A stretch of DNA of 64,000 nt from Takakia lepidozioides (Eukaryota > Plantae > Bryophyta): assembly GCA_030704615.1 (NCBI GenBank), contig CM060733.1, positions 20,894,001 through 20,958,000 on the forward strand, in the 5' to 3' direction. Positions 1-64,000 of this stretch are shown here, piece by piece. Within the stretch, counting starts at the first letter, position 1. The number at the start of each line of letters is the position of its first letter. The notes under the pieces are model-generated. The model did no database searches and was not told the origin of the DNA. It saw nothing but the letters and a program-made list of their open reading frames with translations. The position numbers were made by a program, and so were the translations under genes.

Positions 1-1099
1 CCAGCCTGGGTTGTCGCTGTTGTTATACTCCATTATTGAGGGTTACAAGCGACGATAGAGCTCAGTATAAGTAAGGATATGAACAAGTAGGGTATGAATA
101 TGAGCTCCAGTGAGCACTTGAGACGTATCAGGCAGTGCAGGCTGAACAAATTGCTCAGACTCTCCGCGGGGGAAGCGGAAATCTGGTCCTGGCTATCATG
201 ACAGGGCGGAAAAATAACTAAAAGACAGTTTGACAATTGTACTCTATACAAAGGCTCAACAACATAACTACCATACCAATGGTCATATACCCCCAATATC
301 AATATCAAAAGAATTAATACCAATACCATACCCATACACTATCCATTTTAGAAGACCTATTACCCTATTGATACCATTAATACTCTATCAGGTCATACCT
401 GCCACCATACCCTTATCAGCCTAGTATGCATAAGGGATCGGATCCTTCATACCAGGACTTAGTCTGGTATTTAAAAATACATATACCGGTCCAACACTCG
501 TAAGGACTCAACAGTGTACAAGATTCGACGAAGGTTACAAGCTCCGGAATTTGAGCTGGTCGTTCCCCAAATGGACTCGTTCACAGTGATTCCCGTGTCG
601 GTCGAGTGTCGTCCCTTTGCGGGGCCCGGGAGGTCCAGACCTAACATTGGGCTCATTTTCATCTCCTGCAACTCTCTCGCCTTTCAGCTGGTCTTTCCCT
701 GTGTCACTTTTGTGATTAGTGAACGATCTCTAGTGAGTGCTCCTTTAGTTAATGCGTATATAAAGTTCTCACAAGCTCTCTGCGTTCCTGCCATATTGTA
801 ACTTGTTTTATCATTTGGTGGCAGCCTGGTTGTTGCAGCTCTCAGATCCAGCCAAGATTGGCAATCCTGTTCGAACTGTCCCGTGTACCTCCTTCGAGAA
901 CTTGCGGAGGCTCGTTAGCGACGATGGGCTCCCTGACAGAGGTCGATAATATATGAAGCTCCAGATCTACATCACGTAGCTCAATTGAATCCAGCCAATT
1001 ATCAATGATAAAACAAGTGTACGATACGGCAGGAACGCAGAGAACTGGATCTGGAATTACAGATCTGGGAATTACAAATCTTCAATTTCGTCCGAAGAA

Positions 1100-4000
1100 G
1101 TTAGCTTCGCCCATGATTTGCAACTCCCATTGCGAAGGCGCCCTCTGCCACCTTCATCAGGAACTGGGTTTTACCTCCCGCACCAAGCTAAATCCAGGCT
1201 CGATTCCTCAAGAGTCACGGCTAGAGCCCCTCCTCCCTCCTGGGCACTCAGCCTTCCGCATTCCCAGCCACTCCTCAATTTTCCAGGTTTATGCCCGGCA
1301 GTGATGGGACCGCCTGAGTTAGCACCAGCGGAGGCAGAATGGAAGGAAGACCCGCTCCTCACCCAGGATCTCTTGGATGAAGATTCCCCTCTGGTAGCAA
1401 TGGGCGTTGAAGATGTGGACAGCCGAGTTACTTCCTTGGAGAAACATGGCATCCTCGGTGCACTTCCCAGGTAGGAATGTCAACAGAGACTCTATCAAGG
1501 GACTGGGCAATTCGTAATCTGGGGGGTTCGGGCGAACTTAGGCAACAGTTTTGTCACGACAAAGGGAGGGGATTTTATTCCATTGTCTTTGAGAGCAAGG
1601 AGGCAGCGGCTCAAGCCTTATTGTTCAATCCACACACAAAAGGATACAATGTGAACATCTTTCCATGGTCCTCCAAAATGGGGAACAGGAACGGGAAGCT
1701 TTGGGGCCCGAGGATCATATCAATCCCATTCATCCCAGACCAGTATCTAGCAAACCTGCCAGATATTGTGAACCACTTTGGTTTTTATCTGGGTTGTATG
1801 TCTGTGAAATGTGCACCCAGAATTTGCGCCAAGACCCGACATGGAGAACAGGTACAATAGCCTCTAGGCTACACGACAGTGGCTGTCCCAAAATAGTTCT
1901 GATGATGCCAGACGATGCCACCCTGCCTAAGTGTGTCAGACTTCCTATTGACAAAGAGGGGAATTACTACACTAAAAGGATCTTTGAGGAATCTACATTT
2001 GAATTTCAACTGCGGCCAATTGGGCCATTTCAAAGTTGACTGCCCATCTGCCAAAAGAAAGAGAATGCTCTCTAGCCCAACCCCTTCAGACTCTGGCAGG
2101 CCAGCTCCTCATCAACGCCACCAGGGATATGGGGCTCCTCCGCATGTTGGCAATATTCAGAGGGTAGGCAATCCTTCTTCGGCCTTCTCTCCGTATAGTG
2201 CTCAACCCAGCAAGACACACTTCAGTACAATTTATCTAGGTCCCAGGTTTTGGCTAAGACAGTCCTCAACCTTAGACCCCATGCTTTTGGAAGCGGGTTC
2301 TTCTCGGGTTCAACTTTCTGGGGCTAGCAGAAGTCAGGGCCAGGCACAACAGAGGTCTTCAATATCTAAGAGCTATGGACAAATGATTGCCAGGCGGCAG
2401 AACCCAACTCTCCAACTTATCATTCCTACCAAACCTCCCAAGCACTCCAGTGTGCCAATTGATCCCCAAGGTTATCTCTGGCATAGCTAAGTGCAGCGTT
2501 ATTTCCAGGCCTTCCTGCCACACTTTTTCCTGGCCTCATCAACTAGGATTCGTTGGGGTGCTTACCTGGAAGAGTTCCCTGGGTTGGGTTGCAAACCAAA
2601 CACCCATGTCTTGGCCCTCATTGAAGATGTGGAGATCTTTTTGACCCCGCCACCAATCGATGCCATCTGGTCCTATGAGGCACATCTTTCTCAGCCAGGA
2701 AGAGGACAGAGGCTGTAGATTAGAAATCAAGACACGTTGGTTAACGCTTTTCAGTTGTTGGAAGCACACATTGGCTCGGAGGTGGACGAGGAAAACCATA
2801 GGTTGGAAATCCAAAGGACTCGGGATCACCTGAATGGGGTCAGGGATCCCTCCCCTTCTCCCTCATCTTCTGAAGTGGAAGCAGATTCTTTATCTGACAA
2901 AGAGGAGGCCGGTCTTCACATCCCAGCTGGAGTGAAGAAAGACACATTCCCCTCGCCCACGCCAGCTGTGGTGATTGAGCCCCAGACTTCTCAGGGGAGC
3001 ACTCCACCAATTGCCCTGCCATCTCCCACCCAAGACTCGGCAATTCAGGTTCTCACCACCTCCATGCCTTGCATTGTCTCTCAAATTCTATCCAGGTACT
3101 GTTATAGGTGTTGGCTGCTTTGTAGCAAATCACAGAAACTCTCAGGGAGAAGTGGAAGGAAGGTTCTTCCCTCAAGTCTTCCTCACAACACCCCCCTTGG
3201 CACCTTTCTGTTAGACCCAGATAATTCTGCTTCCTCTTCACTGATCTTGGCCTTGCAGTCGGCAGACTTCTTCCCCAATCTCAGTATTTCAACCCTAGAG
3301 ATCAGTGTTGTCCATAGAGACCAGTTCTACTTGTTCCCTTTCCCCCAGGACGCCCCTGCCCTTCTTGCCGTTTTTGTCCAGATTCCAAAAAAAAATGAGA
3401 AACTCCTCCCACCACTCCAGTGGGTGAAATCTCTTTGTCCCTCTGACCGTAGGGTCAAATTCATTTTACATCATAAAGGCCCATCAAATGAGAACTTGCT
3501 TCTCGGTCCTTCTCACCTCTCCAATGATCCTTAACATCTCCTCATGGAATATTAGAGGGCTAGGTTCAAACCAGGCCTCCCTCAAGCGACTTAAAATCAA
3601 AACTTGGCTGTCTCCCTTTCTCCGAAACGATTCAATTATTTTTTTGCAGGAACATAAACTAGACCTTACGAAAATGAATGCTTTAACTGACCACCTCTGG
3701 CCTTTGAACTCTACTTACTGGAAACCTACATCTGAAGGATAGGCGAGGAAATGGTTCGTTCTCACCTAATTTAGAGGAGATGGACCCTTGGCTTACCTGT
3801 GTCCAAAACAACAATCTCACTGAGGTGACTCCAGTGTCACAGCAGTCAACCAGTCCATTCTTTACTTGGACAAACAGTAGAGCCCTTGGTGACCTTCGGA
3901 TGGCTCGACTGGACAGAGCCTATGTGTCCCTCAACCTGATTCAATGGTCAAAAAGAGATATTCAGCAACCTATTCCCCTGGGCTTTGATGATGCCCCCAT

Positions 4001-7000
4001 GTCCTTGCTGGTCACTATTCCAAATGCCCAAAAAAGAGGCAGGGGTCTTTACAAGTTGAACAGCTTGATCCTAAAGCTTCCTTCTGTTAAGCAAGAGCTT
4101 CTAAGCGAATGGAACCAAGCAGGTCTAGATGCTCAAAATCCTTCAGACAGATTTCTATCCAAATTAAAAGCTGTCAACTTAGCCAGCCAAAGACTTAGCC
4201 AGCTTCTAGCACTCAAGCGAAAAAGGAAAGTAAAAGCTCTTACCAAATGCCTTGCAGTTTGCCAAAAGAGGATGGAATCCTCCCGTTGTGATGATCAGAC
4301 CTTCAAAACTTACGTGGAAGCCAGAAACAACCTGGATGTGCATCATAAAATGCAAGAGAGGAAATGGAAACTTCAAGCTGGTGTGAACTGGTCTACCAAG
4401 GGTGAAAAGATGTCCAAATACTTCTTTGCCAAGACCAGGCTGCGAAGGGCCTCCCAATGCATCTCCGAATTGATAGACCAATCTACTGGCCTCTCGGCAA
4501 CTACCCCAAAGGAAATGGCAATCCTGGCGTCTGCTCACTTTGAGCAGCTATTTAAGAGCACTAGTATTGACATCTTACCATCTCCCCTTCAGGTAGACTG
4601 CCTCCAGCACACCCCAAGAATCCTGACCCCTCTCTCAGCGGAAGTTCTGGAAGGTGAATTCACCCCTCTGGAACTTGGAGACGCTTTGGCCAAACTTCAA
4701 AATAACAAGTCCCCAGGCATGGACGGGATTCCGGTAGAGTTCTTCAAGGCCCTCTGGCCAGAAATTGAAAATGATTTCACGGCCATGGTAACCACCTCTT
4801 TGAAAGCGGTGCAATGCCCCCGATTACGTCTCAGGGGGTCATCACACTCCTTGACAGAACCAACATCTCTAATTACCCGCCAATCACTCTTTTGAACGTT
4901 GCATACAAAATCATTGCTAAAGCCCTGGCTCTTAGGCTGCAACCCCTCCTTCCTACCTCGATTTGACCGAACCAAGGGCAGATATATTCTGAATAACCTA
5001 CTGTTAGCCCAGGAGCTGCTTCACTATGTCCTTAAAACCAATCAAGCAATTGCAATGTTGCTATTAGTTTCGAGAAGGCTTTTGATAGGGTCGAGTGGGG
5101 CTTCCTGTTGGCAGCACTGGACAAGATTGGCTTTCCGCCATCCTTTTGTCGTTGGGTTAAAATCCTCCTTCTCACGTCCTCGAGCAGGGTGATGGTGAAT
5201 GGTCATCTGTCTAAACCATTTCCCCTTCAGAGATCTGTGCGCCAGGGATGTCCTCTGGCCCCTTTTCTCTTCCTCATTGTGGCGGACTCCCTGGGGTACA
5301 TGCTGCAGAACAACAGCAATATCAAGGGCCTTAGAATTACAAATTACATAACCCAGCAACAAATTCAGGTGACTGACTCTATGTTTGTTGACGACACATT
5401 CTTGATGCTTCAGGCTGATCAGAAAAATCTAGACTTGGCTGGGGCTACTCTGGACTCCTTCTGCACCGCATCTGGGTTTAAGATCAATTGGAACAAGACT
5501 GCTGCACTCCTGGTTGGGGATTCTTCAGTCTCCCTAATAGGCCTAATAGGGACCAATCCAACATGGGGTGCCAACCAGGGACTTAAATGGCTTAAGCCAG
5601 GGGAGTCCACAGTTCTCCTGGGTTACACATTCGGTGTAGACCTAACGGATGAGCAGATCTTCAAACGTACCATAACTCATCTAAAAACCAGGCTTTCCCA
5701 ATGGGGCAGCAAGCACCTGTCAATTACTGGCAGAGCATTGGTAATTAATCAGATATTGGAAGCAGGGTTGTGGTATTTTGCAGCAGCCTGGAAACCAAAC
5801 TCCTCCCAAATCCAGGAAGTCAAAAGACTTATGAGGAACTTTGTTTGGGGGCACACCACTCTGCGGAAAGGAAAAGACCACAGGTGGCCTGGGTTCAAAT
5901 CTGATGTCCAAAGAAGAAAGGTGGACTGGGTGTCATCGAAACCCAAATCTTGGCTTTGCTAGCGAAGTGGATCCCTAGATTCCTGGGACCTGAGGGAGGC
6001 CTCTGGAAATTTTTGGTGTTTGACAATATTGTCGTTTCCTCTCCACTGAGTGCAGTACAATGGAGGCCCTCTCTCAGGTGGATCACTCAGGGTTTCAAGC
6101 TCAAACCAGTGGGTCCGCGCTCTGGACTAACATTTGGCTGGCCTGGGGAAGATTTAGGCAGTTTTTGATCAAGTCTCCCCCTGCCTCATTCTACGAGATT
6201 CTAAGACAGCATCTGTTCCTAAACACCAACGAGCCAACAACCGTAGAAAAAAACCAGTCCAGACGATGGTCAGCATGGGACCGTCTTGGGGTCAGCCAAA
6301 TCCACAACATCTGGTCCTTCAATGATTTCAAGGCCCCGGAGGCTCTCCTCCAAACCCTTGGTCCAACAAGAACTAAAGCTGGATACCAGCAGGTTATTCA
6401 ATCCTTGCCGCCACTGTGGATCAACACCCTCCGAACAGGCCCAACATCCCTTCCTGTCCCGCACTGGGCTTTGGTTATTCTTCACAACAATCTTTCCATT
6501 CTCTTTGTCACCGATTCCAATCCCTCTCATTATTCAGTTTACACCTTTAGTATAGACCCTATCTTGTTAACCCTTACTCTCTCTTCAACAATTCCCCTGC
6601 ATATCCCTATCACCCCTCTCACCCCAGTTTGGATCTGCGGTTGGTCCATGCCGGGTAAACCTTTGGAACCACAACCAGACCTCCTCACCCCTCTGGAGAA
6701 ATGGCTTTCGAGAAATACCTTCGTCTGGATATTGGGTCGCCCGCTGGCAGAAATGGACCTGGACTCTTTCGAATGGTGGTGGAAGTTCAAAAGATCTCCT
6801 GAGCCGTTTTTTGCTTACTCCACGAAGAAGGGCTATAGATCCCTCTCCAACTTTCAAAGCCTGAATGCTAAATGGGAGGCTAGATGGTATCTCTATGGCT
6901 TTAGCAATGAGAACTGGTCTGCAATCTGGAGTTCTGTTTGAATCAAATCACGCCCAGCCAAAATATCGGCATTCCTCTGGCAGATAGTCAATAGAGTGTT

Positions 7001-8006
7001 AAAAGTGGGAGAGTGGCTACAGTTCCAGGCAGCTATTCTTTGCAGTTGTTGTCCAGCAAACATCCTGGAATCTTTGGAGCATTGCCTTCTCTTCTGTCAT
7101 GGTCCTGCTAAGGTCTGGCCTCTAGTGAAAGTCTTTTACAATTATTGGGACAACAAACCTCTACTGTCGCTTCATATCCTGCTTAACTATGATCAGCACT
7201 TAAAGAAAAAGGCCTTTGACTGTCCAGTTTTTTAGACTTTACGTAGCTCCACTCTCTGGCACCTGTGGAAGGCCCGCTGCAAGAAATCGTTCTCTGGGGA
7301 GACTTCCACCATCTCATCTGTTCTCTCTAGTGTTTTCTATGATCTAGGAATCGAATCAAGAAAAGCTTGGTCCAAAACTTGTGCAGATATCATGCGAAAC
7401 TCGGCGGGTGCAGTCGCCATCCATGCTAACTTTCAGGCCACTTGGGGCAAGCATAACTTTATCTGCTTCTCCCCTAGGCATGACACTTGTATCTGGACAG
7501 AGCAACCCCCCCAATGTTGGCAAGATCACCGAGCGACACTCCATTGTGTCCCTGAGTTTGAAAGGGAGGTGAACTGGAAACACCTTAAGCCATCATCGAC
7601 AGCTTCCAGGCTTCAGTACCGTTAGGGTACCTCTAAGTTGGCTCCCTGGCTTGCAACAACTACTCTTTAAATACTGTCATTCTCTTAGCTGTGCTTCGGC
7701 CCACCTTGTTTCAAGTTGCTTATCCCATGCCCTCTGCATCCCTACGTAATCGTTCCAGGTGGTAGCAAGGCAGAGCATCGTCTCTCCTTCTAGGACCACA
7801 TCTTACATATCTGTAGTCAGCATCAGCTTAGCTCTTGTCTTTTCGAGCTTCGAGTTCATCTCTCTGCGGAGAGGAAGGGTTCTTTATTCACTGAAATCAG
7901 TGTGTGTGCCTCATGGGTAATCGGGGTTTTAACTTTTTTCCCCACAATAATTTACAATAAAGTTCTACCAGGGCTACTAACCCCCTGTTCAAAAAAAAAA
8001 AAAAAA
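1100..8006 (+). mobile_element. Decayed near-full-length L1-clade LINE retrotransposon (5' boundary approximate)
   Basis: ORF1 remnants from ~1304 include an RRM/DUF4283-like 'DKGRGFYSIVFESKEAA' and a zinc knuckle 'NCGQLGHFKVDC' (~2005-2043). ORF2 starts 'MILNISSWNIRGLG...IIFLQEHK' (APE endonuclease, 3524) and continues with 'RLDRAYVS', 'KSPGMDGIPVEFFK', RT motifs 'RQGCPLAPFLF' and 'SMFVDD', and a C-terminal 'CSCC...ESLEHCLLFC'. AATAAA lies at 7956 and an A16 tail at 7991-8006. Many stops and frameshifts; no TSD found. Confidence 0.93.
3524..7625 (+). pseudogene. LINE ORF2 (endonuclease, reverse transcriptase, zf-RVT), frameshifted
   Basis: Split across ORFs 3488-3742, 3780-4895, 4899-5192, 5108-5962, 5950-6168, 6060-6941 and 6996-7235. 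The endonuclease appears internally deleted near 3740, where no GDFN motif is seen. Confidence 0.9.
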
Positions 8007-9746
8007 GGGCTGCACGAAATGTTCAGGAAACTAGTACGATTCTGATCCAATGTACTTCAGGTTCAGGTTGTATGGATTTCTGATGCTGGACTGACTGATT
8101 GGGTGTAGCCATGCGGGGGGGAATTCGGCGTCAGGTAGCGTTCTGTGCCAGGACTCTTTCCATGTAGCTTCTGCCCGACCAGCCGCTTTACATTCTTTTC
8201 GTTGTTCAGAACGCGCAAAAGATCTGTCTACAATGCCAGCCACCGTAACTCTCTGACAGAAATGGTGGCGCACTAGTTACTCCATACACACCCCAGCTTC
8301 TTCTCTCACTTTTTCTTCACATTTTGAGCAACATGTGGGCATCTTCAGGTCAACTGCGGGGAAGCATCCACCTTGGTTTTAAGAGCCTGGCACCTCCGTG
8401 CAGGGGAAAAATTCACAGGATCGGCTTATAGAATCGTTATGTACGGGGTAACTCCATGAAAGCTGTCCACGGGTCTGAGTGTTGGGGTTACGTTACGCTG
8501 TGATTGGGGACATGTCATTGAATCTACTGTGTGGCCGGACTAGACTCAGTGTAACTAGTATGGGACATCTCGAGCGTTGTTCACGATCCAAGTTGGCTCG
8601 TTTAAGCTTTTACCATCTAACAGAACTGCACTTGAGCAGCACAATGTACTCAGCACAATGTACTCAGCGAAGTACTCAGATTTTCGACATTTACGTGGCA
8701 GTTATGGCAATTTAAGTGGCGCTACCAAAATAGAGCAGCTTCCAAAAAAAAACTTGAATCAATGACAATGACAAAATTTGCAAGTGCCCAGTACGCAGAT
8801 GGTGAAACGCACCTCCATCTCGGGACGGTATTGCCATTGACGCAGACAGGTCTCTTCTGGAGACTCCCTTGTCAAGTTGCGCCAATCTCCACACTCACAG
8901 TGCTGATTGTGGTGACCCAGAGCTTTAAATATGCACGACGTAACTGAGGAAGTGAGAAACATAATATTTTCAGTCTTGACACAAGGAAGTAGCTTTAACT
9001 GTACACAATGTAGTTCAGTGATGGAATTATGCAATTACAAGTAGCTTAGACATGTTGCCTGAAGTGAATTTGAGTGTCCAGTGCTTTGTTCATCGTGACA
9101 ATGCTGTGTGATAAGGAAATCTGGCAATTTTGAGAACGTTGCGTAGCTAGTATTATTAGTTGAAGTTTTCAACAGAACTATTCCAGTCAATTTGGAGGGA
9201 TAGGTCTTTGTAGTTGGTGCAAAGACTATGTATAAGCTCCAGAAGAGTTTATCGAACAAATAATGGTAATGAGTAACAAAAGTGTTTGCATACAAGGAGA
9301 TAGTTGTTTTTTGTGCACAAAGATTTACCGTTCTCTTCCTCAAAAGTGTTGATCGATGTTTACATTTGTACATGCCTTCTCCGCATATACTTTTTACACT
9401 GCTAGAAAAGAGTTTGGCAAATTTTCCTTTGCAGAACTCTAAAGTGACTTCTTGTATGTACAGGAAGCTTGGCATTTGAACCCCTTTCTATCCTGTGGTT
9501 CACTATCAAAATTGCCCTAACCTATGCATGTTTTTGGGGTTCAACTAACTACTCAGTTTACAGAATAACTGTTGGTACTGGCAGGGTATGCACAGTAAAG
9601 TAGCTTCCGGGCGACACAATCTCTTTACAGGGACAAAAGTAATTGGTCTACAAAACTTCTGTACAGCTGTCTTTGCTCCAATGTAAGCATGTACATTCAC
9701 CTAGCCTACTCATGAGGCATCCTGTGCATACGGCCCTTTCAAACAA

Positions 9747-10660
9747 TCAGTGCTCTGATTCGATGTGCTTCATATAGTAGGGATTTGTGATGATGGAAGG
9801 GTTATATGAATTTCTGTACGACGGCTCGTAAGAATGCGTATATGACTGTCCATATGAAGGCGTGTATTCGTTGTAGGATGTTCTGTATTCAGTACTGTCG
9901 TGATGTCTGAAATGTCGGTCATGGTGGTAGCGACTTTCCTCAGCTAACATGTAATCATCTCCTTCATACTGTCGGCTCAGCCCAGCAAGTGGTGGCGCAA
10001 GTGGTGGTGCCAAAATCTGGCCCAAAGTTGTACTAGGCCAGAACTGAGATTTTCTCTTCACACGCTTCGCCTTCTTTAGGGCCCGCAATGGATCTACGAG
10101 ACCAGTGACGGTCACCTTCTGCAATTGCGTATCGCAGACTACTCCCAGTGCACCGTCCAACTCCATAAGCTCTTCCCGAATTTTCTCTTCACACTTCTCG
10201 CAACACATTGGGACCATTAACTGTACTCCTGGAAGTATCTGGCGAGCCGGATTGTGTAGATGTACATTGCTGGAGTACGGAGAAACTTCATGAAAATGGC
10301 TGCGTGAGAGGGTCTCAGGGTAGTAAGGAGAATCGGAAATCTCGCGAAAGCGACTGTAGCCAGTGTCCCCATAAAAAGGAACTTCAGCTTCCCGAGAATG
10401 AAGACGAGTGTGGAGGGGATCTGTCATTGAGTGGTGAATATCGGGGTCTTCAGACCGAATCCAGGTGGGCTCGACGTTATTCCCATAATACAGCTGCACA
10501 ATCAAATTAACCAGTATGTCAGATTCTATTTCACAATATTGCAGACACAACAATCCAGCTCAACAGCTAGATAGAGCGAGCTCCAGAAAACAATGACTGG
10601 TAACCCACGCTGGTCGTCTTAGCATATGAAGGACCTCACCTCACTCATCTCCATCGCCAT
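9747..10660 (-). CDS. Heavy-metal-associated (HMA) domain protein, HPP-type, copy 1 (2 exons: 10660-10640, 10493-9747)
   Basis: 'VQLMVPMCCEKCEEKIREELMELDGALGVVCDTQLQKVTVTGLVDPLRALKKAKR' is an HMA fold with MxCxxC. Exon 1 MAMEMSE is followed by a GTGAG donor and a TGCAG acceptor in phase 0. There is no C-terminal CaaX. Confidence 0.88.
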
Positions 10661-11584
10661 TATTGCGGATGTGGAAGAGAAATTCTGAAATTCAAGTCTG
10701 GACAAGAGGACGGATTGAGATGTACACGTGCTCCTCCAAGAACGCTCTGCAATTAATCCCTGAGTCCAATTACGGAAAACCCTGAACTCAAAGGTCCGTG
10801 TAGAGAGATGCGATCTCTGCAGCTGCAGGCTTCAGAAGAGGTGTTGTACAAGGAGCAGGTGCAAGGATGAAGTAAGACAAGGAATGAGGTGGTTATATAC
10901 AGGTGCTTCAGAGGGCGCGTGGCAAACATAGAACCTCTGCGTCAACAGCTAGTTGAGATCGTGGCGCAGGGTGAGTGGGTTGGAGTTAACGAGCGGGTGT
11001 GCAACGGTCGGACCCACACACACACAGGGAAAGACGTCAAATATCTACGTATACACGCGTCCATCACTGCTCGGCACATCTGTTTTGAAAAGCAAAACTT
11101 TCGGCCCACATCTTGTGAGGCGGTGCGTGTGCGTACACGTCGAAGCTGTCAAATGGTGCCTTTTGACTTCGAAGTGCTCAAGCTCGGTAAAATGGCAAGG
11201 GGCCAAGAGATGATCCGGTTTCTGAAGATTCTTATTTGTCGCCTCATTGCTTATGCACAACATTGTCTCTCTACAAGAGTATAATCGTATAATCGTTGGG
11301 CTGTCTCGTTTGGAAGTGCCACTCATGTTGGAAGTAGAACTACTTGATCTAGACTATAAATTCTTAAGCTCTGATAAGAGTGTTTTCTGATTATAACTTA
11401 CACTCCTTTTGGGGCATTTTCGTATCCAGGCATGATCAATGGCAGTGGGAAAGTTTTGAGTGGGCTCACTACACGTAAAAGTCTTACCCTCGGACTTCCC
11501 TGGATTCTCGAGTCTGGCCTAAGGACGACTCTAATATCCTGCAAAGTCCGAGGTAAGAAGTTTACCTCTAATGAATTGGCCGTG

Positions 11585-11828
11585 CGGGGCCCATTCGGTA
11601 GTTCAATTAGCCCACTCCTTGTAATACAATGGACTCAATTAGCCTCAGTGGGGACATCCCCTGTGATACAATCGGTAGTTCAATTAGCCTAAGTAGTAGG
11701 TCCATTTTCTGTGATACAATCGGTAGCTCAATTAGCTTCAATGGGGCCATCCCTGAAGTACAGTCGGTAGCTCAAGTCGCCTCAGTGGGGCTATTCCCTG
11801 TACCACAGTCGGTGGCTTAGTTGGGTAG
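11585..11828. repeat. Degenerate minisatellite, ~46-48 bp unit, ~5-6 copies
   Basis: Recurring core 'gatacaatcggtag(t/c)tcaattagcct(c)agtggg'. Confidence 0.8.
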
Positions 11829-12667
11829 TGCACGGAGTATGCTCCAAGTTAATTCAATGTCCAATTCTTGACCTAGTAGTGTGTAGTCAATTTTTTTCCC
11901 CCCTGTGCTGGGCCGAGGTCATTTTCACTTTACTCACTGCTTAGGGTGAGAGCCGTTTCTATCAGTAGTAATAACATACAATTATGAATTTACCAATTAC
12001 TTTTACAATATTGGTCTTCACACGAGGTGTTTGCAAGGATGTGCAACCATAGTTTTAGTATCAGTGCATTTTGATGGGAAGGATCTGGAGGAGATGATTA
12101 TCTCGGTCAATGTGTACCATCCCATAGTGTATGTGAATGAGGGTTTTGGCAAGTTGAATGGACTGCCTCATAGTGTTTCGAGACTTCTGATGATCAGATT
12201 TGTTGCTGGATAACTCAAGAGACATTGAGATTGTCTTATAACTCTACAAAAATTCACGTGTTTTGATGTATTCACATCATTGGCAAAAGCCACGTACAGA
12301 TCATTGTAAAAATTGTATGTACGTCGGCAGACTCCAATTGCCTGCTGGACTCCAAATTGGAAGACCAACTACTCTTAACAGAGAGATTGCATGGAACTGA
12401 AAATATGCACAATCTCAAATGTGAACAATCACATTTTCTTACGCTTCTGTATGCCGAAGAGAATGTACAAGCCCTACCGAAACTCGTCAAAACTGCAATT
12501 TCATTGTAACAGAAAGAGCTATGTTGCAAGGCAAATGCACCGCGGTCTATTTTCTCTCGCTTTCTGGAGTAGCTTTCGGAACAATTTCGTCTAATGTCAA
12601 AGAAATTTCGTCGGCCGCAAGCATTGAGTTGAGATGTGCACAAGGATTTTGTTGACTCGCGTTGCGA

Positions 12668-13201
12668 TCAGTATTCCGATTCAATGTGCTTCATGTAGTA
12701 CGGATTTGTGACGATGGAGGGGTTGTACGATTCAAGCCTGTATGACGGGCCGTAGGGATCATGGATGTAAGAGTGGCCATATGTAGGCGTGTACTGACTG
12801 TAGGATGGTCGATACTCCGCGCCGTGGTGGAGGTAACTCTTCTCAGGTAACATGAGCTGATCCCTAGCCGCATACTGGCTGTAAGACGGGCTAGGCCAAA
12901 ACTGAGCTTTCCTCTTCACACGCCTCGCCTTCGTAAGTACCCGCAAGGGATTCACATGTCCAGACACAATCACCTTTTGCATTGGCTGGTCAGTAACAAC
13001 ACCATATACCCCCTCCAGCTCCAGGAGCTCCTCCCTCACTTTCTCCTCACATTTGAGGCAACACATCGGCACCATCAACTCAACCGAAGGAAGCAAGCTG
13101 TGAGCCGCATATGGATCAACCTCATGCGCATAAGGGAGGTAGCTGTCAGAAATCCAGGCGGGGTCGCTCTCACCGTAGAGAAACTCATTCATCATAGCCA
13201 T
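12668..13201 (-). CDS. HMA domain protein, HPP-type, copy 2 (coding region intronless)
   Basis: 'MAMMNEFLYGESDPAWI...VELMVPMCCLKCEEKVREELLELEGVYGVVTDQPMQKVIVSGHVNPLRVL...YNPSIVTNPYYMKHIESEY' is a clear paralog of 9747-10660. Confidence 0.88.
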   Translation of the reverse strand: MAMMNEFLYGESDPAWISDSYLPYAHEVDPYAAHSLLPSVELMVPMCCLKCEEKVREELLELEGVYGVVTDQPMQKVIVSGHVNPLRVLTKARRVKRKAQFWPSPSYSQYAARDQLMLPEKSYLHHGAEYRPSYSQYTPTYGHSYIHDPYGPSYRLESYNPSIVTNPYYMKHIESEY

Positions 13202-15970
13202 AATTGGTTTGGGCGAGTCAAGATATTGTTGAAGTCCTGGGAGAATCCTCCGCACTGTCACGAGAAGACAGAAATGAAAGTTCTAAAGTGCTTGCTAACT
13301 CTTTCAGAAGCAAGGTGGCCAACCCAAGAGGGACAATATCTCATAGAAAGCACTGCAGAGCGAGAGTGTGCAAGTGCGAGCAACTAGATGGAGATCTGTG
13401 AGTGCGATGTTGTGAGGCACCACGGAACACATGAACTCTTTTTAAACGAGAAAGACGGTACGGCTTGGGAGGACGCGTGGTGACCTCCATCAGCGGCAGG
13501 TGGCAACATCTTAACGGAGAGATGGAGATCCATGGCATGATCATTTGACATTACGATATCTTCTCACACTCCATATCCACAGCGCTCCTCGCCCATTTGC
13601 AGCCTGCCACGCTCCGCAACATTCAACGATATTTCCAACGGCCGCTGATCCAGCCGCCATGTGTAAATGATAGCTGATTACATGGGCATTCCGTATTCCA
13701 TACATCTAAGTTACCGACATAAACTTGAGAGGTCCCAAGACTGCAACTCCCACTCATTTGAAGCCTCAACGCTACCCAGAAACAACCATCAACGCTAGCC
13801 ACTGATGACAACATCAGCATTCACAGAATCCAAGCTTTGCTGCTTTGCGATTGCTGTAGCGATTTAGTGAAATTTGCCGAAGAGGCACGCGGCGCTGCAC
13901 TTGTGATTGTGGGCCCACGACGGCAGGTCCACAGAGAGAGAGCCGGATTGGATGTGATATTTTTGTTCTCTATTGTGGTGGGCAGAACTGAGGGAGGTGG
14001 AGATTGCAAAAGAATGGCCATGCAAACATGGGGGTCTCCCTCACACTCTGCGATTTGATCCTGTTGCATCCAACACAAGCGGTCTCTTCATTGCCAAAAT
14101 TGTGAAACTCAGTGTGCAGTCCTGCCAGTCTAGTGCATCCCTTCAAGTTTCTCTGGATGGGGCCCCTGCTTTTACAAGCTGAGGCGCAGTGCCATATCTA
14201 CAGGAGCATCCTACTTTGGATTGGCCTTCCTTCAGGGCTTTTGTCCACTCATATCAAATGCGCAAGGTGGGTACTATTGAGTTTACTTGCGCACATTCCT
14301 GTCATAGTCTTCCCTGCAGCGTTTTTTAATATGGACGGTTTCCTTGCTTTTGTTGAGTTGTATAATGAACCAGTCCTGCATTTTTGTCTGTTGGGTGCCA
14401 GTTCGGATTGGACACATAATACAACATGAAGCTGAGGAAGTTGTTTGATGATTGTCAGGTGCTTGTAACTGAATCTTGGGCTCAAAAGAAGGATGGGTTG
14501 TGGGAGTGGGTGTCATTTCTTACCACTCTAATTAGTCTTCCAGGCATGAGGCATGTCTTTGACATACTTGTGGTCCTGTTGGGCTGTGAGAACGTGTGTG
14601 ATTCTTTCAACCATGCAGCATCCCAGCACACTGCAACTGTACTTAACAGTTCCCATCAGTGGCAAAGCTCAAGCCCAGCTCCCATCCGACAACCTCAAGT
14701 TAGATCCTTGAAGAGGAATTTTTGGAGCTTACTTTTTAATGATGATGGGCGAGACATCTGTAGGCAAGTTGAAATCATTCAATCTGGAAGCACCCAGGCA
14801 CCAACTTTACACTGAGGGGTGGCATACGTTCAAGTCAGAGAAACCCCACTAAGTCAAGCACTAGTGCTGGGCATCCACGTTCACACATCTCAAAGCCGAC
14901 TGATAGTGGAATGTGGATGGAGATGATAGTTGAAGGGTGACAGTCATCTGTATGAAGTTATGACCCTGCAAAAAAGTTCCTCACCCACACCCAGTTTGGA
15001 GGGTATGCCAGCTGCTCCAAAACATTTCTTGAAAACTTTCCTGGAAATGCTGGTATCAGTGGTTGAAACCCACTTCTGAATGCGGAGGCAGTGATGCTGG
15101 TAACAGTTAGCAATCATATCAAAGAAGACAATACGTGGTGATACATGGTGAAATCTGGAGCCAATCCTATCTCTTGGCAACACGTTCAACACAATCAGCT
15201 GTTCTCCAGTATGTTTTCCCTGTAATGTATGCTACCCTTTCCATAAGAGGAAAAATCATTTGATGTGTCCAATTACAACACATCATTCTGCGTAGTGGCC
15301 AATATCTTAGAGGCCGGCAGTCCCCGAAGTCCCTGAAGTGATCTGAAAGGGAACCCAAAAATGTTCAACTCAAGGACTTTAGTCTGTTGCACCACAAATA
15401 CGCATAGGTCTTTCTATCCCTCACATTTGAGTTTTCATGACCAGTGGATAGTGGAGGATCCAAATGTTGTCAATGGGACACTGAATGTATAGATTGCAGG
15501 TGCAGACTAGTCTATTTCCAACAACAACACAGAAATGACTACAAGGGACTGTTGGGAGACAGAAGATAATGTGGAAAATGGAAGGAGGGTCATAGTTAAG
15601 TTGATCATGACAGACGCTCATAGGGTACATTCAGCTGTGTTGCACGCGTGCACTGTTCTGTCCACAAGTTTGCCGCCTTTTCCACATGCCTGTATGCAAC
15701 GGCACATGTTTTATCAAGAACCTTCTCTACGGTCCTTTGACTTTCCTCCCACCTTTCTTTCCCACTCACCAGTCTCTTTGGGAATTTTCTTTCAGTCCGA
15801 TAAGCACTTCAGGCTTCCAGTGAATGCAATAACCTGTCCTTTCTTACTACTCGTCTCATGTTCCATGAAACCAGGTTTCGCAAGCATGGTTATCCTTTCA
15901 GACATACAGAGAGCCTACAAAGACCTGTCTTCTCTTCCTGGCCCCGAACTTCCATAAGGTTACAGGTGTT

Positions 15971-18900
15971 TCACTTTTTGCAGTATTTCATCTGGGGTTG
16001 TTTCTCTGGTCTTAAGCAGTTACGCTTCTTCACATGCACTAAAAATCCGGTCACTGTTTCAGCCTCACAACAATCGTTTTCCTGGGCTCTTTGAAGAGAA
16101 GATTTGGCAACAGACAATGCAGGAGATTTGCAGGAAGCTTTGCCCTCCAAGAGTCGAAGCAGGGTTCTAAGGATTGCACTTAAGCTCTCAAACAATCCTC
16201 ACTAGCAAAATGCAGAGAGCTCCTTACATCATTCCAAACTCACACGCAGATACTGCTGCTGCCTTGAATTCCACAGATGCTACCTTAACATTCCCTCTTG
16301 CAAAGGCAAGGCGAGCTTTGAATAACTTGTAATACACCCATCCAATCTCTGTATACCATGCAGTTACACCCGGTCAGAATTTCGTCTCTCTGAAATAGGG
16401 CTCAAACATCTGGCAAATGCATATATGGAGCATGTCATACAACCATGGTCAACATAAGAGGAAAAAGGCAAATCAAAACCAGAAACCCCATGGCAACTAA
16501 AAGGGAATGTTTGCTTAAACTCTTTATCAGTAACCTGGCTTATGATTAGCTTTGATTACTGCATAAACAACGAATTCAAAAAAGTCAAGGCTTACTATTG
16601 CCACAACCGATCAGGCTACCATGTTTTAAGTTGTTAGCAGTGTGCACCGTGACATATGCTGAGATGAAACAAAAGGCAACATCAAATTCAGGGAAGAAAT
16701 GAATCCCTTCTTCAGTGGGAGCCTCAAACCTATTCGGGCTGATACCAATTTCAGTCGATCAAGGAGAAGTTCAACAACTCGTTCCCTCTCTCTATTTGGT
16801 GGATCCAACAGCGTCTGGGTCCCCACAGACAGCAGAAAGAGCTCAATGGCCGAAGCTAAAGCCATTGGAAACACTGGAGTCAGGGGAGTAATGTTGATCA
16901 GCTGTGGTAGCAACATGGTTGCTTCTTGAATAACCTTCTCCCTCAACTGTATATGCAGTGAAGCTTCCCATCCCACGGCTCTCACCTGACCATTCGTACA
17001 AAGTGTCTGCTAAGACTATACATCCATTTGTTTGTCAATCTGTCTCCTCTTTTACTGATCTAATGCAGTTTCTTTTTGTTGGTGTGAAAGCAGTGTGGGA
17101 AGGATAAGGGAAAAACCCCAGAATTGTGCCTTCATGTACACACTCCATACACACAAAAATGAACTGTTAAACGGCAGGTGTAAAAAACAGATTTCGTAGG
17201 GCAGTTCCACTGCAGCTTTCTGTCTCTTTTTGTGCTTTGGATGCCCAACAATCTAGAAGGTATGCAAGCTTTATGAGCTTCTTTGAGATTTTTTGCTGCT
17301 GCTAAGGCAGCCTGAGATTTTGTTGAACACTTGCTTTTAAAGTAGCATTTTTTCAGCCTTCACCCACTTTGTGTGTCGGATTTCTTACGGTGCGCCATTG
17401 TTTGATTTTAGGGATGGTGCATATTTACTGGTCTACTACCATTATTGCTTTTCTCTCCAAAATTCCTTTTTGAAGTAGCATCAAACATGAATCAGATCCA
17501 GTGCCGTCCTTCATCCAAACCTTATCTCAACTGTCCAAATTTGACACAATAGAAAGGTGGTTCAGTAAAATGGTTTCTCTAAGGATAAACAACAAAGGAA
17601 GAATTTGAGAGACCGGTGACATTGTGTGTGACAAGCAAGAGCTCAATACTGACCTGCAAAGCCATTGAAGGGATTGAACAATGACTGGTGTCGAGTTGAG
17701 CTAAGTTATCTACAGCCTCCTGGTAGTGTCCCATACCGCTCAAGCTCGCTATCATCAAGAAAAGAGCCCAAACTCGCAGCTGTGGGTGATCTTTGCGAGC
17801 TGCAAGTAGTCTGAAGCCCTCTACGTGGCAAGCTTCAAAGTCACCCTGGTCAACCAAGCAATGGCATCAAAGGACCAAATAGTGTGAAATATTAAAACAA
17901 GGGCTCTCCACACATGCCTACTAATCACCAATTGTCTGATGCCCTAAACCTTTAGCACCCACTGGGTGAAAACGTGGTATTATCATCTAAGATTGCTGTA
18001 AGCTGCACACCTGATACAAATGGCCAATGGCCTTCAAGCAGTGGCATAGATCCATCTCTTTTTGCCCATGGCTGGCCTCATACACCCTTATTGCCTGTGC
18101 TGCATGAGATGCAGCCTTTGACCACTGGCCTGAACAAATATCATACAAACAACTGTTAGCGTGTCTATTTTTCTGTCACTATACCTTCCCCAGCCTTCCA
18201 GAGTCCTCGTGTAGAAGTGGGGCATGAGACTCCAGAGTGCAAGAGAACTATTGAGTATATATCTGTCCTCCAGACAATAGGTCTACATCCTTGTTGGCAT
18301 ACAAGTCAAGTTTATCCACAATGGATTATTGCATCATTGGGGATGATGTACGTTATGACCAAACTTTATCTTAACTTTTCCAAAGAAACCAATTTACCTG
18401 TGGATGTCATAAAGTTTCTCTTCACTCCAGTACCTTTAAAGTGCCATTTCATTTCATTTCATTTCTTTATTTGATGTTTCTTTTTTTCTTGTAATTCTGC
18501 TTGGTGCCTTTGGCCCCTTGGAGGTTATGAAGTTTGTGCATTCCCTTGTTACTTTGTCTTTCTCACAATCTGGTGCATGGACAACGGCCCTGGCTACGGG
18601 AAGCAAAGTGTAATAAGCACATCTATGTCTGCCTGCAGGCCTGGTTCTCCACCTCTGTAATTATAGCCCTCCTTAACTATGCCTCACCCTGCTTCCTGTC
18701 CTCTTCACCCACAGCTTGCCAATAGATTACAGACACAGTACCGTGCAATAAGTAGACAGATGCAAGGTTGTAATGGATATCCCCAGCTTGCACTGGAATG
18801 TGTAGAGACTCCACTTGGTGTGCCAAAAGCTGCAGACAAACTCTCATGTGCTGCTTGGCCCTCCATGTATTGTCTGCCACTAAGGCCAGCAAAGAATGTG

Positions 18901-21900
18901 CCCTTGCGACTTCTAAAAAAAGTTCCTTGCCTGCCTTTTCAGCGACAGAGAGACAACGCCGGCCTATAACCCTTGCCACTTGAAGGTCCTCCTGTGTATT
19001 CTTTGCACCACATGATAATCAGCCAAAGTAATTTGATCACATGAAATCTGGTTTGCGAATGGCACAAACAATAAGTAGGGTTCATAAGGCTAAAAAAATC
19101 TGAGAAACCTCCAGATATTATCTCAACGTAGAGGATGTGCATTGACTTGCCTTGTTGTTTATGGGGAATGAGACCTTCTGACAGATGGTGAGCTACATCT
19201 AGACAGATATTCAGCTCAAAGAAGTATTACTGGTTGGTGGTCCAAAAGCAATTCATTGATGCTGGGAGGCCAAAGAAAGTGATAAGAGGTGTCCTAAGTC
19301 CTGGAAGGAGATTCATTCTCGAGAGTGAAACTAGTCAAAGGTAAGAGATGCACCCGTTGAGTTTCCTAGAGTCACAGGCTGCTCCAGACTCCACCTGATC
19401 TATTCCCTTTTTTTCCGGTTACTTGCGTTGTGTCTTTGTTTCCCATGAAGAAAATGAAAAAATAGCTGAAACAACCTTTAGTTTGCAAAGTGGGCCATGA
19501 TCACCATTTACGGCTCCTGGCATCTTCAGAGAATGCAAAAGAGAAACCAATAATAGATGTTGCCTGTGACAGTACAAAGAACATGGATGTATAGCTTCCT
19601 TATAATTGTACATGGGCACCCTTGAAGAGACCAGAGAAGTGGTCTATCAAGCAAACTATGAGACTCCAGCACCTATGAGTTCTGGTTATATGTATTCTGT
19701 TGGAAAACCACTAGCATGTGGTCGGGCTAGGGATTGAACCTAGGACCTCCCCCATTCCGGTGGGGTGCTCTACCACTGAGCTACCCGTCCAGTTCTATTC
19801 TCAGAGTGTCGTGCAAGGGCTATAGCCTTGACACCTCCAACACTCCCCCTCAAGGCATAGTCCTTATAGCTGATGCCCACCCATTCTGACCACCGCCCCA
19901 ACCTTGGCTCTGATACCAAGTTGGAAAACCACTAGCATGTGGTCGGGCTAGGGATTGAACCTAGGACCTCCCCCATTCCGGTGGGGTGCTCTACCACTGA
20001 GCTACCCGTCCAGTTCTATTCTCAGAGTGTCATGTAAGGGCTATAGCCTTGACACCTCCGACATATTCTGTATCCCATGATCGTGGTTTGGATTCTGTGT
20101 GTCTTCGATTGTTGTCACACAAAGAAGACTCGTTTTACACAAGAGAGGGTTTCCTTCCCCTCTGGTTCCCCCTTGGACATAATCTTCAATTTCTTCTTAC
20201 AGTCAGGGTGGCAGCTTTGAGGACCAAAATACCTACCTCTATGAGGTACTTCTTGGTTGGGCTTTGTTCGATGATTACTGAAGACATAGTTTTTCTTGTT
20301 GTTCTACTTGTCCCATGAGCCCTTGGGGTCCCCCTGTCGACATTATAATATTTCAGAAAATGACGAGACAAGGGAAGTGAGAAAGACCATTTACCTTGAG
20401 GATTGCAAGGCTTGCAAGCTGGATCAATGCTTCACATCGGAAGGCCTTCTCTGGTCCATGTTCACCACATACCGAAACATAACCTTTCCTCCAAAGCATG
20501 ATTACTTGATGTACAGATTCCCGCAGAAAGAGCCCTAGCCCACAATTGCTGCACCAAAAACCGCTGTACCACCTAGGCAAGGGATCGGCGGGAAGGCTTT
20601 CCCCAATAATTTTAAGTGCCAATATTGTGTGCTGCCAGCCACTCTCAATGTTCCCAATCGCAACATAAGCTCTAGCCAAGTATTGGTGCCAGGTGGCAAC
20701 TCGCATGGGGTTGATGTGATCTCGGACAATGGTTCCAAGAGAAATAGCATTTTGGTAGTAATGGATAGCAGTCTCATACTGCCCAAACTCGAGCAGGGAA
20801 GTTGAAGCCTGAAACAAAGATCAAACTGCATTTTCTTAAAAGACCCCAAATTAAGAGCAAATGCCTTCATAACTACACATCTATTTCCATTGCGTCACGC
20901 CACAGTAGGTTTCAAGCCATTGGACAAAAGTGAAATTTTGAAATACAATGTGAGGCTGGAATGTCTGCATATAATGTGCCACAAAAACTTTCAGGCCATT
21001 GCCCAAAAGTCTTTGGAGTTTAGAAGTTAATAGTGTAGCCTTAGTTCTCCGTGATCAACTGACCAATTTGAAAAGACGAGATTTTTTGTTTGTGACACTA
21101 TAGAGATGAAAGATGGAATCAATTGTGGTATGTGTTGATCCAAATTACTTTCTCCAATAGTATTAGAGATATACTTGAGCTGGAAACATGGCATCTGTTA
21201 GGCTGGAAAGAGTGTGTCAAATTAGTACTCCAGCTAACAGAGCTTTGTCCCTCAATGTAAGACATGTTCTGTTGACAATCAGATTAACATTCAGATCCTT
21301 GTTTGTTCACGAGTTTCTGATTCTTTCAATTTTGAGTTTGCTCAGTTTGGTAACTGCACTCCAAATCTATGATGGTGAGAGAAGTGAAGACTCTCTGTCT
21401 TGTGTTATTCAAGATTGATCATGCCCCAGACCTTCACCAAAAACTAGAGGAAAGAGGGAAGTAACGCACAGCTTTCTCCCAGTGGTCAATGGCGATAGCA
21501 GCAAGACCTATCTCTATTTCCTCCACATCCTTGCAAGCCATAGTACAGTGGTGGGCAACACTCACACAGCGCATGCCACTAGTCCCTTTACTGAGCAGCT
21601 CTTTGGCCAGGTCAGCATGAATGCTGCGGCGCTGCTTGAAAGGTAGCACCTCATATGCCACGTCGCGGATCACCTGCTATACATACGTTACTCAGTCATC
21701 TCAGAAACTTCACTAACCACCAAGCAGATTTGGTAAAGGAGAAACAGCGATGATAGTACACAGATGAGGGAGAAAGCTGATCACCAGAAATTACGATTCC
21801 GCTAGAGCTTCTATTCATAGTTTTGTAGTGCAAACAGGGCTATATTGTGGGGCTACCTAGGTTTCATCACTTTAAAGCCTCATCTCACATCACTTTAAAA

Positions 21901-24900
21901 ACAACAATATGGTGCAATTCAATGGTGAGAATTGAAGGTAAGTACCAAGTTTGAGAAGGAATAGAACCCTTCTGGGTCAGTGGGCCAATGTGTAAGGAAA
22001 TTAAGTTTGTCCAGATTCTGCAGTCCAGCCTGTAGCTGCTGCTTGCTCATGCGTGTAGTATTATCCCTGTATATTCAACATGGGTTCCATCAATGTACTT
22101 TCCCCATCAAATCTTTGGGCTTCTACCCGTGTCCATTGGGCCTTATGGGCGTTGCACAGACATAATGAGATGTTTTTTCCTTCTATTCTATGCACTACAA
22201 GCCCTTGCCAAAAGGAAGGAGGAAGCCACCATAGATGCAATTGCGAGTCAAAACAGAATGGGCGTCAAAATGCACACCTGTGAAGCTGTTGGTTAACAAC
22301 AACCAACAGCGGGTCAACTGAAAATTTAAGGCCCATAACACTTGCCACCTGGAGCACACAGTCTCAGATTGAAGCTGCAGCATAATGACAAGGTAGTTTT
22401 AACAATTGCCTTTTGCTGTGAAAATAACCGTCTAGCTATGAATCACCAGCTTGGTTGAATTCCAAACATTCAGTTGCAAATCTGTTAACAGCAGTTCCAG
22501 AAATTGGGATTGAGATACCTCACAGCCTAGCTCGACTCCCCTGTTGCCAGTGGATGGGTTTCATGTTCAAGGAAACTCACCTTAAGAATCAGTGCTTGGG
22601 CCGGTTCCAAAAGGTCAATACGAGATGTGACTAGAGCATCCATGGAATGTGAAAAGCTGAACTTGTCGAGATCGAAAATGCAGTTTGATGATGCTTCGCA
22701 TGCCTCCAGCATACTTTTCGAGTTGATGTTCATGTCAATTAAAGCACTTGCCATTTGCTCAGCAAATAGAGGATGCCCCTGCAAACACAGAAACAAAAGA
22801 GAATGGTTCCAATGAAAGAGCAACCTGTGACTTTTTTGTATTGCAAGTTGAAGGTCTTTCACCTGACTAAACCATACAAAGAATTCCATTTTATGCTGGT
22901 CTGGCAGGATCGCACATCCACCTTGCAACCAGCAAGAATGTAATTGGTGCCCTACATAAAGTAAAGCCATGGAGGGCACCCAAACATTGTAAGCAACAAA
23001 ATTTGGTCCATTTAACCAAACCCTCAGATTAGATGGTTAACATGACTATCACATTGTTTGGTCACTAATCCCTGCCAGCTAGCTTCTTTGTCAGATACAA
23101 ACTGACAGCATTCAACATCCGTAAGGAAGAGATGTAAGAGTGAAACTCAAAGGCAGTGGCTTTTCATACTTGCTGGCTTTGGTTTTCACAAATATGTTTC
23201 AATGTAATGTTGAGTTAGGTGACACCATTTCATGAATTTGAGATACGCCTTCTGCAATGCTTGTTGAACAATACTTCTCAAAGATTACCCAGCCTTGCAA
23301 ATCCCAAATGCTCTTTCAAAATGAAAATCTGAAAGTGTAATGCAGAGAGCTGCCACGCTGTAGCTCATTGACACAACAGGAAGTTGCCAGCATCCATGTG
23401 CACAATGTAGGTGATATGTTAAGCATGGTCATGGTTTACTTTTGTAGGTCATATATCGAGGAAAGTCCTCTACAACCTTGTATCAGAACTGTTACCAAGT
23501 TGCACTCTTCATTTGTGGCATACGTACATGTGTCCTAACGAAGATGGCCTCAAGTATCTTGTCAGGAATTTCTGTTGAAGCTTGTAACGAGAACCTGATC
23601 TTTTGACGAACCAGCTCTTGTGTGGCAATTTCACTCAGCTCCCTGTTTTAAGCAAGTGGAAGTTAGGTGAGAATACTGTTCCTCTCTAGAAAAGATCAGT
23701 TGAAACTCAACAGGTTTTCGTTGATGAAATTATAATCTAAAAAGTCTCTGGAACTATCAATCACAAGCTCAGCAGACAGAGAAATAGCAGCCAGAGAGTC
23801 AACTAACTGCTGCCTGATGAGGGAAGTGTGGCCAGGCTCACCCGCTCCAATGGAAGTAAGAGCCAAACTAAGATGAGTAGAAACTCTAGTCTCTACACAC
23901 CAGCACCAACCAAATGTCCTAGGAACTCAGCTCAATCGAGATCCCAACATGCAAGAAATTCAAGCTGCCATGATCCAGATCAAAACCCGGCACCAGCAGA
24001 TCACAATCTGATTCAATCCTACCAATGGGACATCTTTCCTTATCTCTCCAAATTCAAGCTGCCATGATCCAGATCAAAACCCGGCACCAGCAGACCACAG
24101 TCTGATTCATCCTACCAATGGACATCTTTCCTTATCTCTCCATCTCTGCTCACTCTTGCAAAGGACTTGCCTGAGATGAATCATCAGAGTGCTATCAGTC
24201 TGAATAAGGGCAGTGTACTCCTTGGGTGCATGGCACCCAAAGGGCCGGCATGCAGCCACTACCAGAATGCCACGTTCATGCTTGTTGGTGACTCCCTTCA
24301 GAACACCCCATGATGGCTTGTCGAGAAGCTGCCATGTGTTTTGTCAAGGACAATTGACGAGAGTTCACTTCAATGGATACCTGCTTATACAAACATTGCT
24401 TCTCCTTGGACTTACCTGCAAGTGTAACTAGGGAATGGAGAAAAGGATACATGAGCATCCTCCACAAAAATTATGCATGGCTTTGAAACAAGTGATAGTA
24501 AAAGCTCCTGAATAAGCCGCCCTATCCGTTGGACCCGAACATCCGCCGAAGCCCTCTTGCTATCAGACACCTTTTTGGTCTCTTCCTTTTGTTTCCAAGA
24601 CTCGGTTAAGTTTCTTCTGGAATCACCTTGTCTGTCTTTGGAAGAAAAATCCTCTGTTGAATGCGGCCTCTCGCCGTGGTTATCTAGTGAAACAGATCCT
24701 ATTCTTTCTTCCAATTCTTGAACTGCAGGCAGCTACAGATTTACATCAGTACCTGCCAATCAGACTGGAGCTCTCACTTGAATTTCCCCATTTGCCTGCT
24801 GAATCATCCACAATGGTAGGAACCGTGACAGGTCCCCTGCAGATATCTATTCTAGAATGTTCAATTGGATAAGGTAACGCAAAAAGGAAGGTAAGTCCAT

Positions 24901-27900
24901 CCACTGGAAACAGAGAGACAACAGCTTGTTTGTGGTTGCAAATGACTCACCAATCGGTTCGGTGGTGGAACCCAGCTGGACCGCCAGCTCTGCTTCATTT
25001 CTGGCAGACGGATCAGGTGCAGATGTCATAGATGAAGCTTTGGAAGATTTCATGATCTCAGAGACTTTGAGGGGACTCTTCCTCTGGGGGCTGATGGAGG
25101 AAATCAACGTTGCTCCTTGGGCAGCAAGCTGCAAAAAACTGGAAATGTGCCGAGGAACTGCTTCCTATAGAACAGACAAATCAATTTTGGGTACACATCA
25201 ATCCTTTCTGCCTACTGAACATACGGCTCTCTCTTTGATGAAAGACAGAATGTTCTAAAGTTTGTCTTTCTGTTTCCTTCTTTCATCCACCCCTGAAAAT
25301 CTCAAGGCTGAGCCTAAAGCCCTGGCCCTGGTGGGGTTTAACTTTTGGGCTGCTCAGATAGATGCTTGTGAGAAGGGCTTTCTAGAGGATATCTGGAAAT
25401 CCTGCACTAATTGTTTATATTGGGGTAAGTCACACTACTGGAGTGAGCTCCTCACAAAGGTAGTGCCTATTCCCTATGTTTCCGTGAAAGATTACATAGG
25501 ATAGGGATCCCTCCTGACATTATACGGGCCATTTTATCCATGTACAAGACTGTCATCGGCATGGTCAAGGTTGCAGGAGAGTTCTTAGCAGAGACAGCAA
25601 CATTGGGGTCAAACAAGGCTGCCCTCTCTCACTACCCTATTTGGCATCTACATATATGCTCTGGAAGGATACATTGTAGGGCAAGACTGCCTGCATATGC
25701 CTTCAGGCCAAATGCAAACAAATACACCTGCACCACCCTCCCACCAAAAAGTGGCTCTTCGACACGGTTGTCACTCTTGCCACCACTTATGGCTGTGAGT
25801 TCTGGGGAGCTGGTGTCCCAGTTTCCTGGTGGGAAACAAATCTAGGACCGCTGCAATCGCCTTTCCTCCAAGGGATGCTTGGAGCTAGAGGGACAACACC
25901 ATCACAATACTATGTGCAGAATTTGCATGTGACCCACTCCAAACCGAGGCCATCTTCCAGTTTACAATCCTTCTTACAAGGTTACAAGCCCTTCCACCCA
26001 GAGGGTTCACAGCCAGGGCCCTCACAACATCTATCAGGCTCAAAACAGCTGGCTTCAAACACTCTTGGTATGCTTGGGTGTCCAACTTTTTAAGCCCAAT
26101 GGACTCTCAATTGCTTCCCTACTGCCGCAAAATAAGGAGGGGGTGGATACTGCGTCCAAACAGGACCGCAATAGATGCATCAGAAGAGAACTTAGGGAAC
26201 TGCACATCAGGCGGACATGGAAACCAGCCACTCTAACAACAAAACTGCACTTCTATCAGGAGACATTCTTGGTTCTCCATGATGACCCCTCTCTCTTACT
26301 TGTTTCTTGAAACTGAAGAACACTTCTACTTTTATTACCTCTATATTACGAGATCCGTGGGAGATTCCACTGTCTATTCTGCGGAACTTAACTGAAGTCT
26401 TCCACTATGAGGATCAGAAATGCCTGGCAGCTTGCCTGCACGAGGCCTTGACCCTTAGACAATCCCTTGAGCAGTAGTTGCTTTTGGGCTGTTTCATTTG
26501 GCTCTGGTTTTGTTTCCTCTCTCATCTTTTTTTTTTCCCATTTTGTCCCATAAGCTCTTTGAGCTTTCCGCAGATGTTATAAAGTACCATTTCATTTCAT
26601 TTCATTTCTTCCTCTTGTCCCATAAGCTCTTTGAGCTTCCCACAGATGTTATGAAGTCCCATTTCATTTCTTAAGAGACTCCCAGTCTTTGGGAGAGGCT
26701 TTAGCTTCAAGCAGCTGAGGTGTCTGGCTGCTTTTTTCTCTCCTTTCTTGCTTCCTCCACCTCCTGTGGATATTTTCCTAATACTCTGTCATGCCCTGCA
26801 GGCTGATTAACAGTGGGTGCATGTAGAGTTGACAGTGGTGGTAATAACTTAATTACTCTGCTGAGTATGGACACAAAAGGGCACACTCAAGTTTGAGACA
26901 AGCTAGAGTAAGCTCCATCCCACCAGTTGGACATTTTGATTGCAATGTATGGCCATACTCACACTATTCGGATATATCCTGCAGGCCACTGACCCTAAGT
27001 CTATAGCATCCATATCATGTATAATTACGGACATATGACTGCATAATCCCCCTACAGTTCCACAATATTATGAGAACCTAATTTGTACAACCTAGAATCC
27101 TCTTTGAATGCTCTTCAACTAAGAATGTCTCAGTTGTAATCAGCAATATGTTAGGATTTTTGTGAGAAACTAAACAAGCCAAACACACCTTGTGCTCAAA
27201 ACTGTCCCTGGAACGTATCGGTGGATCGCTTTCCAATCGCTTGAAATTCTTCCCTGTGTTGACTGATGGAATTCGACTCCTCCTTGTATGACTAGGCTGC
27301 TGCACTAAACACAAGTCTACAGTATATATATTGCAAAATTTTGCAAACTGTCGCCTCCAAATACAACCATAACTGTTGGAGAGGAGCCTCCATACACGTA
27401 CTAGCTACGGTAGCCAATATTGCCTTACCATCAAGCATATGGACATGATATGGCACTATGCAACTTAAACATGTTTCAGCGACTTTGCCTAAAAAGCGAT
27501 GTAGCAGCAGTCAGGTAGACCCATAGAGATACTAAATTGTCTAGGCTTTCGTATGATGCATGTCTTATATCAGAGTGTCAGACTCCTGCCCATTAAGATA
27601 ACCCAGAACCTAAGGCACCATTTCAAAAAAGCTGGCACAAGTGGCCTTGATTACTCTCTTTCCTAGTGTACACTCCTTGTCATTAAGAATGTGGATATAC
27701 TACCCATGATAGCTTCTGTAATCAAGACAACTAGAGAGAAGCAAGAAAGAAGTTTTGGATCTTCACCTTAAACTTAATCTTTAGGATGTCCTTCAACAAA
27801 TGGGCATGTCGTATAGACGAGACGGGCAAATTCTGCAACACCAGCAGCCCTCTCTCTTCAGGGCTTGACCTTGGGTCGAAGCAGAAAAGGTCTCGTATTA

Positions 27901-30900
27901 CCCTCACCCATGGACCAAATACTAACGTGTTGTTTTGTTCAGGATCACTAGCTGTAAGGAGGACCTGTGCCCGTGCCTGCTGTTTGAGCCTACTCAGAAC
28001 TGACTGCAAAAGTTTCGATTTCCCAATTCCAGCATGCCCAATGACCATAATAGCTGTACAGGGTTTTTGCTGAGCTGGAAACCCAGAAGGCTCCAAAACT
28101 GGCAGCCCTCTACCAAGTTGCGATCCTGCCTCTGCTGCTCCACCAGAACCTTGCCCATCTCTGGGTTTGTCAATTTCTGCTGTCTCCCAAGTAACATCAA
28201 ATTCAGTTTTAACTACTCTAGTATCAACGGCAGCATTTGAGCTGGAAGAAGAGAAATGCACCAGAAATTCATCTATGTGTTGTATAAAAGTCTCGAACTC
28301 TTCCTTCCTTCCAATCATATCATCTTTCAAAACACTTTCAGGAAAGTCTTGACGCGGAGGCAAGGGCTGAGAAAGTGCAAGGGTGTTGCTGGAGATTTTC
28401 TGACTCAATGCACGATAGACATTAATGGGTCCCTTCTTCCCTTTCACCGTCATTGGTGGTAGTGCCACGTAGTCAAACAAAGTCGAGGTAGCAACATATG
28501 TTTCCATGTCAGTGAGTATCTGCAGAAGTAGCATTACAGTCAATTTGAGACGACTCATACAGGTACTTAATACTTTCAAAATTGCATCCTCTTGGACTCA
28601 CAATGCCCAGTTTTTGGACCCCCGATATTATGTCCTTTCTCGCGAAAGCTCCAAGGCAAATACTACAGTCCTGACTAGACAGAAATATGTTACTCCTTAC
28701 CTCATTCTTGGCCTTCTTCATAAGCCGAGCACTTAGGTTGATAGGGTCCCCAAACACTGTATATTCACAGCGTTTCTTGCCACCCACAAGAGTGCACAAA
28801 AGCTTGCCTGTGGTAACCCCAATGGCACTCCCCTGCCCTTTGTTCTTCAGGCTCTCTTGGATGGTCAAAGCTGTTTGAATTGCTCTCTTCGGATCATCTT
28901 CGTGCAGGTTACCAGGTAGCCCAAATGCACAGATCAACAGGTACCCTGCCACACCGTTCTGCTACGTTAGCAATGTCATGAGTGAAATTACTGGGATGAG
29001 CTGCTGTGTTGCTCCTGTAAGTGAATATCAAAGGAAAAGATTACCACTGGGAAGTGTGGGCAAAGTGCGCCAGCGCCAGGCAATGGGTTGCTTGAGCCCC
29101 TCGGAGATGCCATCCATCCAGATGTTTGGATCCAGGCAGAATGGGATACTACAGCTTTGGATGTCATTTGATGTTTTCTGAGGCCATTTCCATATTGTTT
29201 CCTATTTTCCTTTGTCCCATAAGCTGTTTGAGCTTCCCCTGGACATATCCCCTCTTTCTAGATCTTTCTTTGTTTCTACCTACACGAGGCCTTCACCCTT
29301 AGACAATCGCTAGAACATTAATTGTGGTTTCTGGATTTGTTCCTCTCTCATGTTTTCTTCCATTTTGTCCCATAAGCTCTACGAGCTTTCCGCGGACGTT
29401 ATAAAGCACCATTTCATTTCATTTCATTTCATTTGTTTGGCTCTGATTTTGTTTCCTCTCTCTTATTTTTCCATTTTGTCCCATAAGCTCTTTGAGCTTT
29501 CCGCGGACGTTATGAAGTACCATTCCATTTCATTTGTTTGCGTGTGTTCAACGTAAAGGTTCAGTTTCTTGAGGGTTGGACCTAGAGAAAAATTTGGTGG
29601 TCTCCAGCCATAGCATAAAGCAAGTATGAAAGAACTCCCAGGATGTCCAAGGGCTTCTCTAGCTGCAGATGCAGCTTTGCAGGCCTCACGGCTAAATCTA
29701 AATTCTTTGAGTGCTTGCAATCAGGGGCAAATGGGCACCTTACCCACATTCAATGGAAATGCTAGGTGCAGCTAGAGCAGCATTTTGCAAGCTTGCAACC
29801 TGTTGTGGTACTAGCAAGCCTAATTTATTTAACAGGCTCTTGGTACCACTGCTGATAGGGGCCCAAAGAAGAAACAAAAGTGTGAGACTCAAAGGGAAAA
29901 ACCACACCGTCCTCGCAAGCTACTCGTCTACTCTTTCACCCAGAGATGCAGTTACCGGCCTTTCCTTTCATCGGGCAATGAAGACCTCGTAGAGATGCTT
30001 CAAGTGAGGCAACTGGTACAAGAAGAGCCCATAAGCTCGTGACTCAACTAGTACCTGTTTCCAATGCCTCATTTCTTTAAGTTGTTTGGGTCAAGGAGAG
30101 AGCAGGGGTCCCTTTCCCATCACAGGCAGTTTCTGGAGGGCCAGAAGCTGAGCAGAAGCATGACCTGCATAAGAAGGATCATCATGGAAGGTAGAATGCT
30201 CAATGTCCTTGCTAACTCCCCAGATTCCATCCCTCTCCAGGTTCAGAGAATCTAGAATTGGAACAGATGTAACAGAGAGGTTCCTATCAACTGGACCAAA
30301 GATGAGGAGGCTACCCAGGAAGGCGCGTGCAGGCCACCATTGCTAAGTTATCAAGGATCTGGCATCCTCTTGATCACATATAAAGGGTGCTTCACCTCCT
30401 CTGCCCGGTGTTCTGGAGGTCTGGCTCTTTTTGCATCATGCCATCTATGCACTGGATCACTTAGTGGCAATCTGTAGTCTTTGGCTCTCTTTGACCACCT
30501 CATATTGCCATGCATGCCCTACAAGGTCATGGCACATGAGGGGCTTGTTTGTTGTTTGTCTTGGTATTCTTTGTTGCTGGAGGGCTCCATGAACTTTTTA
30601 AATCAAGAAAGGAAGTATGGTTTCAAAAAGGATAAAAAATGTCAAAATGTATTGAAAAATGTAATTCAGGCTAAAGACCGATGAGTTTGCTCTGACCTAC
30701 ACCATAACAAACGACAACTTAAAGGGTGAAACAAAGTTTAGCATGGCATCCAAGGGTTCACTTACCTTTCTCATCCATGCGGAACTGTGCAAGCGCCCCC
30801 TCATAGAGACGGAGTGATTGCTGCACTGCCAGCATGGCAGTCTGAACACGTTGAAGGTGCAGTGAGGAATCACCCACATATATGGACAGAGAAGGGAAGC

Positions 30901-33900
30901 CTACGAAGACGCATGTCACATATCGCACTTCAGCTCTTATCCCACTCCTCCTTGGGTTAGAAACCATTTGGCTGTGTAATACTTCTGGTAAATATCTAAC
31001 ACACACAAGCCAATAGTATCTTCAGGTCAGCCACATCATTCGCAACTTTCTTTTGGCTCAATAAGCCCTTTGAGCATCATGTGGATGCAGTAAATTTGTT
31101 CTTTTTCTGTCTCCGCCATCCTTATCAGAGTATATCATACATATTCTAGTCTCCTACGCTGGTAATGAGAAGTGATATATAAAGAAAGAAAGAAGACAGT
31201 AATATGAAATAATACTTTATAACATCTGCGGAAAGATCAAAGAGCTTATGGGACAATGAAACAAGAAAGAGAGAGGGACCCTCCACAAGGAGCCCAAAAA
31301 AAAACTGTTGTACAAGGGATTGTCTAAGAGTCAACATGCAGAAATGCCGCTAAGCATTTCTAATCCTCGCAATGGAAGACGTCTGGGAGAGATTGTGTAT
31401 GTTGGAATAGACGATGGAATCTCCCATGGATCTCATAGTAGAGAGGACTGAAAGAAGAGATGTTCTTCACTTTCGATTACCCTGTTGTGTCCAGTGCAAG
31501 TGGGCACAGGCAATCCTCACATTGCAGGTTGTCCCACCTACGAGTCTCTATCTGCAGACGGTGGGAGCCCACCCAACAGCCTTAGAAGAGAGGGAGATAG
31601 AGCTGCAGACAGGTAATTAGGCCCCAAGATTCTCATGGAGGACCAAGAATGTCTCCCAATAGAACTGCAGTTTTGTTGTAAGATTGGCTGGTTTCCATGT
31701 TCGCCTGACATGAAGTTCCAGAAGTTCTCATCTGATGCATCTGTTGTGGTCTTGCTTGGACGAAATTTCCACCCCCTCGTATTTGTGGCAGTAGGGAAGC
31801 AATAGAGAGTCCATGGTGCTCAAAAAAGTTGGAGACCTGGGCATGCGCCAGGAGGTCATGAAACCAGCGTTTTTGAGTATCATAGAGGTTGTGAGGCTTC
31901 ATCTAGGTGGTAAGGCTTGCAACCTTGTAAGAAAGATTGTAAGCCAAATGAAATGGTACTTTAACGTCCGCGGAAAGCTCAAAGAGCTTATGGGACAAAA
32001 TGGAAAAAACAAGAGACAGGAAACAAAACCAGAGCCAATATTCCGCCCCAAAGAAACTACTGCTCAAGGGATTGTCTAAGGGTCAAGGCCTCGTGCAGGT
32101 AAGCTGCCAAGCATTTCTGATCCTCATAGTGGAAGACTTCAGTGAGAGATTGAGTTCCACGGAATAGACAGTGGAATCTCCCATGGATCTCATAATATAG
32201 AGGGCAATAGAAGAAGAAGTGTTCTTCAGTTTCAATTTCCTGGTTGTGCCCGGTGCAAGCTGCGCATAGGCGGTCCTCCCGGTGCAGGTTTTCCCATTTG
32301 CCAGTCTCTATCCGTAGATTGTGGGAGCCCATCCTGAACCGCCCCAATGCCCTCAGGAGGGAAGGAGATAAAGGCGCCGAAAGGTAATAGGGCCGCAAGA
32401 TTCTATCATCACGGAGAACCAAGAATGTCTCCCGATAGAAATAGAGTTTTGTTGTGAGATTGGGTAGCTTCCAAGTTCTCCTGACAGGTAGTTCCATAAG
32501 TTCCCTTCTAATGCGTCTGTTGCGATCCTGTTGGATGTGATTTCCACCCCTTCTGGATTTTGTGGCAATAGCGAAGCAATAGAGGGTCCATTGCGAAAGA
32601 AACTTCATATGTCCCTGAGGGCCCGTCGGACAAAGTAGAACAAAACAAGGAAAACACAACCAAAGGTCCATATGCTGCCCTGAGATGAAGTGCCTCATGG
32701 AGGTTAGCTACATCTAAGAAAGTCTCCTACATCCACAGGAAGCCCAAGGACTTCTGGACGAAAGATTCAAAAGAGAGATGAACTCAGTAGACTTAGATTG
32801 ATTTTGGCTTATGACCATCAACCCGCACCCAGTTTGGATGGAGCAGGGAGAGAGGATAGTTGGGAAGGAAGGGGGGAAGAGTAGCATTGGGCCCACTACC
32901 ATTATTTAATGCTGGCTCAGTCAGGGGAAATTGGCTTCACATATGAAGTTGTTGAGGCCTTCTGAATCCTAGAATCTGATTTTTGGTTTTGAAAATCTCA
33001 TTCAAAACTTGCTTTCTTCTCTCCTACTTGCTCATGTCGTACCTTTTCAATGCAAGCACAAGCTTGGGAGCCAGTTTGCCTTCAATCTTAGTCCCGCTTT
33101 TCTGAGAAAGAGGAACGGTTACATGGCCAACCACATGACTGAGGCGAACAAAACCCTCTTTCAACACCTCACCCACACATTCCTGGTTGATATGGGCCCA
33201 TATCTCTGGAGACAAGATCACATCCCCTGCAAGTTGAACTCCATTTCAGCTTCACCTAGTAAACAATCCTGAGATGTGCTCAGGGACAGCTTTGATGCAG
33301 TCATCATCATGGGGTTGAGAAACACAAAAAGATTACTGACCGGATTTGGCATGGTCCTCACAGTGGCATAATTGATCAATTGGGTTGTGCTGGTTTTGGG
33401 CATCAGGTCCTGGAAGGAAAGGCATATCAGCCATGAAGAACTCCCAACGTGGCTGTCCAGTTGGAACTTGAACTCCCCCTCCCACACTCAGGGTGCATAC
33501 CTGCCAGACTAGCAATGTTCACAGTTTCAAAGAACATATCAAACCCCAACTGTTGCTCTGCCTCATGCACATAGACCAGGCAATACCAAAACACTCCTAA
33601 CACTAAATGAAGACAAGAACGAGATCATTTGGCCAAATCCCTGGCAAATTCAGAAAGAAAGGATGTTTAAGCTCACTCTAAAACCAGCACCAAACAAACC
33701 CCGCCCAGCGGCTGCGTCCCCTCCCTTCCACCTATCCTCCCCCAGTAAATTAAAGATCTGTCAAAGCATACAGGGACGTGCAAGTTCAATGGAAGACCAT
33801 GGTACCTCTCCCATGCCAATCATAACCTTGAGTGTGAGAGTGAAGGGGGCCTCCAGTGGGAGGGCCAAACTTGGTTCTGAGAGGCCTTGAAATGCCACCT

Positions 33901-36900
33901 TCCGCATTGGTGTTCCCTGCTGAGGAGATTGCTTCCTTGACGTGGGTTTGGCTACTTCATCAGTCCACTCCTGCCGATTCTGGTGGGTACGGAGCATACG
34001 AAGGATTGTGACCAGCTGGGACATTGTCACAGGCTTTGCCAGCAATTCATCCATGCCTGATGCAATGCAAGATTTCCTTAACTCATCATCATAGTGTGCG
34101 CACACCTGTGTAGTAGACATTCTCCATCAATGGCAATCTCTGGGTCTTACATGCACAAAGCACTGTATCCCCTAGCAACCTTTGGGGTTAGAAATGCTTT
34201 ATGATTTCTTTTGTCGTTCTGCTGTGTCACATGGACCTTTTGGACATCTCTTTCTTTCTCTCCCATAAGCATTCTAGGACATTATAAAAGATGCTGGGGT
34301 TTCTGACAGCGTCTTTCAGTTCTTTTGTAGTTCTAGTATGTCCACAGACCCTCTGAGACATCATAATTTGTGTATGACATGCCAAAAAGCTTATCACAAA
34401 TGAGGTAAAGAGAAGAGAGAAGAAACTTATTGTGTCCACAGTAGGCCCAGGGAACACCAATACAACAACAACACAGTTAGGAGCAATGAAGCAGTAGAAC
34501 CACAGAAACTTTCTTTCTCTATGACAATTCAGACAGATTGTCTTTATAACCTGGTCGATGACATAAGTTTGATAGGTAGTTTGGCAGGTTTCACTAAGTA
34601 GACCAATTCTAACCAAAGGCATGAGCAAAGCATAGTAATCACATAGCTTTCCCCCTTCAATGAAATGGTACAGATAGAGTTCATACCCCAATGATGTATG
34701 TGGGTCGCCTGCCTGAACTTGGCCACAAAACATGCACCCAGAATAGGCACCGGGTTGATAAATCAATCACAGTTCCAAGCGCATAGGTATATCTACATAT
34801 ATGTGCATGCTCTAAGGAGAAAGGAAACATCTGCTCAAGGGAAAGCAATAGCAAACAGAGGAAGACAAGAAAATCTGGCTGTTGCATTTCCCACCACCTC
34901 TTCTGAGACGACACAAACACCATAGAACAGCACTTCAACAGCAGCTTGGACGAAGCTGGAAGGGGTCTAATTGAAACCTGGACCAATGAGACCAACCATC
35001 ACTTTCCAGAGAGAGAGAGAGGAAGACTCTTGCTGAAGCAAGCATAACTTATGGTGTCACTTCACCCCAAAGGGCTACTGCCTTCCGTTCGGGAAGGTGT
35101 CCCCTTGGATCTTTCCAATGTATACAAAGATAACCTCGTGTCTCTAAATGTCTATGTGTATCTTCTTTTACTTCAAGTATTGCTCTTAATGGTCAACATT
35201 TGCGTCCTGAGTCGGTGTGCAAGATTTGGGAGACAGCATTGCAGCTGGCTTCCACTCTTTTCTTCAGGGCTTCCAGTGAAAGTTAGAAAGGGAATTCTTT
35301 CATTCTTTCACTGCAGACATAGTCCCAAGGTCAAGGGGTTAGGAAGGTTAGATCAACCTCACCCAACCCGACTGGAGACTGTCGCACTCGCCGGGTAGCC
35401 TCAAAGCCATCCATGATGGGCATGTTGACATCCATGAAAATGAGATGAAATGCTTGCTTGCAATGTGTTGCTACTGCCTCGGTTCCATTCCTGGCGAGCA
35501 CTACCTGCAACAATTAGGCTTTCCCTCGTCACCACTTTCCTCACTAATCACATTCTTTTCCATCCTTTTAGCTTCCAGTGGATGTCATAGACTATTCTCT
35601 TACTTACAGAAGGAAATTTATTTGGAGTCCTGTAGACAATAAATGCTTGGCAGCATACCCTTAGGAGGGTCTCCATCTTCATGCAATGTTTTAGTTCTAG
35701 TGCTTTTTGGTGTTAGCCTTCAATGTCTCATAAGCTATTCGGGCTGGACGATATAAAGCTCCTGTCTTGCTCTTTTTCCTTCTGCAGAGTCTATCTCCAC
35801 TGCTTCTATGAGCATCAGGAAGGTCCAGGGTGGGCTCACATAGCCTGTGGACATCACTACTTTCTGATAGATGCGTCAGACAAGGACTTATGGAACTTCA
35901 TGTCAGGCGGACATGGATATCTGGAAAGCCTCAACTACTTGTCTATACCAACCCACTGCCGAGTGAGCCCCTCACAAAGATAGTGGCTCTTCCCTTTTGT
36001 TCCACCCACACTGGGTGCGGGGTCTATGGCCACAAGGCTACAGCAAACAGCATCTTATGAATACATCTTGTGACCAATAAGCTCTTTGAGCTTCCTGTGG
36101 ACATTATAAAGCTCCTTTCCTTTCTGCTTCTCTTTCTTCCTCTTCCAGGAAAGAAGCATGGAAGGTCATAACTTGAAGACAAGACCAGTTGCAAGCATAT
36201 CTCATACTCCAGACAAATTTCTCATCTGTCTGGAAATTTCCAGGAGTTTTCTCAAGCAATTACTTCCATTAAGGCAGCCATTGAATTTTTCTTGGATGAA
36301 GGCATACAAAAAAGTCTTATAATTTCCTTGTGGTAAAGAAGCCAGTCTTACCTCACAGTTGAGTTTAGAGAGCATTTTGCTTAGCCCCACACCGTTCAGC
36401 ATGACATGGTCCACCACCATGACACGCACAAACTCAGAGGATTCTCTTTTCACCTTTACACCCTCATTCTCATTTTCGTTTGAAGTATTGCCATACCCTC
36501 CAAGCTGCACACCACAATATGAAGTAGAGAGTTACATTGGTGGTAATTGCACTGAAAGTTTTGTAGAGGTAGGCATCAACTAACTGGAAGATCTCCTGGC
36601 GTACTCTCATCTGTGTTGTCTTCATTCATTGTTGAGGTGATAACATTCATGCACCTCGATTTGGATCACTACATCAGAGTGGGGGGAAAAAATGTATCAA
36701 GCCCAGACGTGTTTGAGTAGGTGTCCACTGGTTAAGAATTATGCTGAAAACAGGGAAAGGCCTGGGAGCTCAACAGCAGTGCCCAACAACAGAAACCAAC
36801 GTGTGAGCACAAGGCACTACATTGACTAAGTAACTCATTACACAGTCCCAAGAAAAGCTCTCTATCTCTCAAACAGAATACTAATTTAAATTTTAAGATT

Positions 36901-39661
36901 TCTTGGCCCCAGTTATTAAAATGATGAATACTTTACACGGTAAAGTTGAAAAAGTGGGCATGCCTGGGGAGTGTAAGCACCAAGAGTTGACACCAAATCA
37001 AAGCCACATGCTGCAGCACGAAGGCCACAGGAGGCTTGACTCTGCGAGACAAAAAAATTCACTTTGCATTAGGAAGGTTCTCAAGAGATGCAAATAGGCC
37101 ACATTTCTTATTTCGGGGTTTTTTGGGGGTGGCGGGTAGGATTTCTTGCAAGTAGACTGTAAAAACACTACCATTTCTTGCTCATCCAATCACCAGACTT
37201 GACTTCTTTGAGACCAAGTTTGGGCTAATCTCTACACGAGGGCTAGTAGCACAGTTTGAATATTGCACTCCATATGTTGAATATGTTTAAGCTACAATTG
37301 TACTCAGTATAGATGGCCTTCGATCATCTACTCTCAAGCCTGATACAATCAGCTAGTCTCACCACATCATGGGTGCCAGCGGCAGGATGATCTACTAGAA
37401 GAATGCTGCAACAACCATTTGCACGCTAATATGTTCACAATTGCAGTTAGTGAAATAGGAAGTTTGTTTTGCGTAAATTCAGGTAAACCTCATTGCTTGC
37501 AATGTCAACAGGGAAGCAGACAATCATTGAATCTCCAGCAAACTGTGAGACAACATCCAAAAAATTTGAAGTTAGAGAAGCCCCGAAAGGCATGGAGGCA
37601 GGCAAGGAGAGAAAACAGACGTACTTATTAGACTAACTTGCAAGCAACCAATGCAGGGTTTCTCACTGGTCTTCTACAGAGAATACAAAGCAGGTGACAT
37701 CAAAAGTGTGCTTGATATGAAGAGAGGGAATAATACCTTTGTGATGTCGCCCCCATAGTCCAAGATCAGCTGGATAGCCTATACAGTGATATCATCCGAG
37801 AAATGGGTTAGCATGGGAATCAAACGCATATTGAGATCTCCTTCAGAGGTAACTGGCTATAGCCTGACTACAAAGATCTCTGCCCATGTCAAGTCTAGCG
37901 TCTGGAATTATTTCGGTGCCCTGGGTTTAGGGAGGACTAGTTCCAAAGTCCTTTCTGCAGATTTGCACTTCTGCTGTGGACAAATCAGAACCATGAACAA
38001 ATTGCAACTTCCTATAATCATGAGGATGGAGTTTGCCTGTGATGCTACAAGGAAAAGAAAGAGGAGACACAATTAGCCCCCAACATCATGGACTCTGGCT
38101 TTGAGTAGCAGCACACTAGACCCGCAAAGTTGGAATTGATCGCCGAGTAAGATTCCTGGTTGCTGATTTTTTGTGTATTTGTTCAAGGGACTCAAAGTTG
38201 GGTCATCCACTGCTGCACAGCGGTAATTGTCATGGCAATTTTCCATTCTTTCCAAACAAGCAGCAAAAGTTATAGTAGAAGCTCACAGTCAAATCGAAGG
38301 CAGACCTCGTCAAAGTAATTGTTCATACAGACAGTAAGTTCTTCCACAAGCTCTGTGCCACGCTTTGACGTCAATGCGCGCTCAGTTAATGGAGTAAATC
38401 CAGTTATGTCGGCAATAAGTACAGCTGCTGTGAAGCCATCCATTGATGGTTGTCTGGCAACTGTGTCTGCAATTCACCAACATCCAGCAGGGAAAGAGCA
38501 GTTTCAGAATTTTAAGATCCTGGCAAGTGCATGTGGCAAGTCTGTGTGTAGCAAGTCTCTGCATTGAGACAAAATCAGTGCATAAATCCAATACAGGTTA
38601 AATTGATTTATAACCAGATCTGTGATGATGTTTTGCTAGTTACAGGTTTTACTTCTGCTGATGATACTGGTGGCTATTACATCTCAGAAGCATAGAGGGA
38701 AAAATAAGTATTACCTAGCTCTTTAATTGCTTTCTGGAGCAACAAGCGAGAAAGATATGGTGTCAGAGTCATCAACTTGTCCCGGGATGTTTCCTCTCCA
38801 TCTAAGAAAGCAGGACTGGCTAGCGAGTCCTGCATTCCAATGCTCTCTGAAATAGAAATTGAAAGGTCCTCTGTGTCTTGCCAAGTTGGGAAAGCCGCAT
38901 TTTTAAGAAGAGATTACTAGAGAACACAATCTGCAGAAGCAACTCACAGATGTCTGGTTTCAAACATGGAGAAGTCAAACCAGACATTTCCATCTAAGCT
39001 GATTTCAAAAGTTTCAATGTGACAAAGGGCCTTACGTCTTTACCTTATAATCTGGATTAATCAGAAAAATACAACCCTAAACTATAATCCCAGCTGGTGA
39101 TGAACGGTTTTATACCATGAATGCAAAATCCTGCCAGCTCTCCCAGCTAGGTGTGTCTGCAAGCATGCTGCCCGGGGTTACGCTGCAGATGGAAGCCGAT
39201 TCAGCATCAAACATGGCCGGGGCTGATATCCTTCTCATTCTCATTGCATCAAAGGTAGCTGGGGTTCCAGCCGAAGGTGCAGTAAACATTAGGTTTTCGA
39301 CCTTAAGTGGCTTCGGGGGAGTCCATCTAGGACCCACTGAATTGATTTCACGATGAGGAAGCCTGTCATTGGCATCTAATCCTCTACCGCGATGATTCTG
39401 TTCTTCATTGTTACCATCTACACAAGGCAGGGGAAGTGGGCAAACTGCGTCTGAAGCCTCTCCACCTAGTTCTTCGTCTTTGTGTGCCCCTCCCTCTCGC
39501 CAACCATCTTGCCAATCAACAGCCTTCCCCCTCACCAAGTTTTGCTCGCAAACATCCGGCTGAAGAACTAACTCGACACAATTCCCTGACGGCCCAGGCA
39601 ATCTTGCAGAATCAGCCATGGTTCCATCTAGCCCCGGATCAGCCTGTACATCCTCTGACAT
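15971..39661 (-). CDS. Multi-exon soluble adenylyl cyclase (ADCY10/sAC)-like protein: C1 with inserted receiver, C2, STAND NTPase, helical/TPR-like repeats; 3' end uncertain (~15971-16230)
   Basis: Hand-spliced exons with phase-consistent junctions give, in order: 'AAVLIADITGFTPLTE...NNYFDE|AIQLILDYGGDITK|FAGDSMIVCF'; the receiver; 'LKVMIGMGE|V...RWEFFMAD...PIDQL...G|DVILSPEIW'; 'RYLPEVL...AEVRYVTCVF...FRMDEKG|YLLICAFGLPGNLHEDD...IGVTTG...RCEYTVFGDPINLSARLM|ILTD...VKGKKGPINVY'; 'MIGRKEE'; Walker A 'GHAGIGKS'; Walker B 'IIFVEDAH|LLDKPSW'; 'GHPLFAEQM'; 'SRIDLL'; 'IRDVAYEVL'; then helical repeats. Confidence 0.9.
19719..19790 (-). ncRNA. tRNA-like sequence in TRIM 3' LTR (pseudo-tRNA)
   Basis: GGACGGG TA GCTC AGTGGTA GAGC A CCCCA CCGGAA TGGGG GAGGTC CTAGG TTCAATC CCTAG CCCGACC A. 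It forms a cloverleaf with A and B boxes, one acceptor-stem mismatch and a non-canonical anticodon loop. Confidence 0.8.
19940..20011 (-). ncRNA. tRNA-like sequence in TRIM 5' LTR (identical copy)
   Basis: Same 72-nt sequence as 19719-19790. Confidence 0.8.
23957..24142. repeat. ~93-bp tandem duplication (2 copies) in a cyclase intron
   Basis: 'aattcaagctgccatgatccagatcaaaacccggcaccagcaga...gacatctttccttatctctcca' occurs twice. Confidence 0.9.
25900..26670 (+). mobile_element. 5'-truncated non-LTR retrotransposon (RTE-X/L2/CR1-like 3' end) with (ATTTC)n tail
   Basis: 'KQDRNRCIRRELRELHIRRTWKP...KLHFYQETF' matches ORF 32057-32698. It is followed by the family 3' UTR 'gtcccataagctctttgagctttccgc...taaagtacc' (twice) and ATTTC repeats. 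Confidence 0.8.
28410..30997 (-). other. Cyclase domain C2 with adenine-specifying Lys/Thr and transition-state Asn/Arg
   Basis: 'MDEKG', 'AFGLP', 'HEDD', 'IGVTTG', 'EYTVFGDPINLSARLM' and 'VKGK' in ORFs 30758-31006, 28509-28952 and 27731-28579. Confidence 0.92.
29210..29535 (+). mobile_element. Cluster of 3' ends of the same LINE family
   Basis: Three copies of the 'gtcccataagct..gagctt' motif, 'gaggccttcacccttagacaatc' and (ATTTC)n. Confidence 0.8.
31200..31945 (-). mobile_element. Older, diverged 5'-truncated copy of the same LINE family
   Basis: Reverse complement similar to 25900-26600 and 31946-32600 ('GLSIASLLPQ', 'LTLRQSL', 3' UTR motif at 31205-31255). Confidence 0.75.
31946..32600 (-). 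mobile_element. 5'-truncated LINE copy with open C-terminal ORF
   Basis: 'LGRFRMGSHNLRIETGKWENLHREDRLCAAC...IETEEHFFFYCPLY' is the C-terminal CCHC region of a non-LTR RT ORF2. It is followed by the family 3' UTR and a short ATTTC tail. Confidence 0.85.
33990..36440 (-). other. Two-component receiver (REC/CheY-like) domain encoded by 4 exons, inserted within cyclase C1
   Basis: Spliced sequence 'RVMVVDHVMLNGVGLSKMLSKLNCE|VVLARNGTEAV...FHLIFMDVNMPIMDGFEATRRVR...|RRPTYIIG|VCAHYDDELRKSCIASGMDELLAKPV'. The DxxMPxMDG and KP motifs are conserved. Confidence 0.88.
36982..38450 (-). other. Cyclase domain C1, N-terminal half (both metal-binding aspartates)
   Basis: Exon ending at 38306: 'AAVLIADITGFT' (Asp codon 38410-38408). 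Exon 37778-37737: 'AIQLILDYGGDITK'. Exon 37542-37489: 'FAGDSMIVCFPVDIASNE'. Exon ~37042-36982: 'SQASCGLRAAACGFDLVSTL'. Confidence 0.88.
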
Positions 39662-40341
39662 TGTACTCCTCTATCCCTAACCTCAATCCGCCAATAAAAT
39701 CACACGGTATTTGGCACCACTTTCACCCTCCTTCAGTCACTTCTCTTGATCGCCACAATGTCCTGCAGCTGCAATCTCGCAATTTGCCACATTACCAGGC
39801 AGGGATTCGCTCCGACAATTAAAATCACTCAATCAATCAAGATTCGTCAGAAAACATGACTTTTATCATCAGAATCATGGTTCTGCGACCAACAAGACGA
39901 TCGATCATCACTGCAAAATACAAACTTTCGTGATTGCAGACTTGCACTCTTTCCCAATCTCAATGTCGATCAAATGTCTCACTCTCACAAACTATAATCA
40001 TTCTCTGACATTGTACTCCCAATCCGCCAATAAAATCACACGGTATTTGGCACCACTTTCCCCCTCCTTCAGTCACTTCTCTTGATCGCCACAATCTCCT
40101 GCAGCTGCAATCTCGCAATTTGCCACATTACCAGGAAGGGATTCGCTCCGACAATTAAAATCACTCAATCAATCAAAATTTGTCAGAAAAAAACATGACT
40201 TTCATTATCAGAATCATGGTTCTGCGACCAACAAGAGGATCGATCATCACTGCAAAATACAAACTTTGGTGACTGCAGATTTTGCACTCTTTCCCAATCT
40301 CAATGTCGATCAAATGTCTCACACTCTCACAAACTATAATC
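39651..40341. repeat. ~345-bp tandem duplication spanning the 5' region and putative ATG of the cyclase gene
   Basis: 39651-40000 and 40001-40341 are near-identical ('ctctgacattgtactcc...caaactataatc'). Confidence 0.93.
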
Positions 40342-40645
40342 CAGCAACGCCTGGCCTACCACATCTACGGGATGGTGTTCGGTGATGAAAACATTCCTCG
40401 GTGTGGATTTTGGACCATGAATGGAATGCTTGCCGATTCTCTGGTTTGCTCATCCATGCAGCGACGATCTGATCCAGCACGTGCACGCACTTCGAGAATC
40501 ACGTGTGATATTCTCTGCGGGACAGTAACTGACGGCCCAAAACCCTCGGCCTGTTCCTCGGGGGCACTTGGCAAAAAGCCATTGAATGTTCGTTCCGCGA
40601 TGCCGGATTCCGTGTGACTGTTTCTGGAGGTCCGATAGTCTTGCT

Positions 40646-40684
40646 ACGTGGCAGAAATATAGACGGTGGCGCTGGCAACGTGGC
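40646..40684 (+). promoter_or_regulatory. Two ABRE/G-box-like ACGTGGC motifs upstream of PWD
   Basis: ACGTGGC at 40646-40652 and 40678-40684, ~150-190 bp before the PWD ATG. Confidence 0.4.
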
Positions 40685-40834
40685 AAGTAGCCACCATGTC
40701 GAGGGTTATATGTAGGGGGAGAAAGAAGAGAGTTTTGAGAAACTCTGAGAGAGAGAGTGAGAGAGAGTCGGGGAAGGAGAAGCTGCAGTCGAGAATTGCT
40801 CTTCTTCTGCAAGATCTTCTTGCAACTGTTAGAC

Positions 40835-43800
40835 ATGGTTGCTACACGGATTCTGCTGCAGGAGGGTGCGGGAAGGATTTCCGGAGTGCGTAGAGAGGAA
40901 AGTCCAAGAGCTTCTTGCAATGTGACAACACAGAGCGGATCTCGGGTTGCGAAGAATGTGAGTGTGCCTTTTTCGGCCTTCGAAGGACTACGGATGGCAG
41001 CGCCAGTAGCTGGGAAGCTTGCTTTGGTGCAATCATCTAGAATGGGATATTCGAGTGTGAGAAGGAGCGGAGGGATGAATGTGAGGTGCGACAAGACGGT
41101 GAAGCTGAGGCTGAGATTGGACCACCAAGTTCAATTCGGGGAGAGTCATGCCCTTTTGGGATCGGCTGAGTGTACGGGATCATGGCAGAATCGAGTCCCA
41201 ATGTCGTGGACCGAGGGTGGCTGGGTAGCAGAGCTTGAAGGGAAATCTGGGGAGAAGATTGAATACAAACACATTCTTGTGACAGGAGATGGAAATCTCG
41301 TCTGGGAGGAGGGTCCAAACCGATCTATCTCTCTGCCGACTGAGGGCTCGTTTGAGGTTGTCACACACTGGGATTTCACACATGAAGAAGTGAGTTTTCA
41401 AGGGGGGAATGTGCCCAGTCCGTCGGTGGTAGAGGTTGCTGTGGGGAAAGTGGAAGAGAGAGAGACTGTGTCCGTGGGGACATCGTTTGTTCAAGGGTGG
41501 CAAGGGAAAGAGATCTCGTTTATGAGGTCGAACGACCATGCCCGCGAAAGGGTGGAGAAGTGGGACACCACGGGGCTTCATGGACCAGCCCAGCAGGTTG
41601 TCGAGGGAGACCGGAGTGCAAGCAACTGGTGGCGCAAGCTAGAGGTGGTACGTGGGCTGATCAGTGGACCCTTCGGCAAGACAGACCGACTGGAGACTCT
41701 TATCAATGTCGCAGTGTACTTGAAATGGATCAACACCGGGTCAGTTGCTTGCTACGAAGATGGCCAGCATTACCGACCGAACAAGCATGCGGAAATTTCC
41801 AGAAAGATTTTTCGGGAGCTTGAAGACATTACCGCAGAGAAGACCACCAGCCCCGACGAACTCTTGGTGATAAGAAAGATCCACCCGTGCTTGCCAGCAT
41901 TCAAAGCTGAGTTCACGGCATCAGTGCCACTAACGCGCATCCGTGACATTGCACATCGCAATGACATTCCTCATGACATGAAGCAAGAGATCAAACACAC
42001 AATTCAAAATAAGCTACATCGGAATGCTGGGCCAGAGGATCTGGTGGCGACAGAGGCGATGCTTGGACGCTTGACCAAAAACCCAGGCGAGTACAGTGGA
42101 GCATTTGTCGAACAGTTCAAGATCTTTTATGCAGAATTGAAAGACTTCTTCAATGCTGGAAGCTTGACAGAGCAACTGGAAGGTCTGCGGCCAACGCTCG
42201 ATCAGCAGCAACTGTCGGTGCTAGATACCTTCATTACGCGAAAACAGAGCCTCGATGGGCTGGGGTCCACGACTAATGGCAGCGCCGCGAAAGGTACCGA
42301 GTCACTGGTTGGTACCATGCATGCTTTAACCAGCCTTCGCACTACCCTCCTGAAGGGATTGGAGAGCGGCCTGGGCAACGATGCCTCTGATGAGGCCATT
42401 GCCATGCGCCAGAAGTGGCGGTTATCGGAGCTAGGGCTGGAGGATTACTCCTTTGTGTTGCTTAGCAGGTTGATAAATGCTTTGGACAGTGCGGGTGGGG
42501 CATCATGGCTTACAGAGGAAGCAAGAGCTGGAAATGTGGCCAAGTGGAGTCACGCTCTCGGGGCCGTTGTGTTGGGTCTGCGGCAGCTAGGTCTGTCAGG
42601 CTGGCAGCAATCAGAGTGTGCAGCAGTAGAGAATGAACTACAGACTTGGCAGGCTGAATCCGTCAAGAAAGAAGGCGATATGAAGGATACGAGAGACTGG
42701 GCTCTAAGACTGAAGGCAACGCTCGACCGTGCTCGCCGCATTGCTGAGTCCTACTCCGACACTCTGCTGCGGCTTTTCCCTGACCGTGTGCAGCAACTAG
42801 GTAAGGCCTTGGGGATCCCAGAGCATGTTGTGCGCACTTATACCGAAGCCGATATCCGTGCCAGTGTGGTATTCCAGTTGGCAAAGCTGTGTTCAATTCT
42901 ACTCAAGGCCGTCCGGAGTACTGCTGGTGGGGATGGCTTTGATACTCTTATGCCTGGGAATGCCGTTGGCACTCTTGTGGAGGTCAACAAAATCATTCCA
43001 GGTTCATTGCCCTCATCTGCAAAAGGCCCTGTTATCCTACTGGTGAAAACAGCAGATGGAGACGAAGAAGTTAAAGCAGCAGGGCCAAACGTGGCAGGGG
43101 TGGTGCTTCAACATGAGCTTCCACATTTGTCGCACCTTGGTGTGCGTGCGCGCCAAGAGAAAGTGGTGTTTGTGACATGTGACGATGAGGACAAGGTTGC
43201 AGATATCCGGACTCTGATAGGTGGAGTTGTATCATTGGAAGCATCCTCCGAGACTGTCCACATCTATGAGTATAACGGGACTCTAGAGAAAGAGACAGAG
43301 CTGGTGGGGGTGGCTGCCGCACAACGGTTGCAAGAGAAAGCTGTGGGCTCTCCTGACAATGTCAAACAGAGCTTGGTGGTGAAGAGTGCACCGGGTACAG
43401 TGCTGGAACTGTCCAAGGCCAACACTGAAACAGCAGGCTCTAAAGCAGCTGCATGTGGCACACTTGCTATTTTAAGTGAGAAGGCTTCAAAAGAGTCTGG
43501 TGAACTAGGTGGATTGGTGACATTCCATGTACCAAATGGTAAAGTGATTCCCTTTGGGGCTATGGAAGAAGCGCTGAAAAGCAGTGGTTCCATACAGAAG
43601 TTTCAAGCCCTCGTAGAGAAGGTGGAAACTGCCCCACTAGATGGTGGTGAGTTAGACAGAGTATGTAATGAATTGCGCTCTCTTGTGGCTGCCCAAAGGC
43701 CTGTGAATTCCATAATTAGTGGGCTTGCGAAGGGCAGCTTCTCCAAAGAAGCTAGACTTATCGTGAGATCCAGTGCAAACGTGGAGGACTTGGCAGGAAT

Positions 43801-44401
43801 GTCTGGTGCTGGGTTGTATGACTCCATCCCCAACGTACAACTCTCTGATCCTGAGAATTTTGGTAAAGCTGTCGCAGAAGTTTGGGCATCACTCTACACA
43901 AGGAGAGCTGTTTTGAGTCGAAGAGTTGCTGGAGTACCACAGAAGGAAGCTTCCATGGCAGTGCTAGTCCAGGAGCTTCTCTCACCCGACCTCAGTTTTG
44001 TGTTGCACACTGTCAGCCCAATCGATCATGATGAGAATGTGGTACAGGCAGAGATTGCAGTGGGTTTGGGAGAGACTTTGGCCTCAGGGACTAGGGGCTC
44101 CCCATGGCGCCTGGCAGCAAATAAGTTTGATGGATCAGTGAAGACCTTAGCCTTTGCTAACTTTAGTGAGGCACTAGTCGTTCGAGATGATGGGGAGGTT
44201 GCAGACGGGACTATGGTGCGGCAGGTTGTAGACTACAGCAGGCAGCCCCTTTCTGTCGATCCTGACTACACTAAGCACATAGGCCAGCGCTTGGCTGCAA
44301 TTGGATTCTTTTTGGAGAAAAACTTTGGTGTGCCCCAGGACATTGAAGGCTGCATTGTAGGAAAAGATATCTACATTGTGCAAGCACGCCCGCAGCCATA
44401 G
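40835..44401 (+). CDS. PWD: Phosphoglucan, water dikinase (chloroplast), single-exon CDS of ~1188 aa
   Basis: Transit-peptide-like N-terminus; CBM20 'VKLRLRLDHQVQFGESHALLGS...WEEGPNR'; 'HTIQNKLHRNAGPEDL'; phospho-His motif 'ELPHLSHLGVRARQEK'; nucleotide-binding 'VRSSANVEDLAGMSGAGLYDS...PQDIEG...VQARPQP'. Confidence 0.96.
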   Translation: MVATRILLQEGAGRISGVRREESPRASCNVTTQSGSRVAKNVSVPFSAFEGLRMAAPVAGKLALVQSSRMGYSSVRRSGGMNVRCDKTVKLRLRLDHQVQFGESHALLGSAECTGSWQNRVPMSWTEGGWVAELEGKSGEKIEYKHILVTGDGNLVWEEGPNRSISLPTEGSFEVVTHWDFTHEEVSFQGGNVPSPSVVEVAVGKVEERETVSVGTSFVQGWQGKEISFMRSNDHARERVEKWDTTGLHGPAQQVVEGDRSASNWWRKLEVVRGLISGPFGKTDRLETLINVAVYLKWINTGSVACYEDGQHYRPNKHAEISRKIFRELEDITAEKTTSPDELLVIRKIHPCLPAFKAEFTASVPLTRIRDIAHRNDIPHDMKQEIKHTIQNKLHRNAGPEDLVATEAMLGRLTKNPGEYSGAFVEQFKIFYAELKDFFNAGSLTEQLEGLRPTLDQQQLSVLDTFITRKQSLDGLGSTTNGSAAKGTESLVGTMHALTSLRTTLLKGLESGLGNDASDEAIAMRQKWRLSELGLEDYSFVLLSRLINALDSAGGASWLTEEARAGNVAKWSHALGAVVLGLRQLGLSGWQQSECAAVENELQTWQAESVKKEGDMKDTRDWALRLKATLDRARRIAESYSDTLLRLFPDRVQQLGKALGIPEHVVRTYTEADIRASVVFQLAKLCSILLKAVRSTAGGDGFDTLMPGNAVGTLVEVNKIIPGSLPSSAKGPVILLVKTADGDEEVKAAGPNVAGVVLQHELPHLSHLGVRARQEKVVFVTCDDEDKVADIRTLIGGVVSLEASSETVHIYEYNGTLEKETELVGVAAAQRLQEKAVGSPDNVKQSLVVKSAPGTVLELSKANTETAGSKAAACGTLAILSEKASKESGELGGLVTFHVPNGKVIPFGAMEEALKSSGSIQKFQALVEKVETAPLDGGELDRVCNELRSLVAAQRPVNSIISGLAKGSFSKEARLIVRSSANVEDLAGMSGAGLYDSIPNVQLSDPENFGKAVAEVWASLYTRRAVLSRRVAGVPQKEASMAVLVQELLSPDLSFVLHTVSPIDHDENVVQAEIAVGLGETLASGTRGSPWRLAANKFDGSVKTLAFANFSEALVVRDDGEVADGTMVRQVVDYSRQPLSVDPDYTKHIGQRLAAIGFFLEKNFGVPQDIEGCIVGKDIYIVQARPQP

Positions 44402-45754
44402 ACCAGTGGGGTATAGAGAGATTACAGAGAGAGACCATTCTCTCACTTATGATTATTCAGTAAACTGTAGTTATATTTGAATTGCCCTCATACTTATAAT
44501 CTGGCTGTTTGGAAGACACAAAGTTTCAAGTTGGACTCATAAGGGATCTGGCTTTGTTAAGATAGAGACAGAGATGCGAAAAGAAATACGAAAAGATTTT
44601 AGGCAGAGAGTATGATGGTTGTAGCCCTCCTGGATGAAGTGCTGTTGTCCGTTGGGTTCTGGCATGCTAATTCAAAGCGGTTGACCCAAGGAGTGATTCT
44701 CTGTTTGTGGACCATGCCTGAGTGAGCAGTCCTTGGGCTTTCCAAAGTTGGGAGGATTGAGGTTTTTGGTTTATTCAATTGGGATACATGGACAGACTTC
44801 CCCTTTTACTCCTCCATCAAAACATGTTGCAGGCACATTGCAAAGTTAAAGCTTGCATGTTGCTCAGGATTTTATCGCCTGTAGAAGCAGGACTTGCCAT
44901 TCCCTTGAATGTCAAGCTATTTTTTGTAGTGCAAGATAACCATGTGAATGCTAGGCAATGCATCTAAGCTGGCAGCTTGCATATGGATTGTTCTTACCCA
45001 CAGTTGAGGCATGTGATGGGACTATGGGCAAAGCTTGCATTCATTAAGCCGTGAAATTGAACATCGGACTCAGGCAGATTCGCCTCGTTCTCTCTTCCTT
45101 TGAGAAACCACACCCCCCACTTCATACGAAGTATATCGATCTACGCTCTAAAAGCTTTACATTACCGGTGTGGAGGTAATATTTTGGTCTGTCTGCGTGT
45201 GTGTCTCGTGCCGGGCACATGAGCAGTTCGCTGCATCCTAAGCGGCGGCGGGAAGTGGTGGGCCCTGCCAGCGGCTGCAGCCAGGCGGTCCCTGCTTCCA
45301 AGGGGGCAGCCCCCGCGGGTGGGCACATGTGCACGGAACTCTACCCCCGGGGCGGTTGTGGAGGAATAAGAGTTACTAATGAATAAAGGCCCATTTAGTC
45401 AATAAAATATGGTGAGCTTGAGAATTACCTCCAAGCAAGCTAGACTGGGCTTAAGAAGTGGCCACCATAGTGCCTCTACAAAATAAAGGCCCAATTATTT
45501 TCACTAGTCAACCAAAGATTGAGAGCTTGAGAATTACCTCCAAGCAAGCTAGGGTTTGAGGATTAGGGTATGGGGTTTTGGTGTGGTTTACATCGGAGGC
45601 TAAGTTAATTTGAGAAGGATTTGTAGGTGAACGTGGAGGATGTTGAACTTGTTATTGTACTTTGTGTTCTCTTTTTGTTCCACGAGACTCTCCAACATTT
45701 GTTTCCATCATTCCCAAAAAAAAAAAAACAACTCTTATACTTCCGAGGTTGGTC

Positions 45755-46350
45755 AAAATGGCCAGCCCCATACCGGGTGCTCCCATTTCACCACAAAAAA
45801 ATATTTTATAATTCTTTCAAGTAGAGAGTGTTCATGATCAAGCTAGCTACCCATACCAACTGCCCTCATTCAATTCCGACTTTGTGACAAAGATTGGCAC
45901 CTATTTTTCCAATGAACACACAAGTGGTTAGCATAGAGGTTGTTAAAAATGGCCAGCCCCATACCAGGTGCTCCCATTTCACCACAAAAAATTATTTTGT
46001 AATTTTTTTTAAGTAGAGAGTGTTTATTATCTAGCTAGCTACCCATACCAACTGCCCTCATTCAATTCCGATGTGGTGAGTGGAAATGGCGCCCACCCTT
46101 GCAATTGACAAAATACATAGGCCCATACCAAGTGCTCCCATTTTAGCACACAAAATGTTTTTTTACTTATTTCAATTAGAGAGTGTTCATTATCAAGGTG
46201 GCTACCCATACCAACTTGTCTCATAGGATTCCGACATCCTGAGGGAAAATGGCGGTCACCTTTGCAATGAACATGGAAGTGGCCAACAGAGTGCTTTAAC
46301 AAAATGCACAGCCCCACCCCATACTAGGTGCTCCCATTTTGGCACACAAA
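45755..46350. repeat. Tandem repeat, ~170-190 bp unit, ~3.3 copies
   Basis: 'gccccatacc.ggtgctcccattt...agagagtgttcat...gctacccataccaact' recurs at ~45760, 45950, 46120 and 46310 (the last is partial). Confidence 0.85.
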
Positions 46351-46780
46351 TCTTGAGCACTTCCTCTTAATTGCAACCTCACACTTGTATGTAACAAGCA
46401 CCTCCAAAAATTGATCCAAGCTTCTCCTCTTTTTTATTATAGTGAAAACCTTTTCTAGCCATATGACCCTAAACTGCAACCACAGTAAGAAGTCGGTGGC
46501 GCAGTAATAATTATTTATTTTACCAGGGTTTTAGGTGAAAACATGGCCATTAGTTACCGCAGGTGCTTCCGTGGGGGCGCATCCTTCCCAAGCGGCTCGC
46601 CTGCCCCCGCGAGGCCCCACGTCCTTGGCTGCCCCCGTTTCTGCCCCCTAGGCGGCCGCGCGCAGCCTGGGCTGCTCTTTTGGGGCCCGATCTTCTGTCT
46701 CGTTCGCTCGCTTGTGAATTGACCTAACCTGTCCCTCCAACAGCACCGGCTCGCCGAGTATACTGTAGATACACTTGGTA

Positions 46781-47155
46781 ATGGCAGCCCTCAGCATCAG
46801 GAGAGGTAACGCTCGTCTTCCGCCGGAGGTGAATAGAGTGCTGTATGTCAGAAACCTTCCCTTCCACATCTCTTCGGAGGAAATGTATGACATTTTTGGT
46901 AAATATGGTGCGATTCGTCAGATTCGAATTGGTACCAACAAGGACACTAGGGGGACCGCGTTTGTTGTGTATGAAGACATCTACGATGCCAAGAATGCGG
47001 TCGACCATCTCTCAGGTTTTAATGTTGCCAATCGTTATCTTATTGTGTTGTACTACCAGCAGGCCAAGATGTCTAAAAAGATCGACCAGCGGAAGAAGGA
47101 GGAGGAGATCACAAAGTTGCAAGAGAAGTATGGCGTTTCCACCAAGGAGAAGTAG
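46781..47155 (+). CDS. SF3B6: Splicing factor 3B subunit 6 (p14, branch-site RRM protein)
   Basis: '[28 protein letters not shown]...[36 protein letters not shown]', 124 aa, intronless. Confidence 0.97.
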
Positions 47156-47844
47156 GCCTCTGAAAAGTGACAAAAGCTGCTCAAGATTTTGCATAACGGG
47201 GTCCCTAGGGATGAGTAGATTTTACTTAAAAGCAAGACTATTAGAGTCTTGCAGGTGGCGAGTGGGGCCCCGTTGGTACAACTTGGTAGTCTGCTATTCT
47301 GGAAGAAGGTAGTTCTGTGTCTTTACGCAGAGCATGTAGAGCAGTCCTTGATCAGAAGGGACAGTCAAGGTCTTGGTAGCGTCATCGAAAAGGTCCATGC
47401 GCCCCTTCACAGCTCGGAGCTCCTGCATATGAATGACGGCCAGTCTCTGCCTAAGATTTACGCTCTCTTTTTGCTATTCAGACGCAACTACGGTTTCCGG
47501 GGTGATGAAGATAGAAAAGACACGAGAGTAGAGGGAGGTGGACATTAGACTATGAGGAAGGAGTGACAGAACTTGTCGAGCAGAGAGAAGAATAGTGGTA
47601 TGAACATGGTCACTTCATTTCAGAAATTTCAACTGTAGCTGGAGTTCTCGAGCTTCCCGACATCCTGCAGTTTCATTGATTGGAGTGGAATGGCTTGCTT
47701 GCCTCTTGGTTACTTTTTTATCGGCATATGAAAGATGTGAGAGTCGAGGGAAGATTTGGAAACAGAGATAAAACCGGGGAATGTACAGATATGAGTCGAG
47801 AGAATGCAAGGGCAGGTAATGGTCATGTGAGGAGAATTGAAGGC

Positions 47845-48380
47845 TTCAGACTGGTATAATCTGCTGATGAGCTATTAGGTCAGTAGATGCTGAAGAAGGT
47901 CTTGAGTCAGGACTAGAGAAAGAGAGTAATGAGAGTAATAAGAGGGCAGAGACATGCACAGCACATATTTAGCATTGAGAATGGCAGCACAGATGGTTTC
48001 TTGGACATGCAAGGGCAGTAATGGTCCTGTGATGAAGGCTTTCCTCTCGTATAATCTGGTGATGAGCTATTAGGTCAGTAGATGCCGAAGAAGGTTTTGA
48101 GTCAGGAATAGAGAAAGAGAATAAGGAGAGGGCAGACGCATGCACGGCACCCATTTACCATTGAGAATGGCATCACAGTTGATTTCTCGGAGATGCATGG
48201 GTGGGTAATAGTCCTGTGATGAGAATTCACTGCTTCAGTCTGGTATAATATGCTGATGGTGAGTAGGCTGAAGAAGGCCTTACGTCAGGAATAGAGAAAG
48301 AGTAATGAGAGGGCAGATGCATGAAGGTCACATATATAGCATTGAGAATGGCAGCACATATGGCTTCTCGGATATATGGG
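47845..48380. repeat. Tandem repeat, ~195 bp unit, ~3 copies
   Basis: 'tataat.tg.tgatg...gaagaagg...gtcagga.tagagaaagag...gggcaga...cattgagaatggca.caca' occurs three times. Confidence 0.85.
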
Positions 48381-49429
48381 CAACGGAACTTTTGTGCAAG
48401 TCCATGCACATATGACCTTTATGACACACTCTTGCTTGTGGTGGTTCTAAGGTTGGGTGGTGAGCTTCTATAAACAAAGCATTGTTTCAGGTCCCAGGCT
48501 TGTTTTTCTACATGGTATCATGAGAGGTAGTGTTTAGGCTGCCACAAGCAAGTCAAATATGTGCACTGGAGTCTGTGCATCCAGCGGGTTCTAGAAAGTG
48601 AATGCTTACCATTTTTGTGGGATGACCTGATGTAGGATGAAGGGTATCAGATCCTTGAAGACACAATCCCTGTGACTCGGCAATAGATGGAAGTTATCTA
48701 TGTCCATTCTAGAAATGGAATACCCTTACGGACAAGGTGCATACAATGCTTTAGTGCCATTTGTGAGTGTGGCATCAGATGACCTCCCACTAAACACTGT
48801 ATGTAATTAATGCTGTAGTCTGACAATGCTGTGCCTGGGGAAGTTGATACACAATTTCCACGCCAGCCATAGAACTATTGCTCGCCACCCTCCTCTCCTT
48901 CTCCTTGTTTGTCTCCTGGCCATGGCTGCTTCACCTTGCAGACACTCTATCATCCATTGTTTGGAGCCCACTAATCTATCACTAATACCCACCTGTCTAC
49001 TCATCAAGGCCCCCCTTTCCTTCGCATCTGTTTGTCCTTCCCCTGCTTTTCCACCCGTCCCTCCACTTCGTCATGCCATCCTCTTACTGGCTGGATTTTT
49101 TTTAAATGAAACGTGGGCTACTATATGGGATTCAGTGCAAGAGAGAACAACCACTTTCTCTGGAACCTTCCCTGTGTACCACAGACTTCACCAATGAAGG
49201 TCTCCAAGCTACTAGACGAGATTCATAGCAAATGCTGAAGTGCTAACAATAAAAGGTGTAACTCCTGTACTAAATTATGGGGTCACTTCACCCCAAAGGT
49301 GAACCTCCAAGTCCCTAGGTATCTACACATCATTGACCCACTGACCCGGATTTCACCTGTGGAGTCAGACTCAGTTGTTTGTTCGGCAACAGAGTGGAGG
49401 GAATGGCATTGGCCTTGGAATATCCCCCA

Positions 49430-51882
49430 TGATGATTGTTTCAAATCACGGGCAAAGAGAAAATGGAAGGTGGGAGGGAGTAAATGAGGACCTGTGGAGT
49501 GTTATGCCTACACAGTGTACTGAGGGACGATTGAAGGATGCAGTGCATATTTGGGTTCTCATGGATCAAGGAGGCATCCAGGCACACTTGGACATCTATA
49601 TTCATCTTTTGCAAGGGTGTACCAAGTTGAAGTCCCTGGCACAAGGCAAGCAAGTTCATTCCCACATCATCAAAAATGGATTTGAGCCAGCATTCTTACT
49701 AGGGAACGCCCTTATCAACATGTATACCGAGTGTGGGAGTATGGTGGACGCACTCCAAGTGTTCGACAGAATGGTGAAACGAGATGTGGTCTCATGGACT
49801 GCAATGATTGCAGGATTCGCTCAGCAAGGGCTCAGTGAAGAGACCTTTCATTTTTTTCTGCAAATGGAACAGGAAGGTGTGAAGCCAAACAGAGTCACCT
49901 TCCTCAGCATCCTTAATGCATGTGCTAGCCCAGCAGCTCTGGACCATGGCAAGTGGGTCCATGCCTGGATCATCAAAGCTGGATTTGAGTCAGATGTCCG
50001 TGTGGGCAATGCCCTTGTCAGCATGTATTGCAAGTGCGGCAGTTTGGCAGATGCACGACAAATGTTTAAGAAAATGCCTATTCAAGATGTTGTCTCATGG
50101 ACAGCAATAATTGCAGGATCTGCCCAACTTGGTCGTGATGAGGAAGCTTTCCAACTCTTCCAGCAAATGCAAGAAAAAGAGGTGAAGCCAAACCGGGTCA
50201 CCTTCATGAGCATCCTGAATGCATGTGCTAGCCCAGAAGCTATTGCACAGGGGAAGCAGGTCCATACCAGCATCATCCAAGCTGGATTTGCATCATATAA
50301 TTGTGTAGGCAATGCCCTTGTCAGCATGTATGTTAAGTGTGGAAAGGTGGAGGATGCACAGCAAGTGTTTGACAAAATGCAAACTAGAGATGTAATCTCA
50401 TGGACCACAATGATTGCAGGATTTGCTGAGCATGGTCGCGGTGAGGAGGCTTGGGATCTCTTTCAACAAATGCAACAAGTAAGCGTGAAGCCAAACAGTG
50501 TCACTTTCATGAGCATCCTCAATGCATGTGCCAGCCCAGAAACTCTACAACAGGGCAAGGGGGTCCATATTCACATCATCAAAGCTGGATATGAATCAGA
50601 TGTCCGTGTCGCCAATGCTCTGGTCAGCATGTATGTTAGGTGTGGGAGTATTATGGATGCTTACCAAGTGTTCAACAAAATGGTGAAATGAGATGTGTTC
50701 TCTTGGACTGCAATAATCACAGGCTATACTCAGCTAGGTCAAAGTGAAGAGGTATTTGGACTCTTTCAGAAGATGCAAGGAGAAGGCATGAAGCCTGACA
50801 AGGTCACTTTTATTAGCATCCTCAATGCATGCGCCTGTCCCACAGCTCTGGAACAGGGCAAGTGGGTGCATGCCCAGGCCATGAAAGTTATTTGAGGCAG
50901 ATACCTGTGTGGGGACTGCCCTTGTCAAGATGTATTGCAAGTGTGGAAGTGTGGTGGATGCACGCCAAGTGTTCGACAAGATGCACAGGCGTGTACTCTC
51001 ATGGACTGCAGGATATGCTCAACATGGGTTTGGGAAGGAAGCCCTTCAAGTCTTTGCAATGCAAGTTGAAGGAGTGAAGCCAAACAAGGTCACCTTTGTT
51101 GCTGTATTGTCTGCATGCAGCCTTGCGGGTCTAGTGGATAAGGCCATCACTTCTTTCATTCTATGACTCAAGATCACGGTGTCACACCAACAGTAGAGCA
51201 CTATGGCTGCATGGTTGACCTTCTTGGTCGTGCAGGGCACTTGGTTGAGGCAGAGGATTTAATCAGCAAATTGCCATTCAAACCAGGTGTTTCAATGTGG
51301 GGAGCCTTGCTTGGTGCCTGCAGAATACATGGAAATGTGGAGCTAGCTAAACGAGCTGCAGAACGTGCTCTCCAGTTGGAACCAGAAAATGCCGGAGTGT
51401 ATGCACTGCTATCAAACATCTATGCCACGGCTGGCAGATGGGACGATCGAGCAGAAGTGCGAAAACAAATGGAAGACAAAAGTCTGAAAAAGGAGGCAGG
51501 CCACAGCTGCGTCGACGTCGAGAACATTGCACATTCATTTGTTTCAGGAGATAGATCACACCCTCAAACAGAAGAGATTTATGGGGAGTTGGAGGGTTTG
51601 ACTAGGCAGATGAAGGAGGCAGGATATGTGCCAGACACACGATTTCTGTTGCATGACGTGGGTGATTGGCAGAAGGAACTGACTCTCTCATCATAGCGAA
51701 AAGCTTGCCATTGCTTTAGGGCTGATCACCACACCCCCTGGGAAGAACCTTCGGGTGTGTGGCGACTGCCACACCGCCAGCAAGATCATCTCCAAGATTA
51801 TTGGGCGAGAAATAATTGCGAGGACACAAAGCGATATCATTACTTTCAGAATGGTGTGTGTTCTTGTGGTGATTATTGGTGA
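49430..51882 (+). pseudogene. PLS-class PPR protein with E/E+/DYW domain (organellar RNA editing factor), disrupted
   Basis: Repeated P-L-S motifs ('DVVSWTAMIAGF', 'KPNRVTFLSILNACAS', 'VGNALVSMYCKCG'), E domain 'HYGCMVDLLGRAG', and DYW motifs HSEKLA (51692), NLRVCGDCH and 'CSCGDYW*' ending at 51882. There is an in-frame TGA at 50689, frameshifts near 50890, 51160, 51690 and 51830, and a deletion before KNLRVC. Confidence 0.9.
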
Positions 51883-53151
51883 TAGTAAATGAACAAGTGA
51901 CATCATGAGCTTTCATGTCTCAAAGAGCCATCACAACATGTATCAAAAGTATTATCTTTCCACCCCCAAAAAGGTGACTGCTACATTGGGTTGCATCTCT
52001 GTGTCTCTCCTTCCACCAGGCAAACATCTGGGCAAAGTAGTGTTAGAGTAGAGCACCGGTGGAGGTGTTTTCTAGCCTGATGTCAATTGAGCTCTTTAAT
52101 CACCTCCTCAAAGACATCATCAACTATCAACTCAAAAGTAGTGGATGTACAGTTAGAAGTCTCTTCTATGGACGTCTGGTCTATTCTACATATTGTGATG
52201 TCTTCTTATGATCTCAAGGATTTGCTTGAAGTTAAGGGTTTGCTGTTAGTTGTTCAAATTTGTATGCACCTCTTGTATTTGGAGTTCTTGTGCTGATTGT
52301 AGTAGTCCTCTATGTTAAATCGGTGCCCAAATGGGACAGAACAGCAAAAGCGTTGTGAGGTGAGTGGGAACAGATGGTAGTCAACAACTTTGAATAGGGA
52401 GTTTCGTGATATATTTACAACAACGTGTGTACGAGCTGCGAATTAGCCTTCCCAAACTATTGGACAACCTCCTGTTCTGAAGTCAAGTACTGGGTCAATT
52501 GCTCAAGGACCTGCTATTGGTTACATTACAGTGCTATAAACCACTGCACACTTGTTCCAACCTTCCTTGAGAAATTGCGCTCGGGAGCTACTCTATGAAA
52601 GACCCATGGGAGTTCCACTCATAAAAATATCACCAAACCCACAGTATCTATATACAGTCAGACTCTTTTATGCTTGGAAGTACATTCACTGTGAGCATGA
52701 CAGCTTCACAACTGGATAAGACAAGATAAGAGTGCCATGGGTACCTGAAGCAGCCAAGACCAGCAGCCATGTGAGCAGCGAAACCCATTGCAAGATGAGT
52801 CTCCACCATGGCCCCAACCATAAAACCCAAGGCCTGCTTGTTGACACATAGCTGCAACAACCTACTTGCAGAACACAAGTAAACGACAAGATAGCAACCA
52901 AACATTGTTTTGAAGAGATATATTGGGTCAAGATCTTGCAGGAAGAGTGGCTCATAGTCATTTGTGTCGGACAGCTGTCAACAGAAGGCTTCTCACCTCG
53001 TTGCTGCCCATATGGGCATCACCTGTATCCAAGTTTTCCAAGCTAATGATGTACACTTGCTACGTAGAAACTAGATGTGGTTGCGGAGGACCTCAAGACT
53101 AGATTTAAAGAATCACAGAGTGTGGGTGGATCACTACAAGGTGTGGAAGTG

Positions 53152-56100
53152 TCAGATGTCGAGGTCATCATCAGGATCCTCATCAGAATCAGGGTGCTCA
53201 TCATCAGAGTCCCGCAGATAGTGGATCTCTCCTGCGCTTGATTCCACTGTAACTGCAAATCTGTCTCCAGCTCCCAATTGCTGATAGCCTCCTTTAGCAA
53301 GTGAAGGGTCACCCAAGGCTGCTATTGCTGGATCTTTTCTACCGTCATATATGTGCAACTCTTTGCCATCGCCTGCATATTCACACAACATCCAGGTATG
53401 AAGAGTCAATTGGACAGTTGTGACAAGAGACAGGAGGGTGCCACTGACAAAGACCCTTTGCTCACCTTGGTGTTCAAATGGGAGCACAACTTTGGCACGA
53501 TCCTCTTGCTCTTTCTCTGTGAGCCGCAAGTTGAACTGTACCTGTACCACCAAATGCAACACTGATGGCTTTGAAAATTTCTCCTGCAATCTCTCCATGA
53601 ACCCGGAGGTGTAAGAAACTCCCATATTCCAGGGAGCATGAGCAGTTACTCCCACAGACTCAGGAAATAACCAGTACCTTGGGGGTGTTACCCTTTGTGG
53701 TAACAAGGGGGGCAATCTCCTTCATGAGAGTGAGAGGTGTAAATGTAACACCAGACAGCTCCATCAGAAACTCCTCAGCCTGCACATTGATGCAGTGCAA
53801 GTGTTCACATGTGATATGCACACACAAGTACATATATGCCGATAAAGAGAAGCACACCCCTGCCAGGAGAAATCAAGAACAAAGTCCAAAAACTCCTCTC
53901 CCAATTCTTGTCTAATCCCCTCCACCCTTCCTTGTTTGCTGCCTCTGACGTTCTCAAAACCAAAATCAGAAAGGACTGTATGTGCATTACCTGCTCACGA
54001 ACTCGACCATTGCGACGTTTGTGCCGTACACGCATCCTCCCTCTCTGTATAGTGTCCGGCTTGATATCTCCTTGGTGCCTAGTCTCTTGAGAGACTGAGT
54101 GGAGCGGCAAGGGGGGCTCCACATATACCACCACAGTTGCCATATACTCCAAGGCTGCAACCACTCGAGGTTCATGCAAATCCGCATGTACCAGCCACAC
54201 CAATGCTGACACTTGCTCTGTCCACCCCACAATGGTACTTCCATGGTTGTTGTTAATACACAATGTTTGAGGCCTTTGTGAATTGAGCTGTAAGGAAGCA
54301 ACTAGAGTATGAGCAACTTCCAAGGAGTGGGTTGCACTGGTTCACAAACACTCAGCTCCATGACAATCGGTGTAAGTAGCCATGTCACAAAGTACCTACT
54401 ATACACTGGAAGTGGCTCCGCCACATAGTCTACTTACAGCTTGAGCAATATTGTGTACTTATGTACCTACATACACACTGTCATCCAAGAATCGCAGAAT
54501 GAGTTCTAACGTTCTAACTCATTCCCTTTCCTACAGCCAAAGCTCTCGTATTTCACACCCTGAACCTCTTTACTTCTTTCTGACCTCTCATATTTGGTTG
54601 CTTCATCCCTCCCCAAAGGATCCTCTATCTCTGTTTGTCCTTACCATCCCAATGGGTGGAACGTGTCATGATTCAAATGACCTGGAGGATACACAAGGAT
54701 ACATGAAACACACTAAATGGTACATGAGAAGATAACTATAGAAAATTAGCAACCCCAATGAAAGGGGAGATGACATAAAGGCCACAAATGGCCAACTCAG
54801 ACCAAGCTCGCGCAACCAACTGGCACAAGATTGCCGAATGGAAGAAGTGCCAGTGGGAAATAAAAGCAGGAAGCAAGCTGCATATGGGCACCTCAGGAGC
54901 CAAGACTTCTGCAGCAGCATACCATGGGATCGAAGTGTGTTGAGGAAGTTTGCAAGGGCAGGCAACGAGTGATAGCGGAGCAGCAAACTCATCTGCATCA
55001 CCATATGAACCCTTGAATCATTGGTGTCACACCTACCAGCTCTATGCTGCAGACATATATACAAGGGCTTTCTGTCTACCATAGTTCAGCTTTTAAAGGC
55101 AAGGATTGAAAATTAGGCAACTTGATATCATCCAAAATTGTAGAAAAAATAGATGGGTATATGCCAAGGAGCATTGTCCTCCTTGAAGGACCCATTTTTA
55201 ACAAGAAGGTAATAATGGCAAGGGAGACAAGGCTCTGGAACTTACAGAATCAATGAGCACAGCAAAATGGGCTTTCCGTTGCTGGTTGACAGCAGCTGCA
55301 CGTCAGGACACCTAACACGTCCTCATTTAGTGTCCTATAAACAGCACACAAACCTCCTCCCTATTTCTTCCACTTTAAGAACTGTTTGAGTAGCACATCA
55401 TTATAAAGACTGATATTCTACCACTGCTGTGTCTATGACAAGCCTTTGTGTGGCCTTTGTTATTTCTTTGGGGGCACAAGCAATCTAACAATTACTGCAC
55501 GCGGGTTCACAACAACAAAAGCAACAAGCTGAAAAGACACAGAGAGGCAATACCTTGGCCCGACTTAAGCAGTGTGGAAAGAAAGGCACTCAAGTCATGG
55601 ATGTCATGACAAACTGCGGAATGAGGCTGGCAGCAGCCTTCGTGCCCTTCAGCTTTTGACTCCAACATCTCATTCCAACCTAGCGGATCTGTGTAACAGT
55701 CCACCACCTGAAGCCTTCCTCCCCATAGCAACAAGAGTCACACAGACATGGAAAAGGGCCACCGACAGAAGACTGCAGTGTAGGTAGAGTACAGCTATGA
55801 AAAGTCCTGGGAAGTGATAATTTTACAGCAGAAGCTCAAATTTCTCTCTTCCAGCACAAAAGAAAGAGGAGTGTGAGGTTTAGCAGATGGACAACAAACC
55901 AGCTGGTAGGACTGGAGCCACTCGTCTCTGATTCAAAAACAGCTGGGTAACTCTCAGGGGTGGAGCTTAAAGCCACAGTGACAAGGCCCCTGTAACGCCA
56001 AGCAGCCCACCAAGACATTAGTCAGCAATGGCATAAAAGGAAACTGAGGATTTAAGCCGCTCAATAACTTCAAATTTTAGTTGCACCATACCTCAAAGCT

Positions 56101-56876
56101 TGACCTGAATAGAACAGGAAGCCTCTCCAAAGGCTCTTGTGTGACCAAGGAGAACACGCGGTAGCAGCTTTCAAGGAGGTTAACTAGTGGGGATATTTGT
56201 TGCTTACATCCATTAGGACGGGTTAATTTGAATCAGGCTTTACTGCCTGACCACCACTGATCATGGATTTCTTTTTTGAAGGCCATACTAAGACTTGAAG
56301 AAGTCTCTCATTAGGCATCTGGCGAAGAAAGTTCCAGCATCACAACATTGCGTTTTCGTTGATCATGATTAAGATCTGGTTGCAGGTGTTGAAAATCTTA
56401 TCATGCATACAGTCCTAAGGGAAGGCCAGGCTATGACAAAACCCAACCCCACTTAAAACTCAAGAAAAGGATTTTCCACAGGTGCTACCTTAAACCCTGA
56501 ACCTAGACTTTTACATCCAAGGCAAACCCTGTTTTTCTCTATGAATAACACGCAGAAGCTGATAGGTAGCTCCACACAATCACGAACATGACAACAGTTA
56601 CTGCATTAATTTGCAAGCACGAGCGAGTCTCATCAAAATTAAATTCATCTATTCTGCTTTATGTACAGCCACGATCATCTAACGAAGAGCATGAATTGGG
56701 ACAACATACTTGGCTTGCGCTCGCCCTGCAACAATGTTGGCACACAGAGAAGTGAAGAAGTGCTTGAATATGGCGGGACCGGCGTGTGTCTCCAGCGAAT
56801 CTCGCACTAGTACTGCCGGTGCCTGCTCTCCCGCTACTACACCATCCCGCACAAGTCTCCCCACACCATCCGCCAT
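53152..56876 (-). CDS. ELP5: Elongator complex protein 5 (multi-exon)
   Basis: N-terminus 'MADGVGRLVRDGVVAGEQAPAVLVRDSL'; internal 'VVDCYTDPLGW', 'LVHADLHEPRVVAALEYMAT' and 'VRHKRRNGRV'; C-terminus 'VQFNLRLTEKEQEDRAKVVLPFEHQG...GEIHYLRDSDDEHPDSDEDPDDDLDI'. Confidence 0.9.
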
Positions 56877-57387
56877 TTCCGAGCCTACCCACAACCTTCT
56901 TTCTCTTGTTTGCTTCTCTTCGCCGTAGCTTTTATTTTTATCCCGTTTTTGGAAGACAAGACACACTCCCCAGATCAAACTTCACAAACGAAACACCATC
57001 TTACTCCAACCTGCAAAACCCAACAGCTGCAGACCTGCCTGCAAGCGAACCAACAGATTCTCTCTCTCTCAGAAAAACAACACTCAATCCATCTCCGCCC
57101 TCGCACAATTTTGCAGGAAGACATGTGCTAGACAGGATTTGAACCCAGACCATGTCGGTGGTCTCATTTGTTAGTAATAAAAAGGAGATCAATGTTTTAG
57201 ATGAGTTCTCTTCTCTTCATGTGAGGCGCATTCACTGTGCTCAGATTTGTTGGTTCTTTTCTTGGAGAGAATTAAGGCAGAGGGCTGTAGCGCAGTGTGG
57301 GGGGAGGGAGATGGATGGTGCCGCAGACCACTGAAGAATCGTCCTCCTGCGTTACGCTACTATTGCAGCACTGTTGGAGACGTGGTT

Positions 57388-60300
57388 ATGGAGGGCCGCA
57401 GTCGGTACAGTCCTCTCTCCGTTTGTGATTCCTTCTCATGAACTCTAACTTTAGCCAGAAAACATAGCCCTCTAGATGATCACGTCATTAGAGAATTAGC
57501 TAGGCCCATTCTTGTCGACCATGACAGAGAAGTAGAGGGCATCTGGATCAATCGTTGCGCCCTAGCGCTGATGGATGGTGTAGGCTGTTATTGTTTACTT
57601 GACGCCACAGGTTTTGCTTTCATCGTTGTCCATTTATTTGTAATCACAGTAGTGTAGCTCTGGGTGCAGCATTGGATACATGAATCAGCCGCTTGGGGTA
57701 AGCACTTGTACTTTTCGGCGGTTGTAGAGTCTCGCTCTTCCACTGCCATGGACCCTTGTCAATAAGATTGAGTCTTACGAATTGAAGCTGCTTCCAGGCA
57801 TCGCTAAAAGTCCATGGATCTACAGTCTATCGGAATGCGTACAGGCTCGAGGATTTTCTCCTTGCGTCTTGCACATCGATTGGTTGACCTGAAACATGCA
57901 GCCGTTGAGGATTAGTGCTGACAGGAGAAATAGGGATTGAAATGTTTGGGGACTTGCGAACTGGGTTAGGGTTTCTGTCAGCCCTGCCGTCCTAAGATGT
58001 CTTGGAGTCCGTCCCTTTTCGAGGGAGAAAATGAAAGGAGCTGGAGGGAGGCCGACGGAACTGAAATTGCTTTGCTGCTCCCAAAATGCACCTATTCTTT
58101 GATCTGAGAACTGGTGGAATGGGCCTTTCTATGAAAGTATCTGTGTACTCTGCATCGCTATGGTTTTGAAATAGATACCGGACATCAGTAGAAGACTGTA
58201 GGCCTGTGGGCTTTGCAGTCCGGAATTGGTTTGATTCCTTACTTGCAGGGCAATCTTTTTTTAAGGCATCTTGACGAATTTAATTGCATCTTAGGAATTT
58301 GGTTGTGCAACATGCAGGGTGCTGTGCAAGTATTTCATGCATGGTGCATGCCTAAAAGGAGACGACTGCTTGTTTTCTCACAGCTGGAGCGACCAGGCCA
58401 GCAATGTATGAGACTTAAAGGATTGATCATTGAGGGTTCTTGTTCAGCAGTCTGTTGTATAGATTCATAGTTATGCATGATTGGGTTTGGTTTTATGAAT
58501 TTCCAGGGTACCTGAGATCGTTGGATCAAATGCTTGCAGACTTCTCTTCATGTCTAAATCAATTCTTCACATTAGACCTATTTCTGTGTCCAAGAGGCTT
58601 ATCTACTGGCATTTGATTAGGGCTCCATCTATCTTTGCCAAGAGAAATGGCAATCATAGACACAGGCACCTGGGCAGCATGTTGCTGTTTCCGCTCATGG
58701 AGTACAAGTTAGATTTGTAATACATCATAGGATCAGCTCTCTGCAGGTTGCAATATCAGGTGCTTGTGGTTATTGTGGTAGGGTTCTCATACAAGAGTGG
58801 CTCATGATTGGAGGTTGCCTCTTAGTCTGAATTTGCCAGTTAAGGAAATCCATACAGCCGCTGATGTTCATGGCATTAGGTGAACATGTATCTAGCTCAT
58901 ATACAACCATACGTTTGGGGTTGGTGTAACTGCAGATATGCACATTCTACCAGCGTGGTATTTGCTCTTTTGGCAGCCGATGCAGGTATGACCATGTGAA
59001 GATGTCGCGCCCACTCCCCGAGTATGTCCCACCCACTTTGTCGAGGGCCTTGCCTGCAGCTGATCTGCCACCACCGGAGGCAAGCACAACTGCAGCCAGC
59101 TTAAGCCAGCCAACCCCACTTACCTTACTATGTGCATGGCAGGATTCAGGCTCCAGTCAGCATATGACAGTTTCACCATCAGAGGGTGAGCATGTTGAGA
59201 GACCTGCTGGTGACCTTGCTGAGCGGCCAATTTGTGCGTTTGCAGCCGCTGGTGTGTGCCTTCGTGGCAACGATTGTTCCCAGCTACATGGTGATATGTG
59301 CTCGACCTGTGGCAAGCTCTGTCTGCATCCCTTCCGGCCGGCTGAAGCAGAAGAGCACAAACGCCAGTGTGAACACAATCAGAAGAAGCTGGAAGCTCTT
59401 CGCAATAGTCAGGAGATTGAGTGTTGTGTGTGTCTAGAACGAGTGCTTTCCAAGCCCACAGTTGCAGGGCGTAAGTTTGGTTTGATGGCAGGGTGTGACC
59501 ACCCTTTCTGCATCGGTTGTATTCGAGGGTGGCGCAGTGGATCTCATGCACCAGGCATGGACTTGGACACAGTGGTGCGTGCCTGCCCTGTGTGCCGCGT
59601 GTCTTCACACTTTGTCGTCCCTAGTGTAGTCTGGTATTCCAGTTCTGCAGAAAAGGAGGAGATTATCAACGGCTACAAGAATAAGCTGAGGTTTGTGGGT
59701 CTTGAAACTGGCTTGAAACACACTGCGATTTCTTCTGCGCGGTTGACCATATGAACTTTCACTTAAATGTTTGAAGCAGTGTGTATTGCACAAAGGTTTA
59801 GTTTCTTTTGGAGAAGCAATGTGTGATAACTTTTTACTCTAGTGTTCTGTCATGAATTACCGGTCCTCACGGGTAGCTTATTGTAGACCTACTGAGTGTG
59901 GAGTTGTGCATGCAGCAATATTGACTGCAGGTATTTTGACTATGGGAATGGTGCCTGTCCATTTGGGACAAGCTGCTTCTATAAAGTATGTTGTCACCTT
60001 TGACTCTTGTGCACATTAGTAGCCATATGGCACAGCTTGGAAAGTCCATGAATATGTAGATATTGGCATAGTTGGTTCAAGTCTTTTTTCTTTTGTTCGG
60101 ATTTTGTAAATCTTGTCTCTAGCTGGGTTTCACTGATTCATGGGGATTAATTGGCTGCACAAGCTAGTAAAAGTTAGTCCAAAAATGGAGATAGAAACTG
60201 TCTGGTACTGGTGGGTCCTTTGATGATTTGTTGAAATGTTCCACTGGACTCAGTGCTCTTCCCAAATGTGCTTGTGCTTTTGGGCCAATTTTTCATGGTT

Positions 60301-60718
60301 GTGGGTGCTAGACGTAGGTCACATCGGCTTTTGATAGTAGTTATAATAGTGGGTTTCTGTGTTTCAATTATGCACTATTGATCCTTGCATTTTTTGGTAT
60401 ATGCAGCATGGATATAAAGATGGCAGGCTAGAGGAGGTAAAGCTGCGTCACCTTGGTGCCGCAGATGGCAATACAGTTATCGCCAAGAATGTTCGGTGTG
60501 TGTCCTTCATTGATCTTGAGATGGTACATTTTCAAATGGAATGCTTTGTAAATGGTTGATCACTGCTAACTGTAAAGTATACAGCAATTATGGCTTGTTT
60601 ATCTGGACATTGTTCAGAAGCTGCCTGACCTCTTGTGTACTGTGTGGAGGGCTGCAGGTTATCTGACTTTTTGGCCAGGTTGAATGTGGGAACCGATGTC
60701 AGTGGCAGAAGTGGATAA
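57388..60718 (+). CDS. MKRN: Makorin-type C3H zinc finger / RING E3 ubiquitin ligase (start exon uncertain: ATG 57388 or 57521)
   Basis: Exon at 58318 '[21 protein letters not shown]'; ~58936 '[20 protein letters not shown]' through RING 'CCVCLERV...[14 protein letters not shown]...CPVCR'; ~59916 '[22 protein letters not shown]'; 60407 '[11 protein letters not shown]'; last exon 'LSDFLARL...*' ending at 60718. Confidence 0.92.
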
Positions 60719-63700
60719 ATATGGGCACCTGTACATAGGTAGGTCCGGGTGTGACTTTGAAGAAGGATGTGTTTTTCGTAGCTTAGTACAATGAAGAGTC
60801 TACAACAGTTCTGATTTCTTCTTCAAGTGACCAAGCGAGATACTGTTTGCAAAAGAAAAGAAAAGTGGACATAATTTAAGCCCTGATTGGCTACTGTCTT
60901 CCGTTTGGAAGGTGGACACCTTAAGGTGTTCTCCTTTATGGGGTTGGCTGGAATGGGTGACATCCGAGAGAGAATTTACTTACAAGACATTGTTTGCTGT
61001 AGCCTTGTGGCCATAGACCACGCGCCCAGTGCGGAACAAAAGGGAACAGACACTACCTATGCGAGTGGGACATGCCTTGATATAAACCAGTAGTTTGGGC
61101 GTTCTAGATTTCCTCTAGAAAGCCCTTCACATAAGCATCAATATTCTGCTGTGTTGATCTGCCCAACAATTAGACTCCAACAGGGCCGGGGCTTTAAGCT
61201 CAGCCTCAAGATTTTCAAAGTTGGTGAACAGAAGAATGTCTTGATGTCTATATCTTGATGATCCTGAAGAGGGTCGCCTGATGAGAGTACCCCAGATATT
61301 GTATCGGAAAATGGATATTGTCTTCAGGCTGCCGACACATCAGGCATTTACAATATCTCCCTTTCCTCTCTGTATCTGTTTACTGTTCAAAGGTAGGCTC
61401 CCCGCCCTGAGATAAAAATTCGGTCTAGTGCAGAGGGTAGCCCTTCAAATCATCCTTAAGGTCCTCACCAATGTCACAGACTGGACACAAGTTCAGGGAA
61501 GTTGTTGCCTGACTTATTATTCGGACATTGTCTTTCCAACATGGCCTTAGATACTTCAGCCTCCAAGTCAGCTTCAATTAGACACTTCTCTTAGTGAGCT
61601 AGGGTACTGCTCCTGGTCTGGGATGTTCTCTATGGTGACATCTAAAATGAATCTATGTGACAACTTGCAAGGCAGCCTTGTGTCCTAACCTGTGGGCCAT
61701 CTGTTGGATGCTTTTTGTTTGGAAATGGAGGTGCAGAACTGAAGATGCGGAAACTTCCAAGGAACCCCTTAGTCTCTAAGGGCACTATGGGATATTGTGT
61801 GGTAATTAGTTTGCAAAGTGCAACATATGCAAGCTTGGCCAGCATTTTGGGTGATACGAAAATTTCCTTCAAAGGTATGAAAAATTATCATGATAAGTAC
61901 ATCACTAGATGTTTTTGCTATGGCCTCTGTTCTATGTTGTGGGATTTTTTGGTTGTATGTTGCATTGTTGTAAAATGTGAATTAGTATTCAGTCATAAGA
62001 ATATACTGGTCCTTTGAATGGTACTCTTGGCACCCCTTCCATCAGTCTGGTGCAACATCTTAGAAGAGATGCACAGGAGGGCATTCATTGTCATGGAATT
62101 TTGTGTTATCTACTACTTGATCAGGTAATCTTGGTGGTTAAATTACACTGATATTAGCATTGTGGTTTTTGCTTGCAGAGTATATAGATGTCCATATGTG
62201 GATGTCCATACACCAGCATGTATGCCCTGTGCATGTATTCTCTGGTGGCTTGGCTTTCAATCTATTAGGGTGCAAACAAGATGTGGTTTTTGTTTGAGAG
62301 CTCTAATGTAAAGGCTTGAAAAACCCAATTGAAGCTGTGGCCAAATCAGTCTCTGCATTTCAAATGTTGCTTGCCTGAGCCCCTATTATCTTGGGGCTCT
62401 TTTCTGTCAATAAATTGTCTACCAATAACGTCACGATCTCATTCTTGATGACTTGGGTTGTTGGTTGGGGGGGGGAGACAAAGCCATCAAAATCATTTGG
62501 TCAAGATTTGGTCCACTACATTTCTTGGAGGCTGCAATATGGGCTCTTTTTCATTGTACAGACTCCAAATATCTATCATAATGTGTGGGTCAAGGTAATG
62601 TTTAATTGGCATTCCTGAGCGAATTGATCTTCTATGAGACATTCTTCAAATCATGTTTATAAGTATATGTGAGCCAAGGGTTGGGAGGGTGTGATTCATG
62701 CCCTATAATCTCTTAGCCCTAGAAACAACTTTCTCATTATCTTTCTGTCAGAGTTCATTCCTGCACCCCTAACTAAGCGTGCATCGCGAGGAAGAGAGAA
62801 CCTTATCCACGCACAAAATGATCCACGCACAAAATGAGGCTTCACAGGCTTGATTTGTGAGCGGTGGTTCACAAGTGTCTCCTTAAAAAAGGGGGGAAGA
62901 AAGGCCTTTAATTATTCGAAACCATTAGGAGCTCCACCCTATAGGCTATGGCATGTCTGGAAGGCTGCACCAAAACGTTCCCAGGCCTCACGCGCACCAT
63001 CTCTACCATGTTACATTTGGTTTACCAAAGACCAATGAGGCTACAAAGGCATGGGCTATATTTTGTGCAAATACTCCACAAAATGCAGTGGCGCTACATG
63101 TTGTCTTTAGAGCTAATTGGGCACATCAAGACTCGTATGCAGCAGTTTCGCAAGACTAGTGTGTCTGGAACAAACATCCCCCGGACTACTGGCACAACAT
63201 TTGCACAACCATCCACCACATCCCCCAAGTCCAAACGTGATATCAATTGCCGACACGTGAAAGACACCTCCAAAGCTTCATGACTCCTCTGATCTTTTCT
63301 GCTACTTAGTAGGCCTTAGGCTCATTGTACTTAGTTGTGGACTAGTTCTTGCCTCTTGCTTCTCATCTTGCTTATCTTGCTTTCTTGTGAATGAATGAAT
63401 GAACACACAATGAAGAAAAAAACTAAAACTCAAATTTGCTTGAAGTTGTGAACACTAGTAAACTGAAACACAACCGTTGAGGTATTGGCCTGTGGGGCTT
63501 GGGCTCTGCCCCTGTAATGTCTCCGAGGGGGGGAAAATGGGTTTATTTTCCCCCCCTCAAGCCCCAAATTCTGGGGCTGCTGTTTCCTTGGGGAAAAAAA
63601 AACTGTAAAAGAGAAGAGTCGTTGCTGTGTGTCATCAAAGTCACGAGAGCACCGACCACATGGAGTACAGATCATCCGCGTCACGATGGGGGAGGGGGGG

Positions 63701-64000
63701 ATGTGTGAGGCAGGTGTCTTTCAGTGGAGGGCCACGCTGAGGCGTCGGTGGTGATGTGAATGCTCGAAATCAGAAGAGGATATGTGGAACAGATGCTGTT
63801 TCTAATTCCAGCACGCACCAACATGTTTGCTTTGCGAAATCACGAAAATGAAGGTGCCTCTGCATGCGATGAATGGTGAGGTTACATTGCGTGGCGCCCT
63901 GCCACAGTCTGCACTCGGACACATGTTGCCATCTCATGGTTGCACGGGCTTCTGCTTGCCAAGTTTCGAGATCGGAGTGGGCAGGATAGTTCAGCGATAT

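Follow-up and report, generated by a model that had tools for sequence, protein, structure and literature searches.

We found that the moss Takakia lepidozioides carries an intact, transcribed plant gene with the architecture of soluble adenylyl cyclase (sAC/ADCY10) and the STAND cyclases, in which a receiver (REC) domain splits the first catalytic domain. The gene lies on the minus strand of the 64,000-nucleotide stretch analysed here (the window; contig CM060733.1, positions 20,894,001 to 20,958,000), and its 31 coding exons, from 39661 to 15605, form a single open reading frame of 2029 amino acids with no internal stop. The protein order is C1, C2, STAND NTPase and TPR, as in sAC/ADCY10, with the receiver in addition within C1. 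The following features were mapped:

15605-39661, minus strand: whole gene, ATG at 39661, stop ending at 15605
38715-39661, minus strand: exons 1-2 (39661-39116 and 38829-38715), N-terminal extension, aa 1-220, poorly conserved
36964-38466, minus strand: exons 3-6, first half of C1, with D240 (human D47; 38410-38408), K288 (K95) and D292 (D99; 37533-37531)
33998-36432, minus strand: exons 7-10, REC domain inside C1, aa ~357-475, with phospho-acceptor D408 at 35432-35430, K463 kept and the switch Thr changed to Cys
34687-34712, minus strand: micro-exon 9 (26 nt), REC strand beta-4, conserved in the homologous loci L001 and L003 and in Marchantia
33043-33844, minus strand: end of exon 10 to exon 12, remaining half of C1, containing the pyrophosphate receptor K532 (human K144; 33829-33827) and, at the position of human R176, C584
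28406-30995, minus strand: exons 13 to the start of 15, C2, with Q724 (human K334 position; 30787-30785), T793 (T405), N800 (N412), R804 (R416) and K838 (K451)
21595-28063, minus strand: exons 15-24, STAND NTPase, with Walker A (28039-28016), Walker B (24474-24451), sensor Arg1290, GxP (GHP) and the winged-helix motif IRDVAY
15605-21594, minus strand: exons 24-31, TPR-like helical repeats, last exon 15689-15605

The 31-exon model is based on three-frame translations, two homologous genomic loci (L001 and L003) and RNA joints. Its introns comprise 28 of the GT-AG and two of the GC-AG type. Ten consecutive introns, from 38714 to 33227, are exactly skipped by spliced contigs of two RNA-like runs from two studies; the exon 2/3 joint and the 26-nt micro-exon at 34712-34687 are among the parts confirmed in this way. 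Introns outside this region were placed by phase and homology, and the exon 1/2 joint by homology only. One contig of 1057 nt runs from C1 exons through the receiver exons and back into C1 exons, with at most one difference per piece; a separate, nested receiver gene is thereby ruled out. A preliminary description of this DNA had recognized phase-consistent exons for two cyclase domains followed by a STAND NTPase and helical repeats, and had suggested looking for a spliced transcript and for the matching Pfam families. Both were found, the matches to Guanylate_cyc, Response_reg, AAA_16 and TPR being on single exons; domain searches were run on single exons, or with database proteins as proxies. 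The start at 39661 proposed in that description stood, and its 3′ end at 15971 did not. The gene reaches 366 bases further, to a last exon (15689-15605) that is in phase 2, as are its counterparts in L003 and Marchantia, and is conserved in both. Compared with Sphagnum, every domain is under purifying selection (dN/dS 0.10-0.23, rough values because dS is saturated), and C1a is the most conserved part, with 85 percent identity.

On the plus strand, head to head with the cyclase gene and with 1.17 kb between the start codons, lies an intron-free gene for a 1188-aa phosphoglucan water dikinase-like protein (window 40835-44398; CBM20, pHis, PPDK_N). No synteny of this neighbour with the Sphagnum or Marchantia loci appeared in the DNA examined. 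Intron 25 contains a miniature LTR element (19698-20063) with two ~144-bp repeats that are three mismatches apart. On the minus strand, each repeat carries a sequence that resembles a tRNA (Rfam tRNA, 56.6 bits) with an odd anticodon loop, and the 78-bp core has an initiator-tRNA primer site and a purine tract. LINE 3′ fragments and a very high-copy short repeat occur in introns at 25450-26700, 29300-29560, 31250-32750 and 35960-36120; both RNA-like runs cover the repeat near 36000 very deeply.

The protein has two class III catalytic domains in tandem on a single chain, and the equivalents of the metal-binding, pyrophosphate and transition-state residues (D47, D99, K144, N412 and R416) are all present. 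On the minus strand the motifs are found at 38413 (ADITGFT), 37542 (FAGD), 30775 (DEKG), 28766 (EYT), 28742 (INLSARL) and 28039 (the P-loop GHAGIGKS). The preliminary description had placed the two metal-binding Asp in ADITGFT and FAGD, the C2 Thr in EYT and the transition-state Asn and Arg in INLSARL, and each of these assignments agrees with the human equivalents. The equivalents of D47, D99, K95, K144, T405, N412, R416 and K451 are invariant among the window, Sphagnum, Marchantia and Mesostigma. In the PDB, human ADCY10 alone gave a strong match to the cyclase core. The C-terminal STAND NTPase, with a low-complexity insert in exons 16-18, is followed by TPRs, and no transmembrane segment was predicted (maximum 19-residue hydropathy 1.75). 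The ADCY10/STAND-cyclase architecture proposed earlier is thus upheld.

Orthologues were found in Sphagnum, Marchantia, Chara and Mesostigma, and the receiver is present in all but the incomplete Chara model. The Sphagnum compactum protein CAM6045032.1 matches at 57 percent over the whole length, and Mesostigma Mv16533 at 43 percent over the cyclase-REC part. The S. fallax models (BDL97_01G115600) are 5′-truncated and begin at C2, as two of the three Mesostigma isoform models are also 5′-truncated, and Chara CBR_g8385 covers C2 onward in a model intruded by a retroelement. Four peat-moss metagenome loci (L012, L014, L015 and L016, at about 8000-10000) hold a truncated, damaged second copy that extends only over the first C1 half and the beginning of the receiver.

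A tree of the catalytic core (FastTree and aLRT supports on the best tree found, one bacterial row excluded) contains a streptophyte clade (0.97/96.9) that branches like the species, with the window grouping with Sphagnum and L003 (support 99). A chlorophyte clade is its sister, and the two together are supported at 0.997/99.8. One eukaryote labelled ADCY10 was placed next to the green clade as its weakly supported sister (0.79/71), in a tree without an identified animal sequence. The best explanation of these data is that the family was inherited vertically in green plants and can be traced back to the earliest streptophyte algae. Our searches gave no match in seed plants; these searches, which were length- and cluster-limited, also yielded no protein from Physcomitrium, ferns, lycophytes or hornworts. 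The preliminary description had argued against contamination. We agree: contamination or recent transfer is ruled out by the 30 introns, 26 of them at positions common with Marchantia, the species-like tree and the plant neighbour gene.

Based on these observations, we propose that the gene encodes a soluble, single-chain class III cyclase of the sAC/STAND type that is switched by its receiver and most likely makes cAMP. We consider this reading as a whole reasonably probable, and its first element, an active soluble cyclase, very probable. C1 and C2 would fold together to form one pseudo-heterodimeric active site, in which D240 and D292 would bind two metal ions, K532 the pyrophosphate, N800 and R804 the transition state, and T793 the base. 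In the streptophyte ancestor, a receiver of the hybrid-histidine-kinase type would have been inserted into the surface loop that connects helix 3 to strand 4 of C1, just before K532. The plant His-Asp phosphorelay may phosphorylate D408, and this probably switches activity. The STAND-TPR part may provide a second, nucleotide-dependent control.

The C1 insert is ~195 aa long and contains the receiver (Pfam Response_reg, 4.5e-10 on exon 8 and 8.8e-24 on the Mesostigma orthologue). When mapped via an insert-free cyanobacterial relative, it falls in the loop at about human residues 135-140, just ahead of the strand carrying the pyrophosphate-binding K144. The receiver is closest to the RcsC/BarA/SLN1-type receivers of hybrid histidine kinases. 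Its phospho-acceptor Asp and its Lys are kept in all five sequences covering them, and its dN/dS is 0.22. In Mesostigma the acidic pocket, phospho-Asp, switch and Lys are all canonical. The window receiver keeps D364, D408 and K463, with His as the second acidic residue and Cys as the switch; Cys occupies the switch Thr position in the land-plant receivers, and the second acidic-pocket Asp is missing in the window and in Sphagnum. With these two changes, the receiver may be phosphorylated weakly or coupled in an unusual way. In the S. compactum model (P0263, aa ~485-535) the receiver micro-exon is replaced by read-through intron sequence, an annotation error that lowers the receiver score.

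On this evidence we lean towards control through phosphorylation of the receiver. It is possible, but rather doubtful, that the cyclase is active and the domain a pseudo-receiver, an insert with a structural or protein-binding function, in which case the real input would be pH, bicarbonate or the STAND module. The Thr-to-Cys switch change and the eroded acidic pocket of mosses would fit such an insert, as would the tolerance of the same loop in chlorophytes, where it holds 100-850 aa of low-complexity sequence in which a custom HMM found no receiver, even a degenerate one. K95 is kept as well, and the R176 position is Arg in Sphagnum, Marchantia and L003. However, the phospho-Asp and Lys are invariant from Mesostigma to the mosses, the Mesostigma receiver is canonical, and the R176 position is Ser in Mesostigma and Cys in the window. 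The pair K95 and R176 marks the mammalian bicarbonate-activated sAC; the window protein has K288 and C584. Given this Cys, bicarbonate activation seems unlikely in the window species; it is possible in Sphagnum and Marchantia, where the Lys and Arg are both kept.

Bacterial relatives have nothing inserted in the C1 loop. The simplest reading is that the loop became insertion-tolerant in the green ancestor and captured a receiver in the streptophyte ancestor. P0132, a relative of 2055 aa that falls outside the green clade, has a receiver at its C-terminus instead and is an independent pairing of a STAND cyclase with a receiver.

The preliminary description had taken the Lys of DEKG as adenine-specifying. 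This Lys corresponds to human K340, in the FDKG loop (338-341). In human sAC, it is K334 that recognizes the ATP base (residue roles: PMC12867704, Table 1), and the position of this residue is occupied by Gln724, so that T793 is the one adenine selector kept. All the members examined from streptophytes and chlorophytes carry Gln at this position, as do 117 of the 233 other relatives fetched. K334 of human sAC reaches the base solely through water (PMC12867704). Because T405 is conserved along with the remainder of the sAC site, and K334 of sAC acts via water alone, the product is probably mainly cAMP. The earlier argument from the Lys falls, and an output of cAMP rather than cGMP is likely.

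We regard it as unlikely that the same enzyme is a guanylyl cyclase or a dual ATP/GTP cyclase. Dictyostelium sGC is a guanylyl cyclase with sAC-like architecture, and in the moss protein Gln replaces the base-recognizing Lys. A mycobacterial STAND cyclase has mixed adenylyl and guanylyl cyclase activity from a Gln-Asn pair (bioRxiv 10.1101/2024.03.06.583649), and adenylyl versus guanylyl cyclase was left open for the Marchantia gene (Kasahara 2016, PMC5159850). Against this, there is no Glu, and the Gln/Thr selector pair is the second commonest among the fetched relatives (64 sequences). Moreover, the protein has Thr as its second selector in common with human sAC, whereas classical guanylyl cyclases have Cys. 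Even if it made cGMP, the enzyme would be a canonical class III guanylyl cyclase in land plants.

The Marchantia orthologue is Mp3g24330 (Mapoly0178s0022). According to Kasahara 2016 (PMC5159850), the male-gametogenesis transcriptome of Higo 2016 annotated it as an adenylyl cyclase; Kasahara 2016 itself described the protein as without conserved catalytic residues and in need of testing. The public Mp3g24330 models begin within the receiver or downstream of the second metal-binding Asp, and the two metal-binding Asp are absent from them. An adjoining upstream model of 244 aa contains the ADITGF exon and the GGDIIK exon (L004 7463-9411, with Mp3g24330 at L004 10001-27220). A canonical phase-0 intron joins these exons to YAGDA, directly ahead of the annotated Mp3g24330 start, and the intron positions at the junction are the same as in the window. 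The predicted joined product of 2002 aa has the same REC insert and is 40.7 percent identical to the window model over aa 141-2015. The upstream model carries its own annotated last exon; even so, the two models look like one split gene. The 2016 verdict of missing residues would then arise because the C1 half sits in a separate gene model. A catalytically dead scaffold or decaying gene, once suggested by that verdict, is very improbable, since the missing Marchantia residues sit in the upstream model and splice in frame, and the window gene has 2029 codons without stop or frameshift and its strongest conservation in C1a.

Some UniRef isoforms of the Marchantia gene are auto-labelled ‘Adenylate cyclase type 10’. 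Among the papers searched, Mapoly0178s0022 was found in one (Kasahara 2016) and Mp3g24330 in none. We likewise found no paper on a complete plant sAC-type enzyme or on a class III catalytic domain interrupted by a receiver, subscription journals being thinly covered. The family is thus as little described as the preliminary description had supposed, although that text contained neither the receiver splitting C1, the gene's most distinctive feature, nor the tie to Mp3g24330. What appears new here is the complete plant sAC-type gene and the receiver inside its catalytic domain; the receiver-less architecture and a mention of the Marchantia gene are known.

Among land plants, CAPE has been presented as the first functional class III cyclase (PMC11032487). 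In Marchantia, cAMP is 100-fold higher in antheridiophores, and Mpcape mutants have unchanged cAMP in antheridiophores and sperm; Yamamoto 2024 (PMC11032487) concluded that other enzymes make cAMP and did not mention Mp3g24330. The family described here is a direct candidate for this further cyclase of the male organs. Whether it makes the bulk of the cAMP in antheridia and sperm, or serves vegetative or flagellate cells more generally, seems to us evenly balanced, because the family predates sperm. The CAPE-independent antheridiophore cAMP, the Higo 2016 annotation from male gametogenesis as cited by Kasahara 2016, and the lack of a seed-plant match in our searches argue for the sperm role. 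Conversely, the family also occurs in Mesostigma and in chlorophytes, neither of which makes sperm, the length- and cluster-limited searches returned none of the Physcomitrium, fern, lycophyte or hornwort proteins, and North American T. lepidozioides populations are known with archegonia and without sporophytes (PMC9021317). The sperm link of the preliminary description is therefore circumstantial. We are more hesitant about the complete hypothesis, that non-seed plants possess a true sAC-type adenylyl cyclase, switched by phosphorelay through an in-domain receiver, that is the CAPE-independent bulk source of antheridial and sperm cAMP and was hidden by split models; taken together, this is tentative and on balance doubtful. 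The family nevertheless provides a named, knock-out-ready candidate in Marchantia, and the split gene model explains how it was overlooked. A receiver within a cyclase catalytic domain, if true, would link plant two-component signalling directly to cyclic nucleotides.

The receiver-less architecture is known from animals, amoebae and bacteria. Dictyostelium sGC shares the sAC-like architecture and is a guanylyl cyclase. CAPE, of Marchantia and other sperm-producing streptophytes, is likewise a class III cyclase of non-seed plants, but consists of a PDE, a transmembrane part and a single AC domain. The moss gene has no PDE or transmembrane part, and no PDE domain matched the Sphagnum or Mesostigma orthologue; the two are distinct, as first proposed. 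Bacterial C1-C2-STAND-TPR cyclases (Chloroflexi, cyanobacteria, myxobacteria) have the same core and STAND-TPR part without a C1 insert, and about half of the non-plant relatives share the Gln at the K334 position. In chlorophytes (Chlamydomonas, Volvox, Trebouxia, Bryopsis) the same core and STAND-TPR part are combined with a low-complexity insert lacking a receiver. Finally, mammalian ADCY10 (PDB 4CLF) shares with the moss gene the tandem C1-C2, the absence of a membrane anchor, the STAND NTPase and TPR tail, and the equivalents of D47, D99, K95, K144, T405, N412 and R416, whereas the moss gene differs by the receiver in C1, Gln at K334 and Cys at R176.

Follow-up and report, generated by a model that had tools for sequence, protein, structure and literature searches.

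A receiver domain embedded in the first catalytic domain of a soluble-adenylyl-cyclase-type gene of Takakia lepidozioides

Can a two-component receiver domain (REC) reside within the catalytic domain of a nucleotide cyclase, and could a phosphorelay thereby control the enzyme? Receiver-cyclase fusions as such are common and the parts of this gene are already known, so the question concerns their arrangement. It is raised by a locus of Takakia lepidozioides in a window of 64,000 nucleotides (the whole stretch of DNA analyzed). An earlier note on this DNA proposed that a complete REC splits the first catalytic domain (C1) of a cyclase and that a His-Asp phosphorelay could gate cAMP synthesis, with the caveat that the domain may be a pseudo-receiver. 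The open reading frames in the window outline a large minus-strand gene, from ~39661 to ~15971, with the intact soluble-adenylyl-cyclase (sAC)-type order C1-C2-STAND-TPR; the end coordinate 15971 was taken from an ORF without RNA support.

Every exon between 38466 and 28701 has an open frame, fits its neighbors in phase and is flanked by AG/GT, apart from one case of AG/GC (Table 1). All C1 and REC motifs quoted in the earlier note were found on the minus strand, in order and in phase-compatible exons, and REC is encoded by four in-frame exons located in the alpha3-beta4 loop of C1. The window was compared exon by exon, with the protein of Mesostigma viride as a stand-in for a joined model. 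Exon 3 shares 83% identity with Mesostigma and 87–91% with plant loci. Equivalents of microexon 9, of 26 nt and 20 nt, are found in plant contig L001 and Sphagnum, and the fusion of the REC end and a C1 strand in one frame of exon 10 is also present in L001 and in loci L004-L012.

Table 1. Features of the cyclase gene in the window, listed in the direction of transcription.
Feature	Position	Strand	Basis
Exon 1, probable first coding exon, low-complexity N-terminus	39116..39661	-	ORF; phase fits exon 2; predicted
Exon 2, N-terminal helix ahead of C1	38715..38829	-	RNA piece 38715-38830, joint 38466/38715; homologous exon in Sphagnum
Exon 3, C1 beta1-alpha2, first metal-binding Asp (codon 38408-38410)	38306..38466	-	RNA joints
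Exon 4, C1, GGDITK; Lys matching sAC Lys95 (37737-37739)	37737..37778	-	RNA joints
Exon 5, C1, FAGDS, second metal-binding Asp (codon 37531-37533)	37489..37542	-	RNA joints
Exon 6, C1 helix alpha3, GC donor at end	36964..37041	-	Joint 36504/36964 (CT..GC), both runs
Exon 7, linker 1, then REC beta1-alpha1 (from 36429); acidic pocket Asp-His (codons 36406-36411)	36352..36504	-	RNA; HMM positions 4-29
Exon 8, REC beta2 to alpha3, Asp at phospho-acceptor position (codon 35430-35432)	35363..35504	-	RNA; Pfam PF00072
Exon 9, 26-nt microexon, start of REC beta4	34687..34712	-	Both joints in both runs
Exon 10, REC beta4 end (Cys 34100-34102) to alpha5, with Lys after beta5 (codon 34034-34036); linker 2; resumed C1 beta4 (from 33838)	33806..34105	-	Single-exon ORF; RNA
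Exon 11, C1 beta4-beta5-alpha4; Cys at sAC Arg176 position (33366-33368)	33341..33500	-	RNA
Exon 12, C1 end (DVILSP)	33043..33226	-	RNA
Exon 13, C2 first half; Gln (30785-30787) at sAC Lys334 position	30766..30995	-	Alignment to human sAC via Mesostigma, beyond the RNA-mapped stretch
Exon 14, C2 second half; Thr 28758-28760, Asn 28737-28739, Arg 28725-28727	28701..28945	-	Human sAC; Pfam Guanylate_cyc
Exon 15, C2 end and STAND Walker A (GHAGIGKS)	27767..28519	-	AAA_16 E 1.4e-5, below cut-off; homologous exons
Remaining exons, STAND (Walker B near 24450) and helical/TPR-like tail	15971..27300, approximate	-	Open, conserved exons compared with L001, L007 and Mesostigma

The window holds several other features, of which the ORFs and genes were recognized by eye. 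An intronless ORF of 1214 codons resembling phosphoglucan water dikinase (40757-44401, plus strand) lies head to head with the cyclase gene. Between these divergent neighbors, just upstream of the probable start codon, is a tandem duplication of ~340 bp with 94–97% identity (39684-40329). The plus strand also carries an intronless SF3B14-like ORF (46775-47155) and a PLS/DYW-type PPR gene with its frame split among several ORFs (49375-51900), and the minus strand carries two tandem paralogues with a heavy-metal-associated-like CCxKC motif (9747-10553 and 12668-13261).

Two public runs from two studies (X1 and X2), taken as RNA by guess and with joints that do show splicing, account for 17% and 13% of the sequence words in 32950-38900, approximately the exon share. 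Contigs of both runs map onto the exons and two intronic repeats, with spliced joints. A single 1057-nt contig in X1 runs from exon 6 (36964 side, C1 helix alpha3) through the four REC exons to 33043, and X2 covers every joint from 37489/37041 to 33340/33225, including that between exons 5 and 6. The REC exons are thus joined to C1 exons on both sides in the assembled transcripts, as the earlier note had asked to be confirmed. No REC-skipping joint is listed among the contig joints of these runs, which are assembled contigs rather than long reads or single molecules and drop rare isoforms. Plain exon skipping cannot remove REC, because exon 10 reads from the REC end into the following C1 strand without a change of frame. 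The intronic repeats (35940-36120 and 35020-35090) show very deep contig coverage with many loose ends, and stretches resembling them occur in other introns, near 29350, 31150-31340 and 31900-32700.

The transcripts uphold the position of REC and revise the boundary before it: exon 6 ends at 36964 instead of 36994 and is 30 nt longer than first drawn. The GT donor at 36994 is unused, and the RNA joint 36504/36964 uses a GC donor. Because exon 6 gains ten codons (VSTLGAYTPQ), helix alpha3 is complete ahead of the insert. The GC donor is kept in the land-plant loci L001, L004 and L007-L012; the GC-AG intron that it forms marks the 5' boundary of the insert and lies at 36964 in the window, 2533 in L001, 5205 in L007 and 7177 in L012. 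This intron occurs in all land-plant copies and, together with the 20–26 nt microexon, could be the reason that gene predictors break up the gene. The insert opens with a near-repeat, LGAY (36964-36990) and LGGY (36490-36504), which is also present in Mesostigma and is possibly a trace of the insertion event.

Exon 8 matches Pfam Response_reg above the curated cut-off (E 1.3e-10), and its best solved relatives are the receivers of hybrid kinases, Ssk1 and AHK5. Exons 7, 8 and 10 map in order to positions 4-29, 31-72 and 86-119 of the 121 positions of the receiver HMM, with a weak match for exon 7 (i-E 0.009). These matches and the model of the Mesostigma orthologue indicate a complete (beta/alpha)5 CheY-like fold. 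The phospho-acceptor Asp at the end of beta3 and the Lys (KP) after beta5 are present. The acidic pair after beta1, which provides the Mg-ligand Asp, is intact in Mesostigma and L001 and reads Asp-His in Takakia and Asp-Gly in Sphagnum. The Thr/Ser at the end of beta4 is Thr in Mesostigma and Cys in all land-plant copies. The five signature positions therefore read DD/D/T/K in Mesostigma, whose receiver is canonical, DD/D/C/K in L001, DH/D/C/K in the window and DG/D/C/K in Sphagnum.

Among the natural receivers fetched, a set biased by being picked for likeness to Mesostigma, the Asp13-equivalent is Asp in 104/104 and the Thr87-equivalent is Thr or Ser in 104/104. With His and Cys at these positions, the caveat of a pseudo-receiver is borne out for Takakia, where phosphorelay gating is doubtful because the Mg-binding Asp is replaced by His and the Thr by Cys. 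The loss of the Mg ligand in two ways, to His in Takakia and to Gly in Sphagnum, points to a pseudo-receiver or a weak acceptor. The canonical motifs of Mesostigma and the comparison with the 104 receivers make the ancestral REC look like a true phospho-acceptor, and on these residues phosphorelay gating was likely ancestral. Compared with Sphagnum, dN/dS is 0.21 for REC (67% identity), 0.51 for the linkers (31%) and 0.14 for the catalytic core (79%); the value for REC indicates that the domain is maintained by purifying selection. No Pfam match to a histidine kinase (HisKA/HATPase) domain was found in the Mesostigma orthologue, and since the chain has no kinase domain, the phosphoryl donor would be an HPt protein. 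Neither the suggested tie to cytokinin, ethylene or osmosensing nor the role proposed for the STAND switch as a second input found evidence for or against it.

To examine whether the C1 halves reassemble around REC, residues 88-805 of the Mesostigma protein were modeled with AlphaFold, using an alignment of 72 cyclase and three receiver rows; receiver rows were limited to three because alignments with many put C1 onto REC. The model has a mean pLDDT of 83 and a pTM of 0.74 (pLDDT 34 for the single-sequence prediction of this fragment). Its core superposes on human sAC over residues 9-468, with a Z of 41 and 426 aligned residues at 2.5 A, and in the model the C1 halves do reassemble around REC. 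The receiver folds independently, matches those of GacS and Sln1 (Z 21, 1.0–1.7 A), and is tethered by two low-confidence linkers (model residues 141-170 and 293-347). The insertion is structurally feasible by this model, which represents the Mesostigma protein, is biased toward reassembly by an alignment built from unsplit homologues, and does not show a docking site for REC.

The tandem C1-C2 core is homologous to human sAC (ADCY10), with an E value of 2.5e-9 for C2 exon 14 and of 0.09, weak alone, for the first C1 exon. Both metal-binding Asp of C1, the Thr, Asn and Arg of C2, and the KGK motif are all intact, and the metal-binding Asp of exon 5 is invariant in 72/72 homologues. A STAND NTPase with Walker A and Walker B and a helical/TPR tail follow C2. 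The position of human sAC Lys334 is occupied by Gln across the whole green clade and the amoebozoan relatives, and by Gln or Arg in 21/72 homologues. The gene thus carries neither the ATP-specific signature (Lys at the Lys334 position with Asp/Thr at that of Thr405) nor the GTP-specific one (Glu and Cys, respectively) and has Gln and Thr instead, which makes the name adenylyl cyclase less secure and leaves that of cyclase unaffected. With the adenine-selecting Lys replaced by Gln throughout the green clade, cAMP, the product assumed in the earlier note, is not supported; as a matter of judgment, we would give cAMP about one half, cGMP about one third, and a mixed product or none the rest. Arg176 of human sAC is a bicarbonate-site residue. 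Its counterpart is Arg in L001 and most Sphagnum loci and Ser in Mesostigma, whereas the window and two contigs of Sphagnum (L004 and L005, versus L006-L012) have Cys.

A search with the C2 exon retrieved 150 proteins, of which one, P0016, matched exons 6, 7, 8, 10, 11 and 12 in order. P0016 is Mesostigma viride Mv16533; in its longest form (P0152, 2034 aa) a Pfam REC match at 263-372 lies between C1 motifs and is followed by cyclase, AAA_16 and TPR matches. Plant contig L001 (17 kb, GC 34%) contains the whole gene, with introns, microexon and GC donor as in the window. An exon 10 search added copies L004-L012, in a cluster including Sphagnum balticum CAM6020474.1. Sphagnum loci are the closest relatives found for the Takakia gene (C2 exon 85–88% identical), and the land-plant copies (Takakia, Sphagnum and L001) share introns. 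The annotation of Sphagnum balticum breaks the gene into separate models (396, 207 and 1190 aa, and possibly one of 172 aa) and leaves the REC region in the gap between two of these, although the exons checked (3-8 and 10-14) are intact. The search for the same architecture thus succeeded: Mesostigma, Sphagnum and L001 all carry REC inside C1. Contigs L002, L003, L093 and L094 are too short to reach the REC region. The C2 exon of L002, L003 and L094, from another plant, has the motif GNCINL, and L002 and L094 also have CENT for CEYT.

The alpha3-beta4 stretch measures ~212 aa in Takakia and 234 in Mesostigma, compared with 13–27 residues (median 20) in 69 compact homologues. Based on the phylogeny of the single C2 exon (81 columns), Mesostigma, land plants and chlorophytes form a green clade (100/100) apart from bacteria and amoebozoans, within which land plants (96/95) and chlorophytes (96/89) are each recovered. 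The chlorophyte relatives examined have long low-complexity loops of 150–800 residues at the insert site and no receiver. An in-frame receiver was absent from all 80 of the best bacterial loci, and a scan of prokaryote genomes with exon 3 was blank, so a prokaryotic source of the insert was not found. A homologue search with the C1-REC part of Mesostigma returned no other full-length or 160–500 aa protein so built, which says little on absence because the Sphagnum gene, being annotated in pieces, was missed too; we claim no absence for Marchantia, Physcomitrium, Klebsormidium, Chara or vascular plants. On these comparisons, the simplest history would be a single insertion into a tolerant loop on the streptophyte stem; gain in the green ancestor followed by decay in chlorophytes is a possible alternative. 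The unrelated sAC-STAND protein P0125 has a receiver at its C-terminus (residues 1931-2048) and not in C1, which suggests that receivers joined this class more than once.

Like ADCY10 and the AC-STAND class, the gene combines tandem C1-C2, a STAND NTPase and a helical/TPR tail, with the metal Asp pair, Thr, Asn and Arg conserved and a core that superposes well in the Mesostigma model. It differs from ADCY10 in ~190 extra residues with REC in the C1 alpha3-beta4 loop, in Gln for Lys334, and in Takakia also in Cys for Arg176. The amoebozoan Pyxidicula relative P0046 has Gln at the Lys334 position, as in the plant gene, but Ala where the plant gene keeps Thr, so specificity of the SgcA type cannot simply be transferred to the plant gene. 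We know of no REC insert in Dictyostelium SgcA. By the title of Roelofs 2001 (cited in PMC5632652), this sGC is a sAC homologue with guanylyl cyclase activity. CAPE, a class III cyclase of bryophytes and charophytes (PMC5159850, PMC11032487), belongs to another subclass with a PDE-membrane-single AC architecture and neither REC nor STAND. Its hallmarks, an N-terminal PDE and a single C-terminal AC, are lacking here: the Mesostigma orthologue has no PDE, and C1-C2 is in tandem with STAND. Receivers and a class III cyclase also share one chain in Dictyostelium ACR (AcrA), where two-component input has been proposed, and in cyanobacterial CyaC, where it has been shown. In both, the receivers lie outside a single cyclase domain and accompany a histidine-kinase domain, whereas here REC interrupts C1 in a tandem sAC that has STAND and no kinase domain. 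Prokaryotic fusions of Response_reg and Guanylate_cyc in the ESM Atlas include proteins of Nitrososphaerota (340–395 aa), with room for one cyclase domain only, and a Chloroflexota cluster (811 aa) with a tandem core and a receiver, a possible precedent should its REC lie inside C1.

We therefore consider the following account, which we regard as about equally likely to hold or to fail. The gene would be a vertically inherited sAC/STAND cyclase of green plants that acquired a hybrid-kinase-type receiver by a single insertion, no later than the streptophyte ancestor. This receiver would have become a tethered allosteric module that was phospho-switched ancestrally and probably largely is not in Takakia. 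C1 would fold around the insert and pair with C2, leaving REC on variable linkers of ~30 and ~55 residues to dock on and off the catalytic core and act on the C1-C2 interface. The most plausible docking site would be close to the C1 alpha2/alpha3-beta4 groove, which in membrane cyclases is the site of G-alpha action. With an HPt protein as the phosphoryl donor, Asp phosphorylation would switch this docking in the ancestor and in Mesostigma. In Takakia and Sphagnum, fold and surface would still be under selection, but because the Mg-binding pocket is eroded, REC would most likely regulate with little or no phosphorylation, as a pseudo-receiver or weak acceptor. The invariance of the phospho-Asp and Lys in all four lineages counts against the pseudo-receiver reading and fits continued phosphorylation.

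That invariance also favors a version in which an HPt phosphorylates the Asp and switches the cyclase in Takakia too, His and Cys only tuning rates, for example toward a longer-lived phospho-state. CheY with Thr87Cys is reportedly still phosphorylated by its kinase and slowly dephosphorylated, L001 combines both acidic residues with the Cys, REC is under purifying selection, and HPts with the canonical His are present in algae and bryophytes (PMC10338860). We nevertheless consider full gating in Takakia less likely than not, given that the direct Mg ligand was lost in two ways, which suggests relaxed selection on metal binding, and that either change occurs in 0/104 natural receivers. It is less probable still that REC is a passenger for catalysis in a tolerant loop, serving as a phosphate sink or as an HPt-binding or localization module without control of the cyclase. 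The size range of the chlorophyte loops would allow this, as would the long linkers, disordered in the model, and the receiver of Dictyostelium ACR, whose aspartates are largely dispensable and whose mutants show only modest effects (PMC3009899); retention of both the domain and its internal position from Mesostigma to land plants and a REC dN/dS close to the core value argue against it.

The two remaining explanations deny either the enzyme or the gene structure. A protein that is no longer an active cyclase and serves as a nucleotide-binding STAND receptor or scaffold would fit Gln at the Lys334 position and Cys at that of Arg176 in Takakia, but the metal Asp pair, the Thr, Asn and Arg, and KGK are all retained, Gln or Arg replaces Lys334 in many homologues, and the core is strongly constrained; we consider this very improbable. 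That the REC exons are skipped or belong to a nested gene, as assembled contigs that drop rare isoforms could conceal, has a negligible chance, since one contig spans C1-REC-C1, simple skipping would break C1 at exon 10, and the Mesostigma protein model is contiguous. A more general proposal has rather less than an even chance: streptophytes may since their origin have possessed a cyclase as a direct output of the His-Asp phosphorelay, from HPt through the embedded receiver to cAMP or cGMP synthesis, which would survive in some bryophytes and other plants and would have been missed because predictors split the gene.

In the literature, most subscription papers being out of reach, we found neither a receiver placed within the catalytic domain of a cyclase nor a sAC-STAND cyclase of land plants described. 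The same design in Sphagnum and Mesostigma suggests an old, apparently undescribed link between two signaling systems. The first functional class III cyclase reported from land plants was CAPE, and debate continues over where plant cAMP and cGMP come from (PMC5159850, PMC11032487, PMC5632652). The Takakia gene, with an intact catalytic set, expressed and also found in Sphagnum, is a second, sAC-type candidate in land plants. With the canonical receiver of Mesostigma, one change in L001 and two in Takakia and Sphagnum, nature supplies a series in which the step from a phospho-switch to a pseudo-receiver can be tested directly. The known outputs of the plant phosphorelay are response regulators, and the embedded receiver would give it an enzymatic output. 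If this is true, plant two-component signaling would have, besides its type-A and type-B regulators, a branch that works through a second messenger.
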